A stretch of 64,000 nt of DNA from Candidatus Zhuqueibacterota bacterium (GTDB lineage: Bacteria > Zhuqueibacterota > Zhuqueibacteria > Thermofontimicrobiales > Thermofontimicrobiaceae): the NCBI GenBank assembly GCA_034505795.1, contig JAPDQM010000007.1, forward strand, positions 1,590 through 65,589, given 5' to 3'. Shown here in pieces: positions 1 through 64,000 of this stretch (positions within the stretch are counted from its first letter, which is position 1; every line of letters starts with the position of its first letter). Below the pieces are notes generated by a model. That model had not been told where the DNA came from and made no database searches. It saw nothing but the letters and a program-made list of their open reading frames with translations. A program made the position numbers and the translations under genes.

Positions 1-644
1 ACCCGGAATGAGCCAATTTGCCTGGCGGGGATATCGAAGTGCTTTAGAATTCTTTGTTCGGATTTGTATTGTACAGAACAATCAAAGCATATCCCAATGC
101 AATTTGAAGCTCCTTCTTTTTTGTTTTTTTCTTTGGGCGCTAATATGAGTAAGTCTTGATTCTTCTGCCACCTTATTTCCCAGGCCTCAGGATTGAAATT
201 GTCATCAAATAATGGCGTGAATTCATAAGAATGCAATTCTGAGGCCGCATATTCAAGAATCAGACAATTAATGTCTTCAAGAAAGTAAAGATGCTCGACA
301 ACATCTTTCAGAAAGGTGCGCAAGAGATGATCGGGGTAAATTTTGATTTGTGAAGCCGCTTTTTTTTCAATATGTTGGCCATCAATGACCATTGAGTAGT
401 CTGCGAGATATTTTCGAGACATGACATAAAAACCTTGATGCCCATCCTGAAGAGTGCTACCAGCAAATCCATAGAAGAATGCTGATTGTTTATTGGTAAA
501 TATAAACGGTCTACCTGGCTGCGATGCAACTTCGATGGCGAGTGGTTCGAAGTCGGTCGTTTCGATTGGCATTTTGGTGGCCTTTTGCTTTCCACAATTC
601 AGGAATATTACCAATATTAATAGAATCATGTTGATTCTTTTCAT
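1..644 (-). CDS. hypothetical lipoprotein (partial; runs off the window's left edge, minus strand)
   Basis: Manual reverse-complement translation gives an open frame from an ATG at 644..642 to position 1 with no stop. N-terminus MKRINMILLILVIFLNCGK has a lipobox-like LNCG. No recognisable family. The listed 308..595 ORF is in a different frame and is considered spurious. Confidence 0.45.
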   Translation of the reverse strand, partial: MKRINMILLILVIFLNCGKQKATKMPIETTDFEPLAIEVASQPGRPFIFTNKQSAFFYGFAGSTLQDGHQGFYVMSRKYLADYSMVIDGQHIEKKAASQIKIYPDHLLRTFLKDVVEHLYFLEDINCLILEYAASELHSYEFTPLFDDNFNPEAWEIRWQKNQDLLILAPKEKNKKEGASNCIGICFDCSVQYKSEQRILKHFDIPARQIGSFR

Positions 645-694
645 TGATCTGTTACCCTTCTTAGTTAAAGCATATAGATAGAAGCAGCCGCAAT

Positions 695-1855
695 CTATTT
701 TGAATGATTCAATTTTGCCACCATATCGCGGTGCACCAAGACGCTAAGTATTTTTATCTTAACATAATCATCCCGCAACATGAAATAGCCTTTAAATTGG
801 CCTTTCCAGGCGCTGCCACCGGAGTCTTTGACAAGAAACCAGGTATGATTGCCCATTTTTTGATATCCAACGAGATGCATGGCATGATCATCGGTGGTCG
901 TGTTATTATGAATTCGGAATTCCCGCGCGTTCTGACCAATTGCTGTTGGTGGCAGATCAAAATATGGGATAACGGCGACATCATATTCGCCGTTTCGGCC
1001 AATCTCAGATGTATCGCCAGCAATTGCCAGCGTGTAACCTTGTTTTAGCGCATCCACTATTGTGTTGTAAAACACTTCCAAGGGGACATTCAGATAATCC
1101 TCGCTGTGCCACCAATTATCAGGTGATTTCAATTCGGCTTTTTGATAAAAGGGCGCATACATCACCGACATCAGCGGCACATAATCATCAGGATTCAATT
1201 GCAGATAGTCCTGCATCAATTGATTTGGGGTAATTTCCTTTCCATCTAACGCAATGGTTTTTGGTGGTTCTCCCAAATATTTATTCAAAATGATCTTTGT
1301 GGTAGCGATTACTTGCTCTTCGTCCCAGATCTTATTTTTCGCAATGTAATCCAGATAACTCATTATCTCGCGGAACATTAGCGCGTGATTATGTCGAGTT
1401 CGCCCGTTAATTAGGCCGGAATAATCGGTGGCTCTCACCAATCCATACTGTCGCATTCGCTCTAATACTGCGTTCTGCTCCGAACCTTCGCCAAGGAAGG
1501 AATCGCCATGTTCGCGGACAAACCGCCGGACCTTTTCGACATACTCCCAATAGACAATATACATTTCGGATAATTTGACGGCAGTTCTGCCTTTGCGGAC
1601 CAACTCCGACTCTAAAAATGAGATAGTTGAAAAGCACCAGCAGGTGCCAGTAGTATCCTGGGTTATGGGTGGCAAATGATAGAGCGCATGAAATCCATCC
1701 AGGGTCGCCGGTCGCTGAAGCTTGGAAAAATCCATGGTCAGCACTTTTTGTGTCCGGCCATAGCGATCTTTGGTTTCATAGCGCAGTTCGTCTTGCGCAA
1801 TCAGAAATGGCGCGAGCAATAGAATGAAAACAGAACCATAAAATATCTTTCTCAT
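695..1855 (-). CDS. C1B-family papain-like cysteine aminopeptidase (aminopeptidase C / bleomycin hydrolase-like), secreted
   Basis: Signal peptide MRKIFYGSVFILLLAPFLIAQ. Catalytic Cys context TQDTTGTCWCFSTISF (Q...CW papain motif). His context DHAMHLVGY typical of PepC/bleomycin hydrolase. Confidence 0.7.
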   Translation of the reverse strand: MRKIFYGSVFILLLAPFLIAQDELRYETKDRYGRTQKVLTMDFSKLQRPATLDGFHALYHLPPITQDTTGTCWCFSTISFLESELVRKGRTAVKLSEMYIVYWEYVEKVRRFVREHGDSFLGEGSEQNAVLERMRQYGLVRATDYSGLINGRTRHNHALMFREIMSYLDYIAKNKIWDEEQVIATTKIILNKYLGEPPKTIALDGKEITPNQLMQDYLQLNPDDYVPLMSVMYAPFYQKAELKSPDNWWHSEDYLNVPLEVFYNTIVDALKQGYTLAIAGDTSEIGRNGEYDVAVIPYFDLPPTAIGQNAREFRIHNNTTTDDHAMHLVGYQKMGNHTWFLVKDSGGSAWKGQFKGYFMLRDDYVKIKILSVLVHRDMVAKLNHSK

Positions 1856-1864
1856 CAGAGCTCC

Positions 1865-3196
1865 TTATCGAAAATAATATGGGTATCGGCGCTGTATCTT
1901 TTTTTGTTGCATATAATTTCTTGCCAGGTCCAAAAATATTTCGATATCGCGATCGAGATCAAAGGAGGTGCCATCAAAATAAAACAGGCGAATTGGAAAA
2001 TTGGCACATGCCTTACTCACCTGGGGGTAAACCGTTTCACAAACAATGCCATTCATGCAGGTGAATGGGCTGATGTCAATAACGCCATCTGCGCCATGGT
2101 GGTACAAATAAATCGCCTTGCCAACATTCAACACCATCTCACCCAATGCGCCATTTTGAGGAAGGTATGGGCTACTATAAGCTAAGACCTGTCTGATATC
2201 ATGCGGCTCTTCATATCCCTCAAACTCGGCTCGGAGTGGCTGTAATAAATAGTGTTCATCATGGCGCTGGATGGCAAATTTTATTTTTGCTGCCAACATG
2301 TCGCTTGAGTAACGTTTTCCGGCCCGAATCAATCGCCACCTCTGCTCATCGTTGGTGTACCAGAGCCATTCGGCAATATCGGAAATCCATATTTCGCCGC
2401 CCAATGCTTCGATTTTATTAATGAGGTAATTGTGGCTAAATTCATTTAGCCGACAAAATATCTCTCCAACCACGCCGATAAGGGGCTTATCTTTCGTAAA
2501 GCGTGCGGATAGCGAGTGATATCGCTTATTGGCACGTACTAAGCCTTGCCGCAGTTGCCGCAAGCAATGCCGGGGCCGAAGACCCTGGGTGGCTAAAATT
2601 GAGCTGAGTTCATCGAGACTTTGATGAAAGAGTTCATCAGCTAAATTTCTATTTACTACATAAGGTCGAATTTTTAAATGAAGCTTTCGCAGACAATCGC
2701 TGGCCAATAATGCGTGCCATGAGGTGCGGATGAGGGCTCGAGCGGCCTCACCAAAACCCTCATAACCATTAGCGCTGGTTGGTGAAATGACCAGCGCCTG
2801 CTCGTAACCCCGTTCACGCAGGATCTTTTTGAGCACGGCCTGATATTGGCCGAAACGGCAGGGCCCGCCGGAGGTCGGTAACAAAAAAGCAGTTCTGGCA
2901 GGATCGAATCCCGGGTCGTCGATAACTTTCAAAAAATCGCCCAGCGTGACGCGTTCAGGCAGGCATTCATCGCCATTCAGATATTTCGCGCTCAGTTCTA
3001 GCGTGCTCGAATCCGAAGCTGGCGATGGTTGAGCATGAATACCGGCCGCTTGAAATACAGCCGACATCAGCTTAGCTCCACTGTAGCTCATGCGCGGAAT
3101 ATAAAGCAATCTACCGACTATGGAAGCGCTCTTCTGTGATTGGGTTGACATCGAATCCGTTTCATGTTGTGGCCAAAGCTTCAGCATGGTCATCAA
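1865..3196 (-). CDS. hypothetical protein, possibly CoA-enzyme-activase-associated / 2-hydroxyacyl-CoA dehydratase-like (DUF2229/HgdB-like)
   Basis: 443 aa with several conserved-looking Cys (GGPCRFGQY, FCRLNEF, FTCMNGIVCE) and a VVGEIF.R motif reminiscent of the DUF2229 C-terminal region. Assignment is from memory of the family only. Confidence 0.35.
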   Translation of the reverse strand: MMTMLKLWPQHETDSMSTQSQKSASIVGRLLYIPRMSYSGAKLMSAVFQAAGIHAQPSPASDSSTLELSAKYLNGDECLPERVTLGDFLKVIDDPGFDPARTAFLLPTSGGPCRFGQYQAVLKKILRERGYEQALVISPTSANGYEGFGEAARALIRTSWHALLASDCLRKLHLKIRPYVVNRNLADELFHQSLDELSSILATQGLRPRHCLRQLRQGLVRANKRYHSLSARFTKDKPLIGVVGEIFCRLNEFSHNYLINKIEALGGEIWISDIAEWLWYTNDEQRWRLIRAGKRYSSDMLAAKIKFAIQRHDEHYLLQPLRAEFEGYEEPHDIRQVLAYSSPYLPQNGALGEMVLNVGKAIYLYHHGADGVIDISPFTCMNGIVCETVYPQVSKACANFPIRLFYFDGTSFDLDRDIEIFLDLARNYMQQKKIQRRYPYYFR

Positions 3197-3332
3197 TGCA
3201 GGATTTCAAAATCCTCTGCTGCAATACCTGCGGGCCATGTCTGGTGATGATATTTGCCGCCTTGTCGACGGTCATAAAAACAGACTAACCGATCAAATGG
3301 AAATAGGAGGGCGGATAAGCTGCCATCCTGTT

Positions 3333-5165
3333 TCAAAACGATCGATTGGTTAGCCAGGTTCGTCGAATGAATTGCTGAAAATCGCTTTTGGGTGTGGAAC
3401 TGCTGAGATAGTACCGCTGACTGGCTCGCCCTTTGACTCTGGCCGAAAGCATCAAAAATAATTTATCGCGCTGCACTGAAAAATCGATATAACTGCTAAC
3501 GCCAAGCGTATCGATAATTTGTTCCAAATCACGTGATGAATTTAGCTTGTGATTGGCCAGCGACAGTAACCTATCCCCAACCCTAAGGCCAGCGAAAGCT
3601 AACGGCCCTTTTTCGCTCAAATCCAGAACCTCATTGGTTTCATCGGAGATAACGATATACCCCAAATCAGCTATAGTGTCCGACTGCGAACGAAAGAAAA
3701 TGCCAGCGCTCTGAAATATTGTTTCGATCGGGGGGGGCAGCACACCATCGATGTATTTATCAAAAAATTCCGATACGTCAACGCCGCTCACCGCTTTGAT
3801 GGCTCGTGGCAAGTCCGAGTCTTGATATTCACCGTTATTAAGACCGAACCAATTGTTCATGAACAAAATTACATCATCCAAGGAGCGCTGATTCTTCGAA
3901 AGTTCGCGGATTTGCAAATCAAGCAGCACCCCCACTAAGTGACCTTTAAGCCGAATGAACTGATGCACCCGAGGATCGTTACCGAAAATTAGCGGAAGCT
4001 GGCTTAATGGCGTATTCGAGTATTCGGCATACTGGTTTAAATGATTCATCAAGCGGACGTACTCCTGAATGAACTCATCAGCGGAGATCAAATTCGCTCG
4101 GACCAAATTCAGATGCCCATAGTAATCGCTAACGCCGCTAACAAACCAGTGCCGCTCTATAAGGTCTCTGTTATATGCCTCAGTATTTCCGAAGATTGGA
4201 TAAAAGCGAAAGCCATTCCAGGTTTGAAAAAAATTGCTGGCGACCAGCCGAACGATTTTCAATAAATCATCTCTGGCAGTTTGAACCGGCGCATACACAA
4301 TGCTGCAATTCTCATAGGCTTTGGAAACCAACCGGACGTTGTCGGGATACATTCGAAAGATAAACAAATAAGTGTCAAAAGGAACATCTTTAAAGAGCTG
4401 AAGTTGGTTGGTCATCACCTTATGAGTCAGCACGGACAAAGAGTCGTAATTGAATTTTTTATCACCATCCAATATGATATAGCAAGTACGATTTTGAATA
4501 GTAAAGAAAATATCGGCAAAGGGAGCAATATATAAAGGCCGATTGAGTAGTTGCCGATAGTTATCGGCACGATAAACAAACTGTTGATCGGTCAATGAAA
4601 GCCCGGTAGCCAATTTCCACCGATGTGGAACGCGAACCGATAACACAATTGGCATCTGGTCATATTCACGAACGCACATAAATACAGAAGCACCGTCCAC
4701 CCTGGCAAAGCGTCGACTGAGGCATTCCCCAAGCGCTCGATCTTTCTGGATTTTGATCTTGTAAGAAATAATCACGATGTTACTTTTTTTGGTATTAATC
4801 GACCAGGTATTGGCAGCGGTTTGAGTAATGGCCAGGGTATCGCCATAATCACCAATTGCGCTGATTCTGGTGATGCCGGTCTTAGTAGCGGACTTCTTGC
4901 TTAGCGGATTTAGTTCGGGAATAAAGGCGTAGAGGGATTTTTGCCGATTATTATCAATACTAATGGTGACATTGAAACCATCCCAATTATCTTCATCTAT
5001 TTCTAAATAATACGACAGTTTCTCCTGAGCAGAGACCGGCCTCGCAGCAATTAAGCAGCAAGCGAATGATAGTAGATTGTATGAGAGAAGCCCTGTTGCT
5101 GCTGACCTCAAAAATTTCGATAATTTGCTCAATCCTACCTCCGCCGTCAAAGACTCAACCGACAA
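3333..5165 (-). CDS. M61 (glycyl aminopeptidase)-like protein with C-terminal PDZ domain; zinc ligands degenerate (probable pseudo-peptidase)
   Basis: The segment ..VASNFFQTWNGFRF...HWFVSGVSDYYGHLNLVRANLIS aligns to the M61 signature HEFFHxWN....WFSEGFTSYYGxLLLVRAGLIS. HEXXH is replaced by SNFFQ and the third-ligand Glu by Ser. C-terminal PDZ-like GLRVGDRLLSLANHKL. N-terminal hydrophobic signal/anchor. Confidence 0.6.
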   Translation of the reverse strand: MSVESLTAEVGLSKLSKFLRSAATGLLSYNLLSFACCLIAARPVSAQEKLSYYLEIDEDNWDGFNVTISIDNNRQKSLYAFIPELNPLSKKSATKTGITRISAIGDYGDTLAITQTAANTWSINTKKSNIVIISYKIKIQKDRALGECLSRRFARVDGASVFMCVREYDQMPIVLSVRVPHRWKLATGLSLTDQQFVYRADNYRQLLNRPLYIAPFADIFFTIQNRTCYIILDGDKKFNYDSLSVLTHKVMTNQLQLFKDVPFDTYLFIFRMYPDNVRLVSKAYENCSIVYAPVQTARDDLLKIVRLVASNFFQTWNGFRFYPIFGNTEAYNRDLIERHWFVSGVSDYYGHLNLVRANLISADEFIQEYVRLMNHLNQYAEYSNTPLSQLPLIFGNDPRVHQFIRLKGHLVGVLLDLQIRELSKNQRSLDDVILFMNNWFGLNNGEYQDSDLPRAIKAVSGVDVSEFFDKYIDGVLPPPIETIFQSAGIFFRSQSDTIADLGYIVISDETNEVLDLSEKGPLAFAGLRVGDRLLSLANHKLNSSRDLEQIIDTLGVSSYIDFSVQRDKLFLMLSARVKGRASQRYYLSSSTPKSDFQQFIRRTWLTNRSF

Positions 5166-5360
5166 TTGCGCTTACTCGAATAAATCAAAATTGTTCCCCA
5201 AAACGACTAACGATTGAGGCTGGCGGCCGGCCATTGTGAAAGGGGCAGCCGCTGCCTTTCCCAAATTCAAGAAAATGCCACGGTGATTTTTAATAACAGG
5301 AAGCATTGGTTTCACCAGAAATGCCCACCATGGCATCGTTCAATTGTTGATAATAATAGA

Positions 5361-6608
5361 CTACATGCCATACATGGCAATAATCTCTTCCTTGGTTTTG
5401 CCCAAGATATTATATTTTTTGCCCACTTTTATAAACGCGTCGAGGGCTTTATCCAGGTGATGTTGCTCATGGCCGGCAGAAATTTGCGTTCGGATTCTTG
5501 CCTGGCCTTTGGGCACTACCGGAAAGAAAAAGCCAATGGCATAAATTCCTTCGGCATACAAATCGCGTGAAAAATCCTGCGATAGCTTGGCATTGAACAA
5601 CATGACGGGCACGATTGGGGTATCTCCTTCTTTAAGGATAAAACCAGCCTCGGATAGCCCTTTCCGCCAATAAGCCGCATTTCGTTCCAGCTTATCCCGT
5701 CGTTCCGTGGTTTGCGACAGGATTTCTAAAACTTTCAAAATACCGGATACGATAACCGGCGCCACGGTATTTGAGAACAGATAGGGTCTGGCCCGTTGAC
5801 GGCAAAGTTCAACAATTTCGCGACGTCCGGAAACGCAGCCGCCAGATGCTCCGCCCAATGCTTTGCCGAAGGTTGTCGTAATAATGTCGATCTTGCCAAC
5901 GACGCCATATTTCTCGTGAGTGCCGCGTCCGGTCTTGCCGATAAAACCGGTGGCATGGGAATCGTCGACAAACACCATGGCATCATATTTTTCGGCTAAC
6001 GCCACCATTTCATCGAGCCGAGCGGTGTCTCCATCCATCGAAAAGACGCCATCGGTGATAATTACTTTTAGCCGTTTATCGGCATGGAATTGCAATTTCT
6101 CTTCCAGATGCTCCATATTTGAATGTTTAAATGTATCGTGCTGGGCCTTGCAGAGACGAATGCCGTCAATAATGGACGCATGGACCAGCCGATCTGATAT
6201 CATCACATCCTGTTCATTCAAAATTGCTTCAAATACCCCGGCATTGGCATCCATGCAGGAGGGAAAAAGAACCGTATCTTCGGTGCCCAGAAACTCTGTC
6301 ATTTTCTGTTCCAACTGATGATGGATGTCCTGCGTGCCGCAAATAAAACGAACCGAAGACATGCCGTAGCCTCTGTAATCCAGCCCTTGATGAGCAGCCC
6401 GAATCACTTCTGGATGGCTGGACAGGCCGAGGTAGTTATTTGAACACATATTGATCACTTTTTTCAAATTTGAACCGGCAGGATATTCCACCTCGATGTC
6501 CGCTGCTTGCGGGGCATGAATGAATCGCTCCTCTTTGAAAATCCCCTGATCACGAATAGCCTGCAAGTCCTGCTGGTAAAGTGCACGAATTTGATTACTA
6601 AATGCCAT
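5361..6608 (-). CDS. alpha-oxoamine synthase (serine palmitoyltransferase / cysteate-acyltransferase / Kbl-like PLP enzyme)
   Basis: PLP-lysine motif TTFGKALGGASGG and DDSHATGF, typical of AOS family class II aminotransferases. Start moved to internal ATG 6608 (MAFSNQIRAL), preceded by GGGGAG SD. Sits in an operon with ACP, acyl-AMP ligase and AcpS. Confidence 0.8.
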   Translation of the reverse strand: MAFSNQIRALYQQDLQAIRDQGIFKEERFIHAPQAADIEVEYPAGSNLKKVINMCSNNYLGLSSHPEVIRAAHQGLDYRGYGMSSVRFICGTQDIHHQLEQKMTEFLGTEDTVLFPSCMDANAGVFEAILNEQDVMISDRLVHASIIDGIRLCKAQHDTFKHSNMEHLEEKLQFHADKRLKVIITDGVFSMDGDTARLDEMVALAEKYDAMVFVDDSHATGFIGKTGRGTHEKYGVVGKIDIITTTFGKALGGASGGCVSGRREIVELCRQRARPYLFSNTVAPVIVSGILKVLEILSQTTERRDKLERNAAYWRKGLSEAGFILKEGDTPIVPVMLFNAKLSQDFSRDLYAEGIYAIGFFFPVVPKGQARIRTQISAGHEQHHLDKALDAFIKVGKKYNILGKTKEEIIAMYGM

Positions 6609-6720
6609 AATCGCTTCTCCCCTATTGTCAGTCAGAATTGAACGGAACACATTTTGGAGGCCCTGCCGTTGCGAATCGGCCACCAATTTGGGTTTAAGGG
6701 CTTATTTATTTCTGAGCGAC

Positions 6721-6969
6721 CTAAATAAACTGCCGCACCAATTCACAAATCTTATTTACGGTATCGAATGCTTCTGGAGTCGCTTTTTCATCGGGGATGG
6801 AAATCTTGTATTTATTTTCCAGAAAACGCTTCAATGAAACCATGGAGAACGAATCTACAATTCCGCCAGAAATTAGCGGCGTATTTACGGTTATCTCTTG
6901 ATCTTCATCTTCGAGATACTCTTTTTTCACATAATCGAGCACGATTTTTTGCATTTCATCCATAATCAA
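6721..6969 (-). CDS. acyl carrier protein (dedicated, stand-alone)
   Basis: 82 aa acidic protein with phosphopantetheine-site-like GGIVDSFSMVSL. Strong SD AAGGAGATT before the ATG. Confidence 0.7.
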   Translation of the reverse strand: MIMDEMQKIVLDYVKKEYLEDEDQEITVNTPLISGGIVDSFSMVSLKRFLENKYKISIPDEKATPEAFDTVNKICELVRQFI

Positions 6970-7061
6970 TCTCCTTGAAATTTGCTGTTCAAAATCAACT
7001 ATCGTTGCTAATCGCTAATGAAAGTTTAGGCAAAGTTCGAACTTCGTCCTCCAGCTAAGCA

Positions 7062-8765
7062 TCACTCATTTTCCAGGGTTGAAGTATCACCGATTTCTTC
7101 CCCCCATTCTTTGGCACGCAGGAGGCGACGCATGATTTTGCCACTTCGGGTTTTAGGCAACGAATCTACGAATTCAATCTCCTGGGGCATGGCCAGTGGG
7201 GAAAGTTTTTTTCGAATAAAATTCATGATGTTCAACTCCAGTTCAGCATCGGCATTGTAACCCGGTTTGACCGCTACAAATGCTTTTACGACTTCCATAT
7301 TGATCGGATCTGGCTTGCTAACAACCGCGGACTCGGCCACAGCTTCATGCTCTAACAATGCTGATTCAACCTCAAATGGGCTAACGAGGTGACCGCCGGT
7401 GTTAATGACGTCGTCGTCGCGGCCGACAAACCAAAAATAGCCGTCATTATCAATGGTCGCCCGGTCACCAGAGATGTACCACCCATTGATAAATTTTTTC
7501 TGAAAAGTAGCCTCATTTTTCCAGTAGGTTCGAATCATTGCGGGCCAGCCAGGTTTGAATGCAATCAAACCAATAGTACCGTTTCGGGATAGCGGCTCGT
7601 GCGTTTTTGGATCCAATACCGTCCCTGTTATGCCGGGGAATGGTTTGCCCATGGATCCGGGCTTTATTTTCATTCCAGGATAGTTGCTGATCATGATCGA
7701 GCCAGTTTCGGTCTGCCAATAGGTATCATGGAATGGCAAACCAAATACTTTTTCCGACCAGATAACTGCCTCGGCATTTAACGGCTCGCCCACACTGGCC
7801 AGATGACGCAAGGAACTGAGATCGTATTTTTTTACAATTTCATTACCCGCTTTCATCAGGGAGCGAATGGCGGTGGGGGCAGAGTACCAAACGGTGATGC
7901 GATATTTTTCGATAAATTTATACCAGGCATCAGCGGAAAAACCCGCATCCAGAACGCATTGGGTAATGCCCAGACTCCAGGGGCCGATAATCCCATACGA
8001 GGTGCCTGTTACCCATCCTGGATCGGCGGTACACCAGTAAATATCGTCGTCATGCAAATCCAGCACCCATTTGGTCGTCAAATATTGAGAGATTAATGAG
8101 TAATGTACATGTTGAACGCCTTTGGGCATACCAGTAGTTCCAGAAGTATAATGCAGAACCGACGGCGTCTCTGCCGTTGATGGAAAAATTTCAAGATCTT
8201 CAACAGGTGGAATGCTTTCCAATAGAAAGGCAACTTCTCGCTCTGGGAGTGGCTTGGGATCATCATAGTCAATGATGATAATATGCTTCAACGCGGGCAA
8301 TTTATCTTTAATTTTGCGCACCTTGGCAACATGTTTTTTTTGAGTGATAATGGCCGTGGTAGCAGCATTTTCGAGCCGTACAAACAACGACTCATCGCCA
8401 AAGGCAGAAAACAACGGCTGAGCAATGGCACCAATCTTCAAAATTCCAAGAAAGCCGATGTACAGCTCTGGCACACGATCCAGAAATAGGCACACGCGAT
8501 CACCATTTTTAATGCCTAAGTTTTTGAGGAAAGCGCCAATAGTATTGCTGGCCAGTCGGATTTCATTAAACGTATACTGCTTTTGCTTGCCGCTTGATCC
8601 CTCCCACAGCAACGCAATTTTATTTGCGCGACCCAGTTGACAGTTACGGTCAGCGCAATACCAGCCAATATTGATGGTAGCACCGGGTTTGTAGCCAAGT
8701 TCCTTCTCTGAAATCGACCAATCAAAATTCTTTACACGTTCTTCGTAAGATCCGATGTGTGACAT
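7062..8765 (-). CDS. AMP-dependent acyl-CoA/acyl-ACP synthetase (ACS/ACSM-like adenylate-forming ligase)
   Basis: AMP-binding motif HYTSGTTGMPKGV, YWQTETG, and C-terminal SGKIMRR lysine motif. SD AGGAGAG before the start. Confidence 0.8.
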   Translation of the reverse strand: MSHIGSYEERVKNFDWSISEKELGYKPGATINIGWYCADRNCQLGRANKIALLWEGSSGKQKQYTFNEIRLASNTIGAFLKNLGIKNGDRVCLFLDRVPELYIGFLGILKIGAIAQPLFSAFGDESLFVRLENAATTAIITQKKHVAKVRKIKDKLPALKHIIIIDYDDPKPLPEREVAFLLESIPPVEDLEIFPSTAETPSVLHYTSGTTGMPKGVQHVHYSLISQYLTTKWVLDLHDDDIYWCTADPGWVTGTSYGIIGPWSLGITQCVLDAGFSADAWYKFIEKYRITVWYSAPTAIRSLMKAGNEIVKKYDLSSLRHLASVGEPLNAEAVIWSEKVFGLPFHDTYWQTETGSIMISNYPGMKIKPGSMGKPFPGITGTVLDPKTHEPLSRNGTIGLIAFKPGWPAMIRTYWKNEATFQKKFINGWYISGDRATIDNDGYFWFVGRDDDVINTGGHLVSPFEVESALLEHEAVAESAVVSKPDPINMEVVKAFVAVKPGYNADAELELNIMNFIRKKLSPLAMPQEIEFVDSLPKTRSGKIMRRLLRAKEWGEEIGDTSTLENE

Positions 8766-9151
8766 AGACTCTCCTGCTCTAAAATGATAATAGCAACCGC
8801 CATTTGATTAAGATGCGAAACTGAGACATGTATTTTTGACACATGCAAAGCGTCAATTATTTTTTGAGCTTGCCCCGAAACGACAATGCTTGGCTTCCCC
8901 AATTCGTCATTTGTCATTGCGACGTCCCGCCATGATAATCCTTTTCGCCAGCCGGTGCCAATCGCTTTAAAAAAGGCTTCTTTGGCGGCAAAGCGAACAG
9001 CATAATTTTGCGCTTTGTTCTTTAGCTTGCTCTCACAATAGCTCACCTCGCTATCGCTGAAGACTCTGCGAATAAAACTTTCAGCGCCGGAACCCAGTTG
9101 CTTTTCAATTCGCGGGACCTCAATGATATCAATGCCGATACCCACTATCAA
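8732..9151 (-). CDS. acpS: holo-[acyl-carrier-protein] synthase (4'-phosphopantetheinyl transferase)
   Basis: MIVGIGIDIIEVPRIEK...FAAKEAFFKAIGTG is a classic AcpS signature. Its 3' end overlaps the ligase start by 34 nt (translational coupling). Confidence 0.8.
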   Translation of the reverse strand: MIVGIGIDIIEVPRIEKQLGSGAESFIRRVFSDSEVSYCESKLKNKAQNYAVRFAAKEAFFKAIGTGWRKGLSWRDVAMTNDELGKPSIVVSGQAQKIIDALHVSKIHVSVSHLNQMAVAIIILEQESLCHTSDLTKNV

Positions 9152-9188
9152 TTCAACAATTCCTTTCCCTCGAAAGTTTTCTCCGAGC

Positions 9189-12100
9189 TCATCGAATAAG
9201 CAGCAACTTCTTCTGCAGGTTTAGATCAGACACTCTGAGCTGATAGAAATATACTCCTGACGCCACAGGTTCGCCCTTATCGCCAGTACCGTCCCAGAAT
9301 GCTGTGTAATACCCTTTGGCCTGAAGACCTGCAATCAAAGTTCGCACCTTCTGACCGTTGAGATTAAATATATCCAGTGTCACCTGCTGAAAAGATTCCC
9401 CTGCAATTTGATAATCAATCCGCGTCCAGCGATTGAAGGGGTTGGGATAGTTTTGGGCTAATTTATATTCGGTTGGTACGGGCAGCATAATATGGCCGCC
9501 TGGCTCCATGGTAACAATGGGCTGTGAACTGATCTCGATATTATCAATAAAAACGCCGGTAATCTTCCCCGGTGGCAGCGGCTCGTCGTCACTCACCCAC
9601 CGGAATCGCACTCGACTTAACGTGCCAGCAGCGATATCGGAGAGATCGTAATTATATGGCAACCAATCATTACCCATCAATACCGAATCCAGCGCTCCGC
9701 CGCTTCCGATGAAATCTAATTTCCGCCATTTCAAACCATCAAATACGTCGACATAAAAACCATTCACGCCATAGATAGCCACATTAAACCAGGCCCAGAA
9801 TGTCAGTCGGCTATTGTGACCCAGATAAAAAGCTGGACTTTCAAGCGTGGCGTCGTCATGGGGCAGATAATTGCCTGTGGCTTCGTCACCACAATACCAG
9901 GAATAGCCCCCAGAATAAGGATTTTGGGTTGACAGATGCCAATGATTGGACATTGCGTTGGGTCGATACCATCCTCCTGTCCCGTGTTCAAGATCGTCCT
10001 GGAAGCCAGTTGCTCCGATGGTCAGGTGGAACAACGGCGAGAACAGAAATCCCTCCTCGGTGGTGATGTTCAAACGAAAATCCGGAAACGATGGAATTGG
10101 CGGTTGTAGCGCCTGCACGATGAATGAATCCACAGCCATCTGCCCTGGAGCTATCGTTCCCCAGGCGCTGATTTTGGGATCGATTTGAATTTGGGGATCA
10201 GTGGTAGTGAGCGTCGACCGAACGTTATGAGCACTGGCCAGGCCATTGTTGACCACGCCAATGGTCAAACGGAATTTTTCACCGGGCTCAGGAATCGAAT
10301 TGCCGTTTCCCCATTCCCTGTCGTTGATTTCTTGATGTGAGAGCGAAATTACAGGGGCAGCGTTGGTCAAGGCAAGGGTTTGATTCCAGGCCAGGCCGGA
10401 CTCAGCTAAGATTTGGGCATTCAAATGCAAAACATATCCATTGGGGCATTGACGATCAACGGCGAGGATCAAGACATCCATGCATTCGGTGCTATCATTG
10501 GCAGCAATAGAACCGGCGATAGCGCTGGGATCGATCATGGTAATAAATGAATCGGTTGAAGTGACCGTTACAGTCACTTGATTCGCATCTGCCGCGCCAA
10601 GATTTTTCAATCTTAGCTTGAGGTGAACAGTTTCGCCCGGATTGATCAACCCATCTCCATTCCCTGTGCGATCATCAATGCCAAGATCGGAGCAAATTAC
10701 ATAAGGTGCGCTGGATTGAACTGCAATCGTCTTTTCAACGGGTAAAAAATTAGATGCCGTCACCGTGAGTTCGATTGGTTTTGAAGCATCTGTCACCGAA
10801 ATAGCGAATTGAATCTGCCCTGCGGCATCGGTGCGGCCATATTCATAGATAGTTTCAGCTTGCCTGAGACACACCAGGGCCTCTTCAAGTGGCGAACTGC
10901 GGTGAGTTACTGTGACTGGAATAACGGAATTGCCGATGTTTACCCGGGCGGGTGCTTGAACATTCAGATGGGAGGGAGCGTCCGTCCATACTGGCATTTC
11001 AGGATCACCCAGTAAATTGATTTCATACATGCACCAGCGGTAGACATTCTCTTGCCGGGCAAATGGCACATAATAAGCTTTGGCTAAGGCTAACGCCAGG
11101 CCCAAATTGTGGACCCGCTCTTTGAACAAAAAACGAAAAAACTGAAAGTCAAACCGATCAGAATAGCCATAGCCAGGATTGCCTGGCGAACCCCAGCCAT
11201 AGCGAGAGTTGCCGATAAAAGCCACTCCCCCGCCATTGGGATTATTCACATAATCTTCTGCAATGCAATCGACTTCAAAATTGGCCGGGTAGCAACCGAT
11301 GGAATAGAGAATACCTTGCATGGTACCATTGGTCAATGTCTGCATGTCCGCTCTTCGGAAATAGCCGTCCCCCATTCCCATGACATTGGCGCTGGCATGG
11401 CCATGGTGGTTAATGATATGTTGGCCGGCGTCAATAGCCGTGCGAACCGTGGCGATGGATTCATTGCCCAGGTCTTCATATAGCTTGGTGATCTCATAAA
11501 AATTAGGAGGCAAATATGCCTGTTCAATCATATCTTTGCCGATTCCAGTATTGGTATATGGATTGGCCCACAGGATCTCGGCAGCAAACAGCATCTTGCG
11601 CAAATATCCTTGCGGAGGATTTTTCTCATAAGTCAACACTTTATCAACAAAGACCTTCGCTTCCGCTGCATCTTCGACCGGCGCCCGGCCAACAATGACC
11701 TCAGGAATCATATTAATTTCATCGGCAATTTCGCCGAAAATCTGATCGCCATCATCATTCCAGGAGCCATCCAGATCCGCGTAGTACAGATCGCACGGAA
11801 TTTCGTTCTCCCGACGATCGCCGCCGAACTTGCAATCCATAGCAAAAGCGGTTCTGGCGGGGATAATGTTCACATCGCCTCCCAAAAGCACCCAATACAC
11901 GCCCCAGAGCTTCACTGCCTGGCGGATAAAATTTCGGATTTGTTCTTGCCTGTCTGAGCCTGCAAACTTGGCATAAATGTATTCGGTTGTTACGATAGTT
12001 GCTGGAACGCCTTTTTTGGTTTTCCAATCCAGAAGAGGCTTGAAATTGCTTTCCAGCGAACTGCTGGTAATAATTAAATATTCATATTTCGGAGTTGATT

Positions 12101-12779
12101 CAGATGCTTCATCTTTGGCAAGCGGTTTTTTCATCAGTAAAGAGCCAGCCATGTTTTTTACGAGCTTCGATGCCAGGATAGCAGAGAACTCAGTTTCGCT
12201 GATGGCATTTTGGGTCTGATGGTAACTTTCCTGCGTTGCAATGACTTGAAAGAGGATGTCTGAATAAAAAAACAGCTTTTGTTCTGCGGGATGATATTGC
12301 AGCGGATAAACACGAAGCGCAACAAGTTTGATGGCGCCCAAACGTGCCTCTCCCGCTAATTCGATGACTTGTGCGGGAAATGCGGCTTCGGAGGCATAGA
12401 TGCGCGCATTGGGTGTTGGAACATCGATTGCAGAGCTGTTTTTTGAATGTGCGGAAAGGATTTCTGGCCGAATTGCTGGAAGAATCGAATAATTTCCAGT
12501 CAGCAATTCAGGTTCTACCGCGGTCATTTCGATGTGATCGACGCGTTCATCGACTGGAATGGCCAGGTGAATAATTTGAAACGGTAGTTGTGGCGCTCCT
12601 ACCTGCGACGACAGTTCCAGCCCTTTCATAGTAACCACGTCAAAGTGGTAGCTTTTTGAAAATGCCAAATCGAGCTTATTAAAATGGTGGCTCACACTGA
12701 TATTTCTTGAATTCGAGATTTGAGTGACCATCAGCGTGAAGAACAATGTTTTGCTTATTAGGCAAATTAATTTTTTCAT
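9189..12779 (-). CDS. C25 (gingipain-like) cysteine peptidase with Ig/CARDB-like repeats and T9SS C-terminal sorting domain
   Basis: Signal peptide. YEYLIITSSSLESNFKPLLDWKTKKGVPATIV (C25 N-terminal core), putative catalytic His IINHHGHAS and Cys YSIGCYPANF. C-terminus LAQNYPNPFNRWTRIDYQ... is a Por/T9SS CTD. Confidence 0.7.
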   Translation of the reverse strand: MKKLICLISKTLFFTLMVTQISNSRNISVSHHFNKLDLAFSKSYHFDVVTMKGLELSSQVGAPQLPFQIIHLAIPVDERVDHIEMTAVEPELLTGNYSILPAIRPEILSAHSKNSSAIDVPTPNARIYASEAAFPAQVIELAGEARLGAIKLVALRVYPLQYHPAEQKLFFYSDILFQVIATQESYHQTQNAISETEFSAILASKLVKNMAGSLLMKKPLAKDEASESTPKYEYLIITSSSLESNFKPLLDWKTKKGVPATIVTTEYIYAKFAGSDRQEQIRNFIRQAVKLWGVYWVLLGGDVNIIPARTAFAMDCKFGGDRRENEIPCDLYYADLDGSWNDDGDQIFGEIADEINMIPEVIVGRAPVEDAAEAKVFVDKVLTYEKNPPQGYLRKMLFAAEILWANPYTNTGIGKDMIEQAYLPPNFYEITKLYEDLGNESIATVRTAIDAGQHIINHHGHASANVMGMGDGYFRRADMQTLTNGTMQGILYSIGCYPANFEVDCIAEDYVNNPNGGGVAFIGNSRYGWGSPGNPGYGYSDRFDFQFFRFLFKERVHNLGLALALAKAYYVPFARQENVYRWCMYEINLLGDPEMPVWTDAPSHLNVQAPARVNIGNSVIPVTVTHRSSPLEEALVCLRQAETIYEYGRTDAAGQIQFAISVTDASKPIELTVTASNFLPVEKTIAVQSSAPYVICSDLGIDDRTGNGDGLINPGETVHLKLRLKNLGAADANQVTVTVTSTDSFITMIDPSAIAGSIAANDSTECMDVLILAVDRQCPNGYVLHLNAQILAESGLAWNQTLALTNAAPVISLSHQEINDREWGNGNSIPEPGEKFRLTIGVVNNGLASAHNVRSTLTTTDPQIQIDPKISAWGTIAPGQMAVDSFIVQALQPPIPSFPDFRLNITTEEGFLFSPLFHLTIGATGFQDDLEHGTGGWYRPNAMSNHWHLSTQNPYSGGYSWYCGDEATGNYLPHDDATLESPAFYLGHNSRLTFWAWFNVAIYGVNGFYVDVFDGLKWRKLDFIGSGGALDSVLMGNDWLPYNYDLSDIAAGTLSRVRFRWVSDDEPLPPGKITGVFIDNIEISSQPIVTMEPGGHIMLPVPTEYKLAQNYPNPFNRWTRIDYQIAGESFQQVTLDIFNLNGQKVRTLIAGLQAKGYYTAFWDGTGDKGEPVASGVYFYQLRVSDLNLQKKLLLIR

Positions 12780-12809
12780 AATGCCATTCCAGCAGATTAT
12801 TCGGTAACA

Positions 12810-15176
12810 TCAGGGCAAGTGGATCATTTTTTGGGCCATCATTGTCTTATATGGTTCAAGTAGTCTCAGTCGATAAAAATAGACTCCTGCAGCTACCGCA
12901 TGGCCTTCGTGATCGCGAGCATCCCACATGACCTCATGGCTACCAGGAACTTGAAATACAAGATCGAACGAGCGGATAATTTGCCCAATGGCATTAAAGA
13001 TTTCAAGTTTTGCTGTCGTTGGGGCAGCGACCTCAATTCTTATTTGCGTTTGGCCATTGAATGGATTGGGATAATTTTGCGCCAGCAGAGCCGAGCCCGG
13101 CATGGTTTCGCGGTGTGACATGGCAACGGATGTTAGCGTCAAATCCTGGGTTCCCCCTGCCTTATGATAGCGCTCGGCGAACTCCTGCAAGTACAGATTA
13201 GCAATGAGGGGGCTCTTGATGATCAAAAAATTTTCGTCATTGCTATTTTCAGCCGCATTGCTCCAATTATACGACCCGGTGACCAGCGCTGAGTTGCCTG
13301 AACGGCCATCGCCATCGATGATCAAATATTTATGATGCAGATATTTTGCTTCTTTATCGAGATGCACATCAGCGGGCGGGTTCCAGGGCTGGCTGCCAGT
13401 GCCAATCAAATTATAATACTGGCTACCAGATAAGTCTTCGCCATCAATCACTCCTTTGATCTTAAACTCAGGAACAGTTTTCCATTTTCCATACATGGCA
13501 TTGGCGATTGAGGACTGGTTGAATGTCAACATGCAGAAATACAACGCGTGCTGTGCTTGCTCGATAGCAGCTAACAAAGCCTCCTGACCATGATCCGAGG
13601 GGCTCATATATTGTAGTACTTCGACACCGTTGATATTAAAACGGTGCGGCGTATTCTCAGTCTTGCGATAACCGAAGCGAGATTTGGCAGGATCAGGTGC
13701 GTCACGGTCACTGCCCCACATTTCATTAAACTCGATCGTATAGCATTCTGCCAGGGCTTGATCCTGGATTTCGATGACATTTTCGGCATTATACAATCGG
13801 GCGGATTCGGTGGCATTATATGAGCCGGTCCAGACCCAGTCGTCAGCAGCCGAGGTGGTGTCGCGATGATCGACAATCATGAATTTATTGTGCATTGCGG
13901 CATTACCGTTGTTGTCGCCAAAACGATCATTAATGATGGGCACGTTGGCATTTTTGAGGAATTGAACGGCATCGCTGTCGCCAGGTCGCTGGGAATCGTA
14001 ATCATAGATAACCCGAACTTTCACCCCGCGCTGAAATGCGCCTACCAATAGGCCTGCGGCTTCATCCAAAAAATAGAAACAGAAGTCGATCGAATACCTG
14101 GCCCCTTCGATACGCGCACCGAGCTTATTCAGTAGATTCGCCTTTTCGGCGTTGACACCAAACTGAGCATAACCTGGATCCACCGACTGATTAAAATAGA
14201 CATTCATTTTGCCGGTAGATGATGGGTTCGAGGCACTCATGACAATGCGATCCGCCGAATATTGATAATTGCCATTTGTGCCGGCTCCGACCCTGACATG
14301 ATACAGGGTTGCCGGCCATAATTGGGCCAAATGTACCAGATGGTTTTTCACTGATTCCTGTACGACAATGGTATCGATTTCATAATTTGAGGTTTTGCCA
14401 TAAATGACAATGGAATTCGTGGCGCTCTGAGTTTGCCATGTTAGGTCCATCGAGTATGGCAAAATATTTTTTTCGACCGGTCCAGAAACGATATCTAAAA
14501 CTGAGTTGTCGATGACATCGGCTTTGAATCGAGGCAGCAGTTGGTAGCCCTGGGTGTAAGGACTTTCGGGATCGTATTGCTGAATCACACCGATGACATC
14601 GAAGCGAGCGGCCGGCGCCGAGGTATTGCTCAAGTCGGTATCTTTGTCAATTCGAATTTCACAGGAACCCGTAGCATCGGTCAGAATAAAATTACTGCCA
14701 GCCCCAGAAACCGTCCATTTGCTGGTGTTGACAGCCACGTTGTTGATGCGAACCAATTGTCCCTCCAGCTTTTCGACACCATTGGCCCCCTCAGTGGCCA
14801 CATCCAAACAGGTAATGAGCTTTGGCACAACAGATGGAGCTCTGGGCACGCGAAGCAAAATTGTGACATTTTTTAATTCTGTCAATCCACTATACTGAGT
14901 CACGGTGCCAGAGATTTTAACCGAATCACCAATATTTACTTTAGAAGCGAAGTTTGCATCATAGATGGCTACTCCGCCGGTGCGATCCTGGATCGAGCCG
15001 GTAATGCCAAACTGATTGCTGACGGTAACTTCGCCAACGATGGTGACGGTCTGATTCAACAAGATTGGAACGCCCTGGGCGTCATTTTGATGAAGAGTAG
15101 CGATGTCGATAACTTGAGCCACCGCGGAGTTAACTAGAAAAATTAAGCCAAGAAGGATGCCATTTTTTTTCAACAT
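12810..15176 (-). CDS. secreted phospholipase D-superfamily protein (two HKD motifs; nuclease/PLD-like) with T9SS C-terminal domain
   Basis: HKD motif 1 MHNKFMIVDH...GSYNATESA. HKD motif 2 LHHKYLIIDGDG...GSYNWSNAAE. Start set at ATG 15176 (MLKKNGILLGLIFLVNSAVAQ signal peptide, SD GAGGA). C-terminus LAQNYPNPFNGQTQIRIE is a T9SS CTD. Confidence 0.75.
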   Translation of the reverse strand: MLKKNGILLGLIFLVNSAVAQVIDIATLHQNDAQGVPILLNQTVTIVGEVTVSNQFGITGSIQDRTGGVAIYDANFASKVNIGDSVKISGTVTQYSGLTELKNVTILLRVPRAPSVVPKLITCLDVATEGANGVEKLEGQLVRINNVAVNTSKWTVSGAGSNFILTDATGSCEIRIDKDTDLSNTSAPAARFDVIGVIQQYDPESPYTQGYQLLPRFKADVIDNSVLDIVSGPVEKNILPYSMDLTWQTQSATNSIVIYGKTSNYEIDTIVVQESVKNHLVHLAQLWPATLYHVRVGAGTNGNYQYSADRIVMSASNPSSTGKMNVYFNQSVDPGYAQFGVNAEKANLLNKLGARIEGARYSIDFCFYFLDEAAGLLVGAFQRGVKVRVIYDYDSQRPGDSDAVQFLKNANVPIINDRFGDNNGNAAMHNKFMIVDHRDTTSAADDWVWTGSYNATESARLYNAENVIEIQDQALAECYTIEFNEMWGSDRDAPDPAKSRFGYRKTENTPHRFNINGVEVLQYMSPSDHGQEALLAAIEQAQHALYFCMLTFNQSSIANAMYGKWKTVPEFKIKGVIDGEDLSGSQYYNLIGTGSQPWNPPADVHLDKEAKYLHHKYLIIDGDGRSGNSALVTGSYNWSNAAENSNDENFLIIKSPLIANLYLQEFAERYHKAGGTQDLTLTSVAMSHRETMPGSALLAQNYPNPFNGQTQIRIEVAAPTTAKLEIFNAIGQIIRSFDLVFQVPGSHEVMWDARDHEGHAVAAGVYFYRLRLLEPYKTMMAQKMIHLP

Positions 15177-15420
15177 AATCCTCAATGTTATGTTCAAGGC
15201 GCACATTAGTTCTGGAAGCGCACTGCGAATTGCAGTCTCTCGGGGAAATTTTTGTTGCCCTAAATATAAACATAAATAATTTTTCAGTCAAGTACATTAT
15301 CTGAAAAATTGCTTGAATTTTAATCCAGCAAGTGGTAAATTGAACTCCAGTAATGCTCATTGAGTATATAAAAATGACCAATTGCACGATGATTGGCAGG
15401 GCACAACTTTGAGGCGATTT

Positions 15421-18354
15421 GTGAAGCGATTGATTATAAAACTAATGGGTTTGATGCTGGTGTGCCTAAGTTCCATCGGCGTCGTTCACGGCCAATACTA
15501 CTTTGGCCGCAATAAGGTGCAGTACAACAATTTCACCTGGTATGTGTTAAAGACGGAACATTTTGATATCTATTTCTATCCGGAAATGCGCGAATTGGCA
15601 GAAATCGGGGCTGCTTCAGCGGAAGAAAGCTACCTGTTTCTGCAAAACAAATTCGACCACAGTATTTCGCAGCGTATTCCGTTGATCTTCTATTCCAATC
15701 ATGCGCATTTTCAGCAGACCAATACTATTCCATACCTTCTTCCAGAAGGCGTGGGCGGTTTTTTTGAATTTATTAAAGGTCGGGTAGTGGTGCCATCGAA
15801 TGGCTCCATTCCGGATTTCAAACGGGTGATTCGACACGAATTGGTGCATGTATTTACCCACAGCAAACATTATCAGATTTTAAGAGACCACCGCAAGACG
15901 CATTTCCCTTCCTTGCCGCTATGGTTTATCGAGGGATTGGCTGAATTTTGGTCGCAAGGCTGGAACGATGAGGCCGAAATGTTTATCAAAGACGCAGTGC
16001 TGAACGGCTATCTCGTACCGCTGGAGGATATGTATCAAATTTATGGCACGTTTTTGATGTACAAAGAAGGGCAAGCGATCTTCAAATACATCGAGGATAC
16101 TTTTGGTGAACATAAAATCGTCCAAATGATCGAAAATAGCTGGAAGTCCGACAATTTTTCAGATGTGATGAAGCTGACCATCGAATTGGATTACAAGGAA
16201 TTCGATCGGGCCTGGCTCTATCATTTGAAAAAAGAGCATTATCCGCTTCTGGCTGAGAATGATTTTCCAGAGATGGTTGCGCGGCAAATCACGTTTCAAG
16301 GAATCAATACCAAGCCAGCATTTTATCGACAGGAGGGCAAAGCGAGCCTGGTTTTTGTTTCCAATCGAACCGGCTACTCAGAGATCTATCGTTCGCCTAT
16401 TCCGGCTCAAAAACTGGAAAAAGAAAAATCGGTGGAAGCCCTGATCAAAGGCGAACGCAGCAATGACTTTGAGGCCTTTCATATTTTGAATAGCAAAATC
16501 GACGTGAATGCCAGCGGCATTTTGGCCTTTATATCCAAAAGCGGCGAAAGCGATCTCATTTATTTATATGATTTGAACGACAAAATCATAACCAGGAAAC
16601 TGAAATTTGATGAGCTGGTTACCCTTTACTCCCCCGCCTGGTCGCCAGATGGCAAACGAATCGCTTTCACGGGCATCAACTTTGCAGGCAAAAGTGATCT
16701 CTACGTGGTTGATGTTGAAACAGACCATTTGCAGCGCTTGACCAATGATTTCTTTGATGACCGGGATCCAGCCTGGGGGACTGATGGCCAATTCATCTAC
16801 TTTAGCTCGGATCGAACCAACTCTGACCAGGGTAGCTTTTACAATATTTTTGTGCTAAATATTTCGACGGGTGAAATTGCCTATGTCACCAATGGCTTTC
16901 ACAATGATTTTACTCCGGCAATTTCTCCTGGCGACCGATACCTGGCGTTTACATCGGATCGCGATGGCGCGTTCAATATCTGGTTGCTGGAAAATCCATC
17001 GGCAGCGGGATCATCTTATCTTGCCAGTCAGCAATGGTCGGCTGCAACTGCGATGGCCGCGCCGCCCATGCCAGTTTATTCGCTGAGCAATCATGCGCTT
17101 CAGGCACGAAAAATTACCAATTTTACCACTGGCGCGTATGATCCAGAATGGACCGATAGCGATCAGCTTCTTTTTACTGCGTTTGAGAAATTTTCATTTC
17201 AGATTCAATTGTTGGATGAAGTGAGTCGTCGCTCTGACAGCGCTGTGGTTGTTCAACGGGATTCATTGGAAGTAAAACGCCCTCTTGATATGAGCCCCAA
17301 AATCGTTGCGCCATCGGCGGTCAGCACGGTAAAATACAAACCCAAATTCAATCTCGATGTCGCCCAAAGCCAGGTGATGCAGGATCCAATTTTTGGCGTT
17401 TCGGGTGGCGCACAGTTAGCCATGAGCGATATGCTGGGCAATTATCAGTATCATTTTTTGATTTTTAATAACGCACAATCTCGCGATGAGTTCTTCGACA
17501 GCTTCAATATCGCTGTCTCGCGGCTCGACCTGTCGCGTCGCACCAATTATGCTGTGGGCTTGTATCATTTCGCCGGCCGCTATTACAATTGGTACGAGGG
17601 ATTTTTTTATGAACGCCGCTATGGTGGCTTTGCCTCGGTTAGCTATCCCCTATCGGTTTTTCAACGCATCGAAGCCTCGGTGAATTTTCGGCATTCATAC
17701 AAAGAATGGTACGGATTTGACAACTCCCGCAAGGCGCTGCTGGCCTCTAATTTCATCGGTTATGTGAAGGATAATTCGCTCTGGGGCGCTTCGGGACCTG
17801 TTGATGGTGAGCGGGTGAATATCACGCTCGGCAACACGACGGATGTTCAGCATTCCAATGTAAATTTTTATACCATCATTTTTGATGCCCGAAAATATTT
17901 TCGCCTCTCGAATCGAGTGACCTATGCCGTGCGCGCCATGACCCGGTACAATCATGGCAAAGAGGCATTGCCATTTTTTATGGGTGGCAGTTGGGATTTG
18001 CGAGGCTATCGACGCTGGTCGCTTTGGGGTAATAAAATTTTCCTCATCAACCACGAGCTGAGATTTCCGTTTATTGATCGCTTTATCATCAATTTTCCCT
18101 TTGGCGGCATGGGCTTCAATGCCATTCGTGGAGCGACTTTTTTGGACCTGGGGAATGCCTGGAATAACAAGTTTGAGAATATCCTGGGCAGCTTTGGTTT
18201 TGGCGTTCGCTGGCGTCTGGGAGGATTCCTGGTACTGCGGTTGGATTTCGGTAAGAAATTCGCTTTTCATGAAACCCGCAGCTTGATCCATCCCGGGAAA
18301 TTTGACTTGAGCCAAGGGGTCTTCACACAATTCTTTTTTGGCTGGGATTATTAG
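15421..18354 (+). CDS. Omp85-superfamily outer-membrane beta-barrel fused to an N-terminal HEXXH metallopeptidase-like domain and PD40/TolB-like beta-propeller (no POTRA recognised)
   Basis: HEXXH IRHELVHVFTH followed by a downstream Glu in WFIEGLAEFW (gluzincin-like). PD40 repeats (YSPAWSPDGKRIAFTG, SDLYVVDVETD, FTPAISPGDRYLAFTSDRDG). C-terminal ~350 aa barrel with Omp85 loop-6 motif DLRGYRRWS and aromatic C-terminus ..FFFGWDY. Start set at GTG 15421, giving signal peptide VKRLIIKLMGLMLVCLSSIGVVHG. The ATG at 15382 or 15445 is possible. Confidence 0.65.
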   Translation: MKRLIIKLMGLMLVCLSSIGVVHGQYYFGRNKVQYNNFTWYVLKTEHFDIYFYPEMRELAEIGAASAEESYLFLQNKFDHSISQRIPLIFYSNHAHFQQTNTIPYLLPEGVGGFFEFIKGRVVVPSNGSIPDFKRVIRHELVHVFTHSKHYQILRDHRKTHFPSLPLWFIEGLAEFWSQGWNDEAEMFIKDAVLNGYLVPLEDMYQIYGTFLMYKEGQAIFKYIEDTFGEHKIVQMIENSWKSDNFSDVMKLTIELDYKEFDRAWLYHLKKEHYPLLAENDFPEMVARQITFQGINTKPAFYRQEGKASLVFVSNRTGYSEIYRSPIPAQKLEKEKSVEALIKGERSNDFEAFHILNSKIDVNASGILAFISKSGESDLIYLYDLNDKIITRKLKFDELVTLYSPAWSPDGKRIAFTGINFAGKSDLYVVDVETDHLQRLTNDFFDDRDPAWGTDGQFIYFSSDRTNSDQGSFYNIFVLNISTGEIAYVTNGFHNDFTPAISPGDRYLAFTSDRDGAFNIWLLENPSAAGSSYLASQQWSAATAMAAPPMPVYSLSNHALQARKITNFTTGAYDPEWTDSDQLLFTAFEKFSFQIQLLDEVSRRSDSAVVVQRDSLEVKRPLDMSPKIVAPSAVSTVKYKPKFNLDVAQSQVMQDPIFGVSGGAQLAMSDMLGNYQYHFLIFNNAQSRDEFFDSFNIAVSRLDLSRRTNYAVGLYHFAGRYYNWYEGFFYERRYGGFASVSYPLSVFQRIEASVNFRHSYKEWYGFDNSRKALLASNFIGYVKDNSLWGASGPVDGERVNITLGNTTDVQHSNVNFYTIIFDARKYFRLSNRVTYAVRAMTRYNHGKEALPFFMGGSWDLRGYRRWSLWGNKIFLINHELRFPFIDRFIINFPFGGMGFNAIRGATFLDLGNAWNNKFENILGSFGFGVRWRLGGFLVLRLDFGKKFAFHETRSLIHPGKFDLSQGVFTQFFFGWDY

Positions 18355-18466
18355 CGTCAGCTCACTATTCAACAAAATTCCAATAGCGTATGGCACCATT
18401 CTCTGATTCGAATCGCACTGCAATGCCAGTGCATTTTATTTCCAATGGCAAAATAATGAGGAAAGC

Positions 18467-19603
18467 GTGTTTTTGAGATACCTAAAATTTAGCCTACTAA
18501 GCTTCATTATCCTGATGAGTTGCGCCAGAATTCGCCTGCGACCGGGAACATCGCTTGCCGAACCAATTCCCAATTGGCTCATGGCGGGTGGCAATCCAGC
18601 GAGAACCAATTCTTACGCTGGTGATATTTCATTACCACTCAAACTGAAATGGCGATATAGCGCAACTTCGGCCATCGGAAAAACGCTATTGGCCGTTGAC
18701 GGCGTACTGTATTTTACCACACTGGATGGTCGGCTGTATGCATTGGATATTCGTACCGGCAAAAAAATAGGCCACATAAAGACTGACCACGAAGCCACAG
18801 CAACTTATCTTGACAGCAGCTTAATTATTGCCCGACGCTATGGCGACGAGACATTGTTTCGATATGATCTAAAATCTGGCACGTATCAGTGGAAAATCGA
18901 TGCCGGGGATATTGCGTCGGAGCCGCTGATTCTGGACCAGCGCATTTTCATCACCGCCCTTTATAAGCATGTCGATCAGTATAATCCGGAACGAGGGGCC
19001 CGCATCTGGCAAACCAAACTGCCCAATCAAATTCAATCCTCACCAGCGGCGCATCAGAACAAGATTGTTTTTGGCTGTGATGACGGATTTGTGTATGCGG
19101 TTGATAAAAGCACCGGCAATGTTGTATGGAAATTCAAAACCAACGCCAGCGTCCAGGCGACTCCTGCTATTTGGGATACTGTTGTTTATATTGGTTCTCG
19201 CAATGGCATATTTTATGCGTTAAGCCTAAATGATGGCCATGAACTTTGGAGGTATAACGCGACAGGGCTAATTCTCCATGGGGTTGCGGTCAACGCCAGG
19301 CAGGTTATTTTTGGTACCACCGATTCCAAGCTTCACTGCCTGGAACGGCTCACCGGTAGAGAGCTGTGGACTTTTTTAGCCAAAAGCGTGATCAGCACTC
19401 CGCCATTAATTAGCCAGGATAAAGTTTTTGTGGGCTCGCTGGATCACCACTATTATGCCCTAGATCTGGCAACCGGCAAGGAGTTGTGGAAGTTCAAAAC
19501 CAAAGGCCGCGTTCGAACGCAGCCAATTATTTGGGACAAATATCTCATTGGTGCGTCTGAGAATAACTACCTGTATGTTTTTTCCAGCGAGGAGGACTTT
19601 TAA
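18467..19603 (+). CDS. PQQ-repeat beta-propeller lipoprotein (BamB-like)
   Basis: GTG start with GAGGAAA SD. Lipoprotein signal ...IILMSCA. Repeated PQQ-type blades (DGRLYALDIRTGKK, DGFVYAVDKSTGNVVW, NGIFYALSLNDGHELW, HHYYALDLATGKELW). Confidence 0.7.
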   Translation: MFLRYLKFSLLSFIILMSCARIRLRPGTSLAEPIPNWLMAGGNPARTNSYAGDISLPLKLKWRYSATSAIGKTLLAVDGVLYFTTLDGRLYALDIRTGKKIGHIKTDHEATATYLDSSLIIARRYGDETLFRYDLKSGTYQWKIDAGDIASEPLILDQRIFITALYKHVDQYNPERGARIWQTKLPNQIQSSPAAHQNKIVFGCDDGFVYAVDKSTGNVVWKFKTNASVQATPAIWDTVVYIGSRNGIFYALSLNDGHELWRYNATGLILHGVAVNARQVIFGTTDSKLHCLERLTGRELWTFLAKSVISTPPLISQDKVFVGSLDHHYYALDLATGKELWKFKTKGRVRTQPIIWDKYLIGASENNYLYVFSSEEDF

Positions 19604-19605
19604 AT

Positions 19606-20406
19606 TTGACGCTTAAATGGCGCCTCATGCTGAGCATTTTTTATATGCCACTGCTGGTTTTGCTTCCAGCGTTGCTTCAAGGGCAAGAAGTTAGCTATCT
19701 CAAGGTAGAAACCGATTCTACTGGAATTGTCATATTATGTGATGGCAAAATATTGGGGCCTACGCCATTGCCCGTTGTTAATTTGGTGGCTGGAGAGCAC
19801 CAGATTGTTGCCTTGAATCCAAAACGATTTTTATGGGGAAACCCAGATTGGTCCCGGCAGCTTACTTTTCCACCTGCTGAGACGTTGGTTGTGGCTCCCA
19901 GGTTCCAAAAGCAGGTGTTCATCCAAACTGAGCCTTTTGGTGCGGATGTCTATATCAACGATGAATGGCATGGAACCACGCCCTTAATTATGCTGCTCGA
20001 TGGGATTAACCGTCAGCAGCTCATGTTTAAAAAAGATGGTTATGAAACCCAACTGCTGCAATTCGATCCTGTTCAATCCAATTATGTAAAACTTCAATTG
20101 ATTAGAAAAAACGCATATTTCGAAAAAATCAATGCTAAATCATCTCAACGAACAGCTCAGCTTCGCCATAGGCGACTAACATATGGCTTATGGGGGTTGT
20201 CGATAGTGACCGGATTGGCCACGGTGTACTTTAAAGATCAGGCAGACGAAAAATACCGGAGATACCTGCAAGCTGGGTCGTTTAAAGAAATGAGCAGTTA
20301 TTTTAATGATGCCAGACGGTTCGATCGCTATTCCAATATTTCTCTTGGCGCGGTGCAAGGTTGCTTCGTGCTTTCGTTCTATTTTTTGATTAAATCGGTA
20401 GATTGA
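19606..20406 (+). CDS. PEGA-domain membrane protein
   Basis: TTG start 3 nt after the PQQ stop with GAGGAGG SD. Two PEGA-like beta-sandwich repeats (VILCDGKILGPTPL, ADVYINDEWHGTTPL). C-terminal TM helix. Confidence 0.5.
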   Translation: MTLKWRLMLSIFYMPLLVLLPALLQGQEVSYLKVETDSTGIVILCDGKILGPTPLPVVNLVAGEHQIVALNPKRFLWGNPDWSRQLTFPPAETLVVAPRFQKQVFIQTEPFGADVYINDEWHGTTPLIMLLDGINRQQLMFKKDGYETQLLQFDPVQSNYVKLQLIRKNAYFEKINAKSSQRTAQLRHRRLTYGLWGLSIVTGLATVYFKDQADEKYRRYLQAGSFKEMSSYFNDARRFDRYSNISLGAVQGCFVLSFYFLIKSVD

Positions 20407-20919
20407 AAATAATAGAATTTCGAGCATAGCCTCCATAAAATGCCGAGACACTCCCTTCGATGTTAACACCAATAATGATAAATGTCAGACTGAAGATTTA
20501 ATCTCCAATTAACAACCTCAAATATCATATTGGTTGAAACTACAAAAATAATTCATGAATTCCAAATTGTGTTTTTATTTTATCGAATCACCAAAGCTTG
20601 CTTTGCCTTTTCTTCGCCACCGGTATTTTTGCCACTTAGAGAAACAAATCCGATACCACTTCCATGCCCTTCTGGATTTGCATGCAATAAGTTATGCGAA
20701 GCAACCGACTGCAAAATTAAAAGCACCAAATTTTTTTCTTGATTTTTAGCAATGATTTTCTTAACATTGAATTTAAATTTATCTTTCATTTTAAAAATTT
20801 ATTGATTATATTTGAGTCCTTGGTTTTGAAATCTGCTATCTGAATAAATTCAAGTTATGTTTTGAATATCGTCTCGTTTTGTTTTGCTGATGGGGACGCG
20901 ATGTCTTGAAGAGGAGTTG

Positions 20920-23601
20920 ATGAGCACCATGCAAGTAAAAGAATTGGCCAAAATCTACAATCCCAAACAAGTCGAAGAAAAATGGTACCAACATTGGTTG
21001 GAACAAAATTACTTTCATGCTGAGGTAAATCCGAAAAAAAAGGCCTACTCCATCGTCATTCCGCCGCCAAATGTAACCGATGTGCTGCACATGGGACATG
21101 CCTATAATAATACGATTCAGGATATCCTGATTCGTTATCATCGCATGCTGGGGGACGAAGCCCTCTGGCTGCCGGGAACGGATCATGCCGGAATTGCGAC
21201 GCAGAATGTAGTGGAGCGGCATTTGAAGAAGACCGAAAAATTGACCCGTCACCAATTGGGGCGAGACGAATTTGTTCGCCGCGTATGGCAATGGAAAGAA
21301 AAATATGGTAGCGTGATTATCGAACAATTGAAAAAGCTGGGTTGCTCCTGCGATTGGGAACGCGAGCGCTTCACAATGGATCCCGGCTTATCAAAAACCG
21401 TGATTGAGGTCTTCTGTCGGCTGTACGAGAAGGGACTGATTTATCGCGGACGTTATATCATCAATTGGTGTCCCCGCTGTAGCACAGCGCTCTCGGACGA
21501 GGAGGCTATTCATCGTGATGAGCAAGGTAAATTGTGGTACATCCGATACCCGTTGAAAGATAGCGATCAATTTATTACAGTGGCGACTACTCGGCCTGAA
21601 ACCATGCTGGGCGATGTGGCAGTTGCGGTGAATCCCAATGATCCTCGTTTCAAACACCTGATCGGTAAGATGGCGGTTCTGCCGGTGCTCCAGCGAGAAA
21701 TTCCGATTATTGCCGACGAGATCGTAGACGCCAATTTTGGCACCGGTGCCGTGAAAGTCACGCCAGCTCACGATCCCAATGATTTTGAAATTGGCCTGCG
21801 CCATCAATTGCGACCGATCAATGTCATGAACGAAGATGGCACGATGAATGAAGAGGCTGGCAAATACAATGGCTACGAACGCTTTGCGTGTCGGACGGAG
21901 TTGGTCAAGGAGCTGGAAGCCGCAGGATTGCTGGAGAAAATTGAAAATCACCAGCACGCGGTCGCCCATTGCCAGCGCTGCGATACCGTTATTGAGCCCT
22001 ATTTGTCGGCACAATGGTTCGTAAAAATCAAACCGCTGGCCGAACCCGCGCTGCAAGCGGTGCTCGATGGCCGCATCAAATTTCATCCCGAAAAATGGGT
22101 CAAAGTCTATGCCAATTGGATTGAGAATATTCGGGATTGGTGTATTTCACGGCAGTTATGGTGGGGGCATCGCATTCCGGTCTATTATTGTCAGGATTGT
22201 CAGGAGATGATGGTTCGGCGAGAAGTACCGGCAACGTGCCATAAATGCGGCGGCACGAGCATCGTGCAGGATGAAGATGTGCTGGATACCTGGTTTTCAT
22301 CCTGGCTGTGGCCGTTTTCAACCATGAATTGGCCTGAAGATGCGCCCGAACTGAAATATTTTTATCCCACCAATGCCCTGGTGACGGCGCCAGATATTAT
22401 TTTTTTCTGGGTGGCGCGGATGATCATGGCCGGGCTGGAATTTATGGGCGATGTCCCCTTTCGGGATGTGTATTTCAATGGCTTGATTCGGGATGCGCAG
22501 GGCCGAAAAATGAGCAAGACCCTGGGGAACGGCATTGATCCATTAGCGATGGTGGAAAAGTACAGCGCCGATGCAGTGCGATTTTCGCTGCTAATGCTAA
22601 CCTCTGAGGGCCAGGATATCAATCTGGCAGAGTCCAACTTCGAGATTGGCCGAAATTTTTCCAATAAATTGTGGAATGCATTCCGATTTCTGGCTTTGAG
22701 TTTCTCGCCAGAGGAGATTCCGCATTTGTTGCAGGATCAGGATTATCTGCGCCATCCGGAGCGACTGCAATTAGCTGACCGCTGGATTTTGAGTCGGCTG
22801 CACCAAACCATTGCCAAAGTGACCGTCGCGCTGGATGAATTCCATTTTAACGAAGCTGTGGATAATCTGTACTCGTTCTTCTGGCGGGAGTATTGCGATT
22901 GGTATCTCGAGTTCATCAAGCCTCGGCTGTATGGCGATGATGCCTTAGCCAGGGATTTTGCGCTTTCCATTGGCATTTATGTGTTGCGCCACCTGATGAA
23001 GCTGCTGCATCCGTTTATTCCCTTTATTACTGAGGAAATCTGGCAGAGCGTAAAATTACCGCAGGAAACAGATTTAATTGTCTCGGATTGGCCAAAAGCT
23101 GATAAAATCTATTTCAATGATGCTGCAGAACAGGATTTAATGCTGATTCAGCAGGTCATCGGCGCTATCCGCAACATCCGAGGAGAAATGAATGTGCCGC
23201 CTCAAAAACAAGCCAACGTGCGCATTCGTAGCAGCAACGAACGACAACTGCAACTCATTCGATCCAACGAAGTTTATATCACTACGCTGGCCAGACTGGC
23301 CGGTCTGGAGGTTGGGAGAGATTTATCAAGGCCCAAATTTGCCGCTAGCGCGGTCGTGGCTGATATCGAAATCTTCATGCCCCTGGAAGGGCTCATCGAT
23401 TTTGAAGTGGAGAAGAAACGATTATCAAAAGAAATCGCACGGCTGGAGCAACAAATTCAAGCAACTCAAAAAAAATTGATCAACCCGGATTTCATTGCCA
23501 GGGCGCCAAGCGAAGTCATCGATCGGGAAAAACAAAAGGTCAATGATTTTCAAGCCAGCCTGGCAAAACTGCAGACGAATCTGCAGAGCATCGAAAGCTG
23601 A
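20920..23601 (+). CDS. valS: valine--tRNA ligase
   Basis: HIGH-type motif PPPNVTDVLHMGHAYN, KMSKTLGN (KMSKS), editing and C-terminal coiled-coil regions typical of ValRS. Start moved to the MSTMQVKEL ATG. Confidence 0.9.
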   Translation: MSTMQVKELAKIYNPKQVEEKWYQHWLEQNYFHAEVNPKKKAYSIVIPPPNVTDVLHMGHAYNNTIQDILIRYHRMLGDEALWLPGTDHAGIATQNVVERHLKKTEKLTRHQLGRDEFVRRVWQWKEKYGSVIIEQLKKLGCSCDWERERFTMDPGLSKTVIEVFCRLYEKGLIYRGRYIINWCPRCSTALSDEEAIHRDEQGKLWYIRYPLKDSDQFITVATTRPETMLGDVAVAVNPNDPRFKHLIGKMAVLPVLQREIPIIADEIVDANFGTGAVKVTPAHDPNDFEIGLRHQLRPINVMNEDGTMNEEAGKYNGYERFACRTELVKELEAAGLLEKIENHQHAVAHCQRCDTVIEPYLSAQWFVKIKPLAEPALQAVLDGRIKFHPEKWVKVYANWIENIRDWCISRQLWWGHRIPVYYCQDCQEMMVRREVPATCHKCGGTSIVQDEDVLDTWFSSWLWPFSTMNWPEDAPELKYFYPTNALVTAPDIIFFWVARMIMAGLEFMGDVPFRDVYFNGLIRDAQGRKMSKTLGNGIDPLAMVEKYSADAVRFSLLMLTSEGQDINLAESNFEIGRNFSNKLWNAFRFLALSFSPEEIPHLLQDQDYLRHPERLQLADRWILSRLHQTIAKVTVALDEFHFNEAVDNLYSFFWREYCDWYLEFIKPRLYGDDALARDFALSIGIYVLRHLMKLLHPFIPFITEEIWQSVKLPQETDLIVSDWPKADKIYFNDAAEQDLMLIQQVIGAIRNIRGEMNVPPQKQANVRIRSSNERQLQLIRSNEVYITTLARLAGLEVGRDLSRPKFAASAVVADIEIFMPLEGLIDFEVEKKRLSKEIARLEQQIQATQKKLINPDFIARAPSEVIDREKQKVNDFQASLAKLQTNLQSIES

Positions 23602-23671
23602 CGATGTCAAATTTGGTCCCAGCTAAAATCACGGGATAATTTGCATCCAGCGTAACATGGAGGAATTGACT

Positions 23672-25039
23672 ATGGAAAAATACATCATTTTCATGTTTGT
23701 CATATTTCTGGCGACGACATTGTCCCTCGCTCAGGAACGCGAATTGGCTGTCACTGTTTATAACAACGATCTGGCAGTGATCAAGGACATGCGATCGCTG
23801 GAACTGGCAAAGGGCGTTTCGGAGCTGAAGTATCAGGACGTGGCCGCGGCCATTGACCCCACGTCTGTGCATTTCCGATCGCTCACCGCGCCAGATAAGG
23901 TAGGGATTCTGGAACAGAATTATGAGTACGATCTGATCAACGCCGATAAAATTGCCCAAAAATATGTCGATAAAAATATCACAGTCCAGTTGAAGGATAA
24001 AAAAGTCTTCAAAGGCATGTTGCTGAGCTTCGATGGCGCTAGTCTCATTTTAAAAACCGATTCGGATACGGTGAAACTGATCAGCCGGGAAAATATCGCC
24101 AATATTGATTTTCCCAAATTGCCCGAGGGGCTGATTACCCGGCCCACGTTGGTCTGGAAAATTCAAAATGACCAGCCGGGCAAGCATAAAACTGAAGTCA
24201 GCTATTTGACCTCAGCGATGAATTGGCATGCAGAATATGTCGCCGTATCCAAGGATGATGACCAGCGATTGGAACTCAGCGCCTGGGTTTCGATTGATAA
24301 CCGTTCTGGCGCAACTTATCCAAATGCAAAATTAAAACTAATCGCTGGAGAAGTCCATCGCGTTACACCTGCAGTGCCGATGCGGGCGATGGGCAAAGCC
24401 TATGCGCTAGAAGCGATGGATATGTCTGTGCCCCAATTTGAAGAGAAGCCATTCTTCGAATATCATCTTTATACCCTGAGCCGCCCCGCGACCATCAGCA
24501 ATAATCAGATTAAGCAGATTTCGCTCTTCCCTACTGCATCTACCAACGTAAAAAAAATCTACTCGTATGAATTTCAGCGGGCGGCTGAGGATGTGCGGGT
24601 GAATCTGGAATTTGTGAACAGCAAGGAAAGCGGTTTGGGCATGCCCCTGCCAGCAGGAAAGGTTCGAGTGTATAAACAGGACCAGGCCGATGGCTCGTTG
24701 GAATATGTGGGGGAGGACATGGTCGAGCATACACCCAAGGATGAAAAAGTCCGATTATATCTCGGCAATGCCTTCGACATCAAGCCAGAGCGGGCCATGA
24801 CCAATAAAGTATCGACCGGAAAGAATTCTTATGAAGAAACCTACCAGATCAAAATTCGAAATCACAAAGATAGCCCGGTCGAAATTCTGGTGGTAGAAAA
24901 ATTCTATGGCTTCTGGGAGATCAAGCGCTCCAGTCATACGTACAAAAAGAAAGATGCCTATACGGCTGAATTCACGGTAGCCGTCCCAAAAGATCAGGAG
25001 GCGGTGTTAGAATTTACCGTGGCGTATAGGACGCGCTAA
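23672..25039 (+). CDS. DUF4139-like (mucoidy-inhibitor MuiA-like) secreted protein
   Basis: Signal peptide MEKYIIFMFVIFLATTLSLAQ with GGAGGA SD. N-terminal TVYNNDLAVIKDMRSLELAKG pattern recalls DUF4139/4140. The family call is from memory. Confidence 0.45.
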   Translation: MEKYIIFMFVIFLATTLSLAQERELAVTVYNNDLAVIKDMRSLELAKGVSELKYQDVAAAIDPTSVHFRSLTAPDKVGILEQNYEYDLINADKIAQKYVDKNITVQLKDKKVFKGMLLSFDGASLILKTDSDTVKLISRENIANIDFPKLPEGLITRPTLVWKIQNDQPGKHKTEVSYLTSAMNWHAEYVAVSKDDDQRLELSAWVSIDNRSGATYPNAKLKLIAGEVHRVTPAVPMRAMGKAYALEAMDMSVPQFEEKPFFEYHLYTLSRPATISNNQIKQISLFPTASTNVKKIYSYEFQRAAEDVRVNLEFVNSKESGLGMPLPAGKVRVYKQDQADGSLEYVGEDMVEHTPKDEKVRLYLGNAFDIKPERAMTNKVSTGKNSYEETYQIKIRNHKDSPVEILVVEKFYGFWEIKRSSHTYKKKDAYTAEFTVAVPKDQEAVLEFTVAYRTR

Positions 25040-25059
25040 ATTTTTGCTGGCATCCCCAA

Positions 25060-27186
25060 ATGGGATCAGATAAATTGAACGAAGCACCTCGTACATTTTT
25101 AGCCACGGCGGTCCAATTTCTCAAGGGGATCGGTGAAAAACGCGCCGAGGCCTTAAAAAGTGTTGGGATTGCCACCATTGCGGATCTGTTCGAATACTAC
25201 CCTCGGCGTTACCTGGATCGCAGCCACATCACTCCTATACGAAAGCTGCGTCCCAATGAGACGGCGACGGTGGTGGGTAAAGTGGTCAATTCGGGCATTA
25301 AGAAGGGTGCGCGTGCGCGATTTATTCTGCTGCTTACCGACAACACGGGATTTTTATCCTGTGTTTGGTTTGCCCAACTTCCTTACTGGCAAAAGAAGTT
25401 CAAGCCCGGCCAAACATTGGCGGTAAGCGGCAAAGTGGGTTATTTCGGTGGACTTCAGATGGTTCATCCGGAATTTGATCTCTTGTCCGATACGGCAGAG
25501 GACCACGAGGATGAATTTTTGCACACTGGCAAAATCATTCCCCTTTATCCATCCTCGGAGTCGCTTGCTCGTGTCGGACTGGATAGCCGGGGATTTCGGA
25601 GAATCATCCATCATCTGGTGCGCAGCTATGCGGATCAGATCGATGATGCTATGCCGACTGCAATTGTGGAGCGACACCATTTGATTTCGCTTCGGGATGC
25701 ATATAAAAATATTCACTTCCCGGACAATTTCGAACGATTGCAACAAGCTCGCCGACGACTGAAATTCGATGAGCTTTTTTTTATGCAACTGCTGTTGGCA
25801 TTTCGAAAGCAACGTGTCATGCAACAGCAGAAAATGATGGCAGTGCCCACGGTCGGCGAGGGCGTCAAAGAATTGATCAATAAGTTGCCATTCAAATTGA
25901 CCGATGCGCAGCGAAAGGTACTTCGTGAAATCTATGCCGATTTGAAAAAGCCCTATCCCATGTATCGCTTGCTCCAGGGCGATGTGGGGTCGGGTAAAAC
26001 CATTGTCGCTTTGGTGACGATGTTGATGGCAATTGAGAATGGCTATCAGACCGCACTGATGGCGCCAACAGAAATCTTAGCTGAGCAGCATTATTTGACT
26101 TTTCGTCATTTACTGGAGGGCATGGCCATTGATGTCCGTTTGCTGATTGGGGGCCAACCAAAGAGCGAACGGACCGCTATTATGCAGGCCATTGAAAGCG
26201 GCGACTGTGATATTGTGGTGGGAACCCATGCGATCATTCAAGAAGGGGTTCATTTTCATCGATTGGGTTTGGTAGTCATTGATGAACAACATCGTTTTGG
26301 CGTCGAGCAACGCGCATTGCTAACCGAAAAAGGAATGAATCCTGAAGTGTTGGTCATGACCGCAACCCCAATTCCGCGCACGCTATCGCTCACTTTATAT
26401 GGCGACCTGGATGTTTCGATAATCGATGAGCTGCCTGCGGGCCGGGTGCCAGTGAAAACCTACTGGCGGTATGAAGACAAGCGCAATGAAATTTACGGAT
26501 TTGTGAAATCCAAGATCGATCAAGGTCAGCAGGCCTATATTGTTTTTCCATTAATTGAAGAATCAGAGAAATTGGATTTGAAAGCCGCCATCGATAGCTA
26601 CGAGCAAATGTCTCGGGGCATTTTTTCAGGCTATCGGCTGGCCTTGTTGCATGGTCGGATGAAAAGTGCGGAAAAAGATGCGATCATGACCGCTTTTAAA
26701 AACGGCGACATTCAGATTCTGGTGTCGACCACGGTCATCGAAGTTGGTGTTGATGTTCCCACGGCCACGGTCATGGTTATCGAAAATGCCGAACGCTTCG
26801 GGCTCACGCAGCTCCATCAATTGCGGGGCCGCGTAGGACGCGGGGCTGAGCAATCGTATTGCATACTGATTGCCCGTCAGGGCCTGACTGAGGATGCACT
26901 CACCCGGCTGCGAACGATGACCGAGACAAATGATGGTTTCAAAATTGCCGAAGTGGATCTGCAATTGCGAGGGCCTGGTGAACTATTTGGTACCCGGCAG
27001 CATGGAATGCCGGACCTAAAAATTGCTGATCCCCTAACGGATACTGAACTGCTGCTTAGCGCTCGCACTGAAGCGTTTGAGCTGGTCAATAATTCTGAGG
27101 CGTTTTACGCCTTAGCCCTAAACCTGCAACACAATGCGCTGGTTCGACGCTATTATGATAAACTCGAACTATCGGGGATTGGCTAA
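25060..27186 (+). CDS. recG: ATP-dependent DNA helicase RecG
   Basis: N-terminal wedge/HhH region (LKGIGEKRAEALKSVGIATIADLFEYYPRRY), Walker A GDVGSGKT, DEQH box (VIDEQHRFGV), helicase C motifs. Confidence 0.9.
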   Translation: MGSDKLNEAPRTFLATAVQFLKGIGEKRAEALKSVGIATIADLFEYYPRRYLDRSHITPIRKLRPNETATVVGKVVNSGIKKGARARFILLLTDNTGFLSCVWFAQLPYWQKKFKPGQTLAVSGKVGYFGGLQMVHPEFDLLSDTAEDHEDEFLHTGKIIPLYPSSESLARVGLDSRGFRRIIHHLVRSYADQIDDAMPTAIVERHHLISLRDAYKNIHFPDNFERLQQARRRLKFDELFFMQLLLAFRKQRVMQQQKMMAVPTVGEGVKELINKLPFKLTDAQRKVLREIYADLKKPYPMYRLLQGDVGSGKTIVALVTMLMAIENGYQTALMAPTEILAEQHYLTFRHLLEGMAIDVRLLIGGQPKSERTAIMQAIESGDCDIVVGTHAIIQEGVHFHRLGLVVIDEQHRFGVEQRALLTEKGMNPEVLVMTATPIPRTLSLTLYGDLDVSIIDELPAGRVPVKTYWRYEDKRNEIYGFVKSKIDQGQQAYIVFPLIEESEKLDLKAAIDSYEQMSRGIFSGYRLALLHGRMKSAEKDAIMTAFKNGDIQILVSTTVIEVGVDVPTATVMVIENAERFGLTQLHQLRGRVGRGAEQSYCILIARQGLTEDALTRLRTMTETNDGFKIAEVDLQLRGPGELFGTRQHGMPDLKIADPLTDTELLLSARTEAFELVNNSEAFYALALNLQHNALVRRYYDKLELSGIG

Positions 27187-27286
27187 CGCGACCTCCAATT
27201 TCATGCATCCAACTTAACGGCCGGAAATGATATTAATCTGACGTCGGCAAAGTATTGTATAATTCTTTGAATCTTGAGGGAGAAGA

Positions 27287-27589
27287 ATGATGGCCGATAA
27301 ATTAACTGAGAAGGAACAGGGCAAATTTTTATTTTCTTATCTGGTCATGACCTATCAAACAGCCGCCTTGATCAATTTGGGACATCTAAAAGATCCAGTC
27401 ACTGAAAAAGTGACCAGAGATCTGGAGAAGGCGAGATTGTCCATTGATATCCTGGGAATGCTGCAGGCAAAAACCGCAGGCAATCTTGCAGCCGATGAAG
27501 CTGAGTTGCTGAACAATGTGCTGCGAGATCTGCGACTGCTGTTTGTGAAAGAGTCAGAGAAAAAGAATCAAGCTGGAACGAAGAGCTAA
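27287..27589 (+). CDS. DUF1844-like small protein
   Basis: 100 aa. The pattern FLFSYLVMTYQTAALINLG...ARLSIDILGMLQAKTAGNL matches my recollection of the DUF1844 family. GAGGGAGAAG SD. Confidence 0.45.
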   Translation: MMADKLTEKEQGKFLFSYLVMTYQTAALINLGHLKDPVTEKVTRDLEKARLSIDILGMLQAKTAGNLAADEAELLNNVLRDLRLLFVKESEKKNQAGTKS

Positions 27590-28067
27590 CGAGCAGGGCC
27601 AAGCGTTACGTCGGATTGAATGATAGCGCATCAACTGCGATTTGTTCAAAAATAGTTGTTGGTCATTCAAGACCATCTATTCGCCAACTGGGTAATGAAG
27701 CTGACAAATTACAGGCATCGCCAGTTGCAGAATATGGGGTAATTTGATGTGACCTTGCTTAAGGCTATTTTAATCATAGGTGGCTACCCCTTTAATTAGC
27801 GATTTGGTTTCGCGGCTTAGCCAAATTTTAGCTTGCTTTAATATAAAATTTTGCTTACGTTTTAATTTGCATTAAGGTGGTCGGGGCTTAAATAAAATAG
27901 CACATCGCAGCACCCTGATTAGCGTGCATATTTAAGGATTTTCAGATTTGTTGGCCGATCGTTTTTAACGATGCAAAGGCTACGGCTGGTTTAAATACGA
28001 ATCATTGCATTCTTCGCTGGTGGACAAGCTGGCGATGCAGAAACCTGTTCATTCTTGCAGTTTTTTT

Positions 28068-28853
28068 ATGGGAACAACACATTCAACACGTGAGCATTGG
28101 GAAAAATTCTGGCAAGGACGCACCGATATCGATGCGGTTTATTCCACGGGTGACCGAATTTTTGACAATTTGCGCCAGCTAACACCACTTGCCAGGCGCA
28201 AGGTATTGGAAGTGGGAGCTGGCAGCGGTCGGGACAGCTTTCGGTTCGCGGCCGCAGGCGCTACAGTTTATGTTCTGGACTACGCTACCCGCTCGCTGGC
28301 GATTGTGCAGCATCTGAATCGAAGCAGCCCTGCTGTGGTCCATGCCATTCAAGCAGATGCGTTACACATTCCGATGCCGGATAATTCGTTGGACATCATC
28401 TTTCATCAGGGGTTGCTGGAGCATTTCAGAGACCCGTTGCCGCTGTTGCAGGAACAGTATCGTGTGCTGAAGCCCGGCGGCTGGCTGCTGGTGGATGTGC
28501 CGCAGCGGTATCATTACTATACGCTGATGAAACATGCGTTGATTTTTTTCAATAGGTGGTTCGCAGGCTGGGAAACAGAATTTTCAATTCATGAGTTAAA
28601 AAAATTACTCGAGCGAGCTGGATTTGTGGCGCGGCATCAATATGGCAGTTGGATGCGCCCCAGTTTGGCCTATCGCGTCATTCGGGAGGCGGCCAAAAAG
28701 ATTCGCATCAAGTTGCCGCTTTATCCGCGTGGTTTTGAACCGGTAGCGCAGCTACGTGATCGGATGCGGACAAAGCTGGCGCAACAACCATGGGCATTTT
28801 ACACCTTTCTCGATATTGGAGTCGTTGGACAAAAGCAGATGATTGAAAAATAG
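28068..28853 (+). CDS. class I SAM-dependent methyltransferase
   Basis: Motif I VLEVGAGSGRD, motif post-I VYVLDYA, LKPGGWLL. Start moved to ATG 28068 (MGTTHSTREHWEKFW) from the longer 28005 ORF. Confidence 0.7.
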   Translation: MGTTHSTREHWEKFWQGRTDIDAVYSTGDRIFDNLRQLTPLARRKVLEVGAGSGRDSFRFAAAGATVYVLDYATRSLAIVQHLNRSSPAVVHAIQADALHIPMPDNSLDIIFHQGLLEHFRDPLPLLQEQYRVLKPGGWLLVDVPQRYHYYTLMKHALIFFNRWFAGWETEFSIHELKKLLERAGFVARHQYGSWMRPSLAYRVIREAAKKIRIKLPLYPRGFEPVAQLRDRMRTKLAQQPWAFYTFLDIGVVGQKQMIEK

Positions 28854-28859
28854 GCGATC

Positions 28860-29975
28860 ATGGGATATAGGATACTGGTAATCAACTGGCAGGATATTCG
28901 GAATCCCCTGGGAGGTGGCGCCGAAGTTCATTGTCATGAAATTTTCAAACGCATTGCCCAACAGGGTCATGACGTAACGCTGCTGTGCAGCCGCCATCGC
29001 GACTTACCTTCTGACGAAGTTATCGATGGCATCCGTGTGATTCGCCGTGGGCATCGTTATCTGTTCAATTTTTGGGTACCATGGCTTTATCGTCAATGTG
29101 CCCGGCAGCAGCAGTTTGACGTGGTGATCGATGATATCAATAAAATCCCGTTTTTTACCCCTCTTTATGTAAGGGAGCCGCTCATAGGAATCATTCACCA
29201 TTTGTTCGGATCCAGTATTTTTCTGGAATCCACACTGCCGGTGGCGCTATATGTCACGGCGGCTGAGAGCTTGGTGCCGAGCGTTTATCGAAATATCCCT
29301 TTGGCCGTCGTCTCGAATAGTACGAAGCAAGAGCTGATGAGGAAAGGATTTCGTAACGAACAAATATCTCTGGTTCAGAATGCGGTCGAAGCGATCGCTT
29401 ATCCTCATCAACCCGAAAAGCGCTCGCCGACACCAGTTATTGGCTATTTGGGAAGAATCAAAAAATACAAAAGTGTCCATCACCTTCTTCAAGCCTTCGC
29501 CGAGGTCTTGCTGCAGTTGCCCTCGGCAGAACTGCTGGTGGTTGGCGATGGTGATTATTTGCCGCAATTGAAACGGATCGCCAGGCGGCTCGGTATCGAT
29601 GGCAAGGTGCAATTCACCGGTGCCACGACGCAATCCACAAAAATCGATCTACTCAACCGGATGTGGCTGGCAATCAATCCCTCTCCCAAAGAGGGCTGGG
29701 GGTTGACCGTGATCGAAGCCAATAGCTGTGGCGTGCCCGTGATCGCCGCTGATTCCCCTGGTTTACGAGATTCTGTTGTAAACGGCAAAACCGGTTTTCT
29801 ATATCCCTATGGCGATTACCATCGCCTGGCGCAACTGATTATTCAGCTTATTCGAGACGATCGGCTGCGGAATAGCCTGGTTACGCCCTGTCGGGAATGG
29901 GCTCGACAATTTAATTGGGAAGAATCGGCCAGAAAAATGCTGGCACTCATTGAATACGTTTTGTCTCGGAGGTAA
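28860..29975 (+). CDS. GT4-family (GT-B, retaining) glycosyltransferase
   Basis: C-terminal EX7E-type region KEGWGLTVIEANSCGVPVIAADSPGLRDSVVNGKTGFLY. 7-nt gap to the upstream MTase. Confidence 0.8.
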   Translation: MGYRILVINWQDIRNPLGGGAEVHCHEIFKRIAQQGHDVTLLCSRHRDLPSDEVIDGIRVIRRGHRYLFNFWVPWLYRQCARQQQFDVVIDDINKIPFFTPLYVREPLIGIIHHLFGSSIFLESTLPVALYVTAAESLVPSVYRNIPLAVVSNSTKQELMRKGFRNEQISLVQNAVEAIAYPHQPEKRSPTPVIGYLGRIKKYKSVHHLLQAFAEVLLQLPSAELLVVGDGDYLPQLKRIARRLGIDGKVQFTGATTQSTKIDLLNRMWLAINPSPKEGWGLTVIEANSCGVPVIAADSPGLRDSVVNGKTGFLYPYGDYHRLAQLIIQLIRDDRLRNSLVTPCREWARQFNWEESARKMLALIEYVLSRR

Positions 29976-29981
29976 AAGTCA

Positions 29982-32711
29982 ATGCAAAATGACACCCGTC
30001 TTAATCGAATCATTGCAGCAATTGTCTTTCTTATTTCATGGCTGGTTTATTTGCGGACCGTCGCTCCAACCACGTCCTTCTGGGACTGCGGTGAATTCAT
30101 CACCTGCTCCTACATTCTTGGCGTACCACACCCGCCAGGTGCGCCGCTCTATATCCTGGTCGGCCGTATCTTTAGCATGATTCCTTTTGTACAGGACATT
30201 GGGATGAGAGTGAATATAGTATCCACTATCGCCAGTGCCATAACGGTGATGCTGGCTTATTTGATCATCGTCAGGTTGATTACAATGTTTCGTGGTCGAC
30301 CGCAGCAAAACCTGGATCGGCTGATAGTATATGGCAGCGGGGTTATCGGTGCGTTGACTTTCGCCTTTACCGATTCCTTCTGGTTCAATGCCGTGGAAGC
30401 GGAAGTGTATGCCATCAGCATGTTTTTCACCTCATTGGTGCTATGGCTTATTCTGGTCTGGTATGAGAAAGCCGATGATCCAAATAGTGATAAGTACATT
30501 TTACTGATCGCGTTTTCCCTGGGATTGGCCATCGGCGTCCACCTGCTGATGATTCTGGCGATGCCCGCATTGTTCCTGATCGTCTATTTTCGAAAATATC
30601 AAAAAATCGAATGGAAGAATTTTTGGATGTTCGTGGGCTTATCATTCCTTGCGTTCGTGGCACTCTACCCCGGTATTGTGAAGTGGTTACCGAATTTGTC
30701 ATTATGGATGACACGAAAAACTGGTGCTGAATTCACAACATTCTTCTTCCTGGTATTCATTGGCGCATTGCTATACGGAGTCTATTATACCTATCGGACA
30801 AAGAAGCGGCTGGCGTTTCTTATTTGTGCCTCGTTCTTCCTGGTTCTATTGGCATCCTCAACCTACACCTCATTGTACATTCGTTCCGGGCTCAATCCCG
30901 ATATTGATGAAAACGATCCCGAAAATCTCGAAAATTTGGTTAGCTATTTGAATCGAGAGCAGTACGGCGACTGGAGTTATGTCGATCGCCGTGCGCCACT
31001 GTGGGACTACCAGATTGAAAAAATGTACCTGCGTTATTTTGGCTGGCAATTTATTGGCCAGGGCCAAACTCTGGATGATGAAGGCCGAATTGTCGAGAAT
31101 TATAGCCTTAATGGTTTGTTGGGGTTGCCATTCCTGGTGGGCTTGATCGGCATGGCGTTTCATTTTCGTAAAGATTGGAAAAATGCCTCGGCAATTATGC
31201 TTCTGTTCTTATTTACGGGAATTGCAATTGTGCTGTATTTGAATCAGGAAGATCCCCAGCCCCGTGAGCGAGATTATGTCTATGTCGGCTCATTCTTTGC
31301 TTTCGCACTGTGGATCGGAATTGGCATCACCGCGATCATCGACTATTTGCGTAAGTTGTCGAGCAAGTTTCCTGACTGGCAAAAATTGGCAATCATTGGG
31401 ATCGCCATGTTATTGCTCGCATTTATTCTGCCAGCAAATATGTTGGCCCATAATTTTAAATCGCATGATCGTACCGGCGAATATGTGGCTTACGACTATT
31501 CCTATAACATTCTGCAAAGTTGTGAGCCCAATGCGATTCTCTTTACCAATGGCGACAACGACACCTTCCCACTCTGGTTTCTGCAATATGTCTATGGCAT
31601 CCGGAAGGATGTTCGGGTGGTTAATTTGAGCCTTTTAAATACGCATTGGTATATCAAGCAATTGCGCGATCAGGAACCGCGCGTGCCCATCAGTTTGAGC
31701 GATGCTCAAATCATGAGCCTGCAGCCGCAGTATTGGCCTGAACCGCGGCCGATCCGCTTGGAAGTACCGCAAGACGCCTATCTCCGTGACCGCTCGGAAG
31801 TGTTGGGCGCCAAGCAAACTCTGCTGGCCGACACCAGCAAGCCACCTGAAATCACCTTCAAGTTGGAACCAACCCTCTATGGCAAAGGTATTCGGGTCCA
31901 GGATCTGATGATCCTGGATATCCTAAGGACTAATCGTTTCCGACGTCCGATATATTTTGCTTTAACCGTTTCGCGTGACAATCAGATCAATCTTTATGAT
32001 TATCTGCGGATGGATGGTCTGGTCTTTAAAATCGTTACCTATCCCACAAAAGATCTGCCCCTCTCCCCTACTCATCTGAAAGCGAATTTATTTGACAGAT
32101 TCCAGTATCGGAACTTAAATAATCCCGACGTCTATTACAACGAGAATATCAAGGGGCTGCTGCGCAACTATCAAGGAGCATTTTACAGCCTGGCGCAATT
32201 CTACGGCCGAGAACGGATGTTCGATAAAATGACTTCGGTGCTGGACAAGTTGACCACGGTTATGCCCGATTCGATTATTCCCATGCGCAAGGAATTACAG
32301 TTCGAGATGGGACGGTTGTATTATATCGGCGGTCAACAGGATAAATTTAAGGACATTCTTTATAAAATGATGAAGCGCGGCGATGTTTCTCTCGATGAAA
32401 AATTGCAATATGCCAGCTACTATGCCCAGCTTTATCCCACTGAGGCTTCTAAAGCGGTAGATCTGGTCAAACAGCTCCAGGACTGGTTTCCCAAAAATGC
32501 CGAGCCAACCTACTGGCTGGCCAGTCACTATTTGCGCACGCGAGAATATCAAAGCAGCATCGATGTGCTGAATCAATGGATCGCCAAAAACCCAGGTGAC
32601 AAAAATGCAGCGGATCAATTGCGGTCATTGCATCAGCTTATCGAGCAATCAAAACGAGCCGATTCGACGGCCAATCAGATCCGAAGTGATAGCGTGACAA
32701 CAGTAGAATGA
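29982..32711 (+). CDS. DUF2723/TMEM260-like polytopic GT-C-fold glycosyltransferase with C-terminal TPR region (paralog A)
   Basis: N-terminal LRTVAPTTSFWDCGEFITCSYILGVPHPPGAPLYILVGRIF matches the DUF2723 signature (acidic DxGE motif in the first extracytoplasmic loop, as in PMT/ArnT/TMEM260). About 11+ TM helices, then a TPR-like helical tail. 909 aa. Confidence 0.65.
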   Translation: MQNDTRLNRIIAAIVFLISWLVYLRTVAPTTSFWDCGEFITCSYILGVPHPPGAPLYILVGRIFSMIPFVQDIGMRVNIVSTIASAITVMLAYLIIVRLITMFRGRPQQNLDRLIVYGSGVIGALTFAFTDSFWFNAVEAEVYAISMFFTSLVLWLILVWYEKADDPNSDKYILLIAFSLGLAIGVHLLMILAMPALFLIVYFRKYQKIEWKNFWMFVGLSFLAFVALYPGIVKWLPNLSLWMTRKTGAEFTTFFFLVFIGALLYGVYYTYRTKKRLAFLICASFFLVLLASSTYTSLYIRSGLNPDIDENDPENLENLVSYLNREQYGDWSYVDRRAPLWDYQIEKMYLRYFGWQFIGQGQTLDDEGRIVENYSLNGLLGLPFLVGLIGMAFHFRKDWKNASAIMLLFLFTGIAIVLYLNQEDPQPRERDYVYVGSFFAFALWIGIGITAIIDYLRKLSSKFPDWQKLAIIGIAMLLLAFILPANMLAHNFKSHDRTGEYVAYDYSYNILQSCEPNAILFTNGDNDTFPLWFLQYVYGIRKDVRVVNLSLLNTHWYIKQLRDQEPRVPISLSDAQIMSLQPQYWPEPRPIRLEVPQDAYLRDRSEVLGAKQTLLADTSKPPEITFKLEPTLYGKGIRVQDLMILDILRTNRFRRPIYFALTVSRDNQINLYDYLRMDGLVFKIVTYPTKDLPLSPTHLKANLFDRFQYRNLNNPDVYYNENIKGLLRNYQGAFYSLAQFYGRERMFDKMTSVLDKLTTVMPDSIIPMRKELQFEMGRLYYIGGQQDKFKDILYKMMKRGDVSLDEKLQYASYYAQLYPTEASKAVDLVKQLQDWFPKNAEPTYWLASHYLRTREYQSSIDVLNQWIAKNPGDKNAADQLRSLHQLIEQSKRADSTANQIRSDSVTTVE

Positions 32712-32728
32712 AAGTGCGAGGCCTAAAA

Positions 32729-35410
32729 ATGGATCGAGAACTGTTCATTCATCGGTTGGGTGCAGCACTGGTGTTTATTTTCTCTTTGATTGTTTATAGC
32801 CTCACCATTGCTCCAACGACGTCATTTTGGGACTGCGGAGAATTCATTACCTGTGCATATATTTTGGGCGTTCCCCATCCGCCCGGGGCACCATTTTATC
32901 TGCTGCTGGGGCGAATCTTTTCCATGATCCCCTGGGCAGCAGATATTGGCTTGCGCGTTAACCTCATTTCCGCGATTGCCACCGCACTTACCGTGATGCT
33001 GACATATCTAATTATTGTCCGATTGATTAAGCTATGGCGTGGTCAGATTCGATCGGGCTCCGACCGATTGATTCATTATGGCAGCGCTATTATCGGCGCG
33101 CTGGCCTTTGCCTTTTCCGATTCCCTGTGGTTCAATGCCGTCGAGGCTGAAGTTTATGCCATCAGCATGTTTTTCACCGCGATTGTGCTCTGGCTAATTT
33201 TGGTCTGGCATGAAAAAGCCGATGATCCTCATAGTGATAAATATTTATTCCTCATCGCCTATTCCATCGGTTTGGCCATCGGTATTCATCTATTGAACAT
33301 CCTGGCACTGCCAGCAATATTTTTGATCTATTACTTCCGGCGTTATCAATTTCGCTGGTCGTCCTTTGCGGCGCTGATCGGAATCGGCTTGTTAATTTTT
33401 ATCGGGATCTATCCGGGCATTGTAAAGTGGCTGCCCAATTCAGCCCTTAATATGCAGCGACAATTTGGGCCGGAGCTGACCGCTGCCTTCTTTATTGCTA
33501 TGGCGGTAATGCTATGCCTGGTCCTCTGGTGGGCCTGGTTGCGCCGCCATCGTTCTGCTTTGGTGGTCGGGGTTTGCTTGCTCTTAATTTTGATCGGGGC
33601 ATCAACTTTTACCAGCGTTTACTTGCGCTCGCAGTTAAATCCAGCGATCGATGAAAATGATCCAGAAAATCTGGCAAACCTCGTCAGCTATATCAATCGT
33701 GAGCAATATGGCGATTGGAGTATCACCGAACGGCGAGCGCCTCTCTGGGAGTACCAGATCAAGAAAATGTATCTGCGCTATCTGGGTTGGCAGTACATCG
33801 GCAAAGGTACTACGATTGGCCCCGACGGATTCTTAGCTGAAACCATCAGCTTGAGCGGCCTGCTGGGGATTCCCTTTTTGATCGGCCTGCTGGGAATGGT
33901 ACATCATTTTTTCAAAGACTATCGACGCTCTCTGGCAATAATGGTCTTCTTCATCATGACTGGCGTGGCGATTGTCATTTATCTCAACCAAACGGACCCT
34001 CAACCACGGGAGCGCGACTATGTCTATGTGGCGTCTTTCTTTGCTTTTGCAATCTGGATTGGTATTGGGGTCGCCAGCGTGCTGGAATCGCTACTTGACG
34101 GCCATCAGGCGACCAGCCGTAGACAGAAGATAATGGCCATCGGTCTCTGGTTGGTGTTATTCATTTTCATTCCGCTGCGGATGTTGGCGTTCAACTATCA
34201 CTCGCACGATCGCAGCGGCAACTATGTTGCGTATGATTATTCCTACAACCTGCTGCAATCATGTGAGAAGGATGCAATTTTATTTACAAATGGCGACAAC
34301 GATACCTTTCCGCTCTGGTTTTTGCAGTATGTTGAAAATATCCGACCGGATATTCGGGTGGTAAACTTGAGCTTACTCAATACGCCCTGGTATATCAAGC
34401 AGCTTCGAGATCAGCCGCCACGGGTGCCCATCAGCCTGGTAGATGCTCAGATCGACCGCCTGAGTACTACCTATTGGCCGGAGAAAAAGCCAGTGTCAAT
34501 TGATGTGCCGCTGGAAGCTTATCAAAAGGCGCTCGATGATCTTGAACAACGGCAGGAGTTTGTTCCCAAAACCAGCACTGGTTCCCCTAAGATTAGCTTT
34601 GAACTGGGGCCAACTTTTATGGGCCAGGCAATACGGATTCAGGATATCATGATTTTGAATATCATTGCTGCCAATCGCTTCCGACAACCGATCTATTTTG
34701 CTGTCACGGTATCACCGGATAATTTGCTAAACCTGCATGACTATTTGCGCATGGATGGCCTGGCTTACAAGTTGGTGACATATCTGGGCGACAAAATCTC
34801 ACCTTCACGTCTGAGAGAAAACCTATTTGAAAAATTTCGCTATCGCAATCTCAACAATCCAAAGATCTACTACGATGATAATATCATTGGTCTCTTAATC
34901 AATTATCGCTCCGGATTTTTGCGGCTGGCGAATTTCTATCGGCAAGAAAAAATGACCGCTGAGATGCTGGCTACGCTGGACAGGATGGAGCAAATGATCC
35001 CTGAGAATGTCATTCCTATTCAGGATCGTCGCCTATCTTTAGGTATTGGTCAGTTGTATCTGGAAGCCGGCCGGCCCGAAGAATTCGCACGGCGGCTCGA
35101 GCTGTGGCTGCAAAAGCCTGGAATTTCCCTGGAGGAACGGCTCGAATTTGCACAGGTCTATTATCAAATGTTAGCTGATGCACCACGATCCGAAGCGATA
35201 GCCCGAACCATCATTCAAGAGGCGCCGCAGTTTCTGCGCGCCTACTATTGGCTGCTCAATTTATATGCCGAAACCCAGGCCTATCAGAAGGGACTGCAGC
35301 TTGCCGATGAGCTGCTGCAACGCCAACCTAATGATGTGCAGGCCCTGGCACGACGTCAGCAATTTCAACAGAAGCTGCAATTGCTGCCGGATTCGTCGAA
35401 AAGCAAGTAA
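32729..35410 (+). CDS. DUF2723/TMEM260-like polytopic GT-C-fold glycosyltransferase with C-terminal TPR region (paralog B)
   Basis: Collinear paralog of the previous gene (same SFWDCGEFITCAYILGVPHPPGAPFYLLLGRIFSMIP, NGDNDTFPLWFLQYV, VVNLSLLNT.WYIKQLRDQ.PRVPISL blocks). Start set at MDREL, which aligns with the paralog A N-terminus. The longer ORF from 32708 would overlap gene A by 4 nt. Confidence 0.65.
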   Translation: MDRELFIHRLGAALVFIFSLIVYSLTIAPTTSFWDCGEFITCAYILGVPHPPGAPFYLLLGRIFSMIPWAADIGLRVNLISAIATALTVMLTYLIIVRLIKLWRGQIRSGSDRLIHYGSAIIGALAFAFSDSLWFNAVEAEVYAISMFFTAIVLWLILVWHEKADDPHSDKYLFLIAYSIGLAIGIHLLNILALPAIFLIYYFRRYQFRWSSFAALIGIGLLIFIGIYPGIVKWLPNSALNMQRQFGPELTAAFFIAMAVMLCLVLWWAWLRRHRSALVVGVCLLLILIGASTFTSVYLRSQLNPAIDENDPENLANLVSYINREQYGDWSITERRAPLWEYQIKKMYLRYLGWQYIGKGTTIGPDGFLAETISLSGLLGIPFLIGLLGMVHHFFKDYRRSLAIMVFFIMTGVAIVIYLNQTDPQPRERDYVYVASFFAFAIWIGIGVASVLESLLDGHQATSRRQKIMAIGLWLVLFIFIPLRMLAFNYHSHDRSGNYVAYDYSYNLLQSCEKDAILFTNGDNDTFPLWFLQYVENIRPDIRVVNLSLLNTPWYIKQLRDQPPRVPISLVDAQIDRLSTTYWPEKKPVSIDVPLEAYQKALDDLEQRQEFVPKTSTGSPKISFELGPTFMGQAIRIQDIMILNIIAANRFRQPIYFAVTVSPDNLLNLHDYLRMDGLAYKLVTYLGDKISPSRLRENLFEKFRYRNLNNPKIYYDDNIIGLLINYRSGFLRLANFYRQEKMTAEMLATLDRMEQMIPENVIPIQDRRLSLGIGQLYLEAGRPEEFARRLELWLQKPGISLEERLEFAQVYYQMLADAPRSEAIARTIIQEAPQFLRAYYWLLNLYAETQAYQKGLQLADELLQRQPNDVQALARRQQFQQKLQLLPDSSKSK

Positions 35411-35468
35411 TTAGCCGGGACCTTTTATTGGGGTGAATTGACAAAGGCACTATTTAACGAGGTATGAT

Positions 35469-36422
35469 TTGTTTCGTAGAATTGGAATTCCAATATTAAA
35501 AATAGGCATTAGTTCATTTTTAATCGGGTGGTTGCTTGTCCGATTAGGCCCACGAGATATTTTTGATCGCTTTCTATCCGCCAATATCTGGTGGATTCTT
35601 TTAGCCATCATCGTGTTTAGTTTGAGCAATATTTTTGGTGCTCTGCAGTGGCAACTTTTAATGAAAACCAAATCCATTCATTTGCCCTGGAGCCATGTGC
35701 TTGCTTATTATTATGTGGGGCTATTCTTCAACAATTTTCTTATCGGCAATGTCGGCGGAGATGCGATTCGGGTATACGATATTGCCAGATTGTCTGGGGA
35801 TCTCCCCCATGCGATCTCCACTGTTTTTTTTGATCGATTGATTGGCTTTTTTGTAATGACAACGCTGGCCTTGCTATCTGGTTTGTTCTGGCACAATATT
35901 TTTCAATCCAATTCGCTGGAGACAATTACCATCATCATTTTCTTATTGTGGGTGGTATCATTTGTATTTCTGTTCAATGAAAATCTCGCCAGTCGAATTG
36001 GGTGGCTCTTTCGATTTATGCTCACGCCCAAAATGAACCATAAACTCAGAGCCGTGTATCAGAGCATCAATGCTTTTAAACATGAACGACGCATGTTGCT
36101 CACCATTGGCCTCATTTCGCTCTTGGTGCAATCGTTGCGGGTGCTGGTTCACTATTATGCCGCATTATCAGTTGGCGTGCAACTGCATCTTAAATATTTT
36201 ATCATATTCATTCCTGTTGTGGCGCTGCTCTCAAGCCTGCCCATTTCGATTGGCGGCATTGGCATTCGGGAAGGTAGCGCCGTCGCAATGTTTTCGCAGG
36301 TGAATTCCCTGCCGCCAGAATCCATTGTCGCGTTTGAATTTTTAGCCTATCTGATTGGCTTAATCGCCACTATCCCTGGCGGTATATTTTTCATATTGCG
36401 CCGGGAAAAATTCGATGCTTAA
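35469..36422 (+). CDS. flippase-like / LPG-synthase-TM-domain (UPF0104) membrane protein
   Basis: TTG start. Polytopic. FFNNFLIGNVGGDAIRVYDI motif typical of the PF03706 'flippase-like domain'. Confidence 0.55.
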   Translation: MFRRIGIPILKIGISSFLIGWLLVRLGPRDIFDRFLSANIWWILLAIIVFSLSNIFGALQWQLLMKTKSIHLPWSHVLAYYYVGLFFNNFLIGNVGGDAIRVYDIARLSGDLPHAISTVFFDRLIGFFVMTTLALLSGLFWHNIFQSNSLETITIIIFLLWVVSFVFLFNENLASRIGWLFRFMLTPKMNHKLRAVYQSINAFKHERRMLLTIGLISLLVQSLRVLVHYYAALSVGVQLHLKYFIIFIPVVALLSSLPISIGGIGIREGSAVAMFSQVNSLPPESIVAFEFLAYLIGLIATIPGGIFFILRREKFDA

Positions 36423-36571
36423 CCTTGTGCTGCTTTAAAACAACAGGGCTATTTTGCGTAGTTCCCGGTTGATGGAAACCATATTACCAGGCGGTCGTGC
36501 CGTAATTGCCACAGCATCCGATTCTGGCAATTCGAGGTAGTAGCCTAATCTAGTTTCAGGAGGAGGAAATT

Positions 36572-37603
36572 ATGAAAAGATCCATTGTTACTTGCATATT
36601 GCTTTCATCATTAATATCGTTGGTGCTCGTTTTCAACGGCTGTTTGCGAAGCAAAACGCCTTTGGGGTTGGACAGCGAAATCCGCGTGGTAGCCGATTCC
36701 ACCATCTGGCAACAGGCTGAACCTACTTTGCGAGAGATTTTTGAAAAAACCGAAAATATGCCGCAACCAGAAAAATTGTACCTGCTAATTCCCGAGGAAC
36801 CTAACAAAGCGAAACGGTTCAAAAATATCATTTTCATCGCCACGCTGGAGGCAACCGACAAGTTATCAGCGACAATCGTATCCGGACTTTCTGACCAGGC
36901 TCGAAGCCGTGTGCAGCAAGGTTCCATCCTTTTTGTCAAAAGGGATGAATGGGTAAAAGGACAGCTTCTCCTTTTCCTCATCGGCCGTGATATGCCAACT
37001 TTGCTCTCCCAGATGGATGCCATGCGCTCCGAAATATTCTTCCAGATTGATGATTATTGGAATCAATTTCATAAGAACATCCTTTACCGAACCCGCGAAC
37101 AGGTCGATGTCGAAAAACAGTTGCTAAAGAATTATGGCTGGACAATCCGTGTCCCAATTGATTTCCAACTGGACGTGCAATCGGCCAAGGATCGATTTGT
37201 CATGTTTCGCCGAACCATCCCGTATCGCTGGTTTTCAGTTTTCTGGATCGACGCCACCGATCCCAGCATTATCACCAAAGAGTGGTGCATCGCTAAGCGC
37301 AATGAGATTGGCAAGCTGTTTTTTGAAAATGAAGTAGTCGAAGAAACCTATGAGCCGGTGATCGCGGAAGAAACCATCTTTCTGAATCGTCGCGCACTAC
37401 GGCTAAAGGGACTATGGAAGGATGATGCTAAGGTGGCAGGCGGACCATTTCGCCTGTACTGCTTTTTTGATCGGCCAACGGAACGCATCTATTTCATTGA
37501 CATGCACATTTTTGCGCCCAATGTCCAGCGGAATAAATTGCATTACTTCCGACAGATGGAGATCATTGCCAACACATTTCGCACAACATTGGATCCGCAG
37601 TAA
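36572..37603 (+). CDS. lipoprotein of unknown function (DUF4837-like)
   Basis: Excellent SD CAGGAGGAGGAAATT. Signal plus lipobox LVLVFNGC. No catalytic motifs. Confidence 0.45.
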   Translation: MKRSIVTCILLSSLISLVLVFNGCLRSKTPLGLDSEIRVVADSTIWQQAEPTLREIFEKTENMPQPEKLYLLIPEEPNKAKRFKNIIFIATLEATDKLSATIVSGLSDQARSRVQQGSILFVKRDEWVKGQLLLFLIGRDMPTLLSQMDAMRSEIFFQIDDYWNQFHKNILYRTREQVDVEKQLLKNYGWTIRVPIDFQLDVQSAKDRFVMFRRTIPYRWFSVFWIDATDPSIITKEWCIAKRNEIGKLFFENEVVEETYEPVIAEETIFLNRRALRLKGLWKDDAKVAGGPFRLYCFFDRPTERIYFIDMHIFAPNVQRNKLHYFRQMEIIANTFRTTLDPQ

Positions 37604-37895
37604 TTCTAGAAAACTATTTCGCCTGCTGCGTGCGTTCTCCTGGGGGCTATTTCGTGGCTAATAAATGATTCAAATTTGGGCTGCGTACGCGGCGCAAATA
37701 TTAATAGGCTATTTCACACTTGGCTTGCTATCGGAGGCTGTAACGGAGAGGGAGAGAATCTATTATACCAGAGCCTTAAATCGCCAGTTTATTTAGCAAG
37801 ATTTATAAGGCAGGGTCACTTGGAGGAAAAAATGCAAAAAGATACCAGGCGTATTCTTCAAGCTGTCAAATTTTTTCTGCTTCCCGACCCTTTCA

Positions 37896-39143
37896 CTACC
37901 CCTCAGCAATGCTTTTCGGAAAAGCGGCCTGTTTTAGCCGCATTAGCTTTTCTTCCTCCTCAGCGATTGTGTGGCGTGGCTCTTTTGATGTCAGATCCGC
38001 TAATTCAGTTAAATACAGAAATCCGCCCATATAGAGTTTCCCCGGCCCATAAACTGGAGCAAAGCGAATTTGCACCAACTGCTGGTGCACCAGGGTCTTG
38101 AATGCGATGGAGTTGAACCGCGCTCGGGCATTTAAAGTAGATAGCACTTCGGTCAACCAATGAACGCCATCACCGAGGGGCAAATCGAATACGGTTAATC
38201 CCACCACCTTCTCTTTGGGCATTCCCAGGATAATTTCTGCAGTCTGATTCAAAAAGATGATCCGATTTTCGGTATTGCAGAAAATTAAACCATCCGACAG
38301 GCCACTCAACATTAGATCGAGCAAACTTCGATCAAACAATGATGGCATTTCCGCTTTGTGTGGTTTCACTGGCGTCTGAAAATTGATCATCACCTGGTCG
38401 ATCTGGTTGCTATCGTTAAAAATCGGTAGCGCCTGAATTTTTATTTCGCTACCCAATTCTGCCGATTGCTTTCGACAGAGGCAAGGTCCATAATACGAAC
38501 TTTTGCATTGCTGCACCTTTCGTAGTGGACAGACGCCATCAGCAATCTGGCATGGCTGCGCCAGAGCGCAGAGTTGTTCATAACATTTCTTGCCAACCGT
38601 CTGCGAACGTTGATATTGGAAGGAATCGAAAAACGCGTCATTGGCTTCGATGATTTCGAATTGATCGCTGATGATCAAGAGCGGATGAGGATTAATATTC
38701 ATTGCCGCCCAAAAATATTGCCAGGAGCGTTTGGGATCGGTCGCGATTGGAAGCTTGAAAGCGGATTTATTTCGTCGTGATTGCCAGACTTCGCTTTTCA
38801 ATAGTTCCACCAGAGCCGTGGCATAGCCAGCATCTTTAATTAACAAAAAATCATTGCGCGCCGATATGGCCATATTCAAGCGCCTGAATTCCAGACTGTC
38901 AGCAAGCACCACAATAGGTATAGCTTCGCTATGAAGGGCAATTTCCTGATAAGCAGCCATGCTGTCCGACTCCGAGCCAGTGGTATCCAATAGCAAGAAA
39001 TCATAGGAAGATAATTTGAATCGATGCCAGCAATCACGTACCGAGATGGCAAAGTCAACCTTCAATTGCGGCAATTTGACCTGCAAGGTATCTTGAAGGT
39101 CTTTGACTTCATGGTATCGAAAACCGATGAGAAGCAAATTCAT
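37896..39143 (-). CDS. atypical receiver (REC)-PAS-PAS signalling protein without output domain; Cys-rich PAS insert
   Basis: The N-terminal REC-like fold keeps a phospho-acceptor-position Asp (DFLLLDT) and Lys (LLIKD) but lacks the N-terminal acidic pair. Two PAS-like regions follow (ISDQFEIIEANDAFFDSF...; GLIFCNTENRIIFLNQTAEIILG). An 8-Cys cluster CYEQLCALAQPCQIADGVCPLRKVQQCKSSYYGPCLC sits inside. Confidence 0.55.
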   Translation of the reverse strand: MNLLLIGFRYHEVKDLQDTLQVKLPQLKVDFAISVRDCWHRFKLSSYDFLLLDTTGSESDSMAAYQEIALHSEAIPIVVLADSLEFRRLNMAISARNDFLLIKDAGYATALVELLKSEVWQSRRNKSAFKLPIATDPKRSWQYFWAAMNINPHPLLIISDQFEIIEANDAFFDSFQYQRSQTVGKKCYEQLCALAQPCQIADGVCPLRKVQQCKSSYYGPCLCRKQSAELGSEIKIQALPIFNDSNQIDQVMINFQTPVKPHKAEMPSLFDRSLLDLMLSGLSDGLIFCNTENRIIFLNQTAEIILGMPKEKVVGLTVFDLPLGDGVHWLTEVLSTLNARARFNSIAFKTLVHQQLVQIRFAPVYGPGKLYMGGFLYLTELADLTSKEPRHTIAEEEEKLMRLKQAAFPKSIAEG

Positions 39144-39328
39144 GGTCAGCCTGATGTAATGAATTCCAGTGTGATCTTATTCAGAACCGGAGTCCATCCA
39201 AAGCTGTCGTGCAAAGAGGAAGCATGGTATCCAGTCAGATATGAAAGCAATCGCCTGGCTCTGCGGCCAGAGATTTTAGCACGCTCAAGTGCGCTACAAT
39301 ATAGCAATCCAATTTCAAAATGTCAAGC

Positions 39329-39904
39329 TTATGTCAAAAATTTAATTGTGGCCGGATCACTGTGCAGCAGCGAAATGATCCATTCTACCAATTCTATGCG
39401 ATTCGAAGGATCAACGGCAACAATCATCGTATCCTCTCGGTCGCTCAAAAGCGCTCTGAACCAATCGGCCCGCTGCTGAAAAGCGCCAAGCACCCGCACT
39501 GGCGCATCCAAACAGCGACAAATCATCTGTTGAAATTGCTTCGCTTGCATTTCCATCATGCCGATTTCATCCATTACGATTAAATCGGAATCAGTGAGCG
39601 CGCGCTGCAGGATCGTTGCACCTAGATCGTCAAATTTTCTTGAATCGTAATGATAGATATCGAATTGAGCAGATGATTTCATCTCGGTATGGGCAAAGCA
39701 TTCTTCCAGACCATCGAAGGATTGCAGAACGAAGCCACACTTCTGTGCGCTTTCAAATACTGGCCGCGTCCGAAATCCACCGATATTCCAGCCTGTCATT
39801 CGCTGCAGTACTTGATTGATGATGGTTGATTTTCCGCTGTGCAAAGCCCCCGTTAAGAAAATATTTTTAGCATGTGGCTGCATAGTTGCTTTTATGATTT
39901 TCAT
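39329..39904 (-). CDS. THEP1-type nucleoside-triphosphatase (PF03266-like P-loop NTPase)
   Basis: Walker A LTGALHSGKST, followed by GGFRTRPV...GFVLQSFDG, Walker B LIVMDEIG. Start ambiguous (MKIIKAT at 39904, or MQPHAK at 39883, or the longer ORF to 39955). Confidence 0.6.
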   Translation of the reverse strand: MKIIKATMQPHAKNIFLTGALHSGKSTIINQVLQRMTGWNIGGFRTRPVFESAQKCGFVLQSFDGLEECFAHTEMKSSAQFDIYHYDSRKFDDLGATILQRALTDSDLIVMDEIGMMEMQAKQFQQMICRCLDAPVRVLGAFQQRADWFRALLSDREDTMIVAVDPSNRIELVEWIISLLHSDPATIKFLT

Positions 39905-39906
39905 AA

Positions 39907-39937
39907 AAAACCCCGGTCTCACAAGAAAACCGGGGTT
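39907..39937 (-). terminator. hairpin + U-tract on minus strand immediately 5' of the NTPase ORF (terminator or attenuator-like)
   Basis: Minus-strand reading AAACCCCGG-ttttcttgtgag-CCGGGGTTTTTTATG. A 9-10 bp stem and a T-run run straight into an ATG. Confidence 0.45.
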
Positions 39938-40224
39938 TGCTCTAATCCCATTCACGGATCGGCTGCCCGGCCCAGGTTCCGGGCATAGGTCTCATCCTTC
40001 CCATTTCAATATGGGGCAGGAAATAATTGTGATTGGTTGGGGGACTTTTCCTGAAATCAATATAATAATAATTTTTAAAAAAGTCAAATGGGAAATTTAC
40101 TGTTTGTAATTTTTTTCCGAATTCAATTCGATATGTTTTTCGAACCGTAGCGTTTTCCGCAATGAGCCGGGCTGATTATTCAATAAATTAGCACCAATCC
40201 ACATCGTTTTTGCCCAGCGCTTAA

Positions 40225-40749
40225 TTACATTTTTGAAGCCGGAGGCGCCCAGGTTTCCAAAAATTGAAGTACGCGGCCGGGGTGATGACCTTTTTCACTA
40301 CTCTCCTGCGGAGTATACTCAAGACTGCCCGTTTCCTGTGTATGAAGCTGCGAACCATCTTTTTCCAGCACAACCAATACTGGAAAGCCATATTGAAATG
40401 GATTGCCGTATTTTTCATTCAAATCCAGGTTCTTATCCCGCTTCCCCACATCAATCATCACCAGAAGATAATTTTTTTTCAGTACCTGATGAATTGTGGG
40501 ATCGTCTTTCAATAAGCGATGCAAACGATGACACCAGATACACCAATTGCCACCGAACATGAGCAGAATTCGCTTTCCTGATTGCTGGGCAGTTACGATT
40601 GCGCGCTCAATATCCTCCTTGGCGATTGCCTGTTCATCATAGATTTTTTCCTGCATTATGCTTTTGGTGGCTGGTGCATCATTTTTGCCACAGCTCAGTA
40701 ATAGCAGCGCGATGATGGGTAGGATCAGGCATATTCGATTAATCTTCAT
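40225..40749 (-). CDS. thioredoxin-fold lipoprotein (CxxC: WCIWC)
   Basis: Signal plus lipobox LLLSCGKND. Trx-like ILLMFGGNWCIWCHRL. SD GGAGGT. Confidence 0.65.
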   Translation of the reverse strand: MKINRICLILPIIALLLLSCGKNDAPATKSIMQEKIYDEQAIAKEDIERAIVTAQQSGKRILLMFGGNWCIWCHRLHRLLKDDPTIHQVLKKNYLLVMIDVGKRDKNLDLNEKYGNPFQYGFPVLVVLEKDGSQLHTQETGSLEYTPQESSEKGHHPGRVLQFLETWAPPASKM

Positions 40750-40766
40750 TGTACCTCCGATATTGG

Positions 40767-41543
40767 TTATCTTGCACAGGTTTGCGCTCGGCCACCATCG
40801 ATACTATAGGTTACGCCGGTAATCCAGCTTGCTTTTGGCGAAGCCAAGAACAGAATCAGTTCTGCGATCTCTTCTGGCAGCCCAATGCGACCCAGGGGAT
40901 GAGTGGTCTTGCTATGTTCGAGAAAGGCTTGATAGGTCTGCTCATTCATTCCGCTATTTCGATGCAAATTGGTCAGGGTCACTCCGGGGTTTACTGCATT
41001 CACGCGAATCCCCTTCGAGGCCAATTCAAGCGCCGCGCATCGGGTCAATTGATCCACGCCGGCTTTGCTGACGCAATAGGCTAAAACATTGGGAAATGCG
41101 CGCAGGCCAGTGACACTGGATACATTAATGATATTTCCCTTGCGCTCGATCAGCGACGGCAAGGCATATTGCATCATCAAAAATACCGATCGAAGATTTA
41201 TACTCATCATATAATCCCAATCCGCAACTTTTGTGTTTTCGATATTACCGCTCGCAATTATTCCTGCGCAATTGATGAGTATATCGATGCCCCCAAATTT
41301 AGTCATCGTGGCATCAATGCAATTTTTGATTTGCGCTTCTTCTGTCACGTCTGCGACAACTGTGCCGATATCCGCCGGATCTGTTCCGATAGTTGTAACA
41401 AGAGTATGTAGCGCTTGCTCGTTTCGAGCCACTAACATAACCTTTGCGCCTTGCTTTGCAAACGCAATTGCGGTTGCTTTGCCGATCCCGCTACTGGCAC
41501 CGGTAATCAACGCGACTTTGTTTTCGAAATCTGAATTTGACAT
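40767..41543 (-). CDS. SDR-family NAD(P)-dependent oxidoreductase
   Basis: TGASSGIGKA Rossmann motif, NAG, catalytic YCVSKAGVDQL (YxxxK). Start moved to MSNSDFENK with GAGGAA SD. Confidence 0.85.
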   Translation of the reverse strand: MSNSDFENKVALITGASSGIGKATAIAFAKQGAKVMLVARNEQALHTLVTTIGTDPADIGTVVADVTEEAQIKNCIDATMTKFGGIDILINCAGIIASGNIENTKVADWDYMMSINLRSVFLMMQYALPSLIERKGNIINVSSVTGLRAFPNVLAYCVSKAGVDQLTRCAALELASKGIRVNAVNPGVTLTNLHRNSGMNEQTYQAFLEHSKTTHPLGRIGLPEEIAELILFLASPKASWITGVTYSIDGGRAQTCAR

Positions 41544-41580
41544 AAGAAACATTCCTCGATTTTCGATCACTAAATTCAAG

Positions 41581-42489
41581 CTATTTGAGAACTATTTGAT
41601 CATCCTGGAATTCAATCCCCAAATCCGTCAGCGATCGTTCCAACTGGAGTTTTTGGGCTTCGCTTAGATTTTGAAGCGGCGGCCTCACCGCGCTCTCTTC
41701 AAAACCTCGCAGATATAATATGAATTTGGTAGCAGCATGAATGGGCAAATCCTGCAGCAATTTCCGAACGGCAGACAAACGTTGTTGGGCGAATTTTCGA
41801 TAATCCGATTGCGGCACGGAACGGTAAACCTCCATCACCAACTCTGGCAAGCTATTCGTAATTGCTGTAATGCTTCCACCAGCGCCTGCCTCCAGCCCTG
41901 ACTCCAGCAGCGAGTCATTGCCCACAAAAATATGCAATGGTCGGAAGCTTTCGATGTAGCCGCGCGTGATATTCCACTCACCGGTCGAATCTTTCAGTCC
42001 CAGTAAATGTTTGAAGGCCATCAGCCGCTGGATGACCTCATGACCGATGGCAACCTGCGTATTTTGTGGCATGTTATAGAGAAATGCCGGTAACCGTGTC
42101 CGACTGAGAATTTCCCAAAAGTAGTCGATCAACCCAATGGTGGAAATATTTTTAAAATAGTAGGGTGCCGAAATGAGCAATGCGTCGGCGCCGATTTCGC
42201 TGGCGAAGTCACTCAGGCCAATGGTCTCGACGAACGAACAGGAGCCAGTTTGGGCAATGACTTTCAACTTGCCTCGAAATTTCATGACCCAGGAGAGAAC
42301 GTTTCGCCGCTCTTCAATCGCAAGAGAAGGAAATTCGCCGTTGGTTCCCAATACCACTACACCTTGAATGCCACGCGCGTTTAAGAATTCAAGGTGCTGC
42401 CTGATTAAATCAAAATTGATTGCCCGATCCTTCAGCGTAAATGGAGTTGGCAGTGGCGCAAATGCACCTTTAAACTGCTCGAAAATCAT
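41581..42489 (-). CDS. DapA/NAL-family class I aldolase (dihydrodipicolinate synthase family protein)
   Basis: The N-terminus, pattern GVVVLGTNGEFPSLAIEERRNVL and (beta/alpha)8 family length are as in the DHDPS/N-acetylneuraminate lyase family. Starts 2 nt upstream of the SDR stop. Confidence 0.7.
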   Translation of the reverse strand: MIFEQFKGAFAPLPTPFTLKDRAINFDLIRQHLEFLNARGIQGVVVLGTNGEFPSLAIEERRNVLSWVMKFRGKLKVIAQTGSCSFVETIGLSDFASEIGADALLISAPYYFKNISTIGLIDYFWEILSRTRLPAFLYNMPQNTQVAIGHEVIQRLMAFKHLLGLKDSTGEWNITRGYIESFRPLHIFVGNDSLLESGLEAGAGGSITAITNSLPELVMEVYRSVPQSDYRKFAQQRLSAVRKLLQDLPIHAATKFILYLRGFEESAVRPPLQNLSEAQKLQLERSLTDLGIEFQDDQIVLK

Positions 42490-43066
42490 GTCATCGCCTC
42501 ATTTGTTTAGCCGTGTAATTTAATACTTTTTTGCAAATAGTCAACAACTTTTTTCCAGCAATATGTTTATCCACCCCAACCCTAACAGCGCCTCTTAGCA
42601 AGTTGCGCGGTTAGGCATTCGTCTCGAGTCGAATTGTCAGCGATCGGTCTTCTTAAAAGACCAACCGCTTCACGATAATTTCAGCTAACAATTTTAAGAC
42701 TTCAAAATGAATTTAATGGAAGAAACGCTTTCAGCGAAGGAATCAAATTGTTTCAGCAACGAACAGTTGCTTGTATTCAGATACAATTTTGTATTTAGCA
42801 CAGACTGCAGCGTAGACTCCGAGCGACCCATGAGGCAATTTCATCGCCGGCTCAGATCGCTGGGACATGTCGTCGGTGCTGATAGTTTTTATTTTAATTA
42901 TGAGATGATCGGTGCAATAGAAAATTGCATGGATTAACGACCACTAAAAAAATGCAAACACCAGCCCAACACGGCATGGTATTTGCAAAAATCGCCCACA
43001 GATCAATTTCCTAAGATCGTATTCCCTCTAAATCGAGCAGTTGTGAATCAAGCAGGAGTATCACGA

Positions 43067-45955
43067 ATGAAACGAGTAATGTTCCCAATTTTGTGCATTC
43101 TTTCCGTGTTGACGGGGTTGCTGCCATTGAGCTATGCCCAACAGCCCTGGTCCGATGAGATATTTATTTCCCAGGGCAATACACCGGATTTGGTGATCGA
43201 TCCTTCCGACGGTCGTTTGCATCTTACCGTAATGACCAACAGTGGCGTAAAATATATTGTTACCAATTCAAAGGGTGCCATATTGAATCAAGAGATGGTG
43301 CCTAATACACAGAATGATCGAGGCCTGTGGAAGTTTGGTGCATCCTTAGCTATCGATAGTAAGAAAATGCCACATATCGGTTTTCGTGATAACGAATATG
43401 ATGTTGTCTACGATATTTATTATACCTACAAATCAGCGAGTGGTTGGTCCACACCTCTAAAAATCGCCGATAATATCTATCGTGGCTATATGGTTCGCCT
43501 GGCAGCGGATAGCACGGATCGCATCTATTTTGCGCATGGTGCAATTACCGATCAAGAAACGATTACCGGACCGGTTTATTATTATATCATTCAAAACAAT
43601 AAAGTCGTTTTGAAGCAGACCAATATCAACCAGATTCGCGGGGATGAACGTTTTGAAATGGATGCTACCCGAGCTGGCATTGTGGAACTCGTAACCAGTG
43701 ACTTTTCTTATCCGCAGGAAGGTGGTCCCATTTTTTATTGGCGATCCAGTGCTCCAGGCGGTCAGTTGACTTATCGAGGAGACATCCATGCCGATGATGC
43801 ACGGGGCGGCGCCAATGGCTCGACCGATTTATTTATCGATGCTACGGGCACTGTTCATGTCTGCTATGGGGCCGAAATCGATAATTCGGTGTATTTTCCA
43901 CCCACCGTACGCTATGCCCGAATTGAGAACGGCGTGAAAGTCCGCGATACCAGAGTCACAGTTAGCGGAGAACTCACTGGCTGGAAAATACCAGTCGGTG
44001 TGGCCTCAATCGCTGCCAGCGAGGACGGCACCAAGGTTGTCGTTGCCTATCTAAAATCCGAAACTGGCCCCTTGATGGCACGGCTATCCGAAAACAGCGG
44101 GCTGAGTTGGGGTGAGCCGATACGTCTGGCAGATGGATGGGATACCGCGGATGCTCGTAATAAACATATCGTTCGCGCTTACCGCAGTAACTTTTATGTC
44201 CTCTACCCCTCTGCCAGTGGGGTGAAGCTGCGACATTTGCGATTGACCCCCAATGAAGTGCCTGTCGCTAAAGCTGGAGGCCCCTATAGTTCAACCGAGG
44301 GGACCGCAGTGACCTTCAATGCTTCGACTTCAAGCGATCCCGATGGTGTGATCGTCAGTTACTATTGGGATTTTCAAGCGGATGGCACCTGGGATGATAC
44401 TACGAGCACGCCGAACAGTACATTTGTCTATCAAGATGATTTTGTCGGGAAGATGAGACTCAAAGTTATTGACAATGAAGATGCATTCGCAGTGGATAGC
44501 GCGATGGTTACCATCACCAATGTCGCCCCCAAAGCTGAAGCGGGTGGTCCTTATTCTGGCAAATGGAACACACCGATTCAATTTTTCGGCAGCGCGGTGG
44601 ATCCGGGAACAAGGGATGTATTGACTTATCACTGGGATTTGGATAACGATGGCATTTTTGAAACCATTGGCCAGAATCCTCAAAAAAGCTATGCCCAGGG
44701 GGAGCGGCACACGGTCTGGTTGAAGGCCATGGATGATGATGGTGGTGTAGGGATGGATTCTGCACTGGTTATCATTGCCAATGAGCCTCCGGTGGTCAGC
44801 CCGATCCCAGGACAGTCGATCATCAAGGGACAGAGCTTCGCACAAATTAATCTGGATGATTATGTTAATGATCCCGATAATCCGGATGACCAGATCAACT
44901 GGCGCGTCATTAACAATGATTATGTCAATATCAGTATTGCTGACCGAATTGCGAAGATTACGGTGAAGAATGCCCAATGGGTTGGCAGCGATACGGTTCA
45001 ATTCATTGCAACGGACCCTGGCAATCGCTCAGATACCTCAACAACAGCGTTTACGGTGCAACCTTCCAACCAGCCGCCGCAAATTGCTCAAATTCCAGAT
45101 CAGACGGTGCTGGAAAATGAGCGCTTTCAAGATATCAATCTAGATGATTTGGTCATCGACCCGGACAATGCTGACAGTGAATTGCGCTGGAGTGTTGTTG
45201 GCAACAAAGAGTTGCTGGTCACGATGAATAATCGACTGCTCCGTATTGCTGTGCCCGATTCTGAATGGCATGGTCAGGAAAAATTGACCTTTGTAGTCTC
45301 CGATCCAGGCGGTTTAAAAGATAGTACCCGCGCTATCTTCACAGTGATTGCACTGAACGATCCTCCGATTGTAACTCAAATTCCGGATCAAACCATTCTG
45401 CCGGGTGGAACTTTTGCAGCAATCAAACTGGATGAATATGTTTTTGATGCTGATAATCAAAAAGAGGAACTGGTCTGGTCAGCTTTCGGTGCTATTCAAT
45501 TGCAGGTCCAGATTATTAATCGCATTGCTACTGTTGTCGTTCCCAATCCAGATTGGTTGGGCCAGGAGACGATTATTTTCTATGCCAAAGACCCCTGGGG
45601 ATTAAGCGGCAGTTCTATTACTAACTTTGCGGTTAAGCAATCCACTACGGTGGATGCCGAAATGGGAAGCACACCAGTGGCTTTTGCCTTGCATCCCAAT
45701 TATCCTAACCCATTCAATCCGGAAACCTGGATCAGCTTTGATGTACCAGAGCCTACGGCAGTAAAAGTGGTGATCTACAATCGATTGGGTCAAAAAGTAA
45801 GAACTTTGGTGGATGAAACCAAACCAGCGGGACGCTATCAGGTTCGCTGGAACGGCTGTGATGACAACGGCCGGCGAGTATCGTCCGGCATCTATTTCTA
45901 TCAACTGGAAAGCAGCAAATTCAATGCAACCCGAAAAATGATTCTTCTTATGTAA
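43067..45955 (+). CDS. large secreted protein with PKD and Ig-like repeats and T9SS C-terminal sorting domain
   Basis: Signal peptide MKRVMFPILCILSVLTGLLPLSYAQ. PKD-type repeats (GGPYSSTEGTAVTFNASTSSDPDGVIVSYYWDFQADGTWD; GGPYSGKWNTPIQFFGSAVDP...YHWDLDNDGIFE). Four ~95-aa tandem Ig-like repeats (PPVVSPIPGQS.., PPQIAQIPDQT.., PPIVTQIPDQT..). C-terminus LHPNYPNPFNPETWISFDV. Confidence 0.7.
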   Translation: MKRVMFPILCILSVLTGLLPLSYAQQPWSDEIFISQGNTPDLVIDPSDGRLHLTVMTNSGVKYIVTNSKGAILNQEMVPNTQNDRGLWKFGASLAIDSKKMPHIGFRDNEYDVVYDIYYTYKSASGWSTPLKIADNIYRGYMVRLAADSTDRIYFAHGAITDQETITGPVYYYIIQNNKVVLKQTNINQIRGDERFEMDATRAGIVELVTSDFSYPQEGGPIFYWRSSAPGGQLTYRGDIHADDARGGANGSTDLFIDATGTVHVCYGAEIDNSVYFPPTVRYARIENGVKVRDTRVTVSGELTGWKIPVGVASIAASEDGTKVVVAYLKSETGPLMARLSENSGLSWGEPIRLADGWDTADARNKHIVRAYRSNFYVLYPSASGVKLRHLRLTPNEVPVAKAGGPYSSTEGTAVTFNASTSSDPDGVIVSYYWDFQADGTWDDTTSTPNSTFVYQDDFVGKMRLKVIDNEDAFAVDSAMVTITNVAPKAEAGGPYSGKWNTPIQFFGSAVDPGTRDVLTYHWDLDNDGIFETIGQNPQKSYAQGERHTVWLKAMDDDGGVGMDSALVIIANEPPVVSPIPGQSIIKGQSFAQINLDDYVNDPDNPDDQINWRVINNDYVNISIADRIAKITVKNAQWVGSDTVQFIATDPGNRSDTSTTAFTVQPSNQPPQIAQIPDQTVLENERFQDINLDDLVIDPDNADSELRWSVVGNKELLVTMNNRLLRIAVPDSEWHGQEKLTFVVSDPGGLKDSTRAIFTVIALNDPPIVTQIPDQTILPGGTFAAIKLDEYVFDADNQKEELVWSAFGAIQLQVQIINRIATVVVPNPDWLGQETIIFYAKDPWGLSGSSITNFAVKQSTTVDAEMGSTPVAFALHPNYPNPFNPETWISFDVPEPTAVKVVIYNRLGQKVRTLVDETKPAGRYQVRWNGCDDNGRRVSSGIYFYQLESSKFNATRKMILLM

Positions 45956-45962
45956 CAGCCAA

Positions 45963-46046
45963 TAGTCAGGGCCGTCCTCCTCCCTGACTATTCTATCCTG
46001 TCACATTTCCAGAGCCGGGATTCTTATCCCGGCTTTTTTATTTTTA
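45963..46046 (+). terminator. tandem hairpins after the PKD/T9SS gene; second is a canonical rho-independent terminator
   Basis: Hairpin 1 TAGTCAGGG-n10-CCCTGACTA (45963-45990). Hairpin 2 GCCGGGA-ttctta-TCCCGGC followed by TTTTTTATTTTT (46014-46046). Confidence 0.75.
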
Positions 46047-46346
46047 TTAAAACGCTGGGGTATAGCATGCAGGTATGCTTATTCTTCATGGGGAGCCTTC
46101 TGAATGGGCATCTTGATGAGATTTTTTTTCATTTTTTTAAAATTATTCTTGATTCTTAGCTGAAAATTCTTTATTCTTTAGGTTCAAATTGGGGCTGCTG
46201 ACTCTGGCGAGAGATTCTGGCGGATGATTAAGACATCATTCCGCTTTGGAAGCGAATGCAGGGGCAATGGCCAAAGCATCTGTTAAGAAGCATAAAAAGT
46301 CCCTATTCATAGCGGGACGCGAATCGATTAACGACAAGGCATCGGC

Positions 46347-47738
46347 ATGAAGATTCATTTTTTAGGAGCGACAAAAACAGTTACTGGCTCCATGCATATT
46401 CTGGAAATCAATCATCAATATATACTGGTCGATTGCGGCCTCTATCAGGGACGCCGCGAAGAAGCGAATGATCGCAATCGAAATTTGCCCTTTGCGGCTG
46501 AGCGACTGGCGACCATGGTCCTGTCGCATGCTCATATCGACCATTGCGGCAATATTCCTACCCTGGTAAAAAAAGGCTTTCAGGGAAAAATCCATACCAT
46601 CGATGCCACAGTGGAGTTGTGTCGTCTGATGCTGGCGGACAGCGGGCATATTCAAGAAAAAGATATCGAGTACCTGAACAAAAAGCGTCAGCGGCGCGGC
46701 GAAAGCTTATTAATGCCACTTTATACCCAGGCCGATGCAGAAGCGGCTATGGAATTTTTTCAGCCGCATGAATATCATCGACCGTTCCAATTGCTGGATG
46801 GCGTGACGGCTACGTTTTACGACGCTGGACACATTCTGGGTTCGGCGCTAACCAAATTTACAATTAAAGAAAATGGGCGCAGCTTCAATCTCGGGTATAT
46901 TCTGGACCTGGGTCGGAAGAATTTGCCCATCCTGCGCGATCCGGAGCAACTGGCCGACCTGGATTATGTCATCATCGAGAGCACCTATGGTGGCCGAATT
47001 CATGATAGTATCCTGGAAGTGGAAGAAAAATTAATTCAAATCATTCAACGAGCTATTGCTCGTAATGGCAAAATTATTATCCCCTCGTTTGCCCTGGAGC
47101 GCACTCAGGAAATCGTTTATTGCTTGAACAATTTATGGAATAGCAAACGAGTGCCACAAATTCCTGTGTTTGTCGATAGCCCACTTGCCGTCAATGTTAC
47201 CAGCGTTTTTAAAGAATATGAACAGTATTTTGACGAAGAAACGAAAGCGCTCATCAGGCAGAATGATGATCCCTTTGGATTCGCCAGGCTGAAATATGTC
47301 CGTGATGTGGAAGAATCGAAAAAATTGAACTCGCTGAAGGAACCCTGTATTATAATTTCGGCTTCAGGCATGTGCGAAACGGGCCGTATCTTGCATCATC
47401 TCAAGAATAACATTGAAAATCCTAACAACATCATTTTGATTGTCGGATTCATGGCGCAGAATACATTAGGACGGAAATTGGTGGAGAGATGGCCGGTGGT
47501 CAAGATCTTTGGTGAGGAATATCATCTAAATGCAGAGGTGGTAATTATGAATGCCTTTAGTGCCCATGCCGATCGCAATGATCTGCTGGCATACCTTCAG
47601 GGCACACAGAAAAAGCTGCGGCAGGCATTTCTGGTCCATGGCGAAGAGAAGCAAAGCCAACAATTGGCGGATGCCCTGGCCGAAACAGGATTCTCAAATA
47701 TCATTATTCCTTCGATCGGCGACACTTATGAAGTTTAG
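46347..47738 (+). CDS. MBL-fold beta-CASP ribonuclease (CPSF73/RNase J-like metallo-hydrolase)
   Basis: The N-terminus MKIHFLGATKTVTGSMHILE...LVDCGLYQG, HAHIDHCGNIP (HxHxDH motif) and a beta-CASP region. Confidence 0.75.
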   Translation: MKIHFLGATKTVTGSMHILEINHQYILVDCGLYQGRREEANDRNRNLPFAAERLATMVLSHAHIDHCGNIPTLVKKGFQGKIHTIDATVELCRLMLADSGHIQEKDIEYLNKKRQRRGESLLMPLYTQADAEAAMEFFQPHEYHRPFQLLDGVTATFYDAGHILGSALTKFTIKENGRSFNLGYILDLGRKNLPILRDPEQLADLDYVIIESTYGGRIHDSILEVEEKLIQIIQRAIARNGKIIIPSFALERTQEIVYCLNNLWNSKRVPQIPVFVDSPLAVNVTSVFKEYEQYFDEETKALIRQNDDPFGFARLKYVRDVEESKKLNSLKEPCIIISASGMCETGRILHHLKNNIENPNNIILIVGFMAQNTLGRKLVERWPVVKIFGEEYHLNAEVVIMNAFSAHADRNDLLAYLQGTQKKLRQAFLVHGEEKQSQQLADALAETGFSNIIIPSIGDTYEV

Positions 47739-47933
47739 CCTGAAGGCGCTGCGCGCATTTGGGTGCCGCGTGATTGCAAAAATTAAAGCCTTTTGTAGCT
47801 GGTTCCGGCTGAACAGTCAGTCCCAGCGCCACGCTGCTGGCATAGCTGGTACCTCAGGCTTATTCTGAAGCCTGGCATGTTGGAGGTAGACGTTCAGCTC
47901 GGCTAATAAATGTTACTCTGTGAGGATTCAAAA

Positions 47934-49025
47934 ATGAAAGTACCTAAGCGAATTGGAATCTTGACTGGTGGCGGTGATTGCCCCGGTCTGAATGCAGTCA
48001 TCCGAGCAGTAGTCAAAACTGCAGTGAATGATTATCATATGTCCGTGGTCGGTTTTCTGGATGGTTTTGAAGGATTGGTCGAGAACAAATTCATTAACTT
48101 GAGTTCCGATAATGTTTCGGGCATCTTAACACGTGGTGGCACCATTCTTGGTACCAGCAACATCGCCGATCCCTTCAATTATCGGGTTCTTGAGGGCGGC
48201 AAATACGAATACCGGGATCGCTCCGATCAGGCGCTTAAAACATACGAAGATCACGGCCTAGAAGCGCTGGTTTGCATTGGAGGTGATGGGACGATGGTGG
48301 TCTCTCATAAGCTGATGCAGAAGAAGATTCCCGTTGTTGGCATTCCGAAAACCATCGATAATGATCTTTTTGGCACCGATGTGACCTTTGGCTTCGATTC
48401 GGCATTGACGACAGCCACCGAAGCCATCGACAAAATTCACACTACGGCGCAATCGCATCATCGGGTGATGGTGGTTGAAGTAATGGGGCGCTATGCTGGC
48501 TGGCTGGCGTTATGTTCTGGCATTGCTGGAGGCGGCGACATTATTTTGATTCCTGAAATTCCCTATGAAGTCGATAGTATTATCGCCGAAATAAAAAGCC
48601 GCAAATATCGTGGGCGCTATTTCAGTATTTTGGTAGTGGGTGAAGGCGCCAAACGCAAAGGCGGTGAACTGGTAGTGCAGAAAAAAATCGATGGCAGTCC
48701 CGAGCCAATCAGGTTAGGAGGCGTAGGCCACAAAGTGGCCCGAGAGATTGAAGAAAAGCTCGATGTTGAGACACGCGTAACGATTCTGGGGCATTTGCTG
48801 CGCGGGGGCGTCCCCACGCCAGCCGATCGTTTGTTGGCCACGCGCTTTGGTTACGCGGCAGTCAAACAACTGGCACAAGGCAGCTTTGGCAAAATGGTCG
48901 CCCTGCGAGGCAATGAAATTGTCACGGTTGCTATCGAAGAAATTGCCGGCAAAACACGCACCGTGCCTCCGGACTCGCCACTGATTGCACTGGCTCGTTC
49001 CGTTGGCACATGTTTGGGCGATTAG
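47934..49025 (+). CDS. pfkA: 6-phosphofructokinase
   Basis: GILTGGGDCPGLNAVIRAVV, GGDGT, PKTIDNDL, MGRYAGWLAL. Confidence 0.85.
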   Translation: MKVPKRIGILTGGGDCPGLNAVIRAVVKTAVNDYHMSVVGFLDGFEGLVENKFINLSSDNVSGILTRGGTILGTSNIADPFNYRVLEGGKYEYRDRSDQALKTYEDHGLEALVCIGGDGTMVVSHKLMQKKIPVVGIPKTIDNDLFGTDVTFGFDSALTTATEAIDKIHTTAQSHHRVMVVEVMGRYAGWLALCSGIAGGGDIILIPEIPYEVDSIIAEIKSRKYRGRYFSILVVGEGAKRKGGELVVQKKIDGSPEPIRLGGVGHKVAREIEEKLDVETRVTILGHLLRGGVPTPADRLLATRFGYAAVKQLAQGSFGKMVALRGNEIVTVAIEEIAGKTRTVPPDSPLIALARSVGTCLGD

Positions 49026-49063
49026 CGGCTGAATGAAATAGCTGCCGGAAACGCACAATTTAG

Positions 49064-49095
49064 AACGGCGCAGAGGTGGCTGGCTCTGCGCCGTT
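49064..49095. terminator. perfect 12-bp-stem hairpin between convergent pfk and elbB (bidirectional terminator candidate)
   Basis: AACGGCGCAGAG-gtggctgg-CTCTGCGCCGTT, followed by a T-rich TTTGCGTTGTTG. Confidence 0.6.
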
Positions 49096-49115
49096 TGCGT
49101 TGTTGCCAAGCACGA

Positions 49116-49790
49116 CTATTTGGTCATCTCTAAAACTTTTAGCACGCATTTTTCGATGCCTCGGGCCACATGAGCAATCGTCGGACCCAACATATATGCG
49201 GGTGTGGAAACGATCTTGTTGACTTCATCGGTGACGATTTCGTCCACTTTTGCATTGACATGCTTCCCCCCCATTGACTCGATGGCGGCTGCGGTGGCAG
49301 AATCATTACCTATGGTCAATAGCGGATGATACGCAGCCAGAACTTTGGCGGCGATCACCGGCGCGATGCAGATGAATCCCATCGGCTTTTTTGCCTGGTG
49401 CAGCGCTAAGATCAATTGTTCGACCTCAGCATTCACTTTGCATTTGTCGCCATCCACGGCAAAGGTGCACAAATTTTTAGCTGCGCCATAGCCGCCGGGA
49501 AAAATAACTGCGTCAATCTCTTTCGGATCTACTTGTTTCAAACTTTTGATCTCTCCCCGAGCGATGCGAGCCGCCTCGATCAACACATTCCGCACTTCGT
49601 TCGCAGCGGGTTCGCCTTTCAGGTGGTTGATCACATGCATCTGTCTTATATCTGGTGCCATGCAAATGATGGTCGCTCCCGCTTGATCCAAGTTCAGCAG
49701 CGTAAGCACTGCTTCATGAATCTCTGCGCCATCGTATACACCGCATCCCGATAACACGACTCCGATTCGTTTGCGATTGTATAGTGCCAT
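49116..49790 (-). CDS. elbB: ElbB-like DJ-1/PfpI-family protein (glyoxalase III-like)
   Basis: KRIGVVLSGCGVYDGAEIHEAVLTLLNL is near-identical in pattern to the E. coli ElbB N-terminus. Conserved Cys in FICIAP. Confidence 0.8.
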   Translation of the reverse strand: MALYNRKRIGVVLSGCGVYDGAEIHEAVLTLLNLDQAGATIICMAPDIRQMHVINHLKGEPAANEVRNVLIEAARIARGEIKSLKQVDPKEIDAVIFPGGYGAAKNLCTFAVDGDKCKVNAEVEQLILALHQAKKPMGFICIAPVIAAKVLAAYHPLLTIGNDSATAAAIESMGGKHVNAKVDEIVTDEVNKIVSTPAYMLGPTIAHVARGIEKCVLKVLEMTK

Positions 49791-49941
49791 CGCCCATCCT
49801 CCTGATAATGATGTGCATTTTTTTAAAACATATTGGAGATTATTTCAAAATCCAGCCAGATAATTTCATCAATAATATAGCTAAAAGAGATTTTGCTGTC
49901 AACAAAAAAATTGGATTGCTGGCAAAAATAAAATATTTGAC

Positions 49942-49970
49942 TTGACAATTTGAGAATTTGGAGCTATATT
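49942..49970 (+). promoter_or_regulatory. near-consensus sigma70-type promoter (TTGACA, 17 bp spacer, TATATT) upstream of GH3
   Basis: Read directly: ttgaca(49942-47) att tgagaatttg gagc tatatt(49965-70). Lies in the elbB/GH3 divergent intergenic region. Confidence 0.5.
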
Positions 49971-50101
49971 ACCCAGCAAAAATTGCCTTGGGAACTTTGT
50001 TCGTGAAATAATTCACTCTGCTGGTCAATCTTACAGTGACAGCTAATACACTTCCTGACATTTTTGCCACCACTATTTTCAGTCCTGCAGGCGGAGGCAG
50101 C

Positions 50102-52729
50102 ATGAAAATCATGGTCCCTGTTCATTTATTTTTACTTTTTGTTTGGAGTCTTAGCGCGACGGCCCAACAACCGCTATTTCTTGATCCCTCAGCACCAATC
50201 GATGATCGAGTTACCGATCTGGTCTCGCGTCTGACGCTGGAAGAGAGAGTCTCTCAGATGGTTTATAATGCGCCAGCCATCGAACGCCTGGGCATTCCTG
50301 CTTATAACTGGTGGAATGAATGCCTCCATGGGGTGGCACGAGCGGGCATCGCCACGGTCTTTCCACAAGCTATTGGGCTGGCGGCCACCTGGGATACGAA
50401 TCTGATATTTGAGGTTGCCAGTACGATCTCTACTGAAGCCCGAGCGAAACACCATGAATTTGTGCGGAACGGAGAACGTGGCATCTACCAGGGGCTTACC
50501 TTCTGGTCGCCCAATATTAACATTTTTCGTGATCCGCGCTGGGGACGAGGTCAGGAAACCTATGGCGAGGATCCCTATCTCACGGCGCGCATGGGAGTCG
50601 CGTTCGTTAAGGGCTTGCAGGGGAATGATCCCCGCTATCTCAAAGTCGTTGCAACACCGAAGCATTTTGCCGTACATAGCGGACCTGAGCCCGACCGCCA
50701 CCACTTCGATGCCTACACCTCTGAGCAGGACCTGCGCGAAACCTATCTGCCGGCATTCGAAGCCTGCGTGACAGAGGCCAATGCCCAATCGATCATGGGG
50801 GCTTATAATCGTTTCCGTGGCGAAGCGTGCTGCGCCAGCCAGAAGCTATTGCACGATATTTTGCGCCGAGAATGGGGATTTACAGGATATGTGGTTTCCG
50901 ACTGCGGCGCGATCCGAGATATATTTGCTGATCACAAGATGGTGGCCACGCCTGAGGAAGCGGCAGCCATCGCTGTGAAAGCTGGCTGCGACCTCAATTG
51001 CGGCAATATCTATCCGCATCTGATTCGAGCTGTGCAGCAGGGGCTGATTAGCGAAAACGAAATCACGTTGGCGGTGAAGCGGTTGTTCAAAGCGCGCTTT
51101 CTGCTGGGCATGTTCGATCCACCCGAACAAGTGCCATTCGCACAAACGCCTTATGAATTAAACGATTGCTCAGCCCATCGACAACTTGCACTGCAAACGG
51201 CGCGGGAATCGCTTGTTCTACTGAAAAATGATCAACATGTATTACCTCTCTCCAGGAAACTAAAATCCATTGCTGTGGTTGGCCCAAATGCTGATGATGT
51301 TCCGGTGCTGTTGGGCAATTACGAGGGCACGCCATCAGCCCCAGTCACGATTCTGGAGGGAATCCAGCGTAAACTGGCCCCTGAGACGGAATTGATCTTT
51401 CGCCATGGCTGCGACCTCGTGTACCCTACCATCGCCACACTCCATCCCATACCGGCTTCGGCGCTTAAGCCGCCGGCCGAATTTGCCGATCAATCAGGTG
51501 TTCGCGCGGAATTTTTTGACAACATGGATCTGGCAGGTGAGCCAGTCCATATTTTGTTCAACCAAAATATTGATTTGAATTGGAAGTTCAAATCTCCACC
51601 ACCAGGAATGCAGCCATTTCATTTCTCTACGCGCTGGCGTGGAATTCTGGTGCCGCCGATCACGGGCAACTACGAGCTTGGAGTTACCAGCGATGATGGC
51701 TTTCGACTTTATTTAAATGATGTATTATTTTTGGAGGATTGGACACATCATGCACCTCGCACCAGTCGCAAAAGCATTTGGTTAGAGGCAAGCCGAGAGT
51801 ATCCCTTTCAACTGGATTTTTACCAGAATCTCGGAGGTGCCTTGTGCCAATTTGGCTGGCTGAAGCCCGGAGATCCAGAGTTATTTTTCAAAGCCGTGGA
51901 TGATGAATTCCAGCAAACGGTTGCTGCGGCTGCCAAAGCCGATGTGATCATCATGATTGGGGGCATTCATCCCCAATTAGAAGGTGAAGAAATGGATGTC
52001 GATGCTGCTGGTTTTAAAGGCGGCGATCGCACCACCCTGGATCTGCCGGCAATTCAGGAAAAGCTCTTGCAGGCGCTGCATGCCACCGGCAAACCAGTAG
52101 TCCTGGTGCTGCTGAGCGGAAGCGCCCTGGCGGTCAATTGGGCCAAGGAACATATTCCGGCTATCATTCAAGCGTGGTATCCAGGTGGCGAAGGCGGCAC
52201 CGCAGTAGCCGACGTGCTGTTCGGCGATTACAATCCGGCTGGACGGCTGCCAGTGACTTTTTACCGTTCGGTGGATGACCTACCGCCGTTCGAGGATTAC
52301 AATATGACCAATCGCACCTATCGCTATTTCAAAGGCGAACCGCTATATCCATTTGGGTATGGTTTGAGCTATACCCGGTTCAAATACCAGAATCTCAAAA
52401 TTGAGCCCCGGAAAATTCAACCCGATCAGAATGCGCTGGTAACGATTGACGTGCAGAATGCTGGAGCTCTAGCCGGCGATGAGGTGGTTCAATTGTACGT
52501 TTCAGACCGCGAAAGCAGTCAGCCGCGGCCGATAAAGTCACTAAGAGGTTTCCAGCGAATTCACTTGCTGCCTGGCGAGCAACGAACCGTGACATTCATG
52601 CTAACGCCACGCGATCTATCGCTCTATCACGAAACGCAAGGCTGGTTGGTCGAACCGGGTGAATTTGAGATCATGGTTGGTGGGAATTCGGTCACTGGTC
52701 TCAAAAACAAGCTCATTGTGAAACCATGA
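50102..52729 (+). CDS. GH3 beta-glucosidase/beta-xylosidase with inserted PA14 domain, secreted
   Basis: Signal peptide MKIMVPVHLFLLFVWSLSATAQ. GH3 N-terminal domain with catalytic-Asp context GFTGYVVSDCGAI. PA14 region (TGNYELGVTSDDGFRLYLND). C-terminal fibronectin-like domain. Confidence 0.85.
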   Translation: MKIMVPVHLFLLFVWSLSATAQQPLFLDPSAPIDDRVTDLVSRLTLEERVSQMVYNAPAIERLGIPAYNWWNECLHGVARAGIATVFPQAIGLAATWDTNLIFEVASTISTEARAKHHEFVRNGERGIYQGLTFWSPNINIFRDPRWGRGQETYGEDPYLTARMGVAFVKGLQGNDPRYLKVVATPKHFAVHSGPEPDRHHFDAYTSEQDLRETYLPAFEACVTEANAQSIMGAYNRFRGEACCASQKLLHDILRREWGFTGYVVSDCGAIRDIFADHKMVATPEEAAAIAVKAGCDLNCGNIYPHLIRAVQQGLISENEITLAVKRLFKARFLLGMFDPPEQVPFAQTPYELNDCSAHRQLALQTARESLVLLKNDQHVLPLSRKLKSIAVVGPNADDVPVLLGNYEGTPSAPVTILEGIQRKLAPETELIFRHGCDLVYPTIATLHPIPASALKPPAEFADQSGVRAEFFDNMDLAGEPVHILFNQNIDLNWKFKSPPPGMQPFHFSTRWRGILVPPITGNYELGVTSDDGFRLYLNDVLFLEDWTHHAPRTSRKSIWLEASREYPFQLDFYQNLGGALCQFGWLKPGDPELFFKAVDDEFQQTVAAAAKADVIIMIGGIHPQLEGEEMDVDAAGFKGGDRTTLDLPAIQEKLLQALHATGKPVVLVLLSGSALAVNWAKEHIPAIIQAWYPGGEGGTAVADVLFGDYNPAGRLPVTFYRSVDDLPPFEDYNMTNRTYRYFKGEPLYPFGYGLSYTRFKYQNLKIEPRKIQPDQNALVTIDVQNAGALAGDEVVQLYVSDRESSQPRPIKSLRGFQRIHLLPGEQRTVTFMLTPRDLSLYHETQGWLVEPGEFEIMVGGNSVTGLKNKLIVKP

Positions 52730-52851
52730 ATGTCGCATTGCAAAAAATTTATCAGTTGAATTTAGCAACTCATCTTTAGTATCCGAGTTGATAATTTTAT
52801 GTCCAATACGATAATGATGCATATCAAAAATCTACTGTTCAGGAGCAAAAA

Positions 52852-54819
52852 ATGAAAATCCGTGTTATCATTCTAATTTTGCTATTTGTCATCACCAGAT
52901 TACTCGGCCCATCTTTATTATTTGCCAAAGAATATTCATTATTTTCGCCAAACAAAAAAACCGAAATTCGGGTGCAAGTGGACAACAAATTGCGTTACGC
53001 TGTGGTTCATGGCAATCAACCTGTGATTGCGCCCTCCCCCATCTCACTGACTTTGGAAAATCAGATTATCCTCGGCCTGCAGCCAGTGGTTACGCAGGTC
53101 CAACGGCAAGCCATTCGGGATACTCTGAAACCCGTGATACGGTTGAAATCATCCCGCATTCTGAATCAATATAATGAACTTCGGCTCAGCTTTAAGCAAA
53201 ATTTCGATGTCATTTTTAGGGCCTACAATGATGGCGTGGCTTATCGATTTGCAACTAAAGAAACGACTCCGATTACAATTTACGCCGAAGAGGCTACTTT
53301 TGAATTTTTAAATGATCATTCTATCTATTTTCCCGAAGAGGATAGCTTTTTTTCGCACTCCGAGCGAATCTATCGGCACATTCGGTTAAGCGAAATAGGT
53401 CCCAACCGCATGAGCTGCTTGCCAGCAGTGGTGGCGATAGATAATGGCCTCCGAATCGCTATTCTTGAAGCGGATCTGGAAGATTACCCCGGGATGTATC
53501 TCACGGGGATGGCCGATTCTCCAACGCGTTTGATCGGTATATTCCCAAATTATCCGCTGGCGGTTGAGCAAAAAAGCGATCGTGATGTGCCGGTCACCAA
53601 ACGAGCCGACTACCTCGCCCGCACCAGCGGTACGCGGTCCTTTCCCTGGCGTGCGTTGATCATTGCTGAGAGAGATGCGGACCTGGTTGAAAGTCAATTG
53701 GTTTATAAATTGGCAGCAGCCAGTCGCATCGGCGATACCGGGTGGATCAAACCCGGCAAAGTGGCCTGGGATTGGTGGAACTGGAACAACGTTTACGGTG
53801 TGGCTTTTCGAGCCGGAATCAATACCGAAACTTATAAATATTATATCGACTTTGCTTCCAGGCATAGAATTGAATATGTGATTCTGGACGAGGGATGGTA
53901 CAAATTGGGCAATTTGCTGGATGTCGTGCCCGAGATCAATATCCCCGAACTCGTCCAGTATGCGAGGGAACGCCAGGTTGGCATCATCCTTTGGGTGATC
54001 TGGAAAACGCTCGATGATCAACTGCAACCAGCGCTTGATCAATTTGCTGCCTGGGGCGTAGCAGGTATCAAAGTCGATTTTATGCAGCGCGATGATCAAT
54101 GGATGGTGAATTACTATTACAAAATCGCGCAGGAAGCCGCTAAGCGGCACTTGCTGGTGGATTTCCATGGCGCTTACAAGCCGACTGGCCTGATGCGAAC
54201 ATTTCCCAATGTGCTGACCAGCGAAGGGGTTCGTGGGCTGGAATGGAGCAAATGGTCCGCTGATGATCCTAATCCCGGACACAATCTGACATTGCCATTT
54301 ACACGGATGCTGGCCGGTCCAATGGATTATACGCCCGGCGCCATGATCAACGCAACCAAAGAACAATTTCGGCCGGTGTTCAATCGACCCATGAGCCAGG
54401 GCACTCGCTGCCATCAACTGGCAATGTATGTAGTTTTTGAAAGCCCGCTGGAGATGTTATGCGATAGTCCGTCGAATTATGAGCGCGAGCCCGAATGCCT
54501 GGAATTTCTTAGCGCAGTTCCTACTGTCTGGGATGACACCAAAGTGCTGGACGCTAAAATAGCTGAGTACATTCTAATCGCTCGAAAAAGCGGTAACAGA
54601 TGGTATCTGGGTGCAATGACCAATTGGAGTGCGCGAGACCTGACCGTTGATTTTTCATTTTTAGATGACAAAACATACCATCTGCAAAGCTACCAGGATG
54701 GCATAAATGCCGATCGCAATGCCATGGATTATCGCAAATCCCAACTCAGAATCTCACGGAATGATCGTCTGACCATCCACCTGGCACCAGGCGGGGGCTG
54801 GGTGGGTATTGTCGAATAA
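52852..54819 (+). CDS. GH97 glycoside hydrolase (SusB-like alpha-glucosidase/alpha-galactosidase family)
   Basis: The N-terminal beta-sandwich, central TIM barrel with VILDEGWY and calcium/acid-base region are typical of GH97. SD CAGGAG. Signal peptide. Confidence 0.75.
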   Translation: MKIRVIILILLFVITRLLGPSLLFAKEYSLFSPNKKTEIRVQVDNKLRYAVVHGNQPVIAPSPISLTLENQIILGLQPVVTQVQRQAIRDTLKPVIRLKSSRILNQYNELRLSFKQNFDVIFRAYNDGVAYRFATKETTPITIYAEEATFEFLNDHSIYFPEEDSFFSHSERIYRHIRLSEIGPNRMSCLPAVVAIDNGLRIAILEADLEDYPGMYLTGMADSPTRLIGIFPNYPLAVEQKSDRDVPVTKRADYLARTSGTRSFPWRALIIAERDADLVESQLVYKLAAASRIGDTGWIKPGKVAWDWWNWNNVYGVAFRAGINTETYKYYIDFASRHRIEYVILDEGWYKLGNLLDVVPEINIPELVQYARERQVGIILWVIWKTLDDQLQPALDQFAAWGVAGIKVDFMQRDDQWMVNYYYKIAQEAAKRHLLVDFHGAYKPTGLMRTFPNVLTSEGVRGLEWSKWSADDPNPGHNLTLPFTRMLAGPMDYTPGAMINATKEQFRPVFNRPMSQGTRCHQLAMYVVFESPLEMLCDSPSNYEREPECLEFLSAVPTVWDDTKVLDAKIAEYILIARKSGNRWYLGAMTNWSARDLTVDFSFLDDKTYHLQSYQDGINADRNAMDYRKSQLRISRNDRLTIHLAPGGGWVGIVE

Positions 54820-55074
54820 ATCAACTCAGGCATGTGGGCATTTCATGTTGAATTGAGTATGATCTGGACTATGCTTTTGCTGATGAATGCTTCGTGTTGG
54901 CTATGGTATAAAATTTGTAAGCGAATTGAATCAGGAGAAAAGTGGCTCAATTTTAAGCGATTGAATCCAAGTCATTCGGGCTGAGCAAGAAAATGGGCTT
55001 AACGCAAAAGCTAACTTGCTGTGGCTAAACTGCTATAGTTGGGCAGTTATCTCTGGCCCTGAATTAAACACATC

Positions 55075-56715
55075 TTGAAAGACATGAACATCAAAATTCA
55101 TCTTGCAGCGTTGTTTTTCTTTGTGTGGTCCTCACTTTTGGCCACGGATTATTATATTTCGCCCAACGGGAGTGATGAGAATCCCGGCACAATCGATCGG
55201 CCATGGCAGACTATTGGTAAAGCCAATCAGGAATTGCAGGCTGGCGATACGGTCTATTTGCGGGAGGGGCGTTATTCGCAAACCATCCGCCCTGTGAATA
55301 GCGGCTTGCCTGACGCAACCATAACGATTTCCGGCTATGCCAACGAAGTCGCCATTATTCATTCCAGACCTACGGGTGCCGATTTGAGCGGCAAAAGCTA
55401 CATCATTATTCAACGACTCCACTTTGAGAATTGCAATTATTTCATTCGTTCCATACCCGATGGTTTCGATTTTTGTATTATCAAAGAGTGCATCATGCGA
55501 AACCAAACCGGATGGTGTGGCATTGAGATTGGCGATGGCTGTCAGCACAATCAAATATTAAATAATGTCATCGACAGCGGCGGTGTTGAAGGCGATTGCA
55601 TCCACATCGGCTCGGATGATTTTGGCGAGCAAGTTGGCGCTCAATACAATTTGGTGGCCAATAATGAATGCTCTGGCGCAATGCATGGGGGTATTTGTTG
55701 TGCGGGCGATCGTACCCAATTCAATCTTATTCGTCAGAATTATGTGCATGATATCGGCGATAATGGCATTGCCACCGGCGCCGGCGTCCGATGGACACTC
55801 ATTGAAGGCAATCGAATCTTCAATCCCGGGATCGATAGCGATGGTGCATCCGCCATGCAAATTCGTTCCGAAAACTGCATCATCAGGCATAATATCATGT
55901 ATCGCGACTTTGATCTTGATATTGAAAATGGTGCCGCAGCCTTGCTACTTCAATCCACCGATGAACTACCCGATGTTCGTAACAATAAAATTTTTCATAA
56001 TACGATTTATCGCTTTGATCAGCAGCGAACGCATTGGCATGGAATACAACTGTCGGTGTTAAATACCGAAATTCCATTCGGTCCCAATATTTTCAAGAAT
56101 AATATCATCTATAAAAATGGCGTCGGTAACGAGAATGGTTTTCAAATCGCCTACACGCGCGCGGTGACTACGCCTCCACTTGATATTTTCGCTGGCAATC
56201 TGATCTGCCGGCAGCAGTCGAATGAGCCGGTGATCTACTTATTCGAGTTCGATCGGCGGCGTCTGACTCTCACAGATGCCATACAACAATATCCCAATAA
56301 TTTCCGGGCTTCGAATATCGATGCCCCTCCCCTATTTATTGATGAAGCAATGTTCGATTTTCGGCTGCAGCAGAATTCTCCCGGGATTGATGCTGGCGTT
56401 TTTCTGACCAGAACCATAGGCGACGGACAGGGCAATCAGGTGACAGTCGAGGATGCCGCTTATTTTTGTGATGGTTGGGGTGTTATTGAAGGCGATACGA
56501 TCCGTGTTGGCTCAAATCACGCCGTTAAGATTCTTGAGATTGACTATCCGAATAATCGACTCACGGTTGAACGATCCATTTCCTGGCAGGCAGGCGATCC
56601 GGTGAGCCTGAATTATGCCGGCAAAGCACCTGATATTGGTGCTTTTGAAATGAATGGCAGCCGAGACAGACTGGCGCCATTACCTCCGCAAAATGTCAAA
56701 GTAATGAGTCCATGA
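55075..56715 (+). CDS. right-handed parallel beta-helix (pectin-lyase-fold) protein, secreted
   Basis: Signal peptide. YYISPNGSDENPGTIDRPWQTIGKA start typical of beta-helix CAZymes/lyases. Multiple NxIxxN-type repeats. Confidence 0.55.
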   Translation: MKDMNIKIHLAALFFFVWSSLLATDYYISPNGSDENPGTIDRPWQTIGKANQELQAGDTVYLREGRYSQTIRPVNSGLPDATITISGYANEVAIIHSRPTGADLSGKSYIIIQRLHFENCNYFIRSIPDGFDFCIIKECIMRNQTGWCGIEIGDGCQHNQILNNVIDSGGVEGDCIHIGSDDFGEQVGAQYNLVANNECSGAMHGGICCAGDRTQFNLIRQNYVHDIGDNGIATGAGVRWTLIEGNRIFNPGIDSDGASAMQIRSENCIIRHNIMYRDFDLDIENGAAALLLQSTDELPDVRNNKIFHNTIYRFDQQRTHWHGIQLSVLNTEIPFGPNIFKNNIIYKNGVGNENGFQIAYTRAVTTPPLDIFAGNLICRQQSNEPVIYLFEFDRRRLTLTDAIQQYPNNFRASNIDAPPLFIDEAMFDFRLQQNSPGIDAGVFLTRTIGDGQGNQVTVEDAAYFCDGWGVIEGDTIRVGSNHAVKILEIDYPNNRLTVERSISWQAGDPVSLNYAGKAPDIGAFEMNGSRDRLAPLPPQNVKVMSP

Positions 56716-56727
56716 TCTGCTCTTTAT

Positions 56728-56758
56728 GCGTGGTTGAAGTTTTTTCCTTAAACCACGC
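56728..56758 (+). other. 8-bp stem hairpin 12 nt after the beta-helix gene stop
   Basis: GCGTGGTT-gaagttttttcctta-AACCACGC. T-run is inside the loop, not 3' of the stem. Confidence 0.35.
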
Positions 56759-56953
56759 TATTAAGGCAATCCAAAATTCTAATGATTGGGCGCGAAGCAT
56801 ATCCATCCACCTTGGATGTGGAAAATTGATAAAAGGATTACTGACAATTTAGCTTAAGAAATACCGGGTTTGGCGTATCATACCGGTGTTCTTAGGATTC
56901 ACTGGGTATAAAACACTGCACTATGAACCATAATTTAGGAGGGAGTAGAGATC

Positions 56954-58774
56954 ATGGTTTTCGGAACCTGGGATTGGCTGGTGATCGGACTTTATTTTGT
57001 TGTCATTCTGGGGATTGCCTGGTGGGGGATCCGGAAGCGCCAGGACACGTCATCGGACTATTTCCTGGCTGGGCGACATCTGGGATGGTTTGTTGTGGGA
57101 GCATCAATTTTTGCGTCGAATATTGGCTCGGAACATATCGTTGGCCTGGCTGGATCTGGCTGTACCGATGGAGTAGCCATGGCGCATTATGAATTACATG
57201 CCTGGTGTTTATTGGTTTTGGGTTGGGTGATGATTCCGTTTTATATGCGCTCCAAGGTTTTTACCATGCCAGAATTTTTGGAACGCCGCTTTTCGCCGAG
57301 TTCGCGCACGATTCTTTCAGTGATTTCTCTCGTAGCGTACGTCCTCACCAAGATCGCAGTGGGCATTTTTGCTGGTGGCATTGTGTTCAGCGTGCTGCTG
57401 CCGGATCTGAATTTTCTGGGCATGGATTCGTTCTGGATCGGCTCGATTTTGGTGATTGTGCTGACTGGCCTTTACACTATCCTCGGCGGACTCCGGGCCG
57501 TAGCCTATACCGATGCGATGCAAACCGTGGTGCTGATTTTTGGCTCACTAATCGTGACGCTCTTCGGACTTCTGGCCTTGGGGGGTGCCAGTGGGCTGGG
57601 GAGCGTCTTTGATTCCAGCCATCCCTTCGCGCTGTTCTCATTTTTGCAGCGTGGTTGGAGCGAACTGCGAGCCATTTGTGGTAGCGAGATGTTCAATCTC
57701 TGGAAACCCCTGGTGCCTTCCGGAATCGAAGGTTCATGGGCACCGGTGCGCGAAGCCAGTCGCATGGCCTGGTATTTCAATGATAATTATCCCTGGCTGG
57801 GTATGCTATTCTGTGCGCCAATTATCGGCCTGTGGTATTGGTGCACCGATCAATACATTGTCCAGCGCGCATTGGGTGCGCCGAATGAACGCCAGGCCCG
57901 CAAGGGATCTATTTGTGCGGCCTTTTTAAAACTTTCACCTGTATTTATCTTCATAATTCCCGGCATGATCTGTTTTGCTCTGGCCAAAAGCGGTCAGGTG
58001 GCTGCCATTCAGCATCAGCTTTTTGATACGCAAGGCCAACTCATCCGAGATAATGCCCAACAGGCGTTTCCCCTGCTGGTGGCAAGTATTCTGCCCATTG
58101 GTATTCGTGGCCTGGTAGTCGCTGGCTTGTTAGCGGCCCTGATGAGTTCTCTGGCTGGAGTCTTCAATGCTTCATCAACTCTCTTTACCATCGATTTCTA
58201 TTCAAAACTTCGGCCCCAAGCCACACAGCATCAGTTGGTCTGGATGGGTCGGATTGCCACGTCAGTGATGGTGCTGATCGGCTTGCTCTGGATTCCGGTG
58301 ATCAAAGGCGGCAAAGGATTGTACGATTATCTTCAAGGTATTCAGGCGTATCTGGCGCCGCCGATTTTCGTGGTCTTCTTCTTCGGCGTTTTCATGAAGC
58401 GGCTCAATACCAAGGGATGCCTGGCCACACTTCTTGTGGGTTTTGCCATGGGCTTGTTCCGATTATTTGTGGATACGCCTGTGAAATTGTTAACAAATTT
58501 TGCGTATGAGCCGGGCTCGTTTCTTTGGGTGGTAAACAATATCTTTTTCCAGTATTATAGCTTGTTGATTTTTGTTGTCTGTGCCGCGGTCATGATTGGT
58601 GTAAGCTATGCAACCGCCCCACCAGCGTATGAAAAAATCAGCGGCTTGACCTACGCCACGATGACCGAGGAAGATCGGCGTCGCACGCGGGCCAGTTGGG
58701 GCACCAGCGATGTCGTTGCGTCGGTTTTAGTGCTGGTGATTATCGTCGCGATCTATCTCTATTTTCGTGGCTAA
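56954..58774 (+). CDS. sodium:solute symporter (SSF/SGLT family) sugar transporter
   Basis: N-terminal DYFLAGRHLGWFVVGASIFASNIGSEHIVGLAGSG signature of SSF. 13-14 TM helices. SD GGAGGGAG. Confidence 0.85.
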   Translation: MVFGTWDWLVIGLYFVVILGIAWWGIRKRQDTSSDYFLAGRHLGWFVVGASIFASNIGSEHIVGLAGSGCTDGVAMAHYELHAWCLLVLGWVMIPFYMRSKVFTMPEFLERRFSPSSRTILSVISLVAYVLTKIAVGIFAGGIVFSVLLPDLNFLGMDSFWIGSILVIVLTGLYTILGGLRAVAYTDAMQTVVLIFGSLIVTLFGLLALGGASGLGSVFDSSHPFALFSFLQRGWSELRAICGSEMFNLWKPLVPSGIEGSWAPVREASRMAWYFNDNYPWLGMLFCAPIIGLWYWCTDQYIVQRALGAPNERQARKGSICAAFLKLSPVFIFIIPGMICFALAKSGQVAAIQHQLFDTQGQLIRDNAQQAFPLLVASILPIGIRGLVVAGLLAALMSSLAGVFNASSTLFTIDFYSKLRPQATQHQLVWMGRIATSVMVLIGLLWIPVIKGGKGLYDYLQGIQAYLAPPIFVVFFFGVFMKRLNTKGCLATLLVGFAMGLFRLFVDTPVKLLTNFAYEPGSFLWVVNNIFFQYYSLLIFVVCAAVMIGVSYATAPPAYEKISGLTYATMTEEDRRRTRASWGTSDVVASVLVLVIIVAIYLYFRG

Positions 58775-58820
58775 AAAAAGCAGTATTCAGTCTGCTTCTG
58801 AGGGCGATTGGTTTAGATTT

Positions 58821-58852
58821 ATAGGCTGCGGTCTACCAAAACCGCAGCCTAT
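58821..58852 (+). other. perfect 12-bp stem / 8-nt loop hairpin between SSS transporter and pectinesterase genes
   Basis: ATAGGCTGCGGT-ctaccaaa-ACCGCAGCCTAT. No U-tract follows. Confidence 0.5.
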
Positions 58853-58894
58853 ACTGATTGCCTGTATTTCGTTCAACAAAATGCCTAAAAGAAT

Positions 58895-59992
58895 ATGCGT
58901 ATTTGCTTTCCCATCCTTCTTGCATTGTTGATCGGTGCCAATCACCGATTATCTGAAAATATGCCTTACCAGGCCAGAGTTGTTGCGGGATATGCTGGCC
59001 AACCTGGTGCCAAGATTGCTGGCGAACCAACATTTGCAACCATCAAGGAAGCACTTGATTTTATCCCCAATACCAATGACCTGCCTTTCAAAATTTTTAT
59101 TGGCAATGGCCACTATTATGAAAAAATTGTTGTAACCAAGGCTCACGTTCAGTTCATCGGAGAAAGCCAGGAGCAAACAATCATCACCTTTGATGCATCG
59201 GCAGATAGTCCGAATCCGACTGGCGGTACTTACGGCACCCAGGGGTGTGCCACGCTAATCATTAGTGCGCCGCATTTTCGAGCCGAAAACCTCACGATTG
59301 AAAATAGCTTTGATTATCCCACGAATGCGGCCAAATCAGACGATGATCCCTCAAAAGTGCGCAATCCACAAGCCGTGGCACTCATGACGGGTCCAGGCAG
59401 CGATTGCGTTGTGTTTCGCCGCTGCAAAATTGTAGGCTATCAGGATACCATTTTTGCCAATAGCGGCCGACATTATTTTGCCGGCTGCCGAATTTTCGGT
59501 CATGTTGATTTCATTTTCGGTGCTGGCCAGGCAGTATTTGAAGAGTGTGAAGTGGTATCACGCAATCGAGCGGGAAAAAATCCTACCGGCTATATCACCG
59601 CTCCCAGCACGCTGGCCAGTTTTCCGTATGGTTTTCTGTTCCTTCGTTGTCATCTGGTCAAAGAAACATCGGAACTGGCTGCAGGTTCGGTTCGTTTGGG
59701 GCGCCCCTGGCATCCGAATGCCAACCCTAGCGCATCAGGCAGTGCCATTTTCATGAACTGCTATATGGATGACCACATCAGTGCCGAAGGCTACGCAGCC
59801 ATTTCCGCGCTTGACTCCTCGGGAAGCCGGGTTTGGTTTGAGATTAAGCCAGACTCGCGCTTTTTTGAGTTCGGCAGCTATGGGCCCGGCGCTATTCAAG
59901 GTCCTAAACGACCGGTCCTCGAACCCCAAGCAGTAAAATGGTATACGCCAGATCAGGTGCTCGCAGGCTGGCATCCCGAAACGAATGATTAA
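58895..59992 (+). CDS. pectinesterase (pectin methylesterase, CE8)
   Basis: CE8 motifs QAVALMTGPGSDCVVFRRCKIVGYQDTIF and FGHVDFIFG, plus a catalytic Asp/Arg region. Signal peptide. Confidence 0.85.
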   Translation: MRICFPILLALLIGANHRLSENMPYQARVVAGYAGQPGAKIAGEPTFATIKEALDFIPNTNDLPFKIFIGNGHYYEKIVVTKAHVQFIGESQEQTIITFDASADSPNPTGGTYGTQGCATLIISAPHFRAENLTIENSFDYPTNAAKSDDDPSKVRNPQAVALMTGPGSDCVVFRRCKIVGYQDTIFANSGRHYFAGCRIFGHVDFIFGAGQAVFEECEVVSRNRAGKNPTGYITAPSTLASFPYGFLFLRCHLVKETSELAAGSVRLGRPWHPNANPSASGSAIFMNCYMDDHISAEGYAAISALDSSGSRVWFEIKPDSRFFEFGSYGPGAIQGPKRPVLEPQAVKWYTPDQVLAGWHPETND

Positions 59993-60062
59993 GCTGGTGA
60001 AGATTGATCGCAGGCGATATATCTTAAATACCGAATGTTAAAAATAACTCGCTGGATCAAGG

Positions 60063-61103
60063 TCACGGATTCTTTGATACCGCCCGCGTGGATTCTCGGA
60101 TGATAAAATCCGTTTCCAGGACGACCCGTTCCGGCGGTAACTGAGTGGAAGATTCAATATTACGGATTAGAATTTCTGCGGCCTTTCGACCAATCTCGTA
60201 TTGCGGCGCTCGAATGGTGGTTAGCGGAACGGGATAGATTTTAGCGTAATAAATATCATCATTTCCAACAATGGAAATATCTTCGGGAATGCGAATATTC
60301 AGTTCCTTCAGTGCGCTCATCACTGCCAATGCTTGCTGATCATTGAAGCAAACGATAGCCGTTGGATAATCTTCGCGACGAAGATGCTTGAAATAATTCA
60401 TCGTATTGCCAAAACTTTCTTCATATCGCGACCCAATGGAAACGATCATCTCTTTATGAAACACCAGAGGACTCTCGCTAAAAGCATCACGGAATCCCTC
60501 GATGCGCTCCTGCGTGTGCGAAGATTGCGGAGGTCCGGCGAAATGAACGATCTTTGTATGACCGCTGTCGATCAAATACTTTACCGCTTTCTTAATCGCT
60601 TTTAGATTGTCGATGGCCACGACATTGGTCTGAATCCCCTTAACGTCCTCCAACAATACAAAGGGATAATTGATCATTTTTAGTTTGAATAGATGTTCAA
60701 TTTCGGCAGCTCCTTCTACCAGCGGCGCAATGATCGCCCCTTTAATGTCTTTGGTCGAGAAAAGGTGAGTGAATTTTTTTTCGCAGTTATGATCATTTTC
60801 GGAACTGGCGATAATGAACGAATATCCTTTTTGATAGGCATACTCCCTGGCACCCAGCGCAATCGTTGTATAAAATGAATAGCTTAAATCTTTAATGATA
60901 ATCCCAATACTTTTATCTTGATTGCCATTTTTCAAATTTCTGGCCATGCCACGGGGACGAAAGTTCAGTTCTTTCATCACCGCTAAAATATGTTCGCGCG
61001 TATCCGGCTTTACAGTATTTTTAGCATTGATCACTGCAGAAACAGTACCTTTCGAGACGCCCGCATGTTTCGCCACATCTTCTATTGTTATTTTTTTCAT
61101 CAA
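60063..61103 (-). CDS. LacI-family transcriptional regulator
   Basis: N-terminal HTH ITIEDVAKHAGVSKGTVSAVIN. Periplasmic-binding-protein-like sugar-binding core. Confidence 0.85.
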   Translation of the reverse strand: MMKKITIEDVAKHAGVSKGTVSAVINAKNTVKPDTREHILAVMKELNFRPRGMARNLKNGNQDKSIGIIIKDLSYSFYTTIALGAREYAYQKGYSFIIASSENDHNCEKKFTHLFSTKDIKGAIIAPLVEGAAEIEHLFKLKMINYPFVLLEDVKGIQTNVVAIDNLKAIKKAVKYLIDSGHTKIVHFAGPPQSSHTQERIEGFRDAFSESPLVFHKEMIVSIGSRYEESFGNTMNYFKHLRREDYPTAIVCFNDQQALAVMSALKELNIRIPEDISIVGNDDIYYAKIYPVPLTTIRAPQYEIGRKAAEILIRNIESSTQLPPERVVLETDFIIRESTRAVSKNP

Positions 61104-61136
61104 TCACCCCGGCACATTGTCAATAGATGCCTCATA

Positions 61137-61152
61137 TTTTGAAACGTTTTAA
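61137..61152. promoter_or_regulatory. second, imperfect operator copy TTTTGAAACGTTTTAA upstream of the lacI-family gene (autoregulation site candidate)
   Basis: Shares ATATTTTGAAACGTTT with the 61394 site. ~35 bp upstream of the lacI-family start on the minus strand. Confidence 0.5.
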
Positions 61153-61393
61153 TTGTCAGTTCAGCTTAAATATAATGGCTTTAAATGACAAAATCAATAG
61201 AAATTTTGATGAACTGCGCCTCGCACCAATTTTTTCCAATTTTAATTCAAATAACATCACTTCCTTTCTCTGCCAGAAATTGATCACGCCTCTTTAATAA
61301 AAATGAATTAGCAATGCCACTGGATGACTGTTCAGAACCTTCAAGCAATATTCCCAATTTTTCGCTTGACTTTTAGCTGGCGCTGTGGTATAT

Positions 61394-61407
61394 TTGAAAC
61401 GTTTCAA
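61394..61407. promoter_or_regulatory. perfect 14-bp palindrome TTGAAACGTTTCAA (LacI-family operator candidate) overlapping a putative -10 (TATATT) upstream of GH8
   Basis: Seen in sequence 40 bp upstream of the GH8 start. LacI-type operators are CG-centred palindromes of this form. Confidence 0.6.
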
Positions 61408-61446
61408 TTTTTTTGTAATGTCCAACCAAATCAAGGCAAGGTGGCG

Positions 61447-62721
61447 ATGGCAATAACCGCTTTTCTAACCGCTCTTATTTTTAGCTCGCTGCTGATGCAT
61501 CCAGTTAGCTATCATCCGACCTGTAACAGCTATCCGCAGCACCGAAACACACAAATTGGCACAGCAGGAGCCTACTACAACCATCAATATCCCAATCTTT
61601 TTATCGAACTGCTCCACAAAACACCGATTGAGGTCCAAAACCGCATCGACAGCACTTTCAACCAATTATTTCATGGCGATGACCAAACCCAGCGCATTTA
61701 CTTTCCGGCTGAACCTGATATGGCCTATATCGAAGATATCGGGAACCGTGATGTTCGTACCGAAGGTATGTCCTATGGCATGATGATCGCAGTTCAACTC
61801 AACAGAAAAAATGAATTCGACCGATTGTGGAAATGGGCAAAAACCTTCATGCAGCATCAGAGCGGTCCGAGTAAAGATTTTTTTGCCTGGCACTGCCGAA
61901 CCGACGGAACCAAAATTGATCAAAACTCTGCCTCTGATGGTGAAGAGTGGTTTGTCATGGCATTGTTTTTTGCCTCGGCCCGATGGGGCAATGGAGAAGG
62001 AATTTTTAATTATAAAGCTGAGGCGCAAAAAATATTAGACGCCATGCTCTCAAAGGCTGAATGTTCGGATCGACCTGATGTCATAACCAATATGTTCAAT
62101 AAAAAACACAAACAGGTGGTTTTTGTGCCGGTGGGAAACGCCGATGATTTCACGGATCCATCCTATCATTTGCCGCATTTTTACGAGCTATGGGCGCGCT
62201 GGGCGGATAAAAATAACCAGTTCTGGCGCGAAGCCGCTGACACCAGCCGTCAATTTTTAAAAAGGGCCGTCCATCCCCAAACCGGATTAGCGCCAGATTA
62301 TGCTCGATTCGATGGTTCACCTTTTGATCCATTTTGGGGCGGCGGGCACAAAGATTTCCGGTTCGATGCCTGGCGCGTGGCCATGAATGTTGCAATGGAT
62401 TACCATTGGTTTGCTCGGGATGATTGGGCCGTCATGCAGTCCAATCGGCTGCTTGATTTTTTTTCCAACCAGGGCATTAACAGCTATGGCAATCAATACA
62501 CGCTGGATGGTAAAAAATTGGGAGACGATCATAGCGCCGGTCTGGTTGCCATGAATGCTGTGGCAGCTTTAGCCGCCACCCATGAAAAACGAAAGGATTT
62601 TGTCGAAGAATTGTGGAAATTGCCCATTCCCACTGGAACATGGAGATACTACGATGGGATGTTGTATCTGCTGGCGCTGCTCCAACTCAGCGGCAATTTC
62701 AAAATTTATCAGATACCTTAG
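61447..62721 (+). CDS. GH8 glycoside hydrolase (possible reducing-end xylose-releasing exo-oligoxylanase type)
   Basis: RTEGMSYGMMIAV (GH8 catalytic Glu context) and ASDGEEWFVMALFFASARW resembling the GH8 PROSITE signature. Start at ATG 61447 (a GTG at 61441 is also possible). Signal-like MAITAFLTALIFSSLL. Confidence 0.65.
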   Translation: MAITAFLTALIFSSLLMHPVSYHPTCNSYPQHRNTQIGTAGAYYNHQYPNLFIELLHKTPIEVQNRIDSTFNQLFHGDDQTQRIYFPAEPDMAYIEDIGNRDVRTEGMSYGMMIAVQLNRKNEFDRLWKWAKTFMQHQSGPSKDFFAWHCRTDGTKIDQNSASDGEEWFVMALFFASARWGNGEGIFNYKAEAQKILDAMLSKAECSDRPDVITNMFNKKHKQVVFVPVGNADDFTDPSYHLPHFYELWARWADKNNQFWREAADTSRQFLKRAVHPQTGLAPDYARFDGSPFDPFWGGGHKDFRFDAWRVAMNVAMDYHWFARDDWAVMQSNRLLDFFSNQGINSYGNQYTLDGKKLGDDHSAGLVAMNAVAALAATHEKRKDFVEELWKLPIPTGTWRYYDGMLYLLALLQLSGNFKIYQIP

Positions 62722-62772
62722 ATTTCAGAATTAGTCCATTTCGGCAGAATGCATAAAAACAGATTAATTTGT

Positions 62773-62874
62773 TGTCATTCCGAACGGAGCGAAGCGGAGT
62801 GAGGAATCTTTAGATTATGCAGAACCAATGACTTTTACAGATTCCTCTCCGCCGATTGGCGGATCGGAATGACA
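62773..62874. repeat. ~100-bp nested imperfect palindromic element (REP/MITE-like) between GH8 and GH115
   Basis: Outer 11-bp inverted repeat TGTCATTCCGA (62773-83) / TCGGAATGACA (62864-74). Inner 9-bp inverted repeat GAGGAATCT (62801-09) / AGATTCCTC (62839-47). Partial complementarity between CGGAGCGAAGCGGAG and CTCCGCCGATTGGCGG. Confidence 0.5.
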
Positions 62875-62964
62875 TGTAATGCCTAAAAATTTTTATTTTC
62901 ACACAGTCTGGCGAGGTGGACCCGATCTCACTCCATCACTTGAAATTTAAATTAGGTGACTCCC

Positions 62965-64000
62965 ATGACTCGTACCAGCAGAATTGCTTTTCTTTCAATC
63001 CTTAATTATTTCTGGCCAACCGTGTTACTCATCTCACTTTTAACCATTTTCCTATTTGTTTGCCCAAAACCTGCACCAGCAAAAAGCAATCTGTCTTACA
63101 TCTCCACTGAAAAAAGCGAGGGGGCATTCACTCTTTCAACTAGCGGCAAATCAGCGCCATTATGCGTCAGTTCTCAGGATTATCCCGGCGTGATCCGCGT
63201 TTTGAAACTCCTGCAAGCCGACATTGAACGGGTAACAAACGTCAAGCCCGATCTTTCAATAGATGTGATACCGGCCGGCAGTGAAGTCGTTCTGATTGGA
63301 ACGTTGGGCAAAAGCCCACTGATCGACAAGCTGGTTGCAGATAAAAAACTTGAGGTCGATGACATCGCCGGAAAGTGGGAAACATTTTTAATTCAGATTT
63401 TGGAGCAGCCATTTCAAAATGTCGATCGTGCTTTGATAATTGTTGGCAGCGACAAGCGGGGCACGATCTTCGGCATGTTCGATCTTGCCGAGAAAATCGG
63501 CGTCTCGCCCTGGTATTGGTGGGCTGATGTGCCGCCGAAAAAGAAAGCTGAAATTTATGTGCTTCCCGGTCGGCATACGTTGGGTGAGCCCAAAGTAAAG
63601 TATCGGGGCATTTTTATTAATGACGAAGCGCCCGCTCTTTCCGGCTGGGCGTATGAAAAATTTGGTGGCTTTAATTCCAAGTTTTATGAACATGTATTTG
63701 AGCTAATATTAAGATTGAAAGGCAACTTCCTTTGGCCCGCGATGTGGGGCAGAGCTTTTTATGATGACGACCCAGAAAATCCCCGATTGGCCGATGAATA
63801 TGGCGTGGTGATCAGCACCTCCCACCATGAACCCATGATGCGGGCGCATGACGAATGGCGACGCTATGGCTCCGGTCCCTGGAATTATGAAAAGAATGAA
63901 GCCAATCTCAAGAAGTTTTGGCGAGAAGGCATCCAACGCATGGGTAATTACGAAAGCATCGTTACTCTGGCCATGCGCGGGGATGGCGATGAACCTATGA
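62965..64000 (+). CDS. GH115-like alpha-glucuronidase (partial; continues beyond window)
   Basis: Manual translation MTRTSRIAFLSIL...RGIFINDEAPALSGWAYEKFGGFNSKFYEHVFELILRLKGNFLWPAMW...VISTSHHEPMMRAHDEWRR with no stop before the window end. Resembles the GH115 catalytic domain from memory. Confidence 0.45.
   Translation, partial: MTRTSRIAFLSILNYFWPTVLLISLLTIFLFVCPKPAPAKSNLSYISTEKSEGAFTLSTSGKSAPLCVSSQDYPGVIRVLKLLQADIERVTNVKPDLSIDVIPAGSEVVLIGTLGKSPLIDKLVADKKLEVDDIAGKWETFLIQILEQPFQNVDRALIIVGSDKRGTIFGMFDLAEKIGVSPWYWWADVPPKKKAEIYVLPGRHTLGEPKVKYRGIFINDEAPALSGWAYEKFGGFNSKFYEHVFELILRLKGNFLWPAMWGRAFYDDDPENPRLADEYGVVISTSHHEPMMRAHDEWRRYGSGPWNYEKNEANLKKFWREGIQRMGNYESIVTLAMRGDGDEPM

Follow-up and report, generated by a model that had tools for sequence, protein, structure and literature searches.

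A minus-strand gene in the 64,000-nucleotide stretch of DNA analysed here (the window) encodes a homologue of the M61 peptidases whose zinc-binding and catalytic residues have been replaced. The protein, a pseudo-M61-PDZ protein hereafter called pM61, is best regarded, at a probability of roughly 0.6, as a Sec-exported former M61-PDZ peptidase whose present role is non-catalytic, in binding or scaffolding. The gene and its features were located as follows.

3333..5165, minus strand: mechanical open reading frame of 610 aa, beginning with TTG at 5165; residue numbers follow this frame
3333..5132, minus strand: likeliest coding sequence of pM61, with a TTG start at 5132 (599 aa plus stop)
5028..5132, minus strand: putative Sec-type signal peptide, read by eye (residues 12-46: basic n-region MSKLSKFLR, hydrophobic core, and VSA followed by Q at the cleavage site)
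4524..5006, minus strand: Peptidase_M61_N beta-domain (residues 54-214; PF17899, E 3.4e-19, 69.9 bits against a cutoff of 23)
4308..4325, minus strand: SKAYEN (residues 281-286) in place of the GG(L/M)EH exopeptidase motif
4224..4238, minus strand: SNFFQ (residues 310-314) in place of HExxH, with both zinc-binding His and the catalytic Glu gone
4137..4139, minus strand: Ser343, within WFvSG, in place of the WxxEG Glu at the third-zinc-ligand position
4029..4253, minus strand: remnant of the M61 catalytic (thermolysin-like) domain (residues 305-379; PF05299, E 7e-7, 30.1 bits against a cutoff of 22)
3396..3698, minus strand: PDZ domain (residues ~490-590; Pfam PDZ_2 and PDZ_6, strands and helices at 490-589 in the AF2 model)
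3336..3395, minus strand: C-terminal helix with conserved Q597, R601, W604 and L605, common to active M61-PDZ proteins

The start of the mechanical frame was corrected. Since a GGAGG (5138-5142) lies 5 nt upstream of the TTG at 5130-5132 and this codon lines up with the ATG/Met of orthologs starting 'MSKLS..', the true start is likely at 5132. A promoter/terminator scan of 3100-5450 gave counts no higher than in shuffles. The N-terminus, judged by eye, is read as a Sec signal peptide that would place pM61 in the periplasm or envelope; an exported N-terminus is also found in the active KSB1 relatives, and the AF2 model has an N-terminal helix at 10-39. Gln47 is invariant across the clade alignment, so that the mature protein probably begins with this residue. 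A lipoprotein reading was rejected, because a lipobox is lacking and the Cys36/37 pair shows no conservation.

By descent, pM61 is a member of family M61, in which it is filed as a non-peptidase homologue and not as an M61 peptidase. It carries the M61_N domain, a catalytic domain with M61 homology and fold, and a C-terminal PDZ domain. This is the layout of the M61-PDZ family (M61_N beta-domain, thermolysin-like plus helical domain, C-terminal PDZ plus terminal helix), which is exemplified by IL1258 of Idiomarina loihiensis (4fgm), the M61 of Xanthomonas campestris (8j9c), and the Sphingomonas glycyl aminopeptidase type. The family motifs FxxWN, WFxxGxxxYY, KGxLxxLLLDLxIR, and RSLDD are kept. 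The single sequence was aligned to the solved structure 4fgm_A by phmmer at E 1.4e-13, and a profile of the clade at E 7.8e-35 with an identical register. The AF2 model (pLDDT 84.8, pTM 0.81) has the M61 fold; its top Foldseek matches were 4fgm (E 1.6e-37, TM 0.73/0.76), followed by 8j9c and 7xyo, with the M1 enzymes IRAP/ERAP as the next-best fold matches at a TM of ~0.48. The PF05299 match spans only profile positions 3-78 of 118, and the Peptidase_M61 score is 30 bits, compared with 114.5 bits for the active relative at a syntenic locus (L010).

Retention of the PDZ domain, proposed in the preliminary description, was borne out. The PDZ_2 match (residues 507-568; E 1.7e-5) reaches 25.4 bits and thus falls slightly below the 27-bit cutoff, while the clade profile aligns this region to PDZ1 of DegQ at E 1.1e-11 and orthologs carry precomputed PF13180/PF17820 matches. 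The domain keeps the xLGx carboxylate-binding loop (D500-L501-G502-Y503) and the GLrvGD motif, and L501, G502, G526, G530, and D531 are invariant in the clade.

The replacement of HEXXH by SNFFQ and of the downstream Glu by Ser had been read from the sequence of the window, and both HMM and structure alignments place these substitutions on the zinc-ligand positions. In the phmmer alignment to 4fgm_A, 'lvaSNffQtWNgf' stands on 'lccHEyfHsWNik' and 'WFvSGvsdYy' on 'WFyEGmtsYf', which gives H->S310, E->N311, H->Q314, and E->S343 (coordinates checked by translation). The registers agree, and neither HExxH nor HxxEH occurs anywhere in the protein, so that the refutation envisaged in the preliminary description, an HEXXH placed elsewhere, does not apply; an alternative catalytic motif elsewhere was rejected for this reason and for the lack of a conserved His or Cys. 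The Glu of WxxEG, which we take from established M1/M61 knowledge to be the third zinc ligand and homologous to that of M1 WLNEG, occupies its position in 110/110 HExxH-bearing M61 representatives.

While the loss of the three zinc ligands stood, the erosion turned out to be wider than first described. The GG(L/M)EH motif, the counterpart of GAMEN in M1 that anchors the substrate N-terminus, is missing as well. Three alignment registers were compared for this region (MAFFT, hmmalign, and profile-4fgm), none of which was relied on singly, and a clade-conserved Glu was absent in every one of them; E285 varies as E/Q/K/D/S/G/T. In the N-domain, the WxPGxY loop of active M61s (W85, P87, G88, and Y90 equivalents) is degenerate, and the AF2 model has a pLDDT <50 at residues 87-95, the region of this loop. 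Positions that are conserved to >=80% in 110 canonical M61s and variable in the clade include the H310, H314, and E343 equivalents as well as W85, G88, Y90, D204, D208, K319, D330, and Y331. About 10 further positions are lost besides HExxH, the third-ligand Glu, and GGxEH. Lacking HExxH, the Glu of WxxEG, and GG(L/M)EH, and with every canonical catalytic or metal-binding residue gone, pM61 is, judged by its sequence, no longer a metallopeptidase.

This loss is shared by the whole clade. All of the ~25 relatives, at 34-81% identity and exclusively from KSB1/Zhuqueibacterota-type MAGs, are without the ligands. The motif survey of the clade (window, P0002-18, P0025-30, L008, L009, and L011) gave [SGT][NSDG][FLS][FY][QKRHTS] at the HExxH site and S/N/Y/L/D/A/W/H at the third-ligand site. 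The clade was monophyletic in 100/100 bootstraps and joined to three active proteins in 96/100. Full-length intact reading frames were found in ~25 independent assemblies or lineages down to 34% identity, identical substitutions recur in independent metagenomes, and 89 columns are invariant among 17 aligned sequences. The dN/dS of pM61 was 0.097 for the window against L003, 0.091 for the window against L005, and 0.144 for L003 against L005 (dS 0.21), similar to the neighbouring peptidase genes (0.09 for the C1-like gene, 0.12-0.22 for C25). With dN/dS at ~0.09-0.14, the gene is maintained under purifying selection, and the earlier suggestion of a conserved pseudo-peptidase is upheld on these comparisons: neither a sequencing error nor a decaying gene, pM61 is a genuine pseudoenzyme, combining homology to an enzyme family, lost catalytic residues, conservation of this loss, and purifying selection. 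It is also the fastest-evolving gene of its syntenic block (43% identity to L001, compared with 56-91% for the neighbours), which fits a loosely constrained role.

The distribution of conservation along the protein was compared between sequence sets matched for overall identity (30-50%). Relative to the mean identity, the catalytic domain drops from 1.14-1.16x in active M61s to 0.87-0.89x in the clade, and the PDZ rises from 0.70-0.74x to 0.98x. By this measure, constraint is shown to have moved from the catalytic domain, which went from most to least conserved, towards the PDZ domain. On these domain-level statistics, the best reading is that pM61 acts mainly via its PDZ domain and non-catalytic surfaces. 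As for the proposal of a substrate-binding partner, the erosion of GGxEH, the WxPGxY loop, and D208 makes simple binding of substrate in the former active site less probable than a role based on the PDZ or on surfaces.

The proposed course of events begins with an M61-PDZ gene just downstream of kbl in the shared ancestor of a KSB1/Zhuqueibacterota lineage. This gene would have lost the N-terminus-anchoring GGxEH motif together with the catalytic Glu and all three zinc ligands (two His and one Glu). Other positions close to the active site would then have drifted, while the fold, the PDZ, the helical domain, and the N-domain would have been kept under purifying selection. Most plausibly, the PDZ domain would recognise envelope proteins or peptides by their C-termini or by extended segments, the dead M61 body serving as a platform, and pM61 would act as an adaptor, regulator, or holder instead of a hydrolase. 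The roles of decoy, chaperone, or regulator named in the preliminary description are conjectural within this frame.

Two loci with an active form point to inactivation of an ortholog in place at the kbl slot, because their M61 genes lie directly after AcpS-Kbl, in the same slot as the pseudo forms: L010 (contig JAFGOE010000118.1; GGGLEF, HEFFH, WFIEG) and L013 (Ga0272441_10018368; GGLEH, HEFFH, WFCEG). Neither Kbl nor AcpS was found near other M61 loci (0/79), and the window holds no active M61 paralog. These active KSB1 M61-PDZ proteins (L010, L013; representatives P0031, P0032) are the closest active relatives of pM61, at 30-31% identity, and have YxLEIDExNWxSF, RVPHGWK(L/V)A, and RS(L/M)DDVxRFMNxWF in common with it. 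Unlike pM61, they keep GGLE(H/F), HEFFH, and WF(C/I)EG, and their downstream genes differ.

A specific form of the binding role can be offered tentatively, although we consider it improbable as a whole: pM61 might be a lineage-specific periplasmic adaptor whose PDZ domain and closed former cleft capture particular envelope proteins or peptides, and which passes these on to, or switches on, another exported protease such as the nearby C1-like peptidase. If so, pM61 would be the M61 counterpart of the degenerate-LytM regulators, and no bacterial protein of the non-catalytic M61 or M1 type would have been given a functional role before it.

Doubtful to a somewhat greater degree is the sub-case of the binding-protein reading in which pM61 would be dedicated to regulating or activating a different hydrolase of the envelope, comparable to degenerate LytM proteins and their amidases, the obvious candidate being the exported C1-like (PepC/bleomycin-hydrolase-type) peptidase. 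The order pM61 - DUF2229-like - C1_2 is conserved in L001, L002, L003/4/5, L008, and L011 (37-81% pM61 identity) and is tightly packed in L008 with gaps of 13-21 bp. Both pM61 and the C1-like protein have signal-peptide-like N-termini, and the downstream DUF2229-like/C1_2 pair is missing from the active-form loci L010 and L013. Against this, the DUF2229-like gene between the two is without a signal peptide, the pseudo-form locus L009 has no C1_2 within 6 kb downstream, and pM61 is flanked by gaps of ~140-230 bp in the window. Since the block also holds unrelated housekeeping genes (Kbl, Prs, ACP, and a GDE_C glycosidase), the synteny may amount to no more than an inherited gene order.

The wider neighbourhood had been described as a run of secreted peptidases (C1, C25), a claim that did not survive: the neighbours are mostly cytoplasmic housekeeping genes, which neither form a functional peptidase cluster nor point to a partner of pM61. 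The C1-like gene lies two genes downstream of pM61 and C25 five genes upstream, with Kbl, ACP, acetate-CoA-ligase-like, AcpS, and DUF2229-like genes, all cytoplasmic, in between. Only the closest relatives (L003, L005) carry C25, and L001/L002 have a PLD-like T9SS protein and an ADH instead. An operon of peptidases was rejected on both counts.

That pM61 is still a hydrolase through non-canonical chemistry, either with a different set of metal ligands or by a mechanism in the old cleft that needs no metal, is very unlikely. Strong purifying selection and the preserved M61 fold speak for such an activity, as do the Ser or Gly kept at position 310 (88% Ser) and the invariant Y284 and N286 of SKAYEN. 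However, there is no invariant His or Cys among the 17 aligned clade members, and positions 311 (N/S/D/G), 314 (Q/K/R/H/T/S), and 343 (Y/S/L/N/A/W/D/H) vary, unlike a new fixed catalytic centre. The catalytic domain is now the least conserved part, and the N-terminus-anchoring motif and D208 are gone.

A coupling of pM61 to the upstream Kbl/ACP/ligase/AcpS genes, either through glycine supply from Gly-peptides or through a lipid or aminolipid pathway, is hardly credible. The order AcpS-(Acs-like)-(ACP)-Kbl-M61 is common to active and pseudo forms and absent from the 79 other M61 loci; moreover, a preference for N-terminal Gly or Ala exists among some M61 enzymes, and a connection with glycine supply was discussed for Neisseria (PMC13104608). 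Yet pM61 is exported and Kbl, Acs, and ACP are cytoplasmic, a dead peptidase is unable to release glycine, and in L008/L011 Kbl and pM61 are separated by an inserted gene for PRPP synthetase. An Rfam scan of 1-13500 yielded no riboswitch or RNA element and no match at E<=1. In the NCBIfam comparison, the synthase scored as an ordinary glycine C-acetyltransferase Kbl (580 bits, above the equivalog cutoffs of 460/493) and the ligase as an acetate-CoA ligase (PRK04319, 768.7 bits, above the cutoff of 729), whereas serine palmitoyltransferase models remained far below their own cutoffs for the window synthase. A sphingolipid/aminolipid (ceramide) cluster, suggested by the set of AcpS, AMP-ligase, ACP, and alpha-oxoamine synthase, was rejected as an explanation of pM61. 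A zinc-ADH (Tdh-like) gene lies nearby in L001 and L002. The ACP of the upstream set is a stand-alone one.

Finally, the idea that pM61 is a functionless, slowly decaying relic or an assembly or sequencing artefact, for which its position as the most divergent gene of the block and the Pfam catalytic-domain score eroded to 30 bits could be cited, is effectively refuted by the intact reading frames, the dN/dS of ~0.1, the invariant columns, and the recurrent substitutions described above.

For a binding or scaffolding role of pM61, degenerate LytM (M23) factors such as EnvC, NlpD, DipM, and SpoIIQ provide the best functional analogy. They are bacterial envelope proteins of zinc-metallopeptidase descent that have lost their zinc ligands and, instead of catalysing, bind or regulate partners. 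They differ from pM61 in having the M23 fold, which is unrelated to the MA-clan M61/M1 fold; M23/LytM gave no Pfam match in pM61, and the fold search returned M61 and M1 structures only. Another comparison is with non-peptidase homologues of family M1 such as TAF2, in which the zinc ligands were lost and the fold took on a scaffolding function without catalysis. The likeness to pM61 lies in an M1/M61-type aminopeptidase fold kept as a dead scaffold, but TAF2 is a eukaryotic nuclear protein, is without PDZ, and is only remotely homologous. Relative to active M61-PDZ proteins, pM61 is set apart by the missing HExxH, WxxEG Glu, and GGxEH, with the catalytic domain least and the PDZ relatively more conserved. 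Diversification of M61 beyond glycyl aminopeptidase activity is represented by MfuP (PDB 7xyo), the third-best fold match to pM61, which is a zinc-dependent M61 endopeptidase of a Myxococcus lanthipeptide (RiPP) cluster (PMC10885120); unlike pM61, it is catalytically active and lies within a RiPP gene cluster. In a 2019 survey of microbial PDZ proteins, the M61-PDZ group was listed as functionally uncharacterised (PMC6411480). Literature searches on inactive or non-peptidase M61 homologs returned nothing, in agreement with the preliminary description, which knew of none that had been characterised.

Nothing established is overturned by these results, as pseudo-peptidases are an established concept. 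Degenerate M61s are not rare in databases: canonical motifs were missing from 46/156 of the best-scoring near-full-length cluster representatives, a list that is enriched for such forms because the dead clade had supplied the query profile. The numbers of peptidases counted in KSB1/Zhuqueibacterota, and for M61 generally, are inflated. Little is known of family M61 beyond a few aminopeptidases, a single lanthipeptide endopeptidase, and structures from structural genomics. The locus described here constitutes an unusually clean natural experiment, in which active and dead forms occupy one genomic slot in related uncultured bacteria and the dead form has long been kept under purifying selection, while constraint has left the catalytic domain for the PDZ. 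It makes two questions directly testable, namely what the non-catalytic part of M61-PDZ proteins does and how a periplasmic aminopeptidase becomes a binding protein.

Pseudo-M61, the window protein considered here, is an M61 homolog without any canonical metal-binding or catalytic residue, which is under purifying selection and arose from an active ortholog in place. Its domains and altered motifs are as follows (residue numbers refer to the 610-aa ORF; motif coordinates were checked by translation).

3333..5165, minus strand: pseudo-M61 ORF, 610 aa, confirmed as real
Residues 54-214: Peptidase_M61_N (Pfam, E 3.4e-19)
Residues 305-379: truncated match to Peptidase_M61 (Pfam, 30 bits, profile positions 3-78 of 118)
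Residues 507-568: PDZ (Pfam, 25.4 bits, slightly below the cutoff)
4224..4238, minus strand: SNFFQ, at the HExxH position
4137..4139, minus strand: Ser343, at the Glu position of WxxEG

No M61-type model matched in the NCBIfam scan, which returned weak similarity of the PDZ region to the HtrA, RseP, and SpoIVB models and nothing else. By phmmer against PDB sequences, the protein matched the M61 structure 4fgm (E 1.4e-13), with 'lvaSNffQtWNgf' placed on 'lccHEyfHsWNik' and 'WFvSGvsdYy' on 'WFyEGmtsYf'; a profile of the dead clade (the window protein and ~25 relatives lacking the zinc ligands) matched 4fgm at E 7.8e-35 in the identical register. The AlphaFold2 model, computed from the family alignment, was confident (pLDDT 84.8, pTM 0.81), and its top structural matches were the three solved M61 proteins 4fgm (TM 0.73/0.76), 8j9c, and 7xyo, followed by M1 aminopeptidases. 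The M61 homology and the retained PDZ domain of the preliminary description are both upheld, the latter also by alignment of the C-terminal domain to DegQ PDZ1 with the dead-clade profile (E 1.1e-11) and by the preserved GLxxGD motif and carboxylate-binding xLGx loop, in which L501 and G502 do not vary within the clade.

The WxxEG motif of M61 corresponds to WLNEG in family M1, the Glu of which is the third zinc ligand. Given this correspondence and the 4fgm alignments, the proposed substitutions are confirmed as H to S310, E to N311, H to Q314, and E to S343. A HEXXH elsewhere in the protein, named beforehand as contrary evidence, was not found; the whole protein was scanned and contains neither HExxH nor HxxEH. 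When 26 dead-clade members were compared with 110 canonical M61 representatives, constraint was gone at positions that active enzymes strongly conserve, namely at the zinc and catalytic positions, at K319, R320, D330, and Y331, at D204 and D208 (the latter 100% conserved in active proteins) and in the WxPGxY loop of the N-domain (equivalents of W85, P87, G88, and Y90), a region also of low confidence in the AlphaFold2 model. At the site of GG(L/M)EH, which corresponds to GAMEN in M1, stands ..SKAYEN.., where the register is ambiguous between alignments and a conserved Glu is left in none. Active-site loss, as read from these alignments, extends beyond the three zinc ligands. An alternative zinc site is implausible because the dead clade lacks any invariant His or Cys, and a new catalytic centre is argued against by the former ligand positions, which are variable in the clade and have not settled on new residues.

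A search of 5.8 billion proteins returned a partial protein with 100% identity, encoded by a MAG of candidate division KSB1, and 17 relatives at 37-81% identity, all with [SG][NSD][FS]F[QRH] for HExxH and S, N, or Y at the third-ligand position; distant matches (19-24% identity) kept HE[FL]FH and EG. The clade was extended by a scan of one genome per species and by a profile search run exhaustively over 1.84 billion cluster representatives (9051 matches at E<=1e-3), adding members at 34-40% identity with, for example, SSFFK/D, S[SN]L[YF]K/L, TNLFT/W, and SGLFS/H (motif/third-ligand residue). The hosts identified by name are MAGs of KSB1 and Candidatus Zhuqueibacterota, and some bins carry the automatic label 'uncultured Cytophagia'. 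Zhuqueibacterota belongs to the FCB superphylum and is a relative of KSB1 (PMC11683472).

Table. dN/dS among the window and the homologous loci of its closest relatives, L003 and L005
Pseudo-M61, window vs L003: 0.097
Pseudo-M61, window vs L005: 0.091
Pseudo-M61, L003 vs L005 (dS 0.21, unsaturated): 0.144
C1-like peptidase, same comparisons: ~0.09
C25 peptidase, same comparisons: 0.12-0.22
Kbl and Acs-like ligase, same comparisons: 0.02-0.03

The pseudo-M61 ratios resemble those of the neighbouring exported peptidase genes and exceed those of the housekeeping genes, and 89 columns are invariant in an alignment of 17 dead-clade sequences. The gene is maintained under purifying selection and is not decaying; with ligand loss clade-wide, a sequencing error can be dismissed in favour of a loss conserved in orthologs.

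In a neighbour-joining tree on profile-aligned columns (100 bootstraps), the dead clade alone received 100/100, the dead clade with a second degenerate clade 75/100, and both together with the active cluster representatives P0031 and P0032 and the active locus L010 96/100. The two closest active forms, from L010 (a KSB1 MAG; GGGLEF, HEFFH, WFIEG; Pfam Peptidase_M61 114.5 bits) and L013 (a metagenome; GGLEH, HEFFH, WFCEG), both lie directly after AcpS-Kbl, and Kbl or AcpS was near M61 at none of 79 other metagenome M61 loci. Hence, the dead protein sits at what was ancestrally the place of an active enzyme, from which it derives by inactivation in place. Its gene order (AcpS, Acs-like ligase, ACP, Kbl, pseudo-M61, DUF2229-like, C1-like peptidase, GDE_C glycosidase) is kept in L001, L002, L003, L005, L008, and L011, with an additional ~1.2-kb segment between Kbl and pseudo-M61 in L008, where it holds a PRPP synthetase gene, and in L011.

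The second clade, sister to the dead clade, consists of M61-PDZ proteins (P0034, P0036-P0040) with basic residues in place of the two zinc-binding His (R-[EQ]-F-F-[KRQ]), the catalytic Glu and third-ligand Glu/Asp being mostly kept; P0040 has HTFFH and Asp. An Arg or Lys may take the place of the metal ion there, and the clade could represent either a halfway state or a separate path to inactivation. Degenerate M61 sequences are no rarity: canonical motifs are missing in 46 of the 156 best near-full-length representatives (26 dead clade, 6 R-E-F-F-K clade, the rest scattered in the tree), a list enriched for degenerate forms because the dead clade supplied the query profile. The scattered cases imply independent losses. 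Degenerate representatives (P0116/P0161, P0098/P0124/P0148, P0110, P0128, P0166, P0062) and SEFFH forms (P0056/60/83/94/140/141) lie amid active branches, and catalytic residues seem to have been lost repeatedly in family M61. The recurrent S-E-x-x-H group, with the first His changed to Ser and all else intact, may still bind metal.

Domain identity was calculated relative to whole-protein identity for sequence pairs matched at 30-40% and 40-50% overall identity.

Table. Relative domain identity, active M61s vs dead clade
Catalytic domain: 1.14-1.16x vs 0.87-0.89x
PDZ: 0.70-0.74x vs 0.98x
N-domain: 0.95x vs 1.03-1.05x
Helical domain: 1.12x vs 1.12-1.13x

The catalytic domain thus passes from most conserved in active M61s to least conserved in the dead clade, and the PDZ from least conserved to about average, which suggests that what is selected for resides mainly in non-catalytic surfaces, the PDZ among them.

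The mechanical ORF start is a TTG at 5165; orthologs begin 11 codons later ('MSKLS..'), matching a TTG at 5130-5132 preceded by GGAGG with a 5-nt spacer, so that the product is likely 599 aa. At the N-terminus, a basic n-region precedes a hydrophobic stretch and then VSA|Q, with Gln47 invariant in the dead clade. Read by eye, this would be a Sec/SPase I signal peptide leaving an N-terminal Gln after cleavage; active relatives have a similar N-terminus, that of L013 with Gln at the same place (..LAQ|V). Gln directly follows the signal-peptide core in eight predicted exported proteins of the window (695..1855(-), 3333..5132(-), 12810..15206(-), 15382..18354(+), 19606..20406(+), 23657..25039(+), 42983..45955(+), 50036..52729(+); junctions ..IAQ|D, ..SAQ|E, ..VAQ|V, ..HGQ|Y, ..QGQ|E, ..LAQ|E, ..YAQ|Q, ..TAQ|Q). 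The pattern looks like the 'Q-rule' of Bacteroidetes, which KSB1 may follow; according to the original paper (PMC5837995), the rule is not valid for the entire FCB group.

Neighbouring and other window features are the following.

695..1855, minus strand: C1-like peptidase, two genes downstream of pseudo-M61
1865..3196, minus strand: ~420-aa DUF2229-like protein
5361..9151, minus strand: four-gene set of AcpS, acetate-CoA-ligase-family enzyme, ACP, and Kbl-type alpha-oxoamine synthase
9189..12779, minus strand: C25 peptidase, five genes upstream of pseudo-M61
12810..15206, minus strand: PLD-like, purple-acid-phosphatase-N protein adjoining the C25 gene, also with a FlgD_ig-type tail
29982..32711 and 32708..35410, plus strand: two tandem, overlapping paralogs of ~900 aa whose N-terminal motifs (APTTSFWDCGEFITC.YILGVPHPPGAP) are nearly the same; both look like membrane proteins

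The 'run of secreted peptidases' of the preliminary description holds only loosely: C1-like and C25 peptidases are near, but cytoplasmic-type genes lie between them, namely Kbl (NCBIfam 580 bits vs 460 cutoff), the acetate-CoA-ligase-family enzyme (768.7 bits vs 729), a small ACP, AcpS, and the DUF2229-like protein without signal peptide, and among the relatives the C25 gene occurs at this position only in L003 and L005. In the C25 (gingipain-like) product, a propeptide and CARDB/DUF11-like Ig domains are accompanied by a T9SS sorting domain at the C-terminus. The four-gene set is kept in the six loci sharing the gene order; its stand-alone ACP (80-82 aa) weakly matches the ornithine-lipid OlsHI ACP. 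It is odd that an Acs and a Kbl which NCBIfam scores as ordinary should be accompanied by an AcpS and an ACP of their own, and this could point to an acyl-ACP-dependent condensation pathway; a ceramide-like lipid cluster, first suspected, was rejected on the NCBIfam scores. The DUF2229-like protein reaches the threshold of no Pfam or NCBIfam family and faintly matches the N-terminal part of DUF2229, a 'CoA enzyme activase' domain. Its counterparts (L001 11882-13168, L008 9810-11093, among others) are 64-88% identical across loci, much better conserved than pseudo-M61. Wherever the sequence downstream of a dead M61 extends far enough, the DUF2229-like gene comes directly next, whereas it does not follow the two active forms. 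Otherwise, the window consists of ordinary chromosome (ValRS, RecG, T9SS cargo proteins), and no Rfam elements were found in 1..13500.

Pseudo-M61 is very probably not a metallopeptidase but functional. At a probability of about 0.6, it is a maintained dead M61 homolog, derived from an active ortholog, that would be exported and would act as a non-catalytic binding or scaffold protein relying on its PDZ; the PDZ-centred binding role itself is put forward tentatively. The exported C1-like peptidase, the sole partner candidate from gene context, is a weak one, being absent downstream in the dead-form locus L009. Pseudo-peptidases are a well-established concept, and degenerate LytM/M23 proteins, which act as regulators, offer a functional analogy, not homology. 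Characterised M61s are zinc enzymes throughout, comprising aminopeptidases from three phylogenetic branches that prefer Gly/Ala or acidic residues (PMC13104608) and the lanthipeptide endopeptidase MfuP (PMC10885120). In a survey of PDZ proteins from microbes, the M61-PDZ group was classed as functionally uncharacterised (PMC6411480). Our literature search gave no paper on inactive M61 homologs, in agreement with the preliminary description. Pseudo-M61, for which an active syntenic comparator exists, offers a clean and testable example of a pseudo-enzyme derived from an envelope aminopeptidase.

Follow-up and report, generated by a model that had tools for sequence, protein, structure and literature searches.

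In Caulobacter crescentus and Escherichia coli BL21(DE3), the AasR-AcpR-Spt system is made up of a specialised acyl-ACP synthetase, a specialised ACP and a serine palmitoyltransferase (PMC9386255), the latter using an acyl-carrier which requires phosphopantetheinylation. An ACP thioester is also preferred by SulA of Alistipes finegoldii, an alpha-oxoamine synthase (AOS) with an electropositive docking surface (PMC9304779); this cysteate fatty-acyltransferase (CFAT), a member of the Spt arm, takes as substrates cysteate and housekeeping long-chain acyl-ACP. The Tdh-Kbl pathway (E. coli kbl-tdh operon; EC 1.1.1.103, EC 2.3.1.29) relies on CoA as thiol. In AMP-forming acetyl-CoA synthetases (Acs), a Trp gate (Trp414) excludes acids longer than about C3, and the conserved residues Arg191, Arg526 and Arg584 serve CoA binding and the thioester step, the highly conserved Arg526 being required for the latter (PMC10455477). 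SaAcs1 of Syntrophus aciditrophicus is an AMP-forming Acs which runs towards ATP (PMC4992975, PMC13404658). In the Dlt system, the DltA ligase and the DltC carrier are associated with the MBOAT protein DltB.

The locus analyzed here resides in a 64-kb stretch of DNA (the window), and is a head-to-tail run of four minus-strand ORFs at 5361-9151, as reported in the initial annotation. The AcpS-type holo-[carrier protein] synthase (8732..9151, minus strand) is a 139-aa ORF with a TTG start, passing the models TIGR00516 (108.4 bits, cutoff 59.8) and PF01648 (68.3 bits, cutoff 25). Its 3' end overlaps by 34 nt (8732-8765), the length previously indicated, the start of an Acs-like AMP-forming ligase (7062..8765, minus strand; 567 aa, AMP-binding and AMP-binding_C domains), a proposed acetate:[carrier protein] ligase. 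The dedicated carrier protein (6721..6963, minus strand; 80 aa) is a type II PCP/DltC-like ACP of the PF00550 family, with a predicted phosphopantetheine site, Ser38, in the GGIVDSFSMVSL motif; the gene runs from an ATG at 6963 to a stop at 6721, within an ORF opening at a TTG at 6969. The synthase, hereafter AOS415 (5361..6608, minus strand; ATG at 6608, stop at 5361), is an Aminotran_1_2 protein of 415 residues, the 416 originally given including the stop codon, in which TTFGKALGGASGG surrounds the PLP lysine K249. Shine-Dalgarno sequences had been noticed before each gene, and purine-rich stretches of this type (GGGAAAGGA, AGGAGA, AAGGAG, GGGGAG) are indeed found ahead of all starts.

The locus had been interpreted as a candidate sphingolipid, sulfonolipid or other long-chain amino-lipid pathway. 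The layout parallels that of AasR-AcpR-Spt, as both sets feature an ANL-family ligase and a private carrier beside an AOS (see the BL21 cluster, L086:835-4886), and SulA, too, takes acyl-ACP; to this extent the interpretation holds, but the parts are not orthologous, and the lipid product finds no support. AOS415 passes the Kbl equivalog models NF005394 (580 bits, cutoff 460) and TIGR01822 (579 bits, cutoff 493), and does not reach the Spt models NF047600 (317 bits, cutoff 640), NF047599 (279 bits, cutoff 500) and NF047603 (227 bits, cutoff 670). Comparison with solved structures gave 457-471 bits for Kbl, 235 for Spt, and 195 and 185 for the CFAT/SulA structures 7u7h and 28eh, respectively. 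AOS415 shares 54% identity with E. coli Kbl, compared to 31% with BL21 Spt, and was rejected as an Spt ortholog; family placement similarly argues against a cysteate fatty-acyltransferase of the SulA/CapB type. The ligase scores 338 bits against E. coli Acs, 55 bits (22% identity) against BL21 AasR, and was rejected as a long-chain fatty acyl-AMP/ACP ligase of the AasR type, its Trp gate, which bars long acids, being conserved. Similarity of the carrier to AcpR is undetectable, and the cassette, unlike AasR-AcpR-Spt, includes an AcpS gene. Among the ORFs of at least 150 aa in the window, none was found for a ceramide synthase, a ketosphinganine reductase or a cysteate synthase; the recurrent neighbours in related loci are Tdh and Kbl, the SDR of relatives being a threonine dehydrogenase. 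A module in which serine, cysteate or a different amino acid is condensed with long-chain acyl-ACP, yielding a sphingolipid, a sulfonolipid or a new amino lipid, is thus highly improbable.

The ligase is an Acs relative with an acetate-sized pocket. It passes the PRK04319 acetate-CoA ligase model (768.7 bits, cutoff 729), and its best solved match is the 572-aa AcsA 9g79 (569 bits, 47% over aligned columns). Residues V252, T253, V325 and W350 correspond to V310, T311, V386 and W414 of the SeAcs acetate pocket. Pocket residues are conserved in all 51 module ligases, the gate position being occupied by Trp in 47 and Phe in four, and the same holds true for the catalytic Lys K543 (SeAcs K609). 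Fold, acetate pocket, catalytic Lys and acetylation motif with its Lys are shared with SeAcs and Bacillus subtilis AcsA, and a gene encoding a Pat-like acetyltransferase adjoins the module in some loci, which is a further likeness to Acs systems. All this, along with the Kbl scores and the identity to E. coli Kbl reported above, would also fit two housekeeping neighbours, a true acetyl-CoA synthetase and a CoA-dependent Kbl sharing acetyl-CoA, AcpS and the carrier having some other role, or the carrier being regulatory. Public databases agree, naming the synthase plain Kbl and the ligase plain Acs, and the passing of both curated equivalog cutoffs weighs against the use of a carrier. This explanation is nevertheless unlikely, in view of the gene neighbourhood and of the residue changes described below.

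The neighbourhood was monitored in 80 related loci drawn from genome collections. About 60 of them share one order of ligase, ACP and AOS415 genes, and are distributed over more than 12 phyla (groups including KSB1, Zhuqueibacterota, Zixibacteria, Aminicenantes, Bacteroidales, Ignavibacteria, Elusimicrobiota, Gemmatimonadota, Chloroflexota, Acidobacteriota, Eisenbacteria and Planctomycetota). Among loci with enough DNA, the carrier gene is adjacent in 73 of 75, placed between ligase and synthase as in the window, and the ligase gene in 62 of 70; in 36 of 69, the gene immediately preceding the ligase encodes an AcpS homolog (25-83% identity). Such linkage far exceeds what chance would give; the existence of the four genes is confirmed, and they stay together in many uncultured bacterial phyla. 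The private-carrier architecture is strongly supported, and the persistence of the carrier next to its partners is hardly expected of unrelated housekeeping genes. A threonine dehydrogenase is encoded in 26 of the 52 loci with wide flanks, and is either of the Zn type (528 bits) or of the SDR type (423 bits against solved TDH structures). About 27 loci also encode a second, canonical Kbl (642-666 bits) next to the module, so that AOS415, a separate paralog, is distinct from the housekeeping Kbl. Neither tdh nor a canonical kbl was found in the 64-kb window, a point against the carrier-dependent pathway proposed below. Clustering of the synthase with bona fide Kbl, and a tdh gene nearby, had been envisaged in the initial annotation, along with absence of the ACP, as evidence against the proposed pathway; the first two features are found, tdh in relatives, whose loci nevertheless retain the ACP.

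Changes in the module ligases concern the residues involved in thiol handling. Arg526 of Acs is replaced by Leu (L460 in the window ligase), and Ser523 by Gly or Ala, in 51/51 sequences; the position of the CoA-loop Arg191 varies (S, P, A or G), the alignment being uncertain there. R584, which contacts the CoA 3'-phosphate in SeAcs, is in contrast retained in all 51, and this speaks against a carrier as thiol substrate. Six other Acs-like ligases of the Leu526 type were examined. Four are adjoined by a carrier protein with a DS motif, three of these also by an MBOAT gene; no carrier was seen near the remaining two, again a point against carrier use. No DS-motif carrier is adjacent to the sole informative Arg-type control ligase. 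Both the invariant Leu and the pairing of other Leu526 ligases with carriers are difficult to reconcile with a plain acetyl-CoA synthetase.

AOS415 sequences form a monophyletic clade, separate from canonical Kbl in 100/100 NJ bootstraps; in 98% of 276 genome pairs, their conservation exceeds that of the neighbouring Kbl. The residues N50, V79, H136, H213, L272, F273 and R368 of the Kbl substrate cavity (PMC9814548), including V79, the gatekeeper of amino-acid scope (PMC11906848), are invariant in 64/64 sequences, as are K244, D210 and S185. With all catalytic and cavity residues kept, AOS415 is a paralog of Kbl (glycine C-acetyltransferase), not an ortholog of canonical Kbl. The clade differs at 21 specific positions, and these fixed differences set it apart from a housekeeping Kbl. 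They include N135V and the loss of the K147/R150/R152 patch; both N135 and R150 are found in 27/27 Kbl sequences. Invariant Arg, Lys and His residues have in addition been gained. Judging from the ALAS-succinyl-CoA structure, the lost basic patch may be the CoA-nucleotide site. Gene context and residue changes together suggest that the thiol substrate of AOS415 may be a carrier instead of CoA. Thus, the module resembles the Tdh-Kbl pathway for the residues kept and for the presence of Tdh, and often canonical Kbl, in the flanks of relatives, but its synthase is paired with a carrier and an Acs-like ligase, and protein-bound phosphopantetheine, not CoA, is the proposed thiol.

Three changes fixed in AOS415, F112M, G116A and N135V, the latter next to the PLP-stacking His, map near the active site, and may alternatively reflect a different chemistry. 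AOS enzymes other than Kbl decarboxylate. The ligase might load a C2-C3 acid (acetate, propionate or glycolate), and the synthase use glycine or some other small amino acid for a decarboxylative Claisen condensation, giving an aminoketone such as aminoacetone, a precursor of pyrazines or aminopropanol; or the acetyl-carrier might mainly feed an acyltransferase. The four ligases with Phe at the gate are compatible with such small-molecule biosynthesis, as are the outlier loci in which AOS-ACP pairs are linked to MBOAT (L082, L083) or GNAT (L077) genes, and the occurrence of ligase relatives with MBOATs. Yet the residues binding the carboxylate of glycine/2-amino-3-ketobutyrate (AKB), and those of the Kbl cavity, are all invariant; two unrelated Tdh types and canonical Kbl in the vicinity point to AKB itself; and the module, present in nearly all fermentative uncultured lineages and extremely well conserved, does not behave as secondary metabolism. 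Taken together, these variants are doubtful, somewhat more so than the housekeeping explanation.

The 80-aa protein is classed as a carrier, although its PF00550 (PP-binding) match is at threshold (20.9, cutoff 20.8), and its best NCBIfam match, ACP_for_OlsHI, scores 63.7 bits, below the cutoff of 130. Among carriers of solved structure, it is closest to 6cxt, PltL, PigG and DltC. The protein has a pI of 4.5, and is 58-98% identical across phyla. The Ser of its D-S-F motif, Ser38, is invariant among 76 homologs, so that the modifiable Ser, the absence of which had been considered, is in place. The helix-II motif is nearly invariant, as would be expected if the carrier has at least three partners. 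The resemblance to DltC, and to type II PCPs, is matched at the level of gene organization, as sister Leu526-type ligases reside in ligase-carrier-MBOAT clusters (L087, L089, L096), in some of which a small ORF separates the carrier and ligase genes. In contrast to the Dlt system, no MBOAT gene is found in the window, the carrier is partnered by a PLP synthase, and the ligase resembles Acs rather than DltA.

On balance, the cassette probably encodes an acetate:[ACP] ligase and an acetyl-ACP-dependent Kbl, a CoA-independent version of the acetate/glycine/AKB reactions. AcpS would attach phosphopantetheine to Ser38 of the private carrier. The Acs-like ligase would catalyze the reaction acetate + ATP + holo-carrier <-> acetyl-S-carrier + AMP + PPi, for the reversibility of which SaAcs1 provides a precedent, and the Kbl paralog the reaction acetyl-S-carrier + glycine <-> AKB + holo-carrier; AOS415 would accordingly be named acetyl-[carrier protein]:glycine C-acetyltransferase, or 2-amino-3-ketobutyrate:[carrier protein] lyase. 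Threonine dehydrogenase, encoded beside the module in many relatives, would link AKB to L-threonine. From gene context and residue patterns, the carrier is inferred to serve both enzymes as thiol substrate, and its acyl group is presumably acetyl. AasR-AcpR-Spt provides a precedent for this logic, and the carriers beside Leu526-type ligase relatives, together with the strong conservation of AOS415 and of the helix-II motif, speak for it. C2/glycine chemistry is proposed because the acetate pocket of the ligase and the cavity residues of AOS415 are conserved, the threonine-cleavage link because two unrelated types of Tdh and canonical Kbl neighbour the module in relatives, and altered thiol-substrate sites because Arg526 is changed to Leu in the ligases and the K147/R150/R152 patch is replaced in the synthase. 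In this respect the cassette differs from AasR-AcpR-Spt, as an Acs-type ligase with an acetate pocket and a Kbl-type synthase with a glycine/AKB cavity would yield an amino-keto acid of four carbons in place of a long-chain base; with SulA, the cassette would have in common an AOS acting on an ACP thioester.

A private-carrier acetate/glycine/threonine pathway is apparently undescribed, as no description was found in the searchable literature; any advantage of a carrier over CoA for the module is a matter of conjecture. Net production of acetyl-carrier is possible for either the ligase or the synthase, not for both, so that the pathway must run in one of two directions. In the synthetic one, to which somewhat less weight is given, acetate and glycine would be converted to AKB, and AKB to threonine or aminoacetone. 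In the catabolic one, slightly favoured, threonine would be converted to AKB, and AKB split to glycine and acetyl-carrier, from which acetate would be released with the formation of ATP from AMP and PPi.

The four genes lie head-to-tail on the minus strand, and a purine-rich, Shine-Dalgarno-like stretch precedes every start. The AcpS gene (8732-9151, TTG start) overlaps by 34 nt the gene for a 567-aa AMP-forming ligase (7062-8765); genes for an 80-aa carrier protein (6721-6963) and for a 415-aa PLP alpha-oxoamine synthase (5361-6608; AOS415, a name used also for its clade) follow. Matches to Pfam and NCBIfam profiles agree with all four assigned families. ORFs, sequence and family profiles thus bear out the four linked genes, the overlap and the Shine-Dalgarno sequences described in the initial annotation. 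The closest database protein is 100% identical and labelled candidate division KSB1. The cassette resides in a long same-strand array, bordered by a T9SS-type C25 peptidase gene on one side, M61 and C1 peptidase genes on the other, with a glycyl-aminopeptidase-family gene as downstream neighbour. A scan for promoters and terminators was uninformative: the cassette contains no minus-strand terminator, and promoter-like matches are scattered. Neither a glycine riboswitch nor other RNA control was found by Rfam in the cassette and eight related loci (L numbers denote such loci from other genomes); the only match in the eight, a TPP element in L052, is unrelated.

Further features of the window were recorded. 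A minus-strand ORF of 443 aa (1865-3196), lacking Pfam and NCBIfam matches, is kept at the same place, between the M61 and C1 peptidase genes, in L004 and L005 (KSB1-like, Zhuqueibacterota); its PCRFGQY motif is presumably akin to the DUF2229 portion of proteins related to CoA-enzyme activases. At 29982-35410, two paralogs in tandem, each about 900 aa long and with N-terminal TMEM260-like protein O-mannosyltransferase domains, are preceded by methyltransferase and GT4 glycosyltransferase genes, and followed by the gene of an LPG_synthase_TM protein. Three large proteins (9189-15206 and 42983-45955), the C25 peptidase, a PLD-like nuclease/phospholipase and a PKD/Ig-repeat protein, carry C-terminal domains of the FlgD_ig/CHU_C type, a kind serving as type IX secretion sorting signals, and fit an FCB-group-like KSB1 organism having a T9SS.

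A genome-collection scan with the window synthase as query retrieved 80 loci at 69-97% identity, hosted by KSB1-like bacteria, Zhuqueibacterota, Zixibacteria, Aminicenantes, Bacteroidales/Rikenellaceae, Ignavibacteria, Elusimicrobiota, Gemmatimonadota, Chloroflexota, Acidobacteriota, Eisenbacteria, Calditrichota and Planctomycetota. A second protein search, seeded from a Rikenellaceae locus, added Cloacimonetes and Marinimicrobia; it gave MAGs and metagenomes only, with no cultured host among them. In tblastn with the window proteins, 73 of the 75 loci that extend far enough have the carrier gene directly upstream of the synthase gene (58-98% identity), 62 of 70 the ligase gene upstream of the carrier (64-94%), and 36 of 69 AcpS upstream of the ligase (25-83%). 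Three metagenome contigs of Zixibacteria show the identical layout independently. The genes are truly linked, and the linkage is either ancient or mobile; this comparative evidence supports the private carrier already proposed for the cassette.

Variants of the arrangement were observed. At L077:3899-9719 (Sulfotelmatobacter MAG) a 968-aa protein with a C-terminal HAD-like domain replaces the ligase before the ACP-AOS415 pair, an Acetyltransf_6 (GNAT) protein comes after, and the carrier may be loaded or used by a different route. More distant AOS415 relatives (69% identity) occur in Gammaproteobacteria or unclassified MAGs at L083:1178-5257 and L082:5113-8416; there the carrier gene lies downstream of the synthase, an MBOAT gene comes next, and a protein of 328-332 aa without annotation is encoded alongside. 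Both contigs are short and show no ligase. In several phyla (L001:11296-14016; also L019, L022, L064 and L065) the module adjoins the gene for a Pat-like protein (about 900 aa; ADP-forming acyl-CoA synthetase domains and a C-terminal GNAT), which hints at acetylation control of the conserved ligase Lys (K543 in the window), as in Acs.

The synthase scores above the cutoffs of both Kbl equivalog models (580 vs. 460 and 579 vs. 493 bits) and far below those of all three Spt models. Against solved structures it scores 457-471 bits with Kbl, 235 with Spt and 185-195 with cysteate acyltransferases, and it shares 54% identity with E. coli Kbl and 31% with the characterised Spt of E. coli BL21. In C. 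necator Kbl the substrate cavity is built from seven residues, which bind the glycine/threonine carboxylate (PMC9814548). All seven (N50, V79, H136, H213, L272, F273 and R368, E. coli numbering) are invariant in 64/64 sequences, as are the PLP residues; V79 is the gatekeeper limiting amino-acid scope in the related ThAOS (PMC11906848).

A canonical Kbl of 395-405 aa (642-666 bits, 55-62% identity to E. coli Kbl) is encoded directly beside the module in about 27 related loci. The 415-aa type forms a separate clade (100/100 neighbour-joining bootstraps). Across 276 genome pairs its sequence is better conserved than that of the adjacent Kbl in 98%, the medians being 81% vs. 72%. The two types are separated by 21 positions. 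Residue 135, beside the PLP-stacking His, is Asn in all 27 Kbl sequences and Val in all 64 of AOS415, and the basic patch K147/R150/R152 of Kbl (R150 in 27/27) is mostly changed to Ser/Lys, His/Gln and Thr, while R133, K154, H155, H160 and K164 are newly invariant in AOS415. We take the patch, by analogy with the ALAS-succinyl-CoA complex, to be the CoA-nucleotide site of Kbl; AOS415 would then have lost this site, and its new basic residues may form a surface on which the acidic carrier (pI 4.5) docks. The Kbl and ThAOS studies themselves name no CoA contacts. In SulA, an electropositive landing pad for ACP provides a precedent (PMC9304779). Public records name the synthase 'glycine C-acetyltransferase'. 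Immediately downstream of the module, Zixibacteria and Ignavibacteria (L001:14086-15312, L013:9753-10988, also L016) encode a third alpha-oxoamine-synthase paralog of 408-411 aa; its copies share about 60% identity, are 31-38% identical to AOS415 and Kbl, and remain below every NCBIfam cutoff, the best being Kbl (326 vs. 460).

The ligase passes the PRK04319 acetate-CoA ligase model (768.7 vs. 729), finds its best structural match in a 572-aa AcsA (569 bits), and is 22% identical to AasR, the sphingolipid ligase of BL21. [quoted passage not shown] Arg526, highly conserved in Acs and required for the thioester step (PMC10455477), is present in E. coli Acs and the AcsA structure, and is Leu in 51/51 module ligases. 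A motif table, compiled after an exhaustive search of representatives with the ligase, has G-[HE]-R at this site for canonical Acs clusters; a group of short Acs-like clusters shows the G-H-L of the module, their gate residue being Trp or Phe. Four of six inspected G-H-L-type ligases adjoin a 77-82-aa protein with a G-x-x-D-S-[FL] carrier motif, three of these four also an MBOAT gene, in a Dlt-like layout. The other two, the first within a polysaccharide cluster and the second on a short contig, show no carrier nearby. Two Arg-type controls were inspected; the contig of one was too short, and the small neighbour of the other is no carrier. Acs-like Leu526-type ligases with Phe at the Trp414 gate occur in Dlt-like clusters at L087:129-4630, L089:5001-10524, L096:1324-5653 and L095:62-1936, together with genes for an MBOAT, a DS-motif carrier of 77-82 aa and an uncharacterised protein of 354-393 aa, and in some cases an ORF of 38-43 aa. 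These clusters may be carrier-dependent systems transferring small acyl groups, perhaps acetyl, to envelope polymers.

The window carrier resembles those type II peptidyl and D-alanyl carriers whose loading is done by stand-alone adenylating enzymes, and its helix-II motif PLISGGIVDSFSMVSLKRFLE is almost invariant. The carrier of the ornithine-lipid OlsHI pathway, the best NCBIfam match, was discarded as generic similarity (63.7 vs. a cutoff of 130); in planctomycetes, that pathway relies on a GH3-like enzyme.

The sphingolipid- or sulfonolipid-type product suggested in the initial annotation is unsupported. Profile scores, structural similarity, comparison with AasR, AcpR and Spt of BL21 and the pocket residues all speak against it, and no sphingolipid or sulfonolipid accessory gene was found among the ORFs of at least 150 aa in the 64-kb window. 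Acetate pocket and Kbl cavity being both kept, the chemistry should therefore involve an acetate-sized acyl group and glycine/2-amino-3-ketobutyrate (AKB), rather than a long-chain acyl group and serine or cysteate.

Two unrelated kinds of threonine dehydrogenase recur beside the module, together in 26 of the 52 loci with wide flanks. A Zn-dependent Tdh (528 bits vs. a cutoff of 380) is found in Bacteroidales, Zhuqueibacterota and Zixibacteria, an SDR/GalE-like Tdh, which scores 423 and 407 bits against solved TDH structures, in Zixibacteria, Ignavibacteria, Aminicenantes and some Bacteroidales. The genes are typically arranged as tdh-lig-acp-AOS415-kbl, tdh-kbl-lig-acp-AOS415 or tdh-acpS-lig-acp-AOS415. 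The recruitment of non-homologous Tdh enzymes argues that AKB is the shared metabolite. The window contains neither tdh nor a second kbl, which in this organism may reside elsewhere in the genome. In three Ignavibacteria loci a single BMC-domain (microcompartment shell) gene adjoins the SDR-type tdh (L012:1803-2330, L013:3782-4345, L059:8086-8754); a microcompartment locus was dismissed, as the shell gene is alone, with no full locus around it.

A C2/glycine mechanism operating on the carrier is, judging from sequence, proposed for the cassette with moderate confidence. The carrier would be activated by AcpS; the ligase would interconvert acetate, ATP and holo-carrier with acetyl-carrier, AMP and PPi, and AOS415 acetyl-carrier and glycine with AKB and holo-carrier, AKB being tied to threonine through Tdh. 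The cassette is accordingly regarded as Kbl and Acs re-wired to a dedicated carrier. It would work in one of two directions, because ligase and synthase cannot both be net producers of acetyl-carrier. The catabolic direction, in which threonine would yield glycine, acetate, and ATP from AMP and PPi, is slightly favoured: run synthetically next to a canonical Kbl, the module would merely be a roundabout Acs; its proteins are conserved like core energy enzymes; AMP-forming Acs runs towards ATP in Syntrophus (PMC4992975; PMC13404658); and the AOS-ACP-MBOAT loci L082 and L083 suggest that the synthase can be the acetyl-carrier producer. The synthetic direction, with the ligase running forwards, is a live alternative, as carrier-loading ligases must do so in the Dlt-like relatives, and the glycyl-aminopeptidase-family gene directly follows the cassette in the window. 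A tentative, rather improbable extension of the catabolic direction is CoA-independent energy conservation from threonine, in which Tdh-made AKB would be cleaved onto the private carrier by the Kbl paralog, and the Acs-like enzyme, reversed, would turn acetyl-S-carrier, AMP and PPi into acetate and ATP. If so, substrate-level phosphorylation from a protein-bound thioester would be widespread in uncultured anaerobic phyla, and a private carrier pool would permit a high acetyl/free-thiol ratio independent of the acetyl-CoA pool.

The closest known system by architecture is AasR-AcpR-Spt (PMC9386255), whose parts are not orthologous to those of the cassette. Kbl-Tdh and Acs are closest by sequence; defining residues of their thiol-substrate sites are replaced in the cassette enzymes. 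Dlt-like ligase-carrier-MBOAT systems are kin through carrier type and ligase relatives. Full-text searches among open-access papers and preprints turned up no Acs-type acetate:ACP ligase, ACP-dependent Kbl or gene cluster of this kind. If the carrier is the true thiol substrate, these would be the first acetate-specific Acs-type ACP ligase and the first ACP-dependent Kbl, linked to a wider group of unstudied Acs-like ligase-carrier-MBOAT clusters. Acs and Kbl would have a widespread carrier-dependent sister pair that current annotation pipelines cannot distinguish from the originals. As markers for re-annotation, the fixed differences could serve: Leu460 on the ligase side, and on the synthase side Val142 and the loss of the basic patch. 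Metabolic reconstructions of KSB1, Zixibacteria, Aminicenantes, Bacteroidales, Ignavibacteria and other sediment and digester lineages, which now take these genes as 'acetate activation' and 'threonine degradation via acetyl-CoA', would be affected.

Follow-up and report, generated by a model that had tools for sequence, protein, structure and literature searches.

A probable further member of the WD40-like Omp85 subfamily, combining peptidase, propeller and barrel domains, in a conserved three-gene module

The window analyzed here, a stretch of 64,000 nucleotides from a Candidatus Zhuqueibacterota bacterium, encodes a 977-residue protein in which a zinc-peptidase domain, a TolB-type propeller and an Omp85-type barrel follow one another. 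On its architecture and family assignment, this fusion protein is very probably a further member of the "WD40-like Omp85" subfamily defined by Heinz and Lithgow in 2014 (Front Microbiol 5:370, PMC4104836). Its gene and those of a PQQ-repeat lipoprotein and a PEGA-domain protein form a conserved, phylum-spanning gene module. The best explanation overall, held with slightly better than even confidence, is that the protein is one of these catalogued WD40-like proteins acting in envelope proteolysis.

The fusion gene occupies positions 15421..18354, stop codon included, on the plus strand, as do all features described below. The open reading frame (15382/15421..18354) is a real gene and not a chance occurrence, since it has more than 7,000 database relatives, the best 120 of which are all full length at 55-88% identity. 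The likely start codon is the GTG at 15421, because a GAGG Shine-Dalgarno sequence lies 6 nt upstream, a canonical signal peptide follows and the start position is shared by homologs. The Sec signal peptide (residues 1-24, 15421..15492), VKRLIIKLMGLMLVCLSSIGVVHG, is predicted from a reading of the sequence to be cleaved between VHG and Q25, where homologs have A followed by Q; the same reading found no lipobox in it. The mature amino terminus, QYYFGRNKVQY (residues 25-35, 15493..15525), consists of near-invariant columns, with Q25, F28, G29, N31, K32 and Y35 invariant or near-invariant in alignments of the relatives, and is modeled with pLDDT <50 in both models. The AF2 model of the whole protein is of moderate confidence (pLDDT 76, pTM 0.60).

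Residues ~38-290 (15532..16290) form a clan MA (gluzincin) zinc-peptidase domain, to which the catalytic domains of M9 collagenase and of the M30 and M1 families are closest; fold and profile comparison assigns the HEXXH segment a thermolysin-like gluzincin fold. The zinc-binding and catalytic motif is HELVH (residues 139-143, 15835..15849), and its H139, E140 and H143 are invariant in alignments of 48 sequences and of 24 sequences (29-60% identity). It is followed by the helix PLWFIEGLAEF (residues 166-176, 15916..15948), which aligns to the W..EGIAEY segment of Vibrio collagenase and has P166, W168, E171 and G172 invariant, the last two down to 29% identity in the alignment of 24 relatives. 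Glu171, located 28 residues past His143, is the probable third zinc ligand; its spacing equals the His-to-Glu spacing in M9 (28, from H527 and E555 of ColG). Pfam Peptidase_MA_2 scores 22.9 bits on the window protein, under its cut-off of 32.4, and matches 23 of the 24 relatives at E <= 0.01 (best 1.6e-16). Model confidence is low at residues 95-120, directly before the active-site helix.

The PD40/TolB-type beta-propeller, of about six blades (residues ~292-600, 16294..17220), is supported by PD40 and TolB profiles, Foldseek and the strand pattern, and contains a low-complexity insertion specific to the window protein (residues 525-562, 16993..17106). The PD40 repeats are found by Pfam at E 3e-22, solved TolB structures in the PDB are matched at 1e-20 and Foldseek reaches TolB at 4.6e-12; TolB is, in fact, the strongest similarity of the whole protein. 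The TolB profile TIGR02800 matches at 4.6e-32 and 111.5 bits, far under its 343-bit cut-off, and the match covers only profile positions 205-353, which correspond to the propeller, leaving the amino-terminal domain of TolB absent. An identification as TolB was, therefore, rejected on both the missed equivalog cut-off and the absent domain. Between propeller and barrel lies a poorly conserved, low-confidence linker (residues 601-637, 17221..17331); residues 622-662 are modeled at pLDDT <50 with a single short helix. Pfam detected no POTRA family, whether in the window protein at E <= 0.1 or, at E <= 0.01, in any of the 24 relatives, and the linker is not a POTRA domain since it is too short and has the wrong secondary structure.

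The carboxy-terminal part (residues 638-977, 17332..18351) is an Omp85-type 16-strand beta-barrel. Foldseek aligns it to BamA barrels at 5e-8 over 385-400 columns, with a TM of ~0.5 for a model of moderate quality, and the family profile finds BamA (6e-8), TamA (1e-5) and 9ccg (1.9e-9) in the PDB. PF01103 is matched by 19 of the 24 relatives (best 1.4e-19) and by the window protein not at all at E <= 0.1; NCBIfam Omp85_fam gives the latter 36.4 bits, under a cut-off of 200. Because the window protein by itself falls below the curated cut-offs, the peptidase and Omp85 assignments are both based on family-level profiles and fold matches. Fifteen strands are confident in the AF2 model (residues 664-975), and the putative sixteenth (beta1, residues ~638-652) is assigned on conservation alone, the model placing a low-confidence helix at 646-653. 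Two motifs of Omp85 proteins are (V/I)RG(Y/F) at the tip of loop 6 and (F/G)xDxG on strand 13 (motif definitions from PMC4490367). The loop-6 lid motif is present as LRGY (residues 860-863, 17998..18009), with R861 at least 90% conserved across the 24 relatives, although LRLY replaces it in a few close relatives. The inner-wall lock motif is FLDLG on strand 13 (residues 907-911, 18139..18153), which aligns to FADAG of 9ccg; F907 does not vary in the same 24 sequences, and conservation of D909 is at least 90%. The protein ends in the aromatic sequence ...QFFFGWDY. Across 29-88% identity, the residues of the catalytic site and of the lid-lock show no or almost no variation, so that enzyme and barrel are both under selection. 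The preliminary description of this DNA had proposed an Omp85 barrel with loop-6 and terminal hallmarks rather than a porin, a gluzincin peptidase around the HEXXH segment, a TolB-type PD40 propeller in the middle and no POTRA domain before the barrel, and all of these readings are borne out.

That description also knew of no characterized protein with this domain order. No member has indeed been characterized experimentally, and we found no functional study of any WD40-like Omp85 protein in the literature; the implied novelty, however, does not hold. The architecture was already catalogued in 2014 (PMC4104836), and a 2024 paper (PMC11358297) restated it as "WD40 and peptidase domains"; within its bacterial group it is common. 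The family comprises 1,327 clusters at 50% identity, and the PLWFIEGLAEF motif, used alone as a query, retrieves at least 544 relatives from species genomes that span phyla of the FCB group. Loci of the relatives include those of Caldithrix, Ignavibacteria, Melioribacteraceae, Rhodothermales and Gemmatimonadota.

Downstream of the fusion gene, 18467..19603 encodes a PQQ-repeat (BamB-family) beta-propeller lipoprotein of 378 residues, with the lipobox ILMS before its lipid-bearing Cys and a GTG start preceded by a GAGGA Shine-Dalgarno sequence. It matches PQQ_2 above the cut-off (8.8e-41, 140.5 bits) and Beta-prop_ACSF4 (4.6e-62), and scores 164.7 bits against the BamB model TIGR03300 (cut-off 285.2) and 113.8 against PRK11138 (cut-off 423). 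The earlier label "BamB-like" is thus apt at the level of the PQQ_2/BamB family, but the NCBIfam BamB cut-off is missed and orthology is not established. BamB docks on BamA via POTRA3; as the fusion protein lacks this domain, the PQQ partner must dock differently. A lipobox is found in 44 of 67 orthologs, although their ORF calls are over-long. The residues after the Cys are basic (C-A/S-G-I/L-R-...), whereas the surface-export signal of Bacteroidota lipoproteins is acidic. The third gene (19606..20406) encodes a PEGA-domain protein of 266 residues, consisting of a signal or anchor sequence, two PEGA domains (E 1.2e-11) and a carboxy-terminal hydrophobic pair; this last part, a hairpin of two membrane-helix-like segments, is the best conserved.

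The two downstream genes had previously been linked to the fusion gene from this one locus, and the linkage proves to be conserved across phyla. The PQQ gene lies directly downstream of the fusion gene in 65 of 74 related loci, with a median projected gap of 20 nt and frequent overlaps, and in 44 non-redundant loci an iterated profile search finds the PEGA gene following the PQQ gene as the third. In the window, a weak terminator-like hairpin lies within the first gap, which measures 112 nt, and the second gap is 2 nt, not 3 nt as first reported. Given this synteny, all three genes are likely to be co-transcribed. We found no earlier description of the module, and the accessible text of PMC4104836 does not mention it. 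Its flanks vary between loci, and no conserved candidate client gene adjoins it. One relative has a LysM gene, as well as PEGA domains, in its vicinity. In the host, a C25 peptidase adjoins, and secreted proteases carry type IX sorting domains.

The fusion protein is most likely an endopeptidase that is anchored in the outer membrane, faces the periplasm, is gated by its propeller and works on envelope proteins together with its module partners, a function whose topology and substrate we infer; for the role in periplasmic proteolysis taken separately, our confidence is a little short of even. The barrel would reside in the outer membrane with the peptidase and propeller in the periplasm, the arrangement of every Omp85 protein of known structure. 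The propeller would admit only polypeptides that are unfolded or extended to the active site, in the way that a propeller limits substrate access in peptidases of the tricorn and S9 types. The enzyme, the PQQ lipoprotein and the PEGA protein may then degrade or trim proteins of the envelope on the inner side of the outer membrane, the favored candidate substrates being outer-membrane proteins that the Omp85 barrel has captured in an unassembled or stalled state. BepA and BAM set a precedent for an Omp85 machine served by a zinc peptidase (PMC8423444 and PMC13478230). If this is true, the fusion protein would match the quality-control pairing of BAM and BepA in covalently joined form.

By analogy with type Vd proteins, as the preliminary description suggested, the barrel might instead thread the peptidase-propeller passenger out to the cell surface, to be tethered or released there as a self-exporting, surface-displayed protease digesting external proteins. 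PlpD is likewise an Omp85-type barrel fused to an amino-terminal enzyme passenger (PMC4104836), a collagenase-like fold is typical of secreted enzymes, and the linker is flexible and poorly conserved. We nevertheless regard self-export as unlikely and its topology as less likely than a periplasmic one: the POTRA domain that PlpD keeps is missing, the passenger runs to ~600 residues with a closed propeller included, the linker offers no conserved helix or strand able to fill the pore, and a barrel whose lid-lock is intact should, like those of BamA and TamA, be closed at rest. The partners, a lipoprotein with basic residues after its Cys and a membrane-helix-like PEGA protein, also fit a periplasmic assembly better, and, because type IX secretion serves the surface and secreted proteases of the host through their sorting domains, no Omp85 export route is needed for them. 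Improbable to a similar degree is an insertase or translocase that would assemble or export specific clients, as BamA, TamA and TpsB do, with a built-in maturation peptidase that takes off a pro-segment or trims the clients in transit and the PQQ lipoprotein as a BamB-like scaffold. The retention of both Omp85 signature motifs, needless for a mere anchor, and the genetic linkage to a BamB-family lipoprotein argue for it; the variable flanks without a conserved client gene and the absence of a POTRA domain for substrate reception argue against it. This reading overlaps with envelope proteolysis as proposed above and differs only in making the proteolysis constructive rather than destructive.

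More doubtful still is a Tol-Pal-type tethering or cell-wall enzyme, in which the propeller would bind a Pal-like or peptidoglycan-associated partner, the peptidase would cut peptidoglycan stem peptides or lipoprotein tethers and the barrel would only anchor. The leading similarity to TolB suggests such a role, as do the PEGA domains and the LysM gene near one relative, and a TolB-Pal connection was raised by Heinz and Lithgow (PMC4104836). However, the shortfall against the TolB equivalog (111.5 versus 343 bits) and the loss of the TolB amino-terminal domain weaken the comparison, the collagenase/M1-like fold is none of the known peptidoglycan peptidase folds, and conservation of the lid-lock speaks against a passive anchor. 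A purely structural protein, with an HExxH domain that has lost catalysis and serves as a scaffold, is very improbable; the sub-threshold Peptidase_MA_2 score and the low-confidence segment before the active-site helix would be compatible with it, but the invariance of H139, E140, H143, E171 and G172 to 29% identity is the pattern of an active enzyme.

Several known systems share parts of this architecture. With M9 collagenase, M30 lugdulysin and M1 aminopeptidase the fusion protein has in common the gluzincin fold, the HExxH and, within a W..EG.AE motif, the Glu that the helix after it carries, but identity is just 9-16%. The activator domain of M9 collagenase and the amino- and carboxy-terminal domains of M1 are absent, and, in place of a GxMEN exopeptidase motif, a conserved GVGGF(F/T)E occupies the equivalent position. 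The six-blade PD40 propeller is shared with TolB, and the tricorn propellers PF26549/PF26550 are matched in all listed homologs (precomputed Pfam), although tricorn and S9 enzymes have a serine peptidase catalytic domain and the fusion protein a metallopeptidase. BamA and TamA share the 16-strand barrel, the loop-6 RG(Y/F), the strand-13 FxDxG and the aromatic carboxy terminus, as well as a genetic partner belonging to the BamB propeller family; they carry POTRA domains where the fusion protein has an enzyme and a propeller, and it scores far under their equivalog cut-offs (30.4 versus 297 bits and 25.6 versus 625, respectively). PlpD (type Vd) also joins an amino-terminal enzyme to an Omp85-type barrel, but its passenger, which reaches the surface, is a patatin lipase and it has one POTRA domain, whereas a Pfam search found neither patatin nor POTRA in the fusion protein. 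The favored functional analogy would be with BepA of Escherichia coli, a zinc metallopeptidase on the periplasmic side that serves outer-membrane protein quality control; BepA is a separate, soluble M48 protein with a TPR domain, whereas the peptidase here is M9/M1/M30-like, propeller-gated and fused to a barrel.

The closest system is the WD40-like Omp85 subfamily itself (PMC4104836), which has the same three-part order of peptidase, TolB-like PD40 propeller and barrel. Table S3 of that study gives BamA/TamA, TolB and aminopeptidase/collagenase templates for ~95 members: the Phyre templates are 4K3B/4C00 for the barrel, 2W8B/2IVZ for the propeller and 1Z5H, 4KXD, 4AR1, 4AR9, 3QNF and 4FGM for the amino-terminal domain, and our searches recovered 4ar1/4ar9/4ar8, 3qnf, 1z5h/1z1w, 4fgm, 2w8b and 4k3b. 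The Pfam content, PF01103 with PF07676 repeats, is also the same, and the taxa in common include Caldithrix, Ignavibacterium, Melioribacter, Rhodothermus, Salinibacter, Gemmatimonas and Bacteroidetes. Identical architecture and overlapping taxa suggest kinship with the members catalogued under UniProt accessions, such as H1XQ58 of Caldithrix abyssi, and the fusion protein does not differ from the subfamily in kind.

The protein encoded at 15421..18354 (+) combines a signal peptide, a zinc-peptidase domain, a PD40/TolB-type propeller and an Omp85 barrel, an architecture and family assignment that we regard as very probable. In the protein itself the propeller is readily recognized (PD40 repeats, 3e-22; TolB-type propeller, 4.6e-32; Pfam and NCBIfam), and the signals for the other two domains are sub-threshold: Peptidase_MA_2 scores 22.9 bits against a Pfam cut-off of 32.4, and the NCBIfam models Omp85_fam and BamA score 36.4 against 200 and 30.4 against 297, respectively. 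The peptidase and barrel were therefore tested at the family level and by fold. Among 24 relatives at 29-60% identity, scanned for Pfam domains, PD40 and Peptidase_MA_2 each occur in 23 (best Peptidase_MA_2 match, 1.6e-16) and Omp85 (PF01103) in 19 (best, 1.4e-19); none of the 24 matched a POTRA family. When solved structures were searched with a profile built from the last 378 residues, it recovered BamA (6e-8), TamA (1e-5) and the Omp85 protein 9ccg (1.9e-9), and no other barrel family. The equivalent search of the PDB with a profile of the N-terminal domain returned nothing significant (the best match was a collagenase unit, E 0.11, and the others were chance matches to nuclear receptors), so the peptidase assignment was made by fold comparison instead.

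The AlphaFold2 model of the whole fusion protein is of moderate confidence (pLDDT 76, pTM 0.60), and its matches in fold searches include TolB at 4.6e-12 and, across 385-400 aligned columns, BamA barrels at about 5e-8. Fifteen barrel strands are present in the model; the 16th, beta1, is placed at residues of about 638-652 by sequence conservation only, where the model has a low-confidence helix (646-653). The segment that joins the propeller to the barrel is modeled as one short helix plus disorder, and the beta-alpha-alpha-beta-beta unit is absent. One propeller blade carries a low-complexity insertion rich in Ala, Ser and Pro (residues 525-562; 16993-17106), which is poorly conserved or gapped among relatives and modeled with very low confidence. 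The preliminary description had read the protein as an Omp85 barrel joined to a HEXXH peptidase in place of POTRA domains, and each part of that reading is borne out by the profile, fold and family-level searches. A non-Omp85 barrel and a non-peptidase, helical HEXXH domain were both looked for, and neither was seen.

The catalytic site and the Omp85 lid lock are both strictly conserved. None of the 24 diverse relatives departs from HELVH (139-143) or from E171, which lies within PLWFIEGLAEF, and this contradicts a reading of the protein as a scaffold with an inactive HExxH domain. The lid lock is made jointly by two Omp85 signatures (Maier et al. 2015, PMC4490367): loop 6 has (V/I)RG(Y/F) at its tip, and strand 13 has (F/G)xDxG. 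The fusion protein carries both (LRGY, 860-863; FLDLG, 907-911). In the alignment of relatives F907 is invariant, and R861 and D909 are conserved in at least 90%. The protein ends in FFFGWDY, and an aromatic last residue is found family-wide. Because the catalytic and lid-lock residues are conserved, the enzyme and the barrel both look functional, as judged from sequence. The mature amino terminus, QYYFGRNKVQY (residues 25-35; 15493-15525), is nearly invariant in relatives down to 29% identity and has pLDDT below 50 in both structure models; rather than belonging to the peptidase fold, this segment may dock as a strand or act as an autoinhibitory plug.

The fusion protein belongs to a large family. 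A search of 1.84 billion cluster representatives (50% identity clusters) identified 1,327 relatives at E <= 1e-30; the best 150 of these are all below 1e-100, and most of them have 900-1,100 residues and are matched from the N terminus through the propeller. The motif PLW[FY]xEG[LIM]AE, counted with one genome per species, retrieves at least 544 relatives from KSB1, Calditrichota, Ignavibacteria, Bacteroidota, Rhodothermales, Zixibacteria, Latescibacterota, Marinimicrobia and Gemmatimonadota. In public records these proteins are variously named 'BamA/TamA family outer membrane protein', 'PD40 domain-containing protein', 'peptidase MA family metallohydrolase' or 'hypothetical'.

The domain order had been thought to be new, and this is not the case. 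Among the ten bacterial Omp85/TpsB subfamilies of Heinz and Lithgow (2014, PMC4104836) is one termed 'WD40-like'; Table S2 of that paper catalogs architectures that pair PF01103 with PF07676, and its Table S3 gives the best Phyre templates per part for about 95 members, namely 4K3B and 4C00 for the barrel, 2W8B and 2IVZ for the propeller, and 1Z5H, 4KXD, 4AR1, 4AR9, 3QNF and 4FGM as the 'best aminopeptidase hit'. Cultured members listed there include Rhodothermus marinus, Melioribacter roseus, Ignavibacterium album, Cytophaga hutchinsonii and Anaeromyxobacter. Our fold searches returned the same structures or families, and a 2024 paper (PMC11358297) again describes the subfamily as having 'divergent WD40 and peptidase domains'. 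The architecture is thus documented in Table S3 and PMC11358297, and the protein described here is one more member, its place in the WD40-like subfamily resting on architecture, templates and taxa. Beyond the 2014 classification and papers that cite it, our literature search turned up no functional study of this architecture, and no experimental work on any member. For the window, the practical outcome is the annotation of the fusion gene and its two module partners rather than a discovery.

What our analysis can add to the known subfamily is a three-gene module. The fusion gene most likely starts at GTG 15421 and encodes 977 residues, since GAGG lies 6 nt upstream, the start yields a canonical signal peptide ending in VHG|Q, and homologs share the start position. 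The possibility that the product is a lipoprotein was considered and rejected, as its MLVC sequence has Val at -1 and homologs carry A|Q signal-peptidase-I sites. Downstream on the same strand are a gene for a BamB-family PQQ-propeller lipoprotein (18467-19603; 378 aa; lipobox ILMS|C; GTG start preceded by a GAGGA ribosome-binding site) and a gene for a PEGA-domain protein (19606-20406; 266 aa; GGAGGA upstream). The PEGA gene begins 2 nt, and not 3 nt as previously stated, past the PQQ stop codon. An antisense ORF of 242 aa (17695-18423 (-)) within the barrel-coding region is most likely a chance ORF opposite a conserved gene.

The gap between the fusion and PQQ genes is 112 nt and includes a weak terminator-like hairpin (18415-18432 (+); 6-bp stem, T-rich tail), although the number of such sites is at the chance level: a scan of 15000-21000 found 6 terminators versus 6.8 in shuffled sequence. 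Predicted sigma-70 promoters in the same region are likewise no more numerous than chance would give (16 versus 11.7±3.3 in shuffled sequence), sigma-70 being a type that probably does not apply to the host phylum. These scans favor neither the presence nor the absence of co-transcription of the fusion gene with the PQQ and PEGA genes, to which synteny points.

The gene linkage itself, also proposed in the preliminary description, is widely retained. Two contigs, from KSB1 and Calditrichota, have the fusion, PQQ-propeller and PEGA genes in this order with different flanks. In a survey of 82 non-redundant related loci, 74 had enough downstream sequence to judge, and a homolog of the PQQ protein is encoded directly downstream on the same strand in 65 of them; the projected gap has a median of 20 nt, with overlap in many pairs. 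A lipobox is present in most PQQ orthologs, and its Cys is typically followed by A/S-G-I/L-R. By iterated profile search, 44 non-redundant loci encode the PEGA gene product behind the PQQ gene. Conservation in the PEGA protein is highest not in its PEGA domains but in a C-terminal pair of hydrophobic segments (residues about 192-263; 20179-20394) joined by a basic loop containing RRxDRYS, a part that resembles a membrane anchor of the helical-hairpin type. In several phyla tblastn detects no other part of the protein (related loci L026, L048, L049 and L076). The nine loci that lack the PQQ neighbor (L032, L034, L035, L036, L038, L039, L042, L043 and L045, from Ignavibacteria and Bacteroidota) probably form a paralogous branch within the family; no alternative conserved neighbor was obvious in them.

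The remainder of the window gives some context. Type IX C-terminal sorting domains end three proteins, a gingipain-like C25 peptidase (9189-12779 (-)), a PLD-like/purple-acid-phosphatase-N protein (12810-15206 (-)) and a 990-aa PKD/Big_9 protein (42983-45955 (+)), which identifies the host as a member of the FCB group with type IX export of its surface proteins. The last of these ORFs was considered as a paralog of the fusion protein and rejected as an unrelated type IX substrate. No canonical bamA was found among the scanned ORFs of the window that are 150 aa or longer. The left end holds further peptidase genes (C1-like cysteine peptidase, 695-1855 (-); M61 glycyl aminopeptidase-like, 3333-5165 (-)). 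Tandem TMEM260-like protein O-mannosyltransferase paralogs of about 900 aa each (29982-32711 and 32708-35410 (+), overlapping by 4 nt) adjoin glycosyltransferase, methyltransferase and LPG-synthase-like genes, and a glycan-utilization cluster (50036-59992 (+)) encodes a GH3 with a PA14 insert, GH97, a right-handed beta-helix protein, a sodium:solute symporter and a pectinesterase.

Outer-membrane biogenesis centers on Omp85 proteins, whose mechanisms are, to our knowledge, known only for POTRA-bearing members (BamA, TamA, TpsB and PlpD). Starting from the directly observed domain architecture, active-site and lid-lock conservation and gene linkage, we favor a role in which the protein would degrade or trim envelope proteins at the outer membrane, a tentative model to which we give a little less than an even chance. 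The N-terminal domains would face the periplasm, because strand 1 has a periplasmic N terminus in all solved Omp85 proteins that we know of, and because the lipoprotein, with its basic post-Cys residues, and the helically anchored PEGA protein could meet them there. The propeller, which carries precomputed tricorn-propeller Pfam matches, may, like the propellers of tricorn and S9 peptidases, admit only unfolded chains to the peptidase, and the most attractive substrates would be unassembled beta-barrel precursors recognized at the Omp85 barrel. Self-export of the N-terminal 600 residues to the surface, as suggested earlier by analogy with type Vd secretion, is made less likely by the lack of a POTRA domain, the large passenger with its closed fold, the unconserved linker and the nature of the two partners, as well as by the host's own type IX signals on neighboring proteases. 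Less probable alternatives to the proteolytic model are a dedicated insertase or translocase whose peptidase matures its clients, which overlaps that model, and a Tol-Pal-like or cell-wall role.

In a more speculative and rather unlikely form of the proteolytic model, the three proteins would make up a self-contained outer-membrane machine for disposal or maturation, in which the functions of BamA, BamB and BepA are combined. Polypeptides that bear a beta-signal or have stalled would be caught at the seam of the POTRA-less barrel and passed on, via the propeller, to the zinc endopeptidase, both fused to the barrel, with the PQQ lipoprotein as scaffold, the PEGA protein as an anchor to the inner membrane or cell wall, and the conserved N terminus as a possible autoinhibitory plug or docking strand. 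If true, this would be a new Omp85 mode, proteolytic instead of insertional.

Bacteria of the FCB group carry the peptidase-propeller subfamily in abundance, as its more than a thousand clusters at 50% identity show. Its strictly conserved, intact catalytic and lid-lock residues, and its travel in a three-gene module with a BamB-family lipoprotein and a PEGA membrane protein, make its long-standing question of function experimentally approachable. Residue conservation and gene linkage together lead to a concrete hypothesis that names the partners to co-purify, that is, a fused counterpart of BAM-BepA quality control; relative to BepA at BAM, in what PMC8423444 and PMC13478230 report of it, the fusion protein would be a covalent analogue.
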